Shown: one piece after another, positions 1 through 36,993 of the stretch
How the letters are laid out: the number at the start of each line of letters is the position of its first letter
Position numbering within the stretch: the first letter of the stretch is position 1
Origin: Candidatus Heimdallarchaeota archaeon
GTDB lineage: Archaea > Asgardarchaeota > Heimdallarchaeia > Hodarchaeales > Hodarchaeaceae
Assembly: GCA_048881705.1 (NCBI GenBank)
Contig: JBHLSH010000035.1
Location: forward strand, 1-36,993
Direction: 5' to 3'
DNA: 36,993 bases
Made by a program: the position numbers and the translations under genes
The notes under the pieces: model-generated
Database searches by the model: none
What the model was told of the DNA's origin: nothing
The model's input: the letters and a program-made list of their open reading frames with translations, nothing else

Positions 1-114
1 ATTTTTTTAGATCTTGAAGGAATATCTTATTAATAATTCCCCGTGGTTGGTAGCCTGCGTATAACAAATACAGATAGACTGGATATACCGTCAGAAAGTT
101 GTGATGATGTACTG

Positions 115-1722
115 ATGAATAACAGAGAACTAGTGATTGTGATTTTACCCACAAGTTATCTATGGCTACTTACCAGCCTTTTTCTCCTCTTATATGCCTT
201 TGATATTCTGGAAATCGTCTTTGAAACACAGACCCAGCTTGAAATTTTAAATCCTGGCATTATAGTCCTTTTCACAACTGCTTGTCTAGCTACGGCGACT
301 CTCTTTCTTTCTGGATATATTATTGACAAATCACCTCAGCTTACAAAGGCTGCTATTCTCGTTTCATTGTTTATGAGTTCTATATCGCTGTCAGGAATCG
401 CATTGGGGGCTTACTTTCCGTTTTTGCTAATTATCGCGCTTCCACTGCTCGGAATCTTTCTTGGAACCTTGGCATCGGCCTCAGGTGCTGCATTTGCAGC
501 TTATTCCGATGTAAGTTTAAGAGGGCGGATATATGCTTTCTCTATATTCTTGAGTGCAGCCGTCGCGCTTTTTATACTACTACTTAGTTCCTTTATGTCA
601 CTGTTCCCAAGCTATCCACTAGTGATGATTTCCGCTATTGGAATATTGTATTTCATTTTTGTGTTTTTAAATTCTAAGTCAATCTTTCCATGGAAAAACG
701 ACCCTTTTCCCACTTCAATTTTCAAAATTATAAATCGTAGATCTGTTCAAGCATATCTTACTGCTCAATTCTTTATATACCTCATGCTTGGAATTGTATT
801 TGTCACAATACCTCAGATTGGAAGTTATCGTCACCCGATGGTCTCTCTAGGTGGATTTTCGCTTGATCAGCGGATAGTATTCTGGGGTTTAGTTTTTTTG
901 GGTGATTTGATTACTGTGATCCCTGCAGGGATAATAGCTGATCGTGTTGGACGTAAGAATCTGATAGTGGTTGGGGCATACCTTATCGTCGTCTCAACCT
1001 TGAATCTTGGACTTAGCGAGGATATATGGATGTTTCTGTTTTCCGCTTATATTCTAGGCATCAGTTTTGGTTTAATCCATCCTGCTGCAAGTGTTTGGTG
1101 TGATTTAAGTCCACTGGATTCAATTGGACGTTATATGGCGTTAAATTATGTCAGCTTATTACAGGGAATAGGAGTTGGACTATTTCTTGGCTTGTTTGCC
1201 TTACCACGGAATAATGCCAGTACCATCAGCTATATCCTAATTGGTGTGACAGTTTTAGCGCTTCTACCATTATTTTTTGTAGCTGATTCCTACCAGCCCT
1301 TAGACATATTCCTTCTTCTTCTTAGCATCAATGGCATGGCGTGTTTCGATTATGCTTTCAAGAAGGACAAAGAAGTGACCCAGAAAGATCTGTCATTAGT
1401 TGCGGGTGCTTTATCAGCTATTAGTACCTTCTTTGAGTCGGTGGATAAACAACATGCGACTCTAGACCTTGTCAGGCATGGAAATGTGTTTGTAGTTCAA
1501 ACCAAGGCACGAACGAAAAGCGGGGAACTAGTTGGAACTTTATTCGCAAACAAAAATGATCCCGAACTTTATCGTCACCTAAAGGAGTTTGTCGGAAGTT
1601 TCTGTAAACAATACTCCGATCCTCTAATGAATTGGCAGGGGGAGTTACGTGTTTTTCGAGGAGCTTCAGAGATTGCGGAAGAAGTTTTTGGTCCTCTTCT
1701 TCCCTCCAGGACTGCAAGTTAA
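115..1722 (+). CDS. MFS transporter fused to a C-terminal longin-like domain (paralog 1)
   Basis: About 12 hydrophobic segments and MFS motif A (GIIADRVGRKN). A soluble tail of about 145 aa from ~1285 has a longin-like pattern (LLLSINGMACF...LVAGALSAISTFF...LVRHGN...F..F...Y...L..W.G....F). The ORF track starts at GTG 43, but ATG 115 (MNNRELVIVILPT) aligns with the N-terminus of the paralog at 4906 (MSSRDTIVIMIPT). Confidence 0.85.
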   Translation: MNNRELVIVILPTSYLWLLTSLFLLLYAFDILEIVFETQTQLEILNPGIIVLFTTACLATATLFLSGYIIDKSPQLTKAAILVSLFMSSISLSGIALGAYFPFLLIIALPLLGIFLGTLASASGAAFAAYSDVSLRGRIYAFSIFLSAAVALFILLLSSFMSLFPSYPLVMISAIGILYFIFVFLNSKSIFPWKNDPFPTSIFKIINRRSVQAYLTAQFFIYLMLGIVFVTIPQIGSYRHPMVSLGGFSLDQRIVFWGLVFLGDLITVIPAGIIADRVGRKNLIVVGAYLIVVSTLNLGLSEDIWMFLFSAYILGISFGLIHPAASVWCDLSPLDSIGRYMALNYVSLLQGIGVGLFLGLFALPRNNASTISYILIGVTVLALLPLFFVADSYQPLDIFLLLLSINGMACFDYAFKKDKEVTQKDLSLVAGALSAISTFFESVDKQHATLDLVRHGNVFVVQTKARTKSGELVGTLFANKNDPELYRHLKEFVGSFCKQYSDPLMNWQGELRVFRGASEIAEEVFGPLLPSRTAS

Positions 1723-1989
1723 ACTCATAAGAAAAACATTATGTGCATTTTGATTTCTCGTGAATAATGCGGACAAAATAAGAGCAGAAATCACGACATT
1801 CCGAGTTTTGAGGATGAAATCTAGTTTTATTGCTTTATCTCGATTTTTCAAAAGGATATTCTTAAAGGCCAAAAAACCCAATCCTAAACTGGATCCCGCT
1901 ATTTGGAATTAAATTTAGGTTTTCAAATCTCTTTCTTCCGATGCCATCAACACGGATTTTAAGAATATCTCTCTAAAGGTTGCTTCAAG

Positions 1990-2430
1990 ATGTCCTCCAA
2001 AGATGAAAAACCCAAAAAGGACTGGAAACAGCTCTCTCGCGATGAATGGCGTGAACTCCTTTCAAATGAACAATATTACATTCTTCGAGACAAGGGAACT
2101 GAACGTGCATTCACGGGAAAATACTGGAACCACTTTGAAGAAGGAGTATACACCTGTGCTGGATGTGGAGCTAAACTATTTGAGTCACAAGCCAAGTTTA
2201 ACTCAGATTGTGGGTGGCCCAGTTTCTCGGAACCGATGAAAGAGGAAATGATAAAAGAAAAATTAGATACCACCTTTGGTATGCGTCGTACGGAAGTCTT
2301 ATGTGATAATTGCGGAGGCCATTTAGGACACGTGTTTAACGATGGGCCCAGAGAACGAGGTGGACTCAGATACTGTATTAACTCGGCCTCATTGAAATTT
2401 GATAAGGTTCCTGACGAAAAACCAGATTAA
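1990..2430 (+). CDS. msrB: Peptide methionine-R-sulfoxide reductase MsrB
   Basis: [10 protein letters not shown], two Zn-binding CxxC (CAGC, CDNC), [16 protein letters not shown] and catalytic RYCINS. Confidence 0.97.
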
Positions 2431-2743
2431 TGCGACATTTAACCTGTTGACAGTTGCTTCGGGCAACAGCATGTTCTGATCAAGTTGTTGGATTATTGTC
2501 AAGGCTGTTCAGGGATTCCAGCTAGTATGTGATTTTAACGAAAATCATAGACCTCTTTTAATATTGGCAAAGGGAATCTCCTGCGACGGAGGAATATCCA
2601 CGTCAATCTGACGAAGTGATGCTCCTCACAAGGTTTTCCTCCAAATCTACCTTGCAGGATCATTTTCTTCGTATATCACAAGAATTTTCCGATCTAAAAG
2701 GAGAAATGCTGGTTTAGAATCGATAAGACTTAGAGGTATTAAA

Positions 2744-3514
2744 ATGGAAGAGCTATTGGATGAAAAAAAACTTGAAATGAAAATAAAAGAGATGTATCAT
2801 AAAGTTGCGTTGTTTCCCTTCGAATCGTATCACATAGAGGTTGGAAGAAAGTTAGCCGAAAAATTAGGGTATTCAACTCAAGATTTGGAAAAAATCCCGA
2901 AAGAAGCAGTTGAATCATTTGCTGGTGTTGGCAATCCCTTCGATTATGCTGACATTAAAGAAGGAGAAGTTGTTTTGGATTTAGGGAGCGGTTCGGGGAT
3001 GGATAGTTTTATTGCCGCAATGAAAGTTGGGAAATCAGGAAGGGTATATGGCGTTGATATTACAGTCACACAATTGGATAATGCAGAAAAAGTGCGAAAT
3101 CGTATTAAAATAAACAATATAGAGTTTCATGAAGCTAACATTAGTTCACTGCCTTTTGAGGACAACAGTATTGATGTTGTCATCAGTAATAATGTGATAA
3201 ACCTGTCACCTGAAAAATTGGATGTGTTTAGAGAAATTTCCAGAGTTCTCAAACCGAACGGCAGATTAGCAGTCTCAGATGTTCTTTCGGAGAAGAAACT
3301 TGGGAAAAAAGTCAAAAGTGATGCTGATCTTTGGGCAGCTTGTGTGGCAGGCGCAACAGATCAAAATGAATATCGTAAAATTATCGATCAGGTCGGTATG
3401 GAAGTTATTGACATTCATGAGAACCCACAATACCAGTTCCAGTCAGAGTCAGCGATCGCGGCCAGCAAAGAGTTTGGTGTAAAAAGCGTAACATATCTAG
3501 CTAAAAGGAAGTAA
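2744..3514 (+). CDS. SAM-dependent methyltransferase, ArsM/AS3MT-like
   Basis: Motif I VLDLGSGSGMD, VYGVD, DVVISNNVINL, RVLKPNGRLAVSD and WAACVAGA. Only one Cys in the protein. Confidence 0.8.
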   Translation: MEELLDEKKLEMKIKEMYHKVALFPFESYHIEVGRKLAEKLGYSTQDLEKIPKEAVESFAGVGNPFDYADIKEGEVVLDLGSGSGMDSFIAAMKVGKSGRVYGVDITVTQLDNAEKVRNRIKINNIEFHEANISSLPFEDNSIDVVISNNVINLSPEKLDVFREISRVLKPNGRLAVSDVLSEKKLGKKVKSDADLWAACVAGATDQNEYRKIIDQVGMEVIDIHENPQYQFQSESAIAASKEFGVKSVTYLAKRK

Positions 3515-3873
3515 AAAAACCTTATTTCAAGCTCAGAATATCACAATATGATAGTTAAATCAAGATCTAAGGCTTGAATTGCCAGTATTCTATCTCCTCT
3601 TCTTCCTTTGGAATTAAAAAGGGGGTAAATAAATTTACGAGCAACAATTTTTAATGGGGGAATTGATTGCCATAAATGCCCATTTTTCCTTGTTATAATG
3701 TCAAATAATTATCTCTTTGGATTTTGTTTTGTGGATGAACTTGGGAGATATTTCCAAGAAGATATAATACTCAGAATCTGGTATTATTTCTGCCCATACC
3801 TATCAGTATTTATATTCCGGTAAACGGTTCATGTGACACAGAGTGTAAGACTTCTTCAAAGGGCGGTTTGACC

Positions 3874-4617
3874 ATGGTCATATGCGACAGATGCGAAACT
3901 TATAACGAGAAAGGATCTGTATTTTGTTCTGCTTGCGGTTTTCAACTTTCAAGTTCAAAACAGGTTGATTTTCTGAAAGATGAGATGAAAATCAAAAAGG
4001 AACGGACTAAATCCATTAAGATTTTCCCCAAATTTAAGAGTAAGCAAGTCGTCCGTGATGAAAAAGCCCTCCCAACCGATTTTCCCTTTACTAAGTATTT
4101 GATTATCATAATTGGAGGTTTCAGTATTATAGTAGGATTTGCCTCCTTGTTTGACAGATTCCCGTCTTTACCGTCGATGCCGCGAATGCCTACAATGCCA
4201 TCGTTTCCTCCCCTTACGGGTTCAATTCTTATTCCACTTGGGTTAACTATACTCGCCTCTGTCATCGTTTTTCTAGTGGCCAAGGATTCCGCACGTGATC
4301 CTGTTATCTTTTGGATAATAGAGGTTCTTATTCTGACAATAGGATTATCCACTCTTATTCCCGAATCTAGTACCATTTTGATTCCCATTGGAATGACAAT
4401 ATCTGGACTTCTACTCGTTTTTCTCTTCTCACGTCGTTCAAACCAACCTTCGGGAGTATATGCTGGTTTATACATTGCAGTTCTCGTAGTTGGTATTGTT
4501 CTGTTGATACCAGGTTCTTCTAATCTTATTATCCCTATTGGTTTCATCCTTATCGGTTTTTCATTGTTTGCATGGGGGATCCGATTTCGCCCCGAAACGC
4601 CCTCTGGCACCTTATAA
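3874..4617 (+). CDS. Zinc-ribbon membrane protein (CxxC...CxxC plus ~6 TM helices with a 50-aa repeat)
   Basis: N-terminal CDRC...CSACG, one TM helix, a Pro-rich linker, then repeated TM hairpins. ATG 3874 is preferred to TTG 3868. Confidence 0.75.
   Translation: MVICDRCETYNEKGSVFCSACGFQLSSSKQVDFLKDEMKIKKERTKSIKIFPKFKSKQVVRDEKALPTDFPFTKYLIIIIGGFSIIVGFASLFDRFPSLPSMPRMPTMPSFPPLTGSILIPLGLTILASVIVFLVAKDSARDPVIFWIIEVLILTIGLSTLIPESSTILIPIGMTISGLLLVFLFSRRSNQPSGVYAGLYIAVLVVGIVLLIPGSSNLIIPIGFILIGFSLFAWGIRFRPETPSGTL
4162..4215 (+). repeat. Degenerate 9-nt (P-x-x) tandem repeat encoding PSL-PSM-PRM-PTM-PSF-PPL
   Basis: ccgtcttta ccgtcgatg ccgcgaatg cctacaatg ccatcgttt cctcccctt, read directly. Confidence 0.7.
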
Positions 4618-4905
4618 AGGTAAAAACGAAGGGTAGGAACCATTCCCATTAGGAAAACAAAACAAGGGTTGTAAAGATTCAAAAAAAGATAACATAAGAC
4701 ACTTCAGGCCTAATATTAGCGTTTCTAATGGAAATCGAGCCAGGCCATTTAATGACAAGAGAAAAAAGGCATCCAGTGAAGTTACGATCCTCTCATTTCG
4801 TCCCAAAAGGAACTCGAAAAAGGTTTTAGAATCGCTGGCGGAATCGAGATACCATTCTAAAATAATGGTACTCCCAAATTTTACACAAATATGGATGGAT
4901 AATCA

Positions 4906-6594
4906 GTGAGTAGTCGCGATACCATTGTCATCATGATTCCTACCATCTTTAGCTGGGTGTTAGCGTCCTTATTGCTTTTGGTATATCCCTTTGACATATT
5001 GGAATATGTTGAAACATTACCTACGAATCCTTTGGCTGGTTTAGGCTTGTTTTTACTAGGGGGGATTCTTATTCTCGCGGTTGCTGCTCTTTTTCTGACA
5101 GGCGACATATTAGATAAGCATCCTGAGTATTTAAGACGAATTACGACAATTGGGCTCATTGGATGTTCTATTTCGGTGATGTTGCTTGTACTCCTGGTTG
5201 AATACGGGTTATTCATACTAATTTCACTCGTGGGATTAGCTATCTTTTTTGGAATAACGATAACAAGCGCTGGTACTCTATTTGCAGGGCTTATCCCACT
5301 ACAAAAACGAGGAAGTATCTATTCTCTTGGAATATTTGCATTTATTTTAATTTCTTTGGCGAGTATCCTCTTGGGTGGACTTATATCATCCCGTTTTGCT
5401 AGTGGTCTTCTTACTATGTCTTGGGTAAGTATTCTCCCTCTACTTGGCCTATTGGGAATCGGATTATCAGTGATATTCTGGTTGTTTTCACAAGGTTTAG
5501 ATAAACCTTGGATAAATGACAGATGGCCTACCCATTTTCGTAAGATCTTTGGAAGAAGATCCGTTAAAGCCTATCTCCTTACACACGTTTTCATTTACCT
5601 TATGCTTGGAATTAGTATTGCTAGCTTTGCACGGATAGGGGAAATATCATTTGATACTTCATGGGTCATCACTATCCCATCTTTAGACGTATTTGAGCTT
5701 CCTAAAGACAAAGTGTTCTGGTTTGTAGTTCTCTTAGGGGATTTAACACTTGTTTTGTTTGCAGGCAGACTTTCCGACCGGATTGGCCGAAAATCCTTGG
5801 TTGTAATTGCTCTCTATGGTATTGTGTTTGCATCTTTGATATTCGGTCTCGAACGAACCCCAGGGAGTTTTTTGGCTGCCGCCTTCATAACTGGGGTTTC
5901 ATTCGCGTTACTTCACCCTACTTTAGATTCTTCTATTTGGGCAGATTTATCCCCACGAGATGGTCTTGGCAGGTATTTTGCCTTGGGATTTATTTCATTG
6001 GCAGTAGGTTTAGGCATGGGAACTGCAATCGGACATTGGATGCTCCAACCTACCCTTGATAACATAGGATTTATAACATATATTCTTACCATTTTGGCGA
6101 TTATGGGTGCTTTTCCCCTTTTTTGGGTAGCGGACAGTTTTAAACCATTAGAATTCACATTACTCATTGTTATAGAGGAGGGGGGACTTAATATTTTTGA
6201 TTATTCCTTTGGAAGAGAAATTGATGTTGAATTGACCCTTTTATCAGGCGCACTAACAGCTGTTTCAAGCTTTTTTTCTGAAACTCTAAAAGAAAAAGGG
6301 ATTTTAAATCTTGTAAGGCATGGAAATCATTTCATCCTGACCGATCGGGATGCTGAAACAAGACTCTCGGCAGCCGTGTTTAGTAACAAACAGGATCCGG
6401 AACTTCACTCTTCCCTAGGTAAATTTCTAGATAGATTTTGTAAGGACTACGGTGCAATCATAAAATCATGGAACGGAGCTCGTTCGAAATTCGAGGGAGC
6501 TGCAGAGCTTGCAGAGGAATTCTTTGGCCATCTTTCCCCATCACGTGATCTACCAAGTAAAAACACGCCCCACGACATGGTTTCCCAGTTGTAG
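4906..6594 (+). CDS. MFS transporter fused to a C-terminal longin-like domain (paralog 2)
   Basis: MFS motif A GRLSDRIGRKS. Shares blocks with paralog 1 (PW.ND..PT...KI..RRSV.AYL...FIYLMLGI; W.DLSP.D..GRY.AL). Longin-like tail from ~6133 (LIVIEEGGLNIF...LLSGALTAVSSFF...LVRHGN...FSNKQDPEL...WNG....F). GTG start. Confidence 0.87.
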   Translation: MSSRDTIVIMIPTIFSWVLASLLLLVYPFDILEYVETLPTNPLAGLGLFLLGGILILAVAALFLTGDILDKHPEYLRRITTIGLIGCSISVMLLVLLVEYGLFILISLVGLAIFFGITITSAGTLFAGLIPLQKRGSIYSLGIFAFILISLASILLGGLISSRFASGLLTMSWVSILPLLGLLGIGLSVIFWLFSQGLDKPWINDRWPTHFRKIFGRRSVKAYLLTHVFIYLMLGISIASFARIGEISFDTSWVITIPSLDVFELPKDKVFWFVVLLGDLTLVLFAGRLSDRIGRKSLVVIALYGIVFASLIFGLERTPGSFLAAAFITGVSFALLHPTLDSSIWADLSPRDGLGRYFALGFISLAVGLGMGTAIGHWMLQPTLDNIGFITYILTILAIMGAFPLFWVADSFKPLEFTLLIVIEEGGLNIFDYSFGREIDVELTLLSGALTAVSSFFSETLKEKGILNLVRHGNHFILTDRDAETRLSAAVFSNKQDPELHSSLGKFLDRFCKDYGAIIKSWNGARSKFEGAAELAEEFFGHLSPSRDLPSKNTPHDMVSQL

Positions 6595-6629
6595 GCCGAA
6601 AAGCCTGATTTTACCCAGTTGGAAATATT

Positions 6630-7526
6630 ATGTCACAAAATATCTTCTTACGATTAAGAGGACCTAATATCATTGGATCGGCGCTCTTTGTTTTTACTGG
6701 CCTTTTGTTTGCGGCTCGAGATGTTTACTCATTTGACTGGATCAGAGCAATCTTAATCATTCTCTCAATGGTATGTTTTAATATTTATATTTGGATTTCA
6801 AATGACTTTTACGACGCCCCATATGATGCAGAAGACGAAGTGAAAGGGACTCGAAATGTGTTTTGCGAGCAACCAGATAGTCGTGAATACAAAATTGGGT
6901 TGGGTGCTATGTGGTTTTCCTTAGTGGGAGGACTCGTGATTGGAATTTTGGCTGGCTGGATCTATTTTGCCTTCACTGTGACAGGAATGGTATTGGCGTA
7001 TCTATATACAAGCCCCACCTTTCGGGCGAAAAGTAGGATTGGTTGGGACTGGTTATTTCACACTGTTTGGTTCTTGATCTCTTTTCTCCCCCTTTATCTA
7101 TTTATTCACGGATTTAATGTGATATGGGGCATTGAAGAAAGTAATATTCAGTTTTATGCCGTTTTCCTCTACATCGGTCTCGCTTCCCTTCTGGGACAAA
7201 TTAATCATCAAATTCCTGATTACAATATTGACAAAGAAACTAGGCAAATGACCACAGTTGTAATTCTCGGAGTGAAGCGTGCCAAGCAAATAAGATATAT
7301 CATTTACCTTCTGATTACTTCTAGTACAGTTATTTTGTTTCTTATAACTGGATCTTATATTGGTCTTGTTCTAATCCTAATTTATAATCTGTTTTTAGCT
7401 TTTAAGGCGAGGAGTAAGAATCCCGCGGATATTCAAAGACTAGAAGATGCCCCTTTCGTATGGATATACTTCTTTATCTTAGATTATCTGGTTCTTTCTC
7501 CGTTAATCTTGACATTTCTTCCGTAA
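6630..7526 (+). CDS. UbiA-superfamily prenyltransferase
   Basis: Multi-TM protein with Asp-rich motif NDFYDAPYD and second motif NHQIPDYNIDKETRQMTT. Starts 35 bp after MFS-longin paralog 2. Confidence 0.85.
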   Translation: MSQNIFLRLRGPNIIGSALFVFTGLLFAARDVYSFDWIRAILIILSMVCFNIYIWISNDFYDAPYDAEDEVKGTRNVFCEQPDSREYKIGLGAMWFSLVGGLVIGILAGWIYFAFTVTGMVLAYLYTSPTFRAKSRIGWDWLFHTVWFLISFLPLYLFIHGFNVIWGIEESNIQFYAVFLYIGLASLLGQINHQIPDYNIDKETRQMTTVVILGVKRAKQIRYIIYLLITSSTVILFLITGSYIGLVLILIYNLFLAFKARSKNPADIQRLEDAPFVWIYFFILDYLVLSPLILTFLP

Positions 7527-7968
7527 CATCGTAATCGTACATGATGGCCGTATTAACAGTGATTACAATTTTAACTCCTATTTTGCCTGTCTGAAGAAGT
7601 TCAATCCCTTCATGCACTTCCCCAGCGCTTCTATAATTATCAAACAGATGAATATGGTCCGTTAAGAAGGAGAATTCAATAATCGAGTTTGGCCATCCCG
7701 ATCTTTATGGCCGTAACTGGTTTCTTTATTAATGGCAAATAATACCGGTCCATCTCTGACAAAAGAAGGAGGTACCAGCAAAAGTCCCCCTTTTCAGTAT
7801 CGCAATGGAACCGTAACTCTACAGGATAGATCTGTCTGAAGATTTCCATTTGTTGTCCCGATTCAGTCTAAATTATGAAGATTCATCATAATAGTTTTTC
7901 TAGACAAATTCTACGACTCTCAAGATAATTCTGGAAAAATTTTAGCATGAGGAGGTTGTTTGAAAATT

Positions 7969-9840
7969 TTAAAGGTTTTGGTCTTCCTCTGTTTTTTTAT
8001 GGGCACTAGAATGTGCTAGAAAGCGTGTTAAATCACGTAAATACTGTTTGGCCTCCTTCAGAGACATTTCCTTGATTTCCCAGGGAATATGGATCTTTTC
8101 CGCTAGATTGAGAATCTTCGTCTGGATAATAAATGCATCCAAGATATCTTGTTGGCGCTGTACCTTCTCTTGGAGCTGGATAAAGTTATGGAGTTTCGCA
8201 CTTGTTAAACACCGGGAAAGTACTTCTTTGGCTTGAAGAAGGTGACCCTGGGCCATCTCAAAAGTACCGAGAATCAGATCAACTTCGTCTCGAAACATTA
8301 CGGATACTTGTGATGCGCTTTTGAGATCATTCAAAAACAAATTAACCTTATGGAGGTCTTCTTCATTCTCTGAAGCAAGGTAGGATTCAAGCGAAAGTTT
8401 CGTAAGACCAATTAGCGTTCCAGTTTCAACCTCAAATGTATTAGCCCATTGTAAAGCTTGAAAAAAGTGTTTTTCTGCCAGTTGTAGTTCTCTACGGTTC
8501 AAAGCAATGGTCCCGAGGGTATTGTAATAACGTCCCTTATCCAAAGAACGTGGATTATCTTTGATTTGTAACCATGCTTGCTCACATAGCTTTTGACTCT
8601 CTTTCACATATCTTGAACCCATACTGGACAGTAATTCGGCGTAAGCAAGGAGGATCACTACGGGGGGTTTGTTAAAACAAGACAGACTCTTTTCATAGTA
8701 TTTTTTGGCTTTATTTTGGTCACCTTTAGTAATCTCAAGCCACCCTAAAGCGCCATACGTATATCCCATTCCCAGCTTATCATCATCTCTGGAATCATCT
8801 AGGCTCGCTTTGTAATGTGTGGTAGCACTCTTATGGTCTCCTATGACGGTATAAATCATCCCCAAAACATTATGGCTAAAGGCACTATGCCAATGATATT
8901 TAAACACCTCTGAATTAAGTTTCAATGCTTCCTGAAGATAGTTAATTGCACGTGTATATTCACCAGTGAAACGTAAGTTGGATCCAAGTTTATTCAAGAT
9001 TATCAAGCGTCTGTAAGAGCTTCTATCTAGAAGAGCCAGCGCATTTTCGAGCAACTCGATTGCCCAATGGTATTCGTCAAACGGATTTACAAGTATGGTA
9101 GCAAAGTTAAGAAATAGATTGGTGCGAATATCTGAACTTTCATCTTGACAGATATGAAGACAATTTTTCATACTTTCAAGGAAGGACTCTCGATCCCTTT
9201 TCGATTGATTAATACGGGCTTGAATAAACAGAAGGTATCCTTCTAGCAAATTAGATTCATGTAAATGATCTGATTTCTTTAATTTGCTTACCGCCTTTTG
9301 TACCAATCCCTCCCAATGAATTTCAGAAATGCCCTGAGTAAATACCCAGCAGAAATCCAAAGCTGGTAACCAATGGGTTGAGAGTTTAGAATAACTATAT
9401 CTAAGCCCTTGATAGAGTATTCTTGAAAATCCCTCCTCATCATGTAGTTTTCGGGTGCATCTTATGAGTTGTGATAAATAATAAAGATGTCTGGGAGGAT
9501 CTTCTTCTGTTGAATTCGCCGCTGTTTCGAATAATGCGAAGCTCGTGGAATAATCGTGTAAATGGTAGCTAATAGAGCCCAATTTCCCTTGAATTTTGGC
9601 TAATAGCGATTGATGTTCCGTGATTAGATTAAGTTGAGGCGCTAGAGATAGTGCTTCTTCAAAAGCAACCTTAGCTTTATCAAAATCCCTTTTATGACGA
9701 GTAAGTTCCCCAGTTATCAAATGAGTCCAGAATTTTCCTCCAATAGTCGTTTCTTTTAGCTGACCATGAATTTTCTCTGCATCGGAGATCCGATGTTGCG
9801 AAATGAGGCGTTTCACTTCCTCGTAGATACGCAACGACAT
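7969..9840 (-). CDS. Tetratricopeptide-repeat (TPR) protein
   Basis: Repeated helical TPR patterns, e.g. LNKLGSNLRFTGEYTRAINYLQEAL, HNVLGMIYTVIGDHKSATTHYKASL, YNTLGTIALNRRELQLAEKHFFQAL. Confidence 0.88.
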   Translation of the reverse strand: MSLRIYEEVKRLISQHRISDAEKIHGQLKETTIGGKFWTHLITGELTRHKRDFDKAKVAFEEALSLAPQLNLITEHQSLLAKIQGKLGSISYHLHDYSTSFALFETAANSTEEDPPRHLYYLSQLIRCTRKLHDEEGFSRILYQGLRYSYSKLSTHWLPALDFCWVFTQGISEIHWEGLVQKAVSKLKKSDHLHESNLLEGYLLFIQARINQSKRDRESFLESMKNCLHICQDESSDIRTNLFLNFATILVNPFDEYHWAIELLENALALLDRSSYRRLIILNKLGSNLRFTGEYTRAINYLQEALKLNSEVFKYHWHSAFSHNVLGMIYTVIGDHKSATTHYKASLDDSRDDDKLGMGYTYGALGWLEITKGDQNKAKKYYEKSLSCFNKPPVVILLAYAELLSSMGSRYVKESQKLCEQAWLQIKDNPRSLDKGRYYNTLGTIALNRRELQLAEKHFFQALQWANTFEVETGTLIGLTKLSLESYLASENEEDLHKVNLFLNDLKSASQVSVMFRDEVDLILGTFEMAQGHLLQAKEVLSRCLTSAKLHNFIQLQEKVQRQQDILDAFIIQTKILNLAEKIHIPWEIKEMSLKEAKQYLRDLTRFLAHSSAHKKTEEDQNL

Positions 9841-10033
9841 GAAAGATTAACTCCAGTTGTACGCTGTCTTCAATGGATTCGACTTAAATACAATTTACTG
9901 TTGAATCCAAAAAAAAGCACCAGGCAAATTGAAAAAACTAGATTTGTATCCTTACATTCCTGTTCTACTACCTATGCTATCGTGTGGTTGGGGTCCCGAA
10001 GATCAGAGGGGAGGTAGAAGGAGATTAAGTCAG

Positions 10034-10177
10034 TTGCCAGCTGTCATCATCTCTACACCGTCAGAATTTAATCTAGGCAGTGTAGATCCAGACGGTAAAA
10101 CCTTCATCACTCCTGAAACGGAAGTTCTCTCTGGATTTATCAATGCCATTGATGAGTTAAGTCTGATCGATCCTTAG
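10034..10177 (+). pseudogene. Possible N-terminal fragment of a longin/roadblock-like gene, truncated at the 3' end of the DNA methyltransferase
   Basis: SD-like GGAGGT/AAGGAG upstream of TTG 10034. The peptide PAVIISTPSEFNLGSV...EVLSGFINAIDE resembles the strand-1/helix-1 pattern of the three longin domains in this window (LLSGALTAVSSF, MVPGFLNALETF). The similarity stops at 10156, next to the MTase stop codon. Confidence 0.4.
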
Positions 10178-12721
10178 ATAAACCTGGTCTATTTTCGGTA
10201 TTAAGGCAATCGTCTGTGCGATTACATCACATACGGAGAGGAAATATTCCAGTTCAGTATTTGATATAGGTCTCTGAATCGTATTCCGTTTATAATGGAG
10301 ACTAAAGCGGCGAGAATACAGCCATTGCTTTAGAACTTGACGATTTCCTATTTTGAAGTTCCACATCTCCTGGGTAATGTTTTCTATGCAGAATTTTCCA
10401 TCATACACTCTGTTATCCTTGGGCTGAAGATATATTCGTTGATTCTCTGCACTATACGAAATTTTCGTAATTTTCAGGTCCTTAGAACTACTTATGGGGA
10501 ATTCAGATTTATTAATATTGATGGAATTTAATAAATGCAAAGATATGAGTTTTTTCCCAAGATCAGACATCTCAAGAAAATCAGATTCATTTTTTGGGAA
10601 TGGAATTTTTGGAAAATCACGAATCAATAGAGACTCATAACGCTTTCGGTAGGTTTGAGAGAATAAAACTCCGTAGACGTAGTTTAACAGCATTTCAGGT
10701 TCAATATGATAGTTTAGAGACGGAAGAACGACATTGGAATTTCCTCGTATTTTTATCACAAATCCGTAAGCGGATTCTTTGGATTTCGGGGAGAGAAAGC
10801 ATTTGTGAAACGGTTTGTCCGTTATAAAAACGTGTGTAAAAGGGGGATTTAGTAGGAGTTTGGTAACTATTAACGCTGGATTAGTATCTGAAATATTGTC
10901 CATCAAACGTTTTCTATACCGATCAATTAATTTAGGCTCATGCGAAAGGTACCTTTCATCAAAACCCCTAAAACCAAAATGTTTAATGAGCTCGATACTA
11001 CGATCCCCTATCCCAAGACCCTGGATACGAACTTTATCAAAGTTTAGAGTTGAAGGTACGCGCACACCCATTGATTCTAAATCCTCTTCCCGTTTTTCGA
11101 AAAATAGTTTCAATCGTCGTCTGAGAGTTTCTTTATCGACGTCTATGACAAGTTTGTCCCTATGAGTCGCGATTCCCACGCTCTTATATCCAAATAATTG
11201 ATCTAGTGAATAGAACTTCCTGTACCTTTTTAGAGTATTCTCAATTATCTCTGTGGGCGTAAATAAATGATCTTCAGTAATGGATAATTGAGAGAATTTC
11301 GAAGCATCAAATCCCTTCGCAAGTTCCGTGAATTTTCCGATCTTTTGGGGTTGCGGAAGACTCCAATAGTGGATTTTGGCTGGAGAAAGATGAGTTTGGT
11401 TAGTGTAAACAAAGAAAAATATGCAAACACCCAATTTAATGTCAAAAGGGTTACCAGTTTCTCCTTTTCGTGGATCACCGTGAAGATTAACAATGTAAAT
11501 CTGATCAAAGACTCGTAAGAGTTCTTTTCTCATCCCGCGGAAGATCTTTCCATCCAGAAAGGTGTTATTGGTTATATATGCAACAATTCCTTTCTTTTCC
11601 TGTTGTACTATCCATTGCGCCCAACGAATGAATTTGATATAATCATCTGAAAGTGGCTGGACGTTTCGTTCGTTGATCATCTTCCTATAGTCTTTTAAAA
11701 TGGATGAGAGCCACCTAGGTCTATTCTTGGACAACCTTCGATATGGTGGGTTTCCTAATACTACTACGACATCAGATCTTGATTCAAGGGATTTGAGCTC
11801 CAATGCATTACGTAAGTACATGTTTGGTAAGTTATATGAGCCAGAGGTGATTCCCAAATCCTCAACAGCGAGCCAAAGACAGAAGTGACTAATCAAGTAG
11901 GGCGCTGGAAGTACTTCAAATGTATAAAGATTTTTTAAAAATCCTTCATTATACCACGCCGTCAGCTCTCGTATGGCTCGTTTATTTTGAGTAGAATATG
12001 AGGCAAAGAATCGATCCGTGGCAAAACGAAGTATCCCAAGTGGAAATGTCGATGTTCCACTCGCAGGATCTATTATGGTTATATCAGGGTCTATGACTCC
12101 CTTGTTTCTTCCCAAGTCAGAACGTAAGAGGCTGTCGATCCCCTGAATAATAAAATCAACTATTGTTTGGTGAGTATTGATGACCCCCTGCGTTTTCGCT
12201 GTTTCAGGGTTGTAATTCCGTAAGAAAGAACTGTAAAATACGTTTATCAGCTGGTTCTTTCGCAAATTACAGAAATGCTCAGACATTTCAACTTTATCTA
12301 TGATCTCTAGAATTGGATTGATGTTATGTTCAAGTAGCGGACTTGAAATTATGGGTACGAAATTTTTCAAGAACATCTGTTTATTATGGACTGATGAAAA
12401 ACTATATTTTGGAGAAAATCGCTTCCCGTCCGGGAATATGCCGTCCTGACAAACCATTGAAACGAAAATGCAATTTATGATTGATTCAACAAGTAACTTC
12501 GTCAAATCCCGCATATTTGCTGAAATATCATTAGGTGTAGTTGGTATCCATTTCTGGATCTTGTGAAGCCAATCTTTAACCACCAATTCTTCGTTTGTGA
12601 ATTCGTCCTTCTTCGTCAGGATCCTTAAGAATATTTGTTGAATGTTCTTCGCATGGGGTATCAAATCGCCAGATAAACCTACAAACGCTCGGTTTTCAGG
12701 ATTAAAACTCGATCTGTTCAA
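10157..12721 (-). CDS. N6-adenine DNA methyltransferase with type ISP-like C-terminal target-recognition region; no nuclease or helicase domain visible
   Basis: Motif I-like IIDPASGTSTF, motif IV VVLGNPPY, DDYIKFIRWAQW, GIVAYITNNTFLDG..FRGMR, NLHGD.RK, YVYGVLFSQTYRKRY, RDFPKIPF, WNFKIGNRQVLKQWLYSR. TTG start. Confidence 0.88.
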   Translation of the reverse strand: MNRSSFNPENRAFVGLSGDLIPHAKNIQQIFLRILTKKDEFTNEELVVKDWLHKIQKWIPTTPNDISANMRDLTKLLVESIINCIFVSMVCQDGIFPDGKRFSPKYSFSSVHNKQMFLKNFVPIISSPLLEHNINPILEIIDKVEMSEHFCNLRKNQLINVFYSSFLRNYNPETAKTQGVINTHQTIVDFIIQGIDSLLRSDLGRNKGVIDPDITIIDPASGTSTFPLGILRFATDRFFASYSTQNKRAIRELTAWYNEGFLKNLYTFEVLPAPYLISHFCLWLAVEDLGITSGSYNLPNMYLRNALELKSLESRSDVVVVLGNPPYRRLSKNRPRWLSSILKDYRKMINERNVQPLSDDYIKFIRWAQWIVQQEKKGIVAYITNNTFLDGKIFRGMRKELLRVFDQIYIVNLHGDPRKGETGNPFDIKLGVCIFFFVYTNQTHLSPAKIHYWSLPQPQKIGKFTELAKGFDASKFSQLSITEDHLFTPTEIIENTLKRYRKFYSLDQLFGYKSVGIATHRDKLVIDVDKETLRRRLKLFFEKREEDLESMGVRVPSTLNFDKVRIQGLGIGDRSIELIKHFGFRGFDERYLSHEPKLIDRYRKRLMDNISDTNPALIVTKLLLNPPFTHVFITDKPFHKCFLSPKSKESAYGFVIKIRGNSNVVLPSLNYHIEPEMLLNYVYGVLFSQTYRKRYESLLIRDFPKIPFPKNESDFLEMSDLGKKLISLHLLNSININKSEFPISSSKDLKITKISYSAENQRIYLQPKDNRVYDGKFCIENITQEMWNFKIGNRQVLKQWLYSRRFSLHYKRNTIQRPISNTELEYFLSVCDVIAQTIALIPKIDQVYLRIDQT

Positions 12722-12962
12722 GCGAATCTTCCCGATGTTTCAATCAACGATCCTAATTGGTTTTTTGTACTTTCGAACTCTCTTCTTCAGTAAAACTTTC
12801 TTACTTTATGAGAATTTTCCTAAAAACCATCAATATTGAGTAAAATAATAGCGAAGAAGAAATTGTAGCTGAAGATGTCATAATTGATCTAGCAACCTTA
12901 GAGGTACAAATAGAGAGAGACGATATTTTGTGACTATGACAAAAAAAGGGATGAAGATCTAA

Positions 12963-13775
12963 TTGGGAACCACTTCACTGAAATTGAACTTTGAGGAGAA
13001 ACCACTTATTGGTATGATACATCTTCCCTCATTGGTAGGGTCAATATCTGATTTAGATGAGCGAGCCAGGGTTTTGAAGCGCGCAAGAGAAGATATGAAG
13101 GTTTTATCTGAAGCGGGTTTCAATGCAATTCTAGTTGAGAATTATGGAGACCTTCCCTTTCCTAAATATCGTTTAGATGATGCACGGTATCTTGTTTTTT
13201 CGCATATCGTAATGGGCCTAATTTCTGAGATTAAAATACCTCTAGGAGTAAACATACTCCGTAATGCATGTGGTCAAGCTTTAACTTTAGCAACTGTAGC
13301 TGGAGCAAGTTTTATTCGGTGTAATGTATGGGAAGGAGCGTATATCACAGACCAAGGTATAATCGAAGGAGTCGCCTACCAAGTCCAAAAGAGGAAAACT
13401 GAATTATCATCACATGTGAAAATTCTAGCTGATATCCACGTTAAACATTCAACATCACTTGGCCAGTTTAGTCTTGGGGAAGCCGCACAAAACGCCTTAA
13501 AACGGGGAAAGGCCGATGCGATAATCGTTACGGGCCGTTCGACGGGCGAACTGATACCCTCTTCCGAATTAAGGGATCTAGCTTTAAATTACCATATCAA
13601 ACCTATTCTAGGAAGTGGGCTCAATTTTGAGAACATCTCGTCGGTTTTCCCTTATTTATCAGGCGCAATCGTCGGAACTGCCATAAAAAAGGATCCCCAA
13701 GATCTTTCCACTTCAATTGATCCAATCAAATCCAATAGAATTGCCCAAAGATGGATTTCAATGAAAGATGGATGA
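12963..13775 (+). CDS. BtpA/SgcQ family TIM-barrel protein
   Basis: KPLIGMIHLP, AILVENYGDLPF, PLGVNILRN, ILADIHVKH, ADAIIVTGRSTG, GAIVGTAIK. Confidence 0.92.
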   Translation: MGTTSLKLNFEEKPLIGMIHLPSLVGSISDLDERARVLKRAREDMKVLSEAGFNAILVENYGDLPFPKYRLDDARYLVFSHIVMGLISEIKIPLGVNILRNACGQALTLATVAGASFIRCNVWEGAYITDQGIIEGVAYQVQKRKTELSSHVKILADIHVKHSTSLGQFSLGEAAQNALKRGKADAIIVTGRSTGELIPSSELRDLALNYHIKPILGSGLNFENISSVFPYLSGAIVGTAIKKDPQDLSTSIDPIKSNRIAQRWISMKDG

Positions 13776-13825
13776 TTCCAAGCCATTAATATCGTATAAA
13801 CTTCAGTGTGAGATGAAAGATAGAT

Positions 13826-14680
13826 ATGTTGACTCAAATTCCTTCAATAACAATTGAAACGATCATTGGGGCCCTAATCCTTACGGGATTAGCGGGATTT
13901 GCTACAACAATTGGCGCTGGGTTCTCCTTTGTTACAACAAAACCCTCTGTACGATTGCTGGCAGTAGGTTTGGGTTTTTCTGGCGGAGTAATGCTTGCTG
14001 TTTCATTTATTGAACTGCTTCCTTCAGCCATAGATGAATTCAGCGCAGCAGGTGCTTCCGATCGGGACTCTTTTCTTCTTGGGAATGTCTGGTTTTTTGC
14101 GGGGATCCTTTGTATCTTCCTGGTAGACATCTTGGTTCCTCATTTATACAAAGAGGAAGATTCAAGTCGTTCATCTCATATAACAGATGTCACGAATAAT
14201 AACAAAAAACATGGTTCGTTGTCCAGAGGAGAGCTTCAGCGTATAGGGGTGTTAACAGCCGTGGGAATCTTTATTCATAATTTTCCTGAGGGTTTAGTCA
14301 CCTTTACAAGTTCCTTAAAGTCCTTGGAACTAGGATTTGTCCTGGCAATTGCTGTTGGCTTACATAATATTCCAGAAGGTCTTTCAGTGAGCATTCCGAT
14401 CGTTTCAGCAACAGGAAACAAATGGCACGCATTTCGGTTGGGACTTCTTTCTGGACTGGCCGAACCGATAGGGGCATTTGTAGCTGCCTTTCTTTTATTT
14501 CCATTTCTTTCTCCAACACTAATAGGAAGTTCTTTGGCCTTCGTAGCGGGAATCATGGTCTTTATTTCGTTTGATGAACTTCTTCCAGCTGCCAAATCCG
14601 CTGATGATTCCCACCTTGTAACTCTCGGTATAATAACGGGTATGATCATTATGTCTCTTACCCTTTGGATGTTTTCCTAA
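13826..14680 (+). CDS. zupT: ZIP-family zinc/divalent metal transporter ZupT
   Basis: GVMLAVSFIELLP, IHNFPEG, LHNIPEG, GLAEPIGA, AGIMVFISFDELLP. Confidence 0.93.
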   Translation: MLTQIPSITIETIIGALILTGLAGFATTIGAGFSFVTTKPSVRLLAVGLGFSGGVMLAVSFIELLPSAIDEFSAAGASDRDSFLLGNVWFFAGILCIFLVDILVPHLYKEEDSSRSSHITDVTNNNKKHGSLSRGELQRIGVLTAVGIFIHNFPEGLVTFTSSLKSLELGFVLAIAVGLHNIPEGLSVSIPIVSATGNKWHAFRLGLLSGLAEPIGAFVAAFLLFPFLSPTLIGSSLAFVAGIMVFISFDELLPAAKSADDSHLVTLGIITGMIIMSLTLWMFS

Positions 14681-14765
14681 GCTTAAAGGTTCTCGAAGAT
14701 TGGAAGAGGAAAAAAAAACTGCGATATTGTGAGGCTAAAAGGGGAGAGGCGAGGAAGGATTTGAA

Positions 14766-15083
14766 GTGAATTTCGTGTTTCCAGAAAAACCCCAAGCGAG
14801 CTACCTAAAATTGGGGGAAACGATAACAATCAAGAGGTTGAAGACTTTAGCAACTCAATATAGATTGGTCCTTGTGATTTGGGGTGAAATCCATATAGTT
14901 ACTGATCCTCTAAGATTTAACAACAGCCATATATATCCTCGGGGTTCCTATCGGGTAGAGGATATTGATACCAGAGGGCAATGGATTGAATTACGATATC
15001 TTCCGCCAGATAATGTCCCGCTTTTAATGGGAGAATCATCGGTTAACGAAATAGGTTTGAATTTGAAGCAAAATTCAGCATGA
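14766..15083 (+). CDS. Hypothetical protein
   Basis: A 105-aa ORF with GTG start after a purine-rich (GGAAGGA) stretch, filling the gap between two same-strand genes. No recognisable motif. Confidence 0.45.
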   Translation: MNFVFPEKPQASYLKLGETITIKRLKTLATQYRLVLVIWGEIHIVTDPLRFNNSHIYPRGSYRVEDIDTRGQWIELRYLPPDNVPLLMGESSVNEIGLNLKQNSA

Positions 15084-15233
15084 AATCTATTCTCAATTAA
15101 AAATACCCTTAGGTATTTATATCTTCTAGTTTTTTCGTCTTCAATAGCTGTTTTATTACATTAGATGGGAATAGAGAGCCTTCAAATACCTTGACATCAG
15201 TCATTTCAAGTAGTGGTTTGATTAGATTATCAT

Positions 15234-16112
15234 GTGGTAACGATGCCTCCCTTTTCAGATAACTTTTTGATCTTGGGAACAATGATGTTATATGGCGTTT
15301 TTAGCGGGGGATCGGCGATTATCCTTAAGAAGGGCATTATTCGGGCTGGGGGTATACAGATTACACATTTTTTCCGTGATCTTTTGCCTGCTATATGGCG
15401 TTTGGCATCAACCCCATTGTGGCTTTTTGGAGGGTTCATTGCTGTTATTGGATTCCTGATATATGCGTATGCTTTGAATTCCTATGAAGTTTCGGTAGTA
15501 AAACCCTTGGTAAACACTAATTTATTATTTACATTCCTCTTCGCCTATGTAATTTTTCACGAAAAACTATCCTGGCTGGAGTGGATGGGGGTCAGTACCC
15601 TCGTCGCAGGTATCCTATTTACAGCTTTTTCTCCAGGAATTGGATCTACGGATCTCATTAATGTCCCCTTACTTTACCTTCTATTTCCTTTAACATTAAT
15701 AATCGCATTTATCATGATACTTGTGATGTTCATCCTAAAACGGGGTTCTGCAGAATTTGCTTTCCCTGTTTTTGCAGGGATCTTCTTTGGTATGGGAACC
15801 TTCTTTACTAAGAGTCTTCTGATTGGGTATTCAGAGCTGGAAACTTTAACTTATGCATTACTATTTATTTACTCGTTGCTGATGCTCATGGTAACTTATG
15901 GATTCGCTGCGCTTGGACAGCAACTTGCGTTTGAGAAAGGAAGGCTAAGCGTCGTATCACCCATATCAAATTCATTAACCGTGATAACATCCCTAGTCGG
16001 TGCCAAATGTATATTTTTTGAGACATTTGACCAAATTAGACTTCTTGGTATTGCATGTATTCTGGTATCACTGTTTATTCTGCGTAGAGAGATTGATCGT
16101 TCCAAACTTTAG
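15234..16112 (+). CDS. DMT/EamA-like (NIPA-like) transporter
   Basis: Two repeated hydrophobic halves; EVSVVKPLVNTNLLFTFLFAYVIFHEKLSWLEWMG and RLSVVSPISNSL. The start could be ATG 15243. Confidence 0.82.
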   Translation: MVTMPPFSDNFLILGTMMLYGVFSGGSAIILKKGIIRAGGIQITHFFRDLLPAIWRLASTPLWLFGGFIAVIGFLIYAYALNSYEVSVVKPLVNTNLLFTFLFAYVIFHEKLSWLEWMGVSTLVAGILFTAFSPGIGSTDLINVPLLYLLFPLTLIIAFIMILVMFILKRGSAEFAFPVFAGIFFGMGTFFTKSLLIGYSELETLTYALLFIYSLLMLMVTYGFAALGQQLAFEKGRLSVVSPISNSLTVITSLVGAKCIFFETFDQIRLLGIACILVSLFILRREIDRSKL

Positions 16113-17044
16113 ACCGTCGTGCTCTCCGAAGTATCCAGTTTTACTACTTGGTAAAGTTGGATCGCAACCACGCTAATGATGAGAAGAATCAGCCCTATCC
16201 ATTCAAAATCCCTAGGCCATTCTTGCAGGAATATAATTGCAAGAACTACTGTCTGAGGAAGCATGGTGCTGTTTATCAAGGTACTATCCATTGCCCGAAG
16301 ATGTCTCATTGAACCGTTCCATAAGGTAAAGGCTAGCGCTGTGTTAACTATACCCAACCAAACGATGTAAAATATCGCTATTGGAGAAAAATTGAGGATC
16401 TGAGAAAAATCTTCCACTAAAAATCCCCATCCTAGTAATCCCAGAGCACCTATGCTCATGCTCACACCCGTTACCAATAGAGCTGGATTTCCCGACCGAT
16501 TTATTGACCTACCTTGTATTGTGGCTAGTGAGTTGGCAAATAACTCAACGGTCACGATAAACAGTCCAAAAAGAGTCGCTGAACTAAAATCTACCGGAGT
16601 AAAGTAAATTATTACACCAATAAGAACAACGACAAAGAAAAAGATCTCAAACCTCGAAGGCCTTTCGCTTAATAAGCCAATAGACAGGATGATAACCACA
16701 AATATCGTTAAGTTTAGTACAAAAGAGACGGTGATTGCTGGGAGTAGAGATAGTGCCAAAAATTGAGTACCCTGGGTGATGGTGATAAAAACTATTCCGT
16801 ATACCGCCATGTTAACCCACCACCTCCGTGATTGATACGAAAGCCAAGTTCTGCTGTTTTTATCTTTCAGAATTAAGACAACAAGTACAATGGCACCTAT
16901 AATATAACGTAATCCAGCGAAGATGAGAGGGGGAATCTCTGTAAGCCCAAACTTTATGATTACCCACGACGAAGACCAAAGAAGAGTGACGAAAACAGCT
17001 TGCCCTACTGCACTGAGATATTCCTTGCTTAGGCGCGCTTCCAA
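16109..17044 (-). CDS. EamA/DMT family transporter
   Basis: LLWSSSWVIIKFGLTEIPPLIFAGLRY and VNTALAFTLWNGSMRHL; ~10 TM helices. Confidence 0.9.
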   Translation of the reverse strand: MEARLSKEYLSAVGQAVFVTLLWSSSWVIIKFGLTEIPPLIFAGLRYIIGAIVLVVLILKDKNSRTWLSYQSRRWWVNMAVYGIVFITITQGTQFLALSLLPAITVSFVLNLTIFVVIILSIGLLSERPSRFEIFFFVVVLIGVIIYFTPVDFSSATLFGLFIVTVELFANSLATIQGRSINRSGNPALLVTGVSMSIGALGLLGWGFLVEDFSQILNFSPIAIFYIVWLGIVNTALAFTLWNGSMRHLRAMDSTLINSTMLPQTVVLAIIFLQEWPRDFEWIGLILLIISVVAIQLYQVVKLDTSESTTV

Positions 17045-17171
17045 AGCGTATCACACTCTTTACAAATAGGCCTGGGGAGGTTTTCCGATAGGGGATAGTT
17101 GCTAGGTTTTCTGCTTTTAAATGAAAACTGTTTAATTTCCCTAACACTCACCATTCAGAGAGGTTCATATA

Positions 17172-18059
17172 ATGCTTCAAATGGGTAATCAAAGTTCTAG
17201 TGATTTATTAAGTCAGTTATGGGAGACTTATAGCCCTTTATTGTTTAATTTAGTGCTAGTTTTGTTAATAGTTTTTTTTCTTTGGATCTTTTGGGGATTT
17301 CTCCTTAGACGTATAAAAACGCGAGTGTCTCCAGAGCTTCACAATGCCCTACGAACTCTTGGACGTGCGACGTTCCTTTTACTGGGTTTATTCTGGATCG
17401 TTGGGGAGGAACTCTTCTTTGGTGCCGCGGCACTGCTTGGAACTGCTATTGGATTTGCTTCTTCTACCACAATTGGGAATTTCATTAGTGGCCTATACCT
17501 TCTTGTCACCAATCCTTTTAATGTGGGCGACTATGTGATGATTCCCAGTTTCAAGGCAGAAGGAATAGTAGAAGAGATTTCCATCAACTACACGAAGATC
17601 TTGACGCCACAAGGGATTCACGTAATTATCTCTAATCAAAAACTCTTGGGAGCCTCAATATTTAATACGAATATCACGATTCCTTCAGAAGCAATTGATA
17701 AGGGAAAAATAACATGGAGAGACCATAAAGCGGACAGATTTGACAGTATTGAAGATGTCGTCGATATCCTAAAAGGTATTCGGGCCAGGTACGCGTTGAA
17801 ATCCAAGGAATACTATATTTATCCATTAAACTTCTCTGTCAATCCGGACAAATACATTCATTCTCGTACGGAGAAGGTAATGGAGTTAACCACCAAAAAA
17901 TTTAGCGAACGTACGGAAGAACCTATCAATTGGTTTCTTCTAGACCGTTCCACGTATCAGCTTAATCTCATCGTCTCAAATCCATACGCGATTTTTGATT
18001 TACGATCAGATATTCTGGGATATTTGGAATCAGAGTTGGAAAAAGCCCATTCCCTCTAG
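17172..18059 (+). CDS. MscS-family small-conductance mechanosensitive channel
   Basis: Three N-terminal TM helices; IGFASSTTIGNFISGLYLLVTNPFNVGDYV...GIVEEISINYTKI...VIISNQKL. Confidence 0.9.
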   Translation: MLQMGNQSSSDLLSQLWETYSPLLFNLVLVLLIVFFLWIFWGFLLRRIKTRVSPELHNALRTLGRATFLLLGLFWIVGEELFFGAAALLGTAIGFASSTTIGNFISGLYLLVTNPFNVGDYVMIPSFKAEGIVEEISINYTKILTPQGIHVIISNQKLLGASIFNTNITIPSEAIDKGKITWRDHKADRFDSIEDVVDILKGIRARYALKSKEYYIYPLNFSVNPDKYIHSRTEKVMELTTKKFSERTEEPINWFLLDRSTYQLNLIVSNPYAIFDLRSDILGYLESELEKAHSL

Positions 18060-18787
18060 ATATTTCTGTTTTTAAGGTATTGCAGTCCTTCCATAAGGTT
18101 TGGAGATTCTAGGTATGGGATTTGTTCGAAAGACGTCCATCGCAATAAATTATCTTGGAATTCTTCATTACCCACCACTGGAATGGAGACATCAGGTACT
18201 CCACCATTACCTAGGGTTCTACACGTGGTATAAATCATTAGGATAGCGGAATTACCTTTTTCCCCTCTTATAATCGCTATCAAGTCCATCACGTCTTCTT
18301 GGACTTGAATTTCCAATTCTTCACGCAATTCTCTCAGACATGCTTCCTGGACCGTATTGGTGATATCAGAAATTTCGAACAGACCTCCAGGGAGCGTCAC
18401 AAACCCAGGTTTATATTCAGATTTCTGCGATCTTACGCCCAGTAAGAAATGAGTTTCTTTTGGATTCGTTATCAGCACCTTACATCCCAGCACGCCGAGA
18501 GTTCCGGGAATACTCAGTTTATTGTAGTTATGATACACAAGGAGAGAGAATTCAATCCAGGACGTAGTAAGTTTTAAAATTCCCGATTTATCAGAGAAGT
18601 TTTGTAGAACAAGAATTTTGCCGTCATAGAGAGCAGGATATTGACGAGAAAGGGCTTTCCAATGGAGTTTACTTAACCTTAGGATCTTTGAGGAAAAATT
18701 AAATCGATAGTGGGGATCGTGTTCCCATGAAACGTCAGATAACGTGATTTTTTGTTCCCAAAAAACCCTTGCCGAATTCATTTCCAA
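18056..18787 (-). CDS. NUDIX hydrolase
   Basis: Nudix-like box LPGGLFEISDITNTVQEACLRELREELEI. Confidence 0.82.
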   Translation of the reverse strand: MEMNSARVFWEQKITLSDVSWEHDPHYRFNFSSKILRLSKLHWKALSRQYPALYDGKILVLQNFSDKSGILKLTTSWIEFSLLVYHNYNKLSIPGTLGVLGCKVLITNPKETHFLLGVRSQKSEYKPGFVTLPGGLFEISDITNTVQEACLRELREELEIQVQEDVMDLIAIIRGEKGNSAILMIYTTCRTLGNGGVPDVSIPVVGNEEFQDNLLRWTSFEQIPYLESPNLMEGLQYLKNRNI

Positions 18788-18955
18788 TTTAAGGCCGCCA
18801 AAAATCGTTTTATCAATATAATTATTCCGTTCTGCTTGGATTTTCCTTATGAATAGCCTTGAGTTTAGCAGGAATATAACCCCTAATCCTTAAACAGTAG
18901 GGTATGCAAGGCGTTCACCATTTTAATGACGAATCGATGACCATGAGGTGCGTAT

Positions 18956-19729
18956 ATGTCTACTTCTACCGATATCCTTGTTTTATTTTACGGTACATTA
19001 GCTGGTTTAGCAACACTTGGGGGAGTCTTTGTGATGAGTAAAAACCGAGAATTTGCTGTAAAAAACACCGTGTATCTGAATTCATTTGCCGCAGGACTTA
19101 TTGTTGCGCTAGTCTTCTTCCACCTTATGCCCGAAGCAGCTGAACTAACCGAATACGCATTTGGAGGTATATTTGCCGGATTCTTGATTTTTTTTATCCT
19201 AGAAAATGTCATAATTCTCCATTCAGGGAGCGAGATTCATTTCCACCAACACGAAGAAACGGATGATCATCCACACGCTCATACTTCCTCTAAACGATTA
19301 GGTTTGATGGCATTTTCGGGACTTGGCTTCCATTCCCTCATTGATGGCATTATATTAGGTGTGGGATTCGAATTGAGCACCGAAATCGGGTTGTTGGCCG
19401 CCTTGGCTGTAATCTCACACGAGGTACCTGAGGGAATTACCTCTTTCACCTTGATATTTGAAAGTATGCCGAATCGAGCGGGGTCTCTTTCCGTGTTAGT
19501 TGCATTAGCCACTCCTGTTGGTGCAATACTCTCTATCATATTTCTTAGCGGTGCGTTAAATGCCGCTACTGTCGGAATTCTCCTTTCTGTTGTTGCAGGC
19601 ACATTCTTGTACGTCGCCGCATCCGATCTTATTCCCCAAACGCACGCAGAGCACAATTTCAGGAATCTGGGAGCGTTTCTAACCGGAGCGATCTTTGTTA
19701 TAGTTTTATCGTTGATTCTCCGGATATAG
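18956..19729 (+). CDS. ZIP-family metal transporter with His-rich loop
   Basis: FHLMPEA, His-rich loop HSGSEIHFHQHEETDDHPHAH, FHSLIDG, SHEVPEG, FLYVAASDLIP. Confidence 0.92.
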   Translation: MSTSTDILVLFYGTLAGLATLGGVFVMSKNREFAVKNTVYLNSFAAGLIVALVFFHLMPEAAELTEYAFGGIFAGFLIFFILENVIILHSGSEIHFHQHEETDDHPHAHTSSKRLGLMAFSGLGFHSLIDGIILGVGFELSTEIGLLAALAVISHEVPEGITSFTLIFESMPNRAGSLSVLVALATPVGAILSIIFLSGALNAATVGILLSVVAGTFLYVAASDLIPQTHAEHNFRNLGAFLTGAIFVIVLSLILRI

Positions 19730-19756
19730 ATGTGTTTAAGGAAGCCAATATAACTT

Positions 19757-20449
19757 TTACGTCTTTTCGATCCTATAGAGGCAACATTCGTCTCCGAGTC
19801 GGATACACTTATCCTTTGGAATGTTTTTTCCAAGTAATTCACTTATAATGGTCTCATGGACAGTACATACAAGAGGTTCTTTGGTTGCAATACGATAAAC
19901 CAAGCAATTTGACAGACGTAAGTTATATTCGCCGTCTTTCTCGATAAGCTGAGGATATACACCCCAATTGGCCAGGATCTCGGCTATGGCATCAAGTTTC
20001 TTTTTGAGGGGGATTGGCTTTCCAGGTTCAAGGTGGTTTTGTTGGATCGTATATTCTACTTCCTTGGCAAGGGTAATCCCCATTTTCTCTAGAAGCCGCT
20101 TTGTTTCCACCGAACCCAGTTCCCTTTTTATTTCTTTGAGCAGCCGAATACCAAAATCAGCGTAGTCTTTAGGAAATATATTCAGAGCGGATGGATTCAG
20201 GGCATAAACCATTGCTGGTCTGCCCGTTGTACCCTTCCTCTGAGTCCGAGTAACAAGTTCCTCTTTCTCTAACATTAGGAGATATTGACGTGCCGCATTT
20301 ACCGATATTCCTGCGGCTTCAGCAATGTCTTTTACGCTCGTTTGATAAGAATCATCCGGGCCAACTCTATTAACCAGAAGGAATTCAAGAATCTTGTCTC
20401 TGGAGCTTAAGTTTTCCTTTTTACCTGAAGAACTTCTTGTGTACATCAT
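19757..20449 (-). CDS. HTH transcriptional regulator (COG2345/SufR-like) with Cys-rich C-terminal sensing domain
   Basis: HTH SVKDIAEAAGISVNAARQYLLMLEKEELV, GTTGRPAMVY; C-terminal NCLVYRIA...VCTVHE...KCIRLGDECC. Confidence 0.82.
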   Translation of the reverse strand: MMYTRSSSGKKENLSSRDKILEFLLVNRVGPDDSYQTSVKDIAEAAGISVNAARQYLLMLEKEELVTRTQRKGTTGRPAMVYALNPSALNIFPKDYADFGIRLLKEIKRELGSVETKRLLEKMGITLAKEVEYTIQQNHLEPGKPIPLKKKLDAIAEILANWGVYPQLIEKDGEYNLRLSNCLVYRIATKEPLVCTVHETIISELLGKNIPKDKCIRLGDECCLYRIEKT

Positions 20450-20530
20450 CTCAAATCAACTCCTTTTTTCAACACACCAAAATCGCCCCTAGTTAACCAG
20501 ATTAGAAGATAAAATCGTTTAATTTGCCTA

Positions 20531-20574
20531 ACCGCAGATTTTTGCGGTGTAATGTTTGTAAACATAAGTTACAC
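20531..20574. promoter_or_regulatory. Adjacent inverted repeats in a divergent promoter region (candidate operator)
   Basis: ACCGCA-N6-TGCGGT (20531-20548) and ATGTTT-GT-AAACAT (20552-20565), the latter nested in GTGTAA...TTACAC (20547-20574). Lies between the HTH regulator and the ABC operon. Confidence 0.4.
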
Positions 20575-20720
20575 TGGCATGAGTTGTAATGATTTTGAAA
20601 TAGATTTGTTGATTTATATGAATTAAATGTTTTTTATATTTTTGGTGTCCTTTATTAGGGAACTCACAGGTCGAGATTTATAATAAAAGGGCGAATAACT
20701 TTTGGTGTCGGGATTTACCT

Positions 20721-22541
20721 GTGAATACTGTACGATACTTGCTTACATACCTAGGAAAGCGCAAGAAACTTGCGATTGGGGTCATCACTTCCATAATCAT
20801 TGCCCAAGTTGCTGAACTGACCATCCCGTTGCTAATTGGAGCCCTTATAGATCGAATCCTAAATGCTGTCTCTCAAAATCAGTTTTCAATTGATATTATT
20901 TGGATTGGGGTTTTTTTTATAATCGGCGTAAGCTTTATTCGAGGAATAACCCATTTTTCAGGAAGATATTTGGGCTACATCCAGGGGGAGCGGATTATCT
21001 ACGAGATCCGTCAGGATTTGTTTGATAAGTATGAAAACTCAAGTTTAGCCTTTTTTGACCAGATGCACACAGGAGATTTAATGGCAAGGGCAACTACAGA
21101 TTTGGAACCCATGGCTGAATTTTTAATCTGGGGAGAACGAATTCTTCTGCAAGCTTCTTTAACTTATCTCGGTGTTTACACTGTCCTGCTTCTATTGGAC
21201 TTCCGGCTGTTTGTCATGATTGGATTGGTTACCCCCCTGTTGTTTTTACTCTCCTATTTTGTTTCCAGAAAACTAGGCCCTCTTTACTTCGACATTCGGA
21301 CACAATACGGTGTTTTGACAACCGTGATTCAGGAAAATATTGCAGGAGCACAGATTGTACGATCATTTAATGCAGAAAGGCGTGAGAGTGCGAAATTTGA
21401 TAGAGAAAACCTAGCGTACCAGGATCTCAGAGCTTACGCCTTTAAAATTCGCTCCCTGTTTCTGCCTACAATTTTGTTTATTGTGAATCTCCTGATAACA
21501 CTGCTGATCTTTCTTGGGGGCCTTCAGGTAATTGAAGGAAATTTAAGCCCCGGCTTTTTTGTAACAATGATTTCGTATTTTACGCTGTTGGCAACACCGA
21601 CTCGATTTCTTGCGTTTTCGATGATTATGTTTGAAAGAGTAAAAGCTGCTGGAGAACGTGTATTCACGTTACTGGAAGAAAAAACGATCATTTCCGAGAT
21701 AGAAAATCCGATTAACATTTCCCACCTTACCTTTCCTCCGACGATTGTTTTTAATGATGTTACATTTGCCTATGATGAAAAACCTGTCTTGAGAAACGTA
21801 AATCTAACGCTGCATCCTGGGGAACGTGTGGCCGTTCTGGGTCCCACTGGATCCGGAAAGACTGCCCTTATTTCGATGATACCTAGGTTTTACGATCCCT
21901 CCGCAGGATTTCTTACCGTTAGCTGGAATCGTACAGATAATTACAGGCTAAATAATTTGTTTTTGAAACAATGGCGGGAGAAAATCGGCTTTGTACACCA
22001 AGAACCCTTTCTTTGGGGGCGAACCATAAGTGAAAACGTTTCTTTTGGATTAACTGATATTAAACCTGAGGAAATTGAAGAAGTTCTAAGAATTGTGCAG
22101 TTAGACGAGTTTGTTAAGTCGCTCCCTGACGGCATTGAGACATTACTAGGAGAACGGGGTGTAACATTATCGGGGGGTCAGAAACAACGTGTAGCTATAG
22201 CTAGGATGCTTCTTAGAAAACGACCGGTACTGATCTTAGATGATGCCACCTCAGCGTTGGATATTACAACTGAGACAAAATTCCAGCAGGCCTTTGAGAG
22301 ATACTTAAAGGATCATCATCCGACCGTTGTGTTAATTACACAGCGATTATCAACTCTTAAAATGGTCGATCGCATAATCATCATGCATCAGGGACAGATT
22401 TTCGAAGAGGGCACACACGAAGAATTGATGCGATCAGGAGAGATTTATCCACTTCTCTATAAAACTCAATATGAGGATGACGGGCTAGTCGATGTTAAGC
22501 TCGCTCTAGAACGGATAGTCAAGGAGAGGATCATAAATTAG
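20721..22541 (+). CDS. Type IV ABC exporter half-transporter (subunit with degenerate catalytic residues)
   Basis: TMD plus NBD; Walker A GPTGSGKT, signature LSGGQKQR, Walker B ILDDATS (E to D) and switch ITQRLS (H to Q). Confidence 0.95.
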   Translation: MNTVRYLLTYLGKRKKLAIGVITSIIIAQVAELTIPLLIGALIDRILNAVSQNQFSIDIIWIGVFFIIGVSFIRGITHFSGRYLGYIQGERIIYEIRQDLFDKYENSSLAFFDQMHTGDLMARATTDLEPMAEFLIWGERILLQASLTYLGVYTVLLLLDFRLFVMIGLVTPLLFLLSYFVSRKLGPLYFDIRTQYGVLTTVIQENIAGAQIVRSFNAERRESAKFDRENLAYQDLRAYAFKIRSLFLPTILFIVNLLITLLIFLGGLQVIEGNLSPGFFVTMISYFTLLATPTRFLAFSMIMFERVKAAGERVFTLLEEKTIISEIENPINISHLTFPPTIVFNDVTFAYDEKPVLRNVNLTLHPGERVAVLGPTGSGKTALISMIPRFYDPSAGFLTVSWNRTDNYRLNNLFLKQWREKIGFVHQEPFLWGRTISENVSFGLTDIKPEEIEEVLRIVQLDEFVKSLPDGIETLLGERGVTLSGGQKQRVAIARMLLRKRPVLILDDATSALDITTETKFQQAFERYLKDHHPTVVLITQRLSTLKMVDRIIIMHQGQIFEEGTHEELMRSGEIYPLLYKTQYEDDGLVDVKLALERIVKERIIN

Positions 22542-24315
22542 TGAGGATCAGGATCAACGCGACAGATTAGGACGGTCTTACTCGGATCGTGAACTTTTCA
22601 TTCGGTTACTAAGGTACACACGGCCCCATTTGCTTGTTTTTGGTATCGCTCTAGGAGCAATGTTGGTGGCCTCGATTCTAACGGTTATTCATCCTCTTAT
22701 CCTTGCTGTAGCCATCGACGAGTACATCATTCCTGGGAAGATCACGGGCCTGGGGACCATTGCGCTTATTTATTTCGCGATTGCAGTTGTTGCTTTTCTG
22801 CTTAATATAGTATCAATGTATGTCACAACGATTACAGGTCTCAGAATTATTACTAAGATTCGTCAACAGGCTTTTTATCAACTTCAGGAATTCAGCATGG
22901 ATTATTATGATCGAGAAGCCACGGGTCGTATTGTTTCCCGAGTTACAAATGATGTAGAGCGCCTCATGAATCTTCTTTCAACGGGTATTATCGAGGCACT
23001 GGTTTCTGGCATGTTTCTATCTGTTCTTTTCTTCATATTATTCTCTCTCGATTTTCGGTTGGCAGTCACCGTACTAATTATTTTTCCTATTTTATCGGTT
23101 TTCATTGTTTATTTTCGAATTAAGACCAGACTAGCGTGGCAAAAAACCCGAAGAACTTTAGCAAAAGTCACAGGTTACTATCAAGAGGCTATTTCAGGAA
23201 TAGAGGTCTCCAAGGCTTTTGCAGCTGAAACTTTCATGGAAGAGGAATTTAACACGCTAAATCTTGAAAATTATGAGACTCGTCTTAGAGCCTTGTTACT
23301 ATTCGCCATTTTTTTCCCACTAGTAGACACAGTCTTAGCCATAGGCACAGGCTTAGTAGTTTTAGTAGGTGGCGTGGCCATTGGGACCTCCACTATGTCT
23401 GTAGGCTTACTCGTTGCCTTTTTATCTTACTTGGGAAGGATAGCTCAGCCCGTAATGACGCTCTCAACCTTTTATAATAACCTGGTGGCGGCCATGGCCG
23501 CACTGGAACGGATATTTGACATCCTGGATAGAAAACCTGGAGTTATTCCCCGTGAGAAACAGGCATTGAATAGTTTAGAAGGCGAGATTGAATTTCGTGA
23601 CGTTTCCTTCTCATATGATAAAGGAAGTCCTATAGTTCTTCGTGATTTTAATCTGGAAATTCCTGCGAAGGGTACTTATGCATTGGTGGGTCATACGGGG
23701 GCTGGTAAGTCCACTGTGACCAACCTTCTTTGCCGGTTTTATGATTATGATACTGGTCAAATCCTTTTGGATGGAAAGGTAGATATCCGCGACCTTAGCT
23801 TGCAAAGCTATAGAAATTGGATAGCAATAATCCCGCAAGATTCGTTCCTATTCACGGGAACAATACGGGACAACCTTATTTACGGCAAGCCAGACGCAAC
23901 AGATGAAGAGATTGAACAAGCCCTCTTAAAGGTTGGGGCGTTTGATTTTGTAATGAATAAAGGCCTGGATACTGAAGTTGGTGAAAGAGGGGCTCGCCTA
24001 TCAATGGGCGAGCGTCAGCTAATTTGTTTCGCTCGTGCAGTTATAAGTGACCCCAAAATCCTGATCCTAGATGAGGCCACCTCATCGATCGATCCTCATA
24101 CAGAACTTGTAATCCAACAAAGCCTGCATCAGATTATACGGAACAGAACCACCGTGATAATTGCGCACCGCCTCAGTACAATAAAATCAGCTGACCAGAT
24201 CATCGTAATGGAAGATGGACAAATACGAGAAAGGGGGACATTTCAGGAACTAATTGACAAACAGGGAATCTTTGCGGATTTATATTCCAAACAGTTTGCG
24301 GACCAGGAAATCTAG
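22537..24315 (+). CDS. Type IV ABC exporter half-transporter (partner subunit)
   Basis: Walker A GHTGAGKS, degenerate signature LSMGERQ, consensus ILDEATS and IAHRLS; a TM287/288-type heterodimer pattern. The frame is open from 22537 (ATT), upstream of the track's TTG 22630, and encodes the typical YSDRELFIRLLRY elbow helix. Confidence 0.93.
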   Translation: MSEDQDQRDRLGRSYSDRELFIRLLRYTRPHLLVFGIALGAMLVASILTVIHPLILAVAIDEYIIPGKITGLGTIALIYFAIAVVAFLLNIVSMYVTTITGLRIITKIRQQAFYQLQEFSMDYYDREATGRIVSRVTNDVERLMNLLSTGIIEALVSGMFLSVLFFILFSLDFRLAVTVLIIFPILSVFIVYFRIKTRLAWQKTRRTLAKVTGYYQEAISGIEVSKAFAAETFMEEEFNTLNLENYETRLRALLLFAIFFPLVDTVLAIGTGLVVLVGGVAIGTSTMSVGLLVAFLSYLGRIAQPVMTLSTFYNNLVAAMAALERIFDILDRKPGVIPREKQALNSLEGEIEFRDVSFSYDKGSPIVLRDFNLEIPAKGTYALVGHTGAGKSTVTNLLCRFYDYDTGQILLDGKVDIRDLSLQSYRNWIAIIPQDSFLFTGTIRDNLIYGKPDATDEEIEQALLKVGAFDFVMNKGLDTEVGERGARLSMGERQLICFARAVISDPKILILDEATSSIDPHTELVIQQSLHQIIRNRTTVIIAHRLSTIKSADQIIVMEDGQIRERGTFQELIDKQGIFADLYSKQFADQEI

Positions 24316-24441
24316 AGCCATTAGTTAAGACTGGATTATTAGTTTTTTACTGCCTCCTTGGTTTATGAGGAAAGAGTGACAGTCAAAACACCTATGCAAG
24401 TTCGATATTTTCATCCTATATCGGTCTCTGGTGATCTTTCC

Positions 24442-25803
24442 ATGGCAGATATCTCAAACGGGGACTCTCAAGCGGATCAATCCAAAGAACTACGAGATCT
24501 ACGCGAGCGCTTATCAATTTACTCTTTGAGTGTGGGATGGGCTGCGGGAAGATCGTCCATCTTTGTCTATCTGTCGTATTTTGGCGTTGTTCTGGGGGCA
24601 TCACCTCTTGAACAGTCCATTCTAACTTCCGTACGAAATCTAGGGTCAAATATGTTCCAATCAGTTTGGGGATGGCTTGCAGACCTTAAAGGTCGAAGGC
24701 TGGTTCTGGTAATTGGTTTTACAACACTTTCTCTTTCCACATTACTTCTGCCTTTTGTTACCAATCCCTTTGAACTAGTTCTCGTGTCCCTAGTTCTTAC
24801 ATCAATTGGATTCGCTGTAATACCTGCTTGGAATGCATTTCTCGGGGATTATTCGTCTGAAAAGACACGAGCCTCCTTTGTGGGAAAAATAAATTCCTTG
24901 GGAACAATAACCAGTGTTGCATTAATCCTCTCGGTAGGAGTTCTCATGGATCTAACTCCTTTCCCGTTTCCCCGAGAAACCATTCAATATGTATCTAGTA
25001 GACCAGCTTTTGTTATTCCTTTCATCATAGGAGGTTTCTTATTTGTGGTGGGTCTAGGTACCTCTTTTTTCCTAGTTGAAAAATACGATAAACGCCTGTC
25101 AAAGGTACCATTTCCCGATGAGGTTCGTTTATCAATGAATGAATTAATCCAAAGAAATCCCCCATTCCGCCGTCTTCTCCCCATTGATGCCTTATTTAAA
25201 TTTGCTATGAGTACAGCCTGGCCTATCTTCCCTTTTGTTACATTACGGGTTGCAACTTCTTGGTTGACTGTAGCCATCCTATGGATTGTGTTTAATCTTC
25301 CTCGTGGTATTGGACAGGCTTGGGGAGGAAAGCTAGCAGATCGATTGGGTAAAAAACCTGTTTTAATTGCTTCACGAGTCGCTTACACATTGGTACCAGT
25401 TGGATTCGCAATTGGACTTCTAACTGGAGACATTTTGTTTCTCTTACTGGCGAACATACCTGGAGGAATGGCATTCGGGGCTGAGGAGACCGCAATTGCC
25501 ACTTACTCTTTGGATTGCTCCACGACCGAAACAAGAGCTCGCTATTATTCGATTCTCCTAACTTTCGAGGGAATAGCTGCATTTTCAGGCGCCATCTTCG
25601 CAGGTCTATTGATGGATATATGGCTAAAGCTTGCCGGAATTGATTATTCGAGCATAGGTTTCAATACAATATTGTTTTCTCTTCTGATATTTATAGCTAT
25701 ACTCCGATTCGCCACCGCTATTCTTCACGGCCTTATACATGCTAATCCCTTGGATTTTGAGCTGGAACAGGCAGTTCATGGAAGGGTGAAGTATAAATCG
25801 TAA
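24442..25803 (+). CDS. MFS transporter (no longin fusion)
   Basis: Motif A in both halves (GWLADLKGRR, GKLADRLGKK); ~12 TM helices. ATG 24442 is preferred to TTG 24358. Confidence 0.88.
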   Translation: MADISNGDSQADQSKELRDLRERLSIYSLSVGWAAGRSSIFVYLSYFGVVLGASPLEQSILTSVRNLGSNMFQSVWGWLADLKGRRLVLVIGFTTLSLSTLLLPFVTNPFELVLVSLVLTSIGFAVIPAWNAFLGDYSSEKTRASFVGKINSLGTITSVALILSVGVLMDLTPFPFPRETIQYVSSRPAFVIPFIIGGFLFVVGLGTSFFLVEKYDKRLSKVPFPDEVRLSMNELIQRNPPFRRLLPIDALFKFAMSTAWPIFPFVTLRVATSWLTVAILWIVFNLPRGIGQAWGGKLADRLGKKPVLIASRVAYTLVPVGFAIGLLTGDILFLLLANIPGGMAFGAEETAIATYSLDCSTTETRARYYSILLTFEGIAAFSGAIFAGLLMDIWLKLAGIDYSSIGFNTILFSLLIFIAILRFATAILHGLIHANPLDFELEQAVHGRVKYKS

Positions 25804-26094
25804 GAAATGGGAGGCCTTTAGATCCTAGCCAACGTTTTAAGACCCTGATAATCCGCGCATTCGTTTTTATCAGATTATGCAACTAATAGAGAAATCCTTG
25901 CAATTTGTGGGGTTGAATGATAAATAAACATAGATCCCAAGACATTTCTCTAAATCTCTAAGCTTTGGGCATTTGTTTCGCATGTAATTTCCGAGGACCG
26001 AAACAACGGTTTGTGGTAACTCCCACATGATATGACGGATTATCAATAATGTCGGAAGGAGACAGGGTAAAGCGTTCTTAAGGTTTGATTACTT

Positions 26095-26709
26095 ATGGGT
26101 ATACTTGCCAAGATTTTTGCAAAGAGTCGAAGATCTAAGCTGACAATTGGGATCTTGGGTGCCCCAAATGCAGGAAAAACAACTCTCGCAAATCGTATAT
26201 CGTCTGAGTGTGGAGATGGAACCCCATTGGGGGAAGTGTCTCCCATACCACACGAAACGAGGAATTGTGTTGCAATGGAGCATTGCACTATTACGGATCA
26301 ACATGGTTCCTTAGATCTTACTATTGTAGACACTCCTGGTATCACTACTTCCATAGATTATAGAGAGTTCCAAACATATGGGCTCAGCAAGGATCAGAGT
26401 ATTAATCGGGCTAAAGAGGCTACTCGGGGAGTGATAAAAGCGATTCAATCTTTAGATCGGATGGATGCGGCCATTGTTGTTGTAGATTCTGCTCGTGAAC
26501 CATTCGATCAGGTCAATTGGACTGTTATAGGAAATCTTGAGGCTCGTAATATTCCCCTGATCGTCGCCGCCAATAAGACCGATCTCGCGAAATCAAATCC
26601 CAGCCTGGTCAGAGACGTTTTCCAAAGCGATATCATCCCAATTTCAGCAAAAAATGGTACTGGTATGAATGAGCTTTACACCTCGCTTTTAGGGCTCTCG
26701 CAAACGTAA
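26095..26709 (+). CDS. oapA: Archaeal Era-like small GTPase OapA/ArvA
   Basis: GAPNAGKTTLANRI, SPIPHETR, IVDTPGI..IDY.EF...G, RAKEATRGV, DPFDQVN-like REPFDQVN...GNLEAR..P..VAANKTDL. Confidence 0.9.
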   Translation: MGILAKIFAKSRRSKLTIGILGAPNAGKTTLANRISSECGDGTPLGEVSPIPHETRNCVAMEHCTITDQHGSLDLTIVDTPGITTSIDYREFQTYGLSKDQSINRAKEATRGVIKAIQSLDRMDAAIVVVDSAREPFDQVNWTVIGNLEARNIPLIVAANKTDLAKSNPSLVRDVFQSDIIPISAKNGTGMNELYTSLLGLSQT

Positions 26710-27035
26710 TGTCGTGGGATGTGTATATGGATCTTAGAATAGATTTTGTGACGATCAATACAACTAAGAAGATGGGCGTCACTGAGAAATGTGATTTTAT
26801 AATTTCAAAGCTGCAAAATGAAAGAGTTGTCGTTTTCGAAGGTGGGCTCCAACCAGAAGAAGAGGCAGAACTAATCCAAGAAGCAATGAAACAAATCAAT
26901 CACGAAGATTTCATGGGATATAGGATTTTATCCCCTGCACCTGTCAGAACTTCTGGGATTTTTTCCCGTAAAGATATCCGTATGACTGTAATTGCACCTT
27001 CAAACTATCAGAAACTTTCTGTCGCATTAGTTTAG
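26709..27035 (+). CDS. oapB: OapB/ArvB (DUF2073) family protein
   Basis: VVVFEGGLQPEEEAELIQEAMKQINHEDFMG; TAATG stop/start overlap with oapA at 26707-26711. Confidence 0.82.
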   Translation: MSWDVYMDLRIDFVTINTTKKMGVTEKCDFIISKLQNERVVVFEGGLQPEEEAELIQEAMKQINHEDFMGYRILSPAPVRTSGIFSRKDIRMTVIAPSNYQKLSVALV

Positions 27036-27053
27036 GATATCAATTGATGTGAA

Positions 27054-27398
27054 ATGTCCGGTAACGAGGATAGCTTAAAGCGCTATAAATGTGCGCAGTG
27101 TGGTCGGAGTCCCACATCTGAATGGGAAATTTTCAAGGGGTGTGAATGTGGGCATAGACTCTTCAGAATTGTACCTAGGAATAAACCGTTATTAATTCCC
27201 GGTCGGCCATATCAACTTACAAATAATCAGGGAGTGCCAGAATTTTTAACCGTAAAGGAGGAGAGGGAAGGTGTCTACGAAATTAATGTTAACCAACTCC
27301 TCCAGAATAACGAGGAAATGCAGACTCCCTTGGTCGTAGGAACAGAGGGGGTTTTTGTAATAAAGGGATTGGCACCAAAAAGAAAAAGCGAGATCTAG
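27054..27398 (+). CDS. oapC: OapC/ArvC (DUF2072) zinc-ribbon protein
   Basis: KCAQCG...IFKGCECGHRLF; third gene of the conserved oap/arv order. Confidence 0.8.
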   Translation: MSGNEDSLKRYKCAQCGRSPTSEWEIFKGCECGHRLFRIVPRNKPLLIPGRPYQLTNNQGVPEFLTVKEEREGVYEINVNQLLQNNEEMQTPLVVGTEGVFVIKGLAPKRKSEI

Positions 27399-27405
27399 CG
27401 AACTA

Positions 27406-28290
27406 CTAAGTTACAAGTTTGATTTCTCGGGTTACTTCGTTAAGGTCGCAAATTCTTAATTCATGAAGATAGCGTAGATGTTTTCTAGCAATTATGGGTG
27501 AAATGCCGAGTTCCGTGGCAAGGGTGTCAAGGGCTAGTGTTCTAACCTTTTTTCGCTCAAAATAATCAATGATATACAAAACGATTTTCCCTACCTCGCT
27601 TTCCTGAAGAATGGTTCGGAGATGGCGATTTCGCGCCAAATCGCCTTTGCCCGGATCCGCCTGCTCCAGTTGTCCAGCGCGAATTTCGGCCCTTCTAACT
27701 TCAGCTTGCATCTGACTTATTATTTCTCGATGTCCTGACTCTATCTCTCTTATCTCCCCCTCTGTCTGTTGAAGAAGATCTTGAAGCTTAGAGATTTGCA
27801 TAAGGTAGGTCTGCTGCTCCTCCTTGGCACCATGTATGGCCTTAATATACTCATTAAGCTGGACCAGTTGATTTTCAATGATCTGATTTTTATCGTTGAT
27901 GATTGTTTGAGCGGTCTTATACTCCTTCTGTAAAAGTTGAAGTTCCTGCTCTCTTTCGGCCAAGAGATTTTTGGTGGCTATTAAGTGGGCTTTTAATTCT
28001 GAGATTTGAGCCGAAAATTCTTGAATTTGGGAATCGATTGCGTCTTGTTTCAGTATCAGTTGCGCTTCTAATGTACCAATGGTTTCTTTTTGATTTTGGA
28101 CTTTCAGGGCTAGTTTAGAAGAATCATTGTCGATCTCTCTTACGATTCGCCTTTTTTTATCAGTGGATTCTTTGGTCGAAGCATTGGTATGTACAGGTTT
28201 AATTTCTTTCGAAACAAGCGGCTTTTCCTCGCTCCCTTCATCGCTAATAGACGCTCCTTCCGATGAAGTCGGATCTTCGCTATCTGCCAT
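27406..28290 (-). CDS. Long coiled-coil protein with C-terminal winged-helix-like domain
   Basis: Acidic low-complexity N-terminus, ~150 aa of heptad-rich Q/E/K/L/I helix, then IVLYIIDYF...LALDTLATELGISPIIARKHLRYLHELRICDL. ATG 28290 is preferred to TTG 28305. Confidence 0.8.
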   Translation of the reverse strand: MADSEDPTSSEGASISDEGSEEKPLVSKEIKPVHTNASTKESTDKKRRIVREIDNDSSKLALKVQNQKETIGTLEAQLILKQDAIDSQIQEFSAQISELKAHLIATKNLLAEREQELQLLQKEYKTAQTIINDKNQIIENQLVQLNEYIKAIHGAKEEQQTYLMQISKLQDLLQQTEGEIREIESGHREIISQMQAEVRRAEIRAGQLEQADPGKGDLARNRHLRTILQESEVGKIVLYIIDYFERKKVRTLALDTLATELGISPIIARKHLRYLHELRICDLNEVTREIKLVT

Positions 28291-28802
28291 AGTCCATAAA
28301 CCCAATGATCTTTTAATTTTACCTTAAATCATTTCCTCTACTATTCATTTAAAAAGTCAATTAATCAATCTTGAAGCAGAAATGTTTGACATGAAATCCA
28401 CATGATTATTCTCATTAAGAAATTACCAGTGGTAAAACGGGGAATTGCTTTTTGGGGAAATATAAAAGTAATATCTTCGCTATAGACTAAATGGCGTGTA
28501 TCTCAAGAGAAAACACACCTTACTTGGGTAGTTTCATCGGCTAACAATGGAAAAGCTAATTTCAAACATACTTTCTTACCTAGAAAGCCTGATAACGCCC
28601 ATAAAATCGCGAAAAACGGATTGAGGGGGGTAAGAATCCAACATTATACTTTGGTAAGGTTTAATCTTTAATACTAGTCCAATTGAGTGGCTCATGGTTT
28701 GTCGACCCCTCCAATAACCTAAAAGAATTCTAATTGTACGAGGCATTAAATATGCCACGTTATCATATTTCCGAGCAGTGAATATCAAACAGGTCGAGGA
28801 AA

Positions 28803-29957
28803 CTGAAGAACTGGAGTGCAATTGTATTAGCTGGTGGGGTTGGTTCCCGGCTACGTCCGTTGACAGAAAACATTCCCAAACCGCTCGTACCCGTTGCGAA
28901 TAAACCGATGATAGATTATAGTTTAGAGCTTCTTAGAAATCATGGAATCACAAAGAATATAATCATTGTAACGAAATTCATGGGAAATCAGATTAGAAAA
29001 TACCTTGACCAAGCCGAACAGTTCGATGACTTGGAATATATCATACCTAACGTGAATCCAGAGGGTACAGCTGATGCTGTACGGTTGGTTGCAGATTTAA
29101 TTGATACAAAGCGTTTCATAGTGTCCATGGCTGACATTATTACAAATGCTCCAATAACCGACTTTCAAAGGTTTCACGAGGAAAAAAACAGTATTGCCAG
29201 TATAACATTAAAAGATATTGCCTATCCTAGAGCTTTCGGAGTAATTATGCTGAATAAGGAATCTCAAATTCTCTTATTCTTGGAGAAGCCGCTCCCTCAG
29301 GAATTAAATTTTGTGACTTTAACGTTCGCCAAAAAACAAGCTATTCGTCTCCAATCAAATCTTGTAAATACGGGATTATACTGCTTTAATCGCGAAATAC
29401 TGGGTGTTCTCGATAGATTATCAGACCTTATGGATTTTGGAAAAGACATACTCCCGTACCTCGCCCGTGAATATGGAGTGTACGGGTATGAGAGGCGTGA
29501 TTACTACTGGATGGACGCTGGAAGTCCTCAAACTTACCTATATGCTAACTGGGATGTTCTCCGTAGATGGACGTTTCCTCATTTTCCAAAAGCAACAGCT
29601 GAAGATAATGGTTTGTGGTATGAAGGCCCCTTTCCTAGCTTTTCATCTTCTGTGCGACTTCAGTTTCCATTAGTTCTTGGAAGAGATTTAGAACTCGGGG
29701 ATAATACGATAATTGGGCCGCTCACAGCGATAAGTGATAGAGTAAGCGTTGGGAGGAATACGACCATCAGGGCATCGGTAATATGGCATGATGTCCAAAT
29801 TGGCAACAAAACAACCATAAACGAATCGATTGTGTGTAACGATGTCGTAATACCTGATGGCTCCCATTTGGCCCAAGGTACAGTAATTGCACCCGGCATC
29901 CATTTTACGGAACCTGTATCAACTCAAAAAGGGGAAATAATCAGGAAACCAAAATAA
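28803..29957 (+). CDS. NDP-sugar synthase / mannose-1-phosphate guanylyltransferase-like with C-terminal hexapeptide repeats
   Basis: The signature AIVLAGGVGSRLRPLT...PKPLVPVANKPMI lies in frame upstream of the track's TTG 28860. The frame is open from 28782, so the start is probably CTG 28803 or ATA 28782. Also EGTADAV, YWMDAGSP and left-handed beta-helix repeats. Confidence 0.9.
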   Translation: MKNWSAIVLAGGVGSRLRPLTENIPKPLVPVANKPMIDYSLELLRNHGITKNIIIVTKFMGNQIRKYLDQAEQFDDLEYIIPNVNPEGTADAVRLVADLIDTKRFIVSMADIITNAPITDFQRFHEEKNSIASITLKDIAYPRAFGVIMLNKESQILLFLEKPLPQELNFVTLTFAKKQAIRLQSNLVNTGLYCFNREILGVLDRLSDLMDFGKDILPYLAREYGVYGYERRDYYWMDAGSPQTYLYANWDVLRRWTFPHFPKATAEDNGLWYEGPFPSFSSSVRLQFPLVLGRDLELGDNTIIGPLTAISDRVSVGRNTTIRASVIWHDVQIGNKTTINESIVCNDVVIPDGSHLAQGTVIAPGIHFTEPVSTQKGEIIRKPK

Positions 29958-29983
29958 GTATATTGGTAACAAGATGATTGTTA

Positions 29984-31378
29984 ATGTCACCCGAGTCGTC
30001 TTATAAGCATCCAGATCGACCTTACTTTCGGTGGGGAAGGATTATGGGTTTTTCGAATAAGGGACTAACTGTTGAGGTGGCGTCGCTTCTGGGTGGCGCT
30101 ATGGGTAAGATTCTTGATCCAGATTCAATTGTCTTGATTGCGCGTGATTATCGACGAGATTCTCGGGCCCTAAAAAGAGCCTTTTCTGGGGGACTTATGG
30201 CAAGCGGAACCGAGGTTATTGATCTTCGAGCCACGCCGACCAGCGTCCTCCAATTTTCGATCCGACGATTTGGTGCTGATGCAGGAGTGATGTTTACTCG
30301 ATCGCACAACTTATCAGGTATGGTTTCTATTCGATTGTTCGATTATACTGGAATTGAATTCAATAGCCAAAAGACCGGGAAAATTATTAACCTGGCGGAG
30401 ACTCGGGATATTAAATGGGCAAATCCATCAAAGGTCGGCTGGTTAAGTGTAGCTGATGCAATGACTATTTATGGGAGGGCCGTGGCGGGGTTTTTCGTAG
30501 AAAACAAGGGGGATCTTGAATCGGCGCAATTAAAAGTCATTATAGACTGTGGTTGTGGTCCTGCTTCATATATCTTGCCCGATTTAATGAGCGAGTTTGG
30601 GTGTGAAGTTATAACCCTCAATGCTCATCGTCCACGAAATCCCTTATTCCTACCAAATCCTCAATCGCTTTTTCGTCTTAAAGAGACAGTTCGGGCAACA
30701 GGGGCCGATTTAGGGGTAGCTCTTGATGCAGAGGCAAGACATGCCGTTTTCGTGGATAGCAATGGAAACGCCCGCAATGCTGAAGAAACAGCTTTAATAA
30801 TACTAAATTCTAGATATAAATCAAATTCTCAAGCTACCGTGGTGATTGGAAATACGGTACATCCTTTAGCTTATCAGAAATTGCCAAATAAAAAGGTCTT
30901 TGTGGGACACGAAGAACCAGGGGAAGCAGCAAGGGCGGTGCTAGAACATCGCGCTATATACGGATTTAATGACACGGGTCTTAATATCCGGCCAGTTTTT
31001 TCCCCTGGTTCAGATGCTATTGTTACAATCTTGAGTATCATGTCAGAACTCGCACGGACTTCTCTAGGATCGACTCAACTGTTCGATAACTACCAGATTT
31101 CCTCACAAAGAAAGACTTCGATCCCTCTTCCTTTGAACAAAATGTTTTCTTTTTTCCGAACTGTCCTCAATAATCCTCCTGATGGATTTATGTGTGTCGA
31201 TACATTTCTGGGGATCAAACTGATAACTCCAAGCAAGGAATGGATCCATCTATCTTTGGGAGAGAGAAATGACATCCTTCAAATTGAGGTATATGATCCA
31301 AATGACAATATCAACAGAAAGAACGAGTTGGTAGACCTAGCTAGCACCCTCGTATCCAATCACAATCAGGATAAGTAA
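29984..31378 (+). CDS. Alpha-D-phosphohexomutase (PMM/PGM) family protein with degenerate metal-binding loop
   Basis: VLIARDYRRDSRALK, SGTEVIDL...PTSVLQFSIRR...ADAGVMFTRSHN, KVIIDCGCG, ADLGVALDAEARH (canonical DGDADR). Confidence 0.85.
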   Translation: MSPESSYKHPDRPYFRWGRIMGFSNKGLTVEVASLLGGAMGKILDPDSIVLIARDYRRDSRALKRAFSGGLMASGTEVIDLRATPTSVLQFSIRRFGADAGVMFTRSHNLSGMVSIRLFDYTGIEFNSQKTGKIINLAETRDIKWANPSKVGWLSVADAMTIYGRAVAGFFVENKGDLESAQLKVIIDCGCGPASYILPDLMSEFGCEVITLNAHRPRNPLFLPNPQSLFRLKETVRATGADLGVALDAEARHAVFVDSNGNARNAEETALIILNSRYKSNSQATVVIGNTVHPLAYQKLPNKKVFVGHEEPGEAARAVLEHRAIYGFNDTGLNIRPVFSPGSDAIVTILSIMSELARTSLGSTQLFDNYQISSQRKTSIPLPLNKMFSFFRTVLNNPPDGFMCVDTFLGIKLITPSKEWIHLSLGERNDILQIEVYDPNDNINRKNELVDLASTLVSNHNQDK

Positions 31379-31616
31379 AAACACCTGGAAGCCATGTTTG
31401 AGAAAGCTCATCCCCTGTATAAGATCATTGGACATCATTTTGGGCATTAAAACGCTCTTAGGAGTACATCCAATTCTTAATTGATATGCTTAAATAGGAG
31501 CCAATCATAACCTAATCTGATGACTGATCCTGATATAATATTCTTGGTAAGAATATTCCCAGGCACCTTTTTCCCGGTTGATCTAGAAATCTTCGCCTAA
31601 TTACGAGAGTTCAAAG

Positions 31617-32570
31617 GTGTATTTCTCCCCTGAAAGACGGATACCCGTTGTTATTGTAGGCCTAGAGGACGCAGGCAAAACGACTCTTTCTTTGCGGCTC
31701 CAAACGGGAGGTTTTAAGCATACCATGCCCACCGCGGGCCTAGATACAGAAATTCTTGAACTAGATGGAACGTTGTTTCAGCTTTTCGATCTCGGTGGAC
31801 ATGAAAGGTTTCGCCATTTATTGTGGAAGAAACACGTTCAATACTCGCAAGGGATCATCTATGTTATCGATTCAAGTGCTGAGGCATCCGAAAAGCTGGA
31901 TCCCTCGATTGAATGGTTATGGAAATGTCTGAAATGGAATTTGGAGGCACCTCTCCTAATCTTGGCCAATAAATCAGACCTAACTCACGTTCCACTTGAT
32001 TTAATTGTGTCCAAAATTCGGTTAAATCATCTACATGTTTTAAATCCCTCAAGATCATTTCAAATTTTCGAAATTTCATGTCTCACTGGCCATAATATTT
32101 CCCGTGCGGTTGAATGGTTTTTTCAAAAAATCGCTCAGATTGTCCCGAATCAACAGATTCGTATCACAGGTGTATATTTATACCTGCCGACCGGGGTTCC
32201 AATAGAAACTCTTAATTTCTCTAACCGAGAGAAAAGCGGTCTTGATATTGACATGGTTCCCGGTTTTTTAAATGCCTTGGAGACGTTCTTACAAGATGTA
32301 ATGGGAGATGAAAGGCTACATTCTATATCGACTGACCGCCACCAAATTTTGATGGTAAAACATGATTCCCTACTCTGTGCAATCGTTACTGATAAGGATT
32401 CGAGTCCTGCTGTCACAAGAATGGTTGCAGAATCTCTAATTAAACATATAGAAAACAGGTATGCGGAACAATTAGGTCGTTTTAAAAAAGAAGGAATATT
32501 CCAGTTCCCCAAAGGATTTATTCTGGATTATCTTAATCAAAACTTCGCAGAAAATATAAGGTACGGCTAA
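31617..32570 (+). CDS. Arf/Sar1-like small GTPase fused to a C-terminal longin-like domain
   Basis: G1 GLEDAGKTT, G2 PTAG, G3 FDLGGH, G4 LANKSD, G5 ISCL. From ~32151: GVYLYLPTGVPI...DMVPGFLNALETF...LCAIVTDK...LIKHIENRY. Confidence 0.88.
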   Translation: MYFSPERRIPVVIVGLEDAGKTTLSLRLQTGGFKHTMPTAGLDTEILELDGTLFQLFDLGGHERFRHLLWKKHVQYSQGIIYVIDSSAEASEKLDPSIEWLWKCLKWNLEAPLLILANKSDLTHVPLDLIVSKIRLNHLHVLNPSRSFQIFEISCLTGHNISRAVEWFFQKIAQIVPNQQIRITGVYLYLPTGVPIETLNFSNREKSGLDIDMVPGFLNALETFLQDVMGDERLHSISTDRHQILMVKHDSLLCAIVTDKDSSPAVTRMVAESLIKHIENRYAEQLGRFKKEGIFQFPKGFILDYLNQNFAENIRYG

Positions 32571-32625
32571 TTCACTAAGATAAATCTAGGAGATTAAAAA
32601 CCAGGAAAACAATGGAGAGGGGATT

Positions 32626-33438
32626 TTAGGACAAATTAGAATCTGAACCAAAATTCCATGAGTCTTTTTGGTATCTTTTTTTGCTGATCTCCAAGGCAAG
32701 ATCTAGTTCTGCTTCTTCGAGCTTCTGGATTCGGGATTCAGTACTTGTGGAGTTTTTTAATTGATTTATGATCAGATTTGCGAGTTTTTCAGGCGTGAAA
32801 CTGTATCTTAACTGTTCAGAGAGAGTTGTAACTTTTTGATATACCGATTCGACCATCGCCTCCTTGGTACGCCCAGGTCGGGCCTTAAGAACGGAGTACA
32901 TTATTTCTGGACGATAATCTATCAGGATTGTACCATGTTGAAGAATAATTTCACCAGATCGTGCCTGTGCATTTCCAGAGATTTTTTTTCCTTTGGTAAA
33001 TACAGAAGGACAGTGAATCTGGTCATAATCGAGGTCAAGTCCGATCCGTACCAAGGGTTCAAATACGAATCTTGCTAGCTCATAATATTGGCTTTCTACG
33101 TTTCTTGATTCTAGATTTCCAACCTTCGTGGTGATACTATAGGTAAGTTCTCCCATTTCATCATGAAAAACGGCACCACCACCAGAAATCCTGCGAACAA
33201 ATTCGAAACCATAAGCGTTTAATTGGTTAATATCAACTTCTCTTTCAACGGCTTGGTGTCTGCCTATTGAAACAGTACTGGGCCGCCACCCATAAAATCT
33301 AATGGTATCTTGACCTAATGTAGCATATTTCTGAAAGATTGCTTCATCTATTGCCATATTTTCTGCGGCGTTGTAAAACCCAAATTCGATAATTCTCCAC
33401 TTGATATCTCGTAATAGGTTTTTCATTTGAAATTTCAT
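32626..33438 (-). CDS. Lipoate-protein ligase / octanoyltransferase (LplA/LipM family)
   Basis: NMAIDEAI, RFYGWRPSTVSIGRHQ, VRRISGGGAVFHD..ELTYS, KKISGNAQAR...ILQHGTIL. Confidence 0.93.
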   Translation of the reverse strand: MKFQMKNLLRDIKWRIIEFGFYNAAENMAIDEAIFQKYATLGQDTIRFYGWRPSTVSIGRHQAVEREVDINQLNAYGFEFVRRISGGGAVFHDEMGELTYSITTKVGNLESRNVESQYYELARFVFEPLVRIGLDLDYDQIHCPSVFTKGKKISGNAQARSGEIILQHGTILIDYRPEIMYSVLKARPGRTKEAMVESVYQKVTTLSEQLRYSFTPEKLANLIINQLKNSTSTESRIQKLEEAELDLALEISKKRYQKDSWNFGSDSNLS

Positions 33439-34187
33439 TCGATCTCTAAGGGATTATCAGCATCTATAACGATGCCGCTCTCTGTAATCTCCATGGGGTG
33501 TATGCGTTGTGAGTGCCGCATGCCGCGCATTTTTACAATCTCTATCGTACGAGCTCGAGCTGAGTTTTTCAATATATATTGCAGATGTATAACGCCGTAA
33601 CTCAAAAAATCCTCGGTGCTAAAAAGGGGGTTGTATACATCCGTATGAGCTTCAACTGTGTTCTCATATACGGCTATAGTGGTACATTTTTCCTCCCAGA
33701 GAACCCCGATTACCCTATGGAGTTCTTTACGTATTTCAAAATGGTCCCGGAACAACAACGAGAATGTATTCAATGGGTCAATCACAAGACGATTTACCCC
33801 GAGCTCACGAACTTCATCAATAATCTTCTGAGTGACATAATCTAGACTTGCCTCCCGAAGACGGGAAGCCTGCTGCATAATTCCCATTTCTGTCGAAGTA
33901 AAATCCAAGACCGACAGTTCTCCTAGCTTTTGAAGACCAGCTAAGTCCCAGCCATAATTCATGAAAATTGCCTGTAATGCTGGGAGGGGTTCATTGAAGG
34001 TAACAAGCATACCAGGTATGTGGTATTTCAAAATGCCTTCTAAAAGCCATTGAAGGGCCAATGTTGTCTTACCAACCCCCGCGCCACCTCGCATAGCAAT
34101 AAACCAACCCGCAGGTATTCCTCCACCAAGAATCGTGTCAAGCGCTTCTATGCCTGTTTGACGGATATCGAGTTTAGGATTTGACAT
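33435..34187 (-). CDS. Single-domain KaiC/RAD55-like ATPase (COG0467)
   Basis: TGIEALDTILGGGIP, Walker A GGAGVGKTT, Walker B RLVIDP, RTIEIVKMRG; ATGA overlap with the lipoate ligase at 33435-33438. Confidence 0.92.
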   Translation of the reverse strand: MSNPKLDIRQTGIEALDTILGGGIPAGWFIAMRGGAGVGKTTLALQWLLEGILKYHIPGMLVTFNEPLPALQAIFMNYGWDLAGLQKLGELSVLDFTSTEMGIMQQASRLREASLDYVTQKIIDEVRELGVNRLVIDPLNTFSLLFRDHFEIRKELHRVIGVLWEEKCTTIAVYENTVEAHTDVYNPLFSTEDFLSYGVIHLQYILKNSARARTIEIVKMRGMRHSQRIHPMEITESGIVIDADNPLEIE

Positions 34188-34500
34188 AAGCCGGTCTCCT
34201 CATATGGTGTATCGTGATGCTATCATTGGCGCATCCTGGTAAAGAGTGACGTTAATTCCCTAAGTAATACTGGATATTTAATAATTTTTTCTCGGTTAGG
34301 AGAAATCAGAGAGAGTTAAAGGTTTCTATCCCCAAACAAATCATGGGAAGATCATACAATAACCTAAGATGGTAGGAAAATTACCTCATATAAATCTGGA
34401 TTAAATCCATGGTCTAAATTTGTTTGGCTATTATAATGCGATCTTTCCTTTTCTTAAGGACGAATAAGCTGAATTAGTGAGCATACTTGCTAGAATGGTT

Positions 34501-34707
34501 TTAATCTGCAACCAGAGCGTCAAATCGATCTTGGATCTTCGTCCCGCTTTTGCTATCTACTTGGTAAACCTTTATCTTAACCATTTTTCCTGTGAGATTT
34601 AGGAGTTCTACGTCCTTCTTTCGGATTTTCAAATGGTAACCATTGGCGCAACGACTTACCTTTGTTGTGAAAATAAGAATCGGCTCACTCTCATTCAAAT
34701 CAAACAC
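34501..34707 (-). CDS. Small AbrB/SpoVT-like (swapped-hairpin) DNA-binding protein
   Basis: TKVSRCANGYHLKIRKKDVELLNLTGKMVKIKV fits the AbrB-like pattern (KV...G....I.IPK......L.L.G..V.V). GTG start. Confidence 0.55.
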   Translation of the reverse strand: MFDLNESEPILIFTTKVSRCANGYHLKIRKKDVELLNLTGKMVKIKVYQVDSKSGTKIQDRFDALVAD

Positions 34708-34940
34708 TATCCGAGATTAATGAATTGGAGAAGTACCACGAAGTGAAAGCTGTTTATATCACTCTACACAAAACATTGACATATTCAATCTATAAATACA
34801 TTTTCTTTCGTCAATGATTATTGCGACGAAAAAGAGTTCACTAGAGGTCAATTTCTCAGTATTCTCGAAATTAAAGGCCATTGGACAGTCGTTATGGGCG
34901 GGGATGGTTACGTAATCTCGCAATAAGATTCTAATGAATA

Positions 34941-35483
34941 TTAAAGATCGCGTTGCGTTTGTAAACGCTGTTGAATGTGTTCAACGATTTTTCTTGCCAA
35001 TACACTGAATGCTGCCTCCACTCCAGTGCCATCGAGAGCTGATGTTTCAACATACACCGCTTTGTAACGCTCTGCTGCATCTGCACCATCGTATGGCAAA
35101 ACCTCTCTATCGGTTTTCAGGTCATACTTGTTTCCAAACAGCATCAGTGGTACCTCACCAGTTTTTTTCGTGAAATCCTTATACCACTTGTTTAATTCAT
35201 GAAAAGTAGAAACCCTAGTCAAATCAAATGTTAATATTCCTGCATGTGAATGAAGATAATATTGGGGCCGAATGGTGCGAAAAGAATCTTGACCACTTAT
35301 GTCCCACAATTGCATGGTCATCCTGTTCCCTTCACCTAAGTCTACTTTTTTGATTAAAAAGTTGGATCCAACTGTTGTTATGTAGTTATGGGAAAACGTC
35401 CGCTTGACATATCGACGTATAAGGGATGTCTTTCCTACTCCTCCCTCTCCTAGCATTACAACTTTACAGGTGTAATGAACCAT
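34941..35483 (-). CDS. Rab-like small GTPase
   Basis: KVVMLGEGGVGKTSLIRRY, YITTVG.NF, QLWDISGQDSF...RPQYY, GNKYDL, ETSAL. No C-terminal Cys prenylation motif. ATG 35483 is preferred to ATG 35552. Confidence 0.93.
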   Translation of the reverse strand: MVHYTCKVVMLGEGGVGKTSLIRRYVKRTFSHNYITTVGSNFLIKKVDLGEGNRMTMQLWDISGQDSFRTIRPQYYLHSHAGILTFDLTRVSTFHELNKWYKDFTKKTGEVPLMLFGNKYDLKTDREVLPYDGADAAERYKAVYVETSALDGTGVEAAFSVLARKIVEHIQQRLQTQRDL

Positions 35484-35673
35484 GTGGTGACACCGACCTT
35501 GCCCGTCTGCTGGTAAACACGTTTTTAAAGGGTGTATAGGCGTATTTATCATACGAAAGTAATATGAGATCTTTACATGTAGATGAAAACCGACCTACGA
35601 CCAGGACGCTACTCATTCTGTATTATTCTGCACAGGTTTAAAAAACCTAGAGTATTTCAATTGGAGGAAGCAG

Positions 35674-36348
35674 ATGGTAATCCGAAGATTCGTAACACCC
35701 ATTGGAATTATATTATGGGTAATACTGGGGATGAATCTCTCCTTCATGCCGCCATTAGGTCAATCTTTATCCCAATTAACGTCAATATTAATTTACTTGG
35801 TTATCCAAATATTGATTCCAACCTGGTTTATCCTTTCATCAGTTTCATTGCTATTATGGCTTAATTACGGTCGAAAAGAAAACCTCCTATTCTTGTGGGG
35901 AGTAGGAACTTCGCTCCTACTTTTCCTGGTTTTCGCTTTCTCCCAAATAGATGTTACAATGGTTGGGCTTACAACCTTAAGATTGAACGGCTATGGAAAA
36001 TACATTCAAGTTATGATAATTTCCCCTTGTTCGGGAATCTACGGATTACTTCTTTTTACTAGCACATATTTAATAATGATTCAGGAAACAAACAGCAAAT
36101 GGATACTCAGAAGAGCTCAGCTGGTCATTCTTGCTGTGTTGGGCGCTCTGGGGGCCTATTTGGTTAATCTTATACGAATCCTAATTCTGATCGTGGTTTT
36201 AGTTCATTTTAGCCAACTCCTAGAATTTATTCATCTATTACTTGGCGTCGTACTCTTCATCGCTTACATTGTGGGATATTGGACAACGCTCTGGACGCAT
36301 TTATCGAAAGTTGATCAAATCAAAAAAAACATTCAAAAAATCGGGTAA
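35674..36348 (+). CDS. Archaeosortase/exosortase family membrane protease
   Basis: Multi-TM protein with the Cys-Arg-His triad pattern ISPCSG...VNLIRI...EFIH; GGAGG upstream of the ATG. Confidence 0.8.
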   Translation: MVIRRFVTPIGIILWVILGMNLSFMPPLGQSLSQLTSILIYLVIQILIPTWFILSSVSLLLWLNYGRKENLLFLWGVGTSLLLFLVFAFSQIDVTMVGLTTLRLNGYGKYIQVMIISPCSGIYGLLLFTSTYLIMIQETNSKWILRRAQLVILAVLGALGAYLVNLIRILILIVVLVHFSQLLEFIHLLLGVVLFIAYIVGYWTTLWTHLSKVDQIKKNIQKIG

Positions 36349-36388
36349 AAAACGCCTATAACGATTAAAAACCGTATGTGGGCAAAGT

Positions 36389-36993
36389 ATGGAATTCATT
36401 AAAGCAGACCAGCTTTCTTCCAAAATCGGGGAATCCGTCAATGTAAGGGGGTGGCTACATCACGTTAGACGTCAAGGAAAGCTGACTTTTGTAGTAATAC
36501 GTGATCATTCAGGATTTGTACAGGCTGTGATAAAGCCTTCGAGCGGCGAAAAAGCCCAGGCCGTTGCGAGCAGGTTGACCCGAGAAACAGCAGTTACAGT
36601 ACAGGCCACCGTCAAAGAGGATGTTCGAGCACCATATAATGGAATAGAACTTCAAATTTCGGAAATAAATCCTGTCGTTCAGTATGCATCCCCTGATTTG
36701 GAGAATGAAATCCGTCCTGATTCTGGACCCCAAGTCATGTTAGATAAGCGTCATTTGGTTTTACGAGGTGAAAGATCAGCAAATATCATGCGCTTCCGCG
36801 ATTTGGTTACAAGAGAAATCCGAAGTTTCTTTTTTTCGAGGGACTTTATCGAAGTTACTCCCTCAACAATCGTACAAACCCAAGTCGAAGGTGGTTCCAC
36901 CCTCTTTGCATTCAACTACTTTGATCAGGAAGCTTATTTGACTCAATCTTCGCAGCTGTATTTGGAAACGGTTCTTCCAAGTCTGGGAAATGT
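36389..36993 (+). CDS. asnS: Asparaginyl-tRNA synthetase (5' part; truncated by the window end)
   Basis: Not in the ORF track because there is no stop in the window. Manual translation from ATG 36389: OB-fold VRGWLHHVRRQGKLTFVVIRDHSGFVQAV, LDKRHLVLRGE, VQTQVEGGSTLF, AYLTQSSQLYLETVLPSLG. Confidence 0.92.
   Translation, partial: MEFIKADQLSSKIGESVNVRGWLHHVRRQGKLTFVVIRDHSGFVQAVIKPSSGEKAQAVASRLTRETAVTVQATVKEDVRAPYNGIELQISEINPVVQYASPDLENEIRPDSGPQVMLDKRHLVLRGERSANIMRFRDLVTREIRSFFFSRDFIEVTPSTIVQTQVEGGSTLFAFNYFDQEAYLTQSSQLYLETVLPSLGN

Follow-up and report, generated by a model that had tools for sequence, protein, structure and literature searches.

Transporters with cytoplasmic extensions and longin domains

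Longin and roadblock domains form the core of the eukaryotic GTPase regulators TRAPP, Mon1-Ccz1, Ragulator, and FLCN. Roadblock domains, from the same superfamily as the longins, are found in Ragulator and Rag, to which SLC38A9, a transporter outside the major facilitator superfamily (MFS), binds through a disordered N-terminal tail. The yeast glucose sensors Snf3 and Rgt2 are MFS proteins with signaling C-terminal tails that are not longins. Escherichia coli YajR is an MFS protein in which TM12 is followed by a small, folded, soluble domain; this YAM domain is ferredoxin-like, about 65 amino acids long, and likewise not a longin. The proteins described here resemble YajR in the position of their soluble domain, and SLC38A9-Ragulator-Rag and Snf3/Rgt2 in being transporter-fold proteins with a cytoplasmic extension, which in those two systems recruits signaling proteins; for the window proteins, signaling is hypothesized.

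In the Asgard archaea, the longin and roadblock papers searched describe soluble architectures (GTPase, TRAPPC3, and two-component fusions) and no transporter fusions (PMC10933270; bioRxiv 10.1101/2020.10.19.343400). Pairing the numerous Asgard copies with their partners has proved difficult (PMC10933270). No description of an MFS-longin architecture was found in the literature searched.

Two MFS-longin fusion genes

The window, a stretch of 36,993 nucleotides from a Candidatus Heimdallarchaeota genome of the Hodarchaeales type, contains the following features.

115..1722, + strand: MFS-longin paralog 1 (535 aa; P0001); open reading frame, Pfam MFS_1 at 56.1 bits
115..1278, + strand: 12-TM MFS transporter domain of paralog 1; Pfam MFS_1, hydropathy, alignment with the modeled MFS part of paralog 2
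1288..1719, + strand: cytoplasmic longin-fold tail of paralog 1; A1 tail profile match, 41% identity to the paralog 2 tail
4906..6594, + strand: MFS-longin paralog 2 (562 aa; P0002), GTG start; open reading frame, Pfam MFS_1 at 48.7 bits
4906..6123, + strand: 12-TM MFS domain of paralog 2; full-length AlphaFold2 model, conserved MFS motifs
6136..6555, + strand: cytoplasmic longin-fold tail of paralog 2, residues 411-550; AlphaFold2 tail model, structure searches
6630..7526, + strand: UbiA-family prenyltransferase downstream of the MFS pair, a neighbor conserved in related genomes; Pfam UbiA, equivalent position in L013 and L014
7969..9840, - strand: TPR protein (about 620 aa) conserved within the synteny block; Pfam TPR_12, present in L013, L014, L017, and L019
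24358..25803, + strand: ordinary MFS transporter without longin tail (481 aa), used as control; Pfam MFS_1 2e-28, no A1 or A2 match
31617..32570, + strand: Arf-like GTPase (residues 4-172) with a C-terminal domain of the MFS-tail longin-like family; Pfam Arf 8.6e-30, A2 profile, hhalign

The MFS fold and signature motifs place both fusion proteins in the major facilitator superfamily, as predicted secondary transporters. Both exceed the MFS_1 gathering threshold of 33.4 bits (PF07690), and a third tailed paralog on a separate contig of the same genome (G000:C47; 545 aa, 40% identity) falls slightly under it at 32.0 bits. Hydropathy gives 12 TM segments in paralog 1, and the AlphaFold2 model of full-length paralog 2 (pLDDT, 89.4; pTM, 0.89) has 12 long helices N-terminal to residue 406, as expected for the two six-helix bundles of an MFS fold, together with an extracellular β-hairpin at residues 253 to 265. 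MFS motif A has the consensus G-x3-D-R/K-x-G-R-R/K in the TM2-3 and/or TM8-9 loop. In paralog 2, the TM8-9 loop carries the canonical form (G287, D291, and G294-R295-K296), with K296 invariant and each of the other four residues at least 90% conserved, and the TM2-3 loop carries a degenerate form that keeps only G66 and D70. All top Foldseek matches of the full-length model are MFS transporters, and those in the PDB are generic (LmrP, PfHT1, YajR, sialin, SV2A, and VMAT; E values of about 1e-8). Since these neighbors are carriers of drugs, sugars, anions, and amines, no MFS subfamily can be assigned.

The two proteins align over their full lengths with 39% identity (E value, 3e-112). The frame of paralog 1 is open from a GTG at position 43, and the alignment of homologues favors the ATG at 115; its tail matches the A1 tail profile over positions 1288 to 1716 (E value, 1.6e-53). 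The initial annotation of this DNA, which had described two MFS proteins fused to a C-terminal soluble domain and a third MFS protein in the window lacking it, was borne out: both reading frames are as described, with a conserved tail of about 140 amino acids, and the product of 24358 to 25803 matches neither tail profile. Two details were amended. The domain had been said to follow without a linker, which is nearly so; TM12 of the paralog 2 model ends at residue 406 and strand 1 begins at 417, with about 10 conserved connector residues (including D410, S411, P414, and L415) between them. The junction reads FVADSYQPLD in paralog 1 and WVADSFKPLE in paralog 2 and is kept in about 50 homologues. 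The tail motifs quoted earlier occur in both proteins, except that paralog 1 reads AGAL and not SGAL.

Homologues of paralog 2 number about 60, and every one of the approximately 50 full-length sequences carries the tail. Where a source names them, it is as just "MFS transporter" or "MFS family permease." Among 400 Asgard genomes, the orthologous family occurs in 23, all in the window's own order, with one to four copies each and mostly as a tandem pair. Mean column identity is 62% in the tail versus 56% in the membrane part, so that the tail is at least equally conserved. These data confirm that the fusion is real and conserved. An assembly or gene-calling artifact that merged two separate genes, one for an MFS protein and one for a longin, is vanishingly improbable and is refuted by conservation across assemblies, given the uninterrupted frame in both window genes and the third paralog, and the recurrence of the fusion in 23 genomes and in independent assemblies, with about 50 proteins of full length.

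The AlphaFold2 model of the paralog 2 tail (pLDDT, 82.4; pTM, 0.76) has the topology E-E-H-E-E-E-H-H, with DSSP elements E7-13, E19-23, H33-50, E59-62, E65-71, E78-83, H88-110, and H116-133, and the identical elements were recovered in the full-length model. This ββαβββαα order, with no helix ahead of strand 1, is exactly that of a longin domain, as had been proposed, and longins are the top matches in two independent structure searches. Foldseek retrieved AP2 sigma, Bet5/Trs23, and Mon1-Ccz1. VIA-align retrieved the VAMP7 longin (Z score, 13.8), CPLANE (13.6), Sec22 (13.1), and TRAPP (12.4), and its longin matches as a whole, which also include AP sigma, Mon1-Ccz1, and SRX, span Z scores of 11 to 13.8 with 114 to 133 residues aligned. 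Roadblock matches are shorter (90 to 107 residues; Z scores of 9 to 11.5). A roadblock/LC7 identity (PF03259) was rejected, as strand 1 directly follows TM12, two helices close the domain, and there is no N-terminal helix; Robl_LC7 was detected in 4 of 56 tail-family members, only below threshold.

The best structural matches are the longins of the SNAREs VAMP7, Sec22, and Ykt6 (PDB 4AFI, 2DMW, and 3EGD; Z scores of 13.1 to 13.8). In SNAREs, the longin comes first and is followed by a SNARE motif and one C-terminal anchor, whereas here it is C-terminal on a polytopic protein that has no SNARE motif. The same fold is shared, with Z scores of 11 to 13.6 over 120 to 130 residues, with the platform and GEF longins of TRAPP (Bet5/TRAPPC1 and Trs23/TRAPPC4; PDB 3CUE, 2J3T, and 7B6D), Mon1-Ccz1 (5LDD and 9RS7), and Fuzzy-Inturned/CPLANE (7Q3D). 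These are soluble subunits of multiprotein GEFs, in contrast to a longin covalently attached to a 12-TM transporter and scoring below Pfam thresholds. The tail also belongs to the same domain superfamily as the GTPase-longin and GTPase-roadblock fusions and stand-alone proteins of the same organisms (PMC10933270; bioRxiv 10.1101/2020.10.19.343400), for which structures exist (PDB 8YQG, 7F8M, and 7YH1; Z score of 11.3 to 8YQG).

At the sequence level, the window tails match no Pfam family, and none of the longin families searched (PF13774, PF19036, PF19031, PF04099, and PF01217) scored above its curated threshold. Across the tail family, the only recurrent hints are to platform and GEF longins: subthreshold matches to Fuz_longin_1 in 11 of 56 members (best E value, 4.6e-4), to Intu_longin_1 in 5, and to Sybindin in 2, and a weak match to Bet5 among PDB sequences (E value, 0.09). 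GAP-type longins (FLCN, SMCR8, and NPRL2) combine a conserved catalytic arginine finger with a GP motif located in the hairpin of strands 1 and 2 (PMC12290439). An FLCN/NPRL2-type identity was rejected, as no arginine is invariant in the tail alignment (several orthologues have Q or K in place of the R of LVRHG) and the hairpin reads G-G-L-P, not GP.

The tail-domain family and neighboring GTPases

The tail belongs to a large archaeal family of signaling-type domains. This very large and unannotated family is present in 397 of 400 Asgard genomes and in Thermoplasmatota, and is therefore not limited to Asgard archaea. Its members occur as stand-alone proteins and as fusions to other polytopic membrane proteins, many surface receptor-like proteins, KaiC-like ATPases, Arf-like GTPases, receiver domains, and HTH domains. 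Given the fusions with receiver, HTH, KaiC-like ATPase, and surface proteins, the domain may be a general adaptor. The window itself encodes one of the GTPase fusions at 31617 to 32570, in which residues 181 to 290 match the A2 profile (E value, 1.2e-11; hhalign, 97.3%, E value, 1.7e-11), and a second Arf/Ras GTPase fusion lies elsewhere in the genome (G000:C34:15359-16321). In a 376-member Atlas cluster of the family, under half carry Arf/Ras families.

In four related genomes (L013, L014, L017, and L019), a Ras-like GTPase gene and a longin-family partner gene lie about 4 to 6 kb upstream of the MFS pair. The partner, a 255-amino-acid protein encoded directly after the GTPase, has an N-terminal domain of the tail family (hhalign, 94.5%; E value, 8e-8). 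The window's own genome probably has this GTPase pair near its MFS pair, because the genes at the end of contig C29 are ordered like those ahead of the MFS pair in the relatives. The GTPase gene pair is divergently oriented and not cotranscribed with the MFS genes, and as the synteny holds only within one genus-level group, it may be mere inherited gene order. At one distant MFS-longin locus, of the Thor type, genes for a Ras-like GTPase and a TIR-Roadblock protein lie at a distance of 82 bp.

Across the six independent MFS-longin loci examined, three have a GTPase within 8 kb, and no GTPase was found within 3 to 9 kb at the homologue loci L018 (P0061), P0111, and L025 (P0080). Among the 38 tail-domain genes of the window genome, 4 have a GTPase within 1 kb, against a background of 4.5% (P = 0.09, not significant), and enrichment within 5 kb was not significant either (P = 0.2). 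The fusion's link to a GTPase is only circumstantial. The initial annotation had proposed a transceptor tied to a small-GTPase switch, and this holds up only in part: a same-family domain on an Arf-like GTPase, another at the start of the protein encoded after the Ras-like GTPase in the syntenic block, and the Thor-type locus favor it, but the absence of significant enrichment, the three GTPase-free neighborhoods, the lack of a GAP-type invariant arginine, and the occurrence of the family beyond the Asgard archaea weigh against it.

Possible roles of the tail

We tentatively favor a model in which transporter, short connector, and docking longin tail would form a GTPase-binding platform that couples solute transport to a switch. 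The last TM helix is joined through the conserved connector to the longin-fold domain, which may act as a protein-docking module. The behavior of known longin and roadblock domains suggests, by analogy, that it probably pairs with another domain of this kind, either the tandem paralog's own tail or a soluble longin such as the 255-amino-acid protein beside the Ras-like GTPase. Longin/roadblock GTPase platforms are homodimers or heterodimers built through the central helix and the edge of the sheet; the conserved tandem arrangement is no more than a suggestive hint of a tail dimer. Such a pair would constitute a membrane-fixed platform to which a small GTPase of the Ras/Arf-like kind, or a regulator of that GTPase, would bind. 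With a connector this short and conserved, the platform could be presented differently as the transporter cycles between its inward and outward states, or the platform could gate the transporter, and solute transport would thereby be coupled to a GTPase-type switch. The subthreshold matches to Fuz_longin_1, Intu_longin_1, Sybindin, and Bet5, all GEF- or platform-type longins, count in favor of a platform. A more elaborate version appears unlikely: a membrane-fixed heterodimer of the tandem tails, acting with the soluble Mon1-like longin protein encoded nearby, would bring in or switch on the neighboring Ras/Rab-like GTPase according to transporter conformation, making an archaeal nutrient transceptor like SLC38A9-Ragulator-Rag and a possible forerunner of eukaryotic transporter-coupled GTPase signaling.

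It is also possible, if somewhat doubtful, that the tail works without any GTPase, as a self-contained oligomerization or autoregulatory domain that dimerizes the transporter or plugs and releases its cytoplasmic face, comparable to the YAM domain of E. coli YajR, the STAS domain of SLC26/SulP proteins, and the CBS domains of ClC. The short, conserved connector is consistent with this, and the high pTM of the full-length model suggests a fixed pose of the tail against the MFS part. YajR (PDB 3WDO), with its extra cytoplasmic C-terminal domain, ranks fourth among the structural matches of that model; dimers are the usual form of longin and roadblock domains (PMC10933270), and nearby GTPases are not significantly enriched. 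However, GTPases, their partners, and receptors all carry this domain family, which also occurs by itself as a protein, and such a distribution is better suited to a docking domain acting in trans than to a plug specific to the transporter.

That the tail is a small-molecule sensor, tuning transport allosterically to the level of a cytoplasmic metabolite, seems improbable. GAF/PAS-like ligand binders are relatives of the longin/roadblock/profilin-like fold, the tail has conserved polar loop residues (H472-G473, and N494-K495 followed by D497-P498-E499), and fusions to receiver and HTH domains are typical of sensor modules; yet the top structural matches are all protein-binding longins and include no ligand binder. 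Equally hard to credit is a sorting signal, by which coat-, adaptor-, or cytoskeleton-like docking would direct the transporter to a particular part of the membrane or to a protrusion. In eukaryotes, longin SNAREs and AP sigma/mu subunits act together with coats. The top matches of the tail include SNARE longins and the small subunits of AP/COPI, and many surface receptor-like proteins bear the same tail, but the neighborhoods examined around the MFS-longin genes contained no homologue of a coat or adaptor, and the evidence that these archaea have sorting machinery is weak.

Returning to the platform model, a longin on a transporter sits at a defined place in the membrane, with the transport state as its obvious input, and the nearby GTPase and its longin partner are concrete candidates for testing. 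If the GTPase link is true, the coupling of transport to GTPase-type switches would predate eukaryotes; if it is false, what the family defines is still a cytoplasmic domain of archaeal membrane proteins that is both large in number and unannotated.

Two MFS transporters with a longin-fold tail

The window, a complete contig of 36,993 bp (G000:C35) from a genome of about 4 Mb, contains three MFS genes, two of which the initial annotation had described as fused to a C-terminal longin-like domain.

115-1722, + strand: paralog 1, 535 amino acids counted from an ATG (the frame is also open from a GTG further upstream, at 43)
1990-4617, + strand: genes inserted between the paralogs, encoding MsrB (SelR), an SAM methyltransferase, and a zinc-ribbon membrane protein
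4906-6594, + strand: paralog 2, 562 amino acids, start codon GTG
24358-25803: third MFS, without a longin tail

The two paralogs align from end to end with 39% amino acid identity (E value, 3e-112), and both exceed the Pfam MFS_1 threshold. A Pfam scan of the last approximately 150 residues of each found no family, with noise at E values of 0.16 and 0.2. The junction and tail motifs that the initial annotation quoted are present and are kept in approximately 50 homologues, and the tail is absent from the third MFS, as had been claimed. Because the ORFs are real, the MFS_1 threshold is passed, the motifs are conserved, and the third MFS is tail-less, the fusion is confirmed. An assembly artefact as its source was ruled out by the homologues and by the occurrence of the architecture across 23 genomes. 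No tail-less close relatives were found among the matches to the full protein; matches of fewer than 530 amino acids stop before or within the usual family length and are labeled partial in their source or lie on short contigs.

The soluble tail covers residues 392 to 535 of paralog 1 and 411 to 550 of paralog 2. The tail of paralog 2 was modeled with AlphaFold2 (residues 411 to 562; pLDDT, 82.4; pTM, 0.76) from an alignment of 24 tails with a mean column identity of 62%. The order of elements in the model is strand, strand, helix, three strands, and two helices, which is the longin topology. With Foldseek against the PDB, the top matches were AP-2 sigma, TRAPP Bet5 and Trs23, AP-3 sigma, and Mon1-Ccz1, followed by MglB and Ykt6. 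A second, independent search by exhaustive structural alignment against 48,161 chains placed the longin of VAMP7 first (Z score, 13.8; 120 residues; rmsd, 3.0), followed by CPLANE (13.6), Sec22 (13.1), and TRAPP (12.4), and below these AP sigma, Mon1-Ccz1, SRX, and the Asgard longin 8YQG (11.3), with roadblock proteins scoring lower over a shorter aligned stretch (90 to 107 residues). The proposed longin fold is thus upheld by the predicted topology and by the longin matches that lead both searches.

By sequence, the tail family reached the threshold of no Pfam longin model, and the only recurrent weak matches were to Fuz_longin_1 (11 of 56 members), Intu_longin_1, Robl_LC7, Sybindin, and Bet5. 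HMM searches of PDB sequences returned nothing but designed helical bundles with the narrow tail profile and Bet5, Trs23, and dynein roadblock with the broad profile, all three at nonsignificant E values. In contrast to GAP longins of the FLCN/SMCR8/NPRL2 type, of which an arginine finger is a feature (PMC12290439), the tails of the window have no such finger, because no arginine is invariant in the tail alignment; a GAP-type reading was ruled out on this ground.

A full-length AlphaFold2 model of paralog 2 (pLDDT, 89.4; pTM, 0.89), built from a 42-sequence alignment, has 12 transmembrane (TM) helices and a beta-hairpin within the TM7-8 loop. TM12 ends at residue 406 and the first longin strand starts at residue 417; in the connector, D410, S411, P414, and L415 show little or no variation. 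In the usual MFS topology the C terminus is cytoplasmic, which would place the tail in the cytoplasm. MFS signatures are conserved: motif A is canonical in the TM8-9 loop and degenerate in the TM2-3 loop, and R135 and D352/R356 are kept as well. This favors a protein that retains the conformational cycling of a transporter. The full-length model has generic MFS carriers as its structural neighbors (LmrP, PfHT1, YajR, sialin, SV2A, and VMAT); these handle many classes of substrate and spread over unrelated MFS subfamilies, so that they point to no one substrate or subfamily.

Distribution of the architecture and of its tail domain

Approximately 60 clusters (90% identity) match the full MFS-longin protein, nearly all of them from Hodarchaeales, Heimdall-type, or "Promethearchaeota" MAGs, and their names, where given, are "MFS transporter," "MFS family permease," or "hypothetical protein" and nothing else. 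In a survey of 400 Asgard species genomes (E ≤ 1e-25), tails of the MFS-longin type were confined to the order of the window: 23 genomes carry them, namely the window's own, 20 of the 21 others of its genus, and both of its sister family, and the remaining 377 gave no tail of this type. Each carrying genome has one to four copies, two of them usually in tandem, approximately 1.8 kb apart. The paralogs are directly adjacent in most relatives, and the 4.85-kb spacing of the window recurs in one other genome (G070:C13). A third tailed paralog of the window genome lies on its contig C47.

Other Asgard lineages contain more distant MFS-longin proteins. One of them, P0087, is 26% identical, with homology across both the MFS part and the tail. 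The Thor-type protein P0126 shares homology in the tail alone, so the architecture may have more than one origin. The distribution survey called for in the initial annotation thus places the architecture in the window's own order, with distant forms elsewhere in Asgard archaea.

The tail domain is, judged by profile matches, part of a very large unannotated family. In an exhaustive profile search, 2,227 proteins among 1.84 billion representatives matched at an E value of ≤1e-3 and 304 at ≤1e-10, with the domain usually C-terminal; named matches include Methanomassiliicoccales and Thermoplasmata. A broader profile has matches in 397 of 400 Asgard genomes, and the window genome contains 38 ORFs with the domain (E ≤ 1e-5). 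Membrane carriers comprise proteins of approximately 375 amino acids with 6 to 8 TM segments, proteins of approximately 715 to 760 amino acids with 12 to 14, and other MFS proteins; further carriers are KaiC-like ATPases, giant surface proteins, and stand-alone proteins of 115 to 160 amino acids. Predicted-structure neighbors of the tail in the ESM Atlas have Arf/Ras, receiver, CARDB, and HTH domains on board.

Two groups of carriers stood out. The proteins of approximately 715 to 760 amino acids (P0081, P0110, P0132, and others) have no Pfam domain beside their 12 to 14 TM segments and C-terminal longin-like domain, are the best matches in most Loki-type Asgard genomes, and are apparently an uncharacterized, near-universal Asgard membrane protein. 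The metagenomic proteins P0088 and P0101 have an Ig-like region, one TM segment, a longin-like domain, and then a KaiC/DUF835-type ATPase, and look like receptors with an ATPase output.

Small GTPases and gene neighborhoods

The domain was also found with small GTPases, at the first and third of these loci.

31617-32570, + strand: Arf-like GTPase (Pfam Arf, 8.6e-30) carrying a homologue of the MFS tails at its C terminus (hhalign, 97.3%; E value, 1.7e-11)
34941-35552, - strand: plain Ras-like GTPase, additional to the Arf-like one
G000:C29:34677-36008, - strand, at the end of another contig of the window genome: Ras-like GTPase gene (35457-36008), then, 16 bp later, a 255-amino-acid protein (34677-35441) with an N-terminal longin-family domain

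A second Arf-like GTPase-longin fusion of this genome is on contig C34. Four related genomes share a block of the MFS pair, Hexapep and/or UbiA, an aminotransferase, a TPR protein of approximately 620 amino acids, and BtpA. On its upstream side, in divergent orientation, is a gene for a Ras-like GTPase, and the very next gene encodes a 256-amino-acid protein whose N-terminal domain belongs to the family of the tail (hhalign, 94.5%; E value, 8e-8; weak Fuz_longin_1 match). C29 ends 408 bp past an M42 peptidase gene. Its last genes stand in the order seen ahead of the MFS pair in relatives, so C29 and the start of the window are probably contiguous. The Ras-like GTPase pair is not cotranscribed with the MFS genes, and this synteny is limited to one genus-level group. 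Elsewhere, on a Thorarchaeota SMTZ1 contig, a Ras-like GTPase gene lies 82 bp from the gene for P0126, convergent with it, and is followed by a gene for a TIR_2-Roadblock/LC7 fusion protein (L024 3533-4943, - strand); a GTPase is 7 kb away at the P0044 locus, and none is nearby at the P0061, P0111, and P0080 loci.

Three other loci of the window were recorded. A Type ISP restriction-modification enzyme (Eco57I methylase plus Type_ISP_C; 10157-12721, - strand), between the TPR gene and BtpA, is probably an insertion, as it is absent at that place in related genomes. A winged-helix (FaeA/GntR-like) regulator fused to "methanogen output domain 1" (MetOD1; 19757-20449, - strand) is flanked by two ZIP-family transporter genes and a NUDIX gene. 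Three consecutive genes (26095-27398, + strand) encode a small GTPase of the MMR_HSR1/GTP_EFTU type, OapB, and a weak match to OapC, which is the archaeal origin-associated protein set, and a replication origin may therefore be nearby.

Proximity was tested in the window genome using its ORFs, an HMM of the domain, and an iterated HMM of GTPases. Of the 38 domain genes, 4 have a GTPase within 1 kb (background, 4.5%; P = 0.09) and 7 have one within 5 kb (background, 12.8%; P = 0.2); the two GTPase fusions plus four adjacent genes make 6 of 38, a grouping picked after the data had been seen. The initial annotation had proposed that the MFS-longin fusions could tie solute flux or transporter conformation to a small-GTPase switch. 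The GTPase fusions make the association of the domain family with GTPases, as read from sequence, a real one, but enrichment near domain genes is not significant in this genome, and a GTPase link of the MFS-longin proteins in particular is still hypothetical.

A membrane-fixed platform as the tentative reading

We tentatively prefer to read the tail as a docking module. A GTPase-independent dimerization or autoregulatory domain is somewhat less probable. That the tail is a metabolite sensor or a localization signal is in either case improbable.

The expansion and shuffling of longin and roadblock domains in Asgard archaea are already known, and the searched literature on Asgard longins covers soluble architectures (bioRxiv 10.1101/2020.10.19.343400; PMC10933270). 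MFS transporters and longin domains are likewise known, and our full-text search, with the asCOG supplementary tables outside its scope, found no description of an MFS-longin or other transporter-longin fusion. The data show the folds, conservation, and architectures; each step of how the docking module would work is inferred. The tail would pair with a second longin or roadblock domain, either the tail of the paralog or a soluble partner, and the pair, fixed to the membrane, would serve as a platform on which a small GTPase or a GTPase regulator docks. The short, rigid connector would then let the conformation of the transporter and the platform affect each other.
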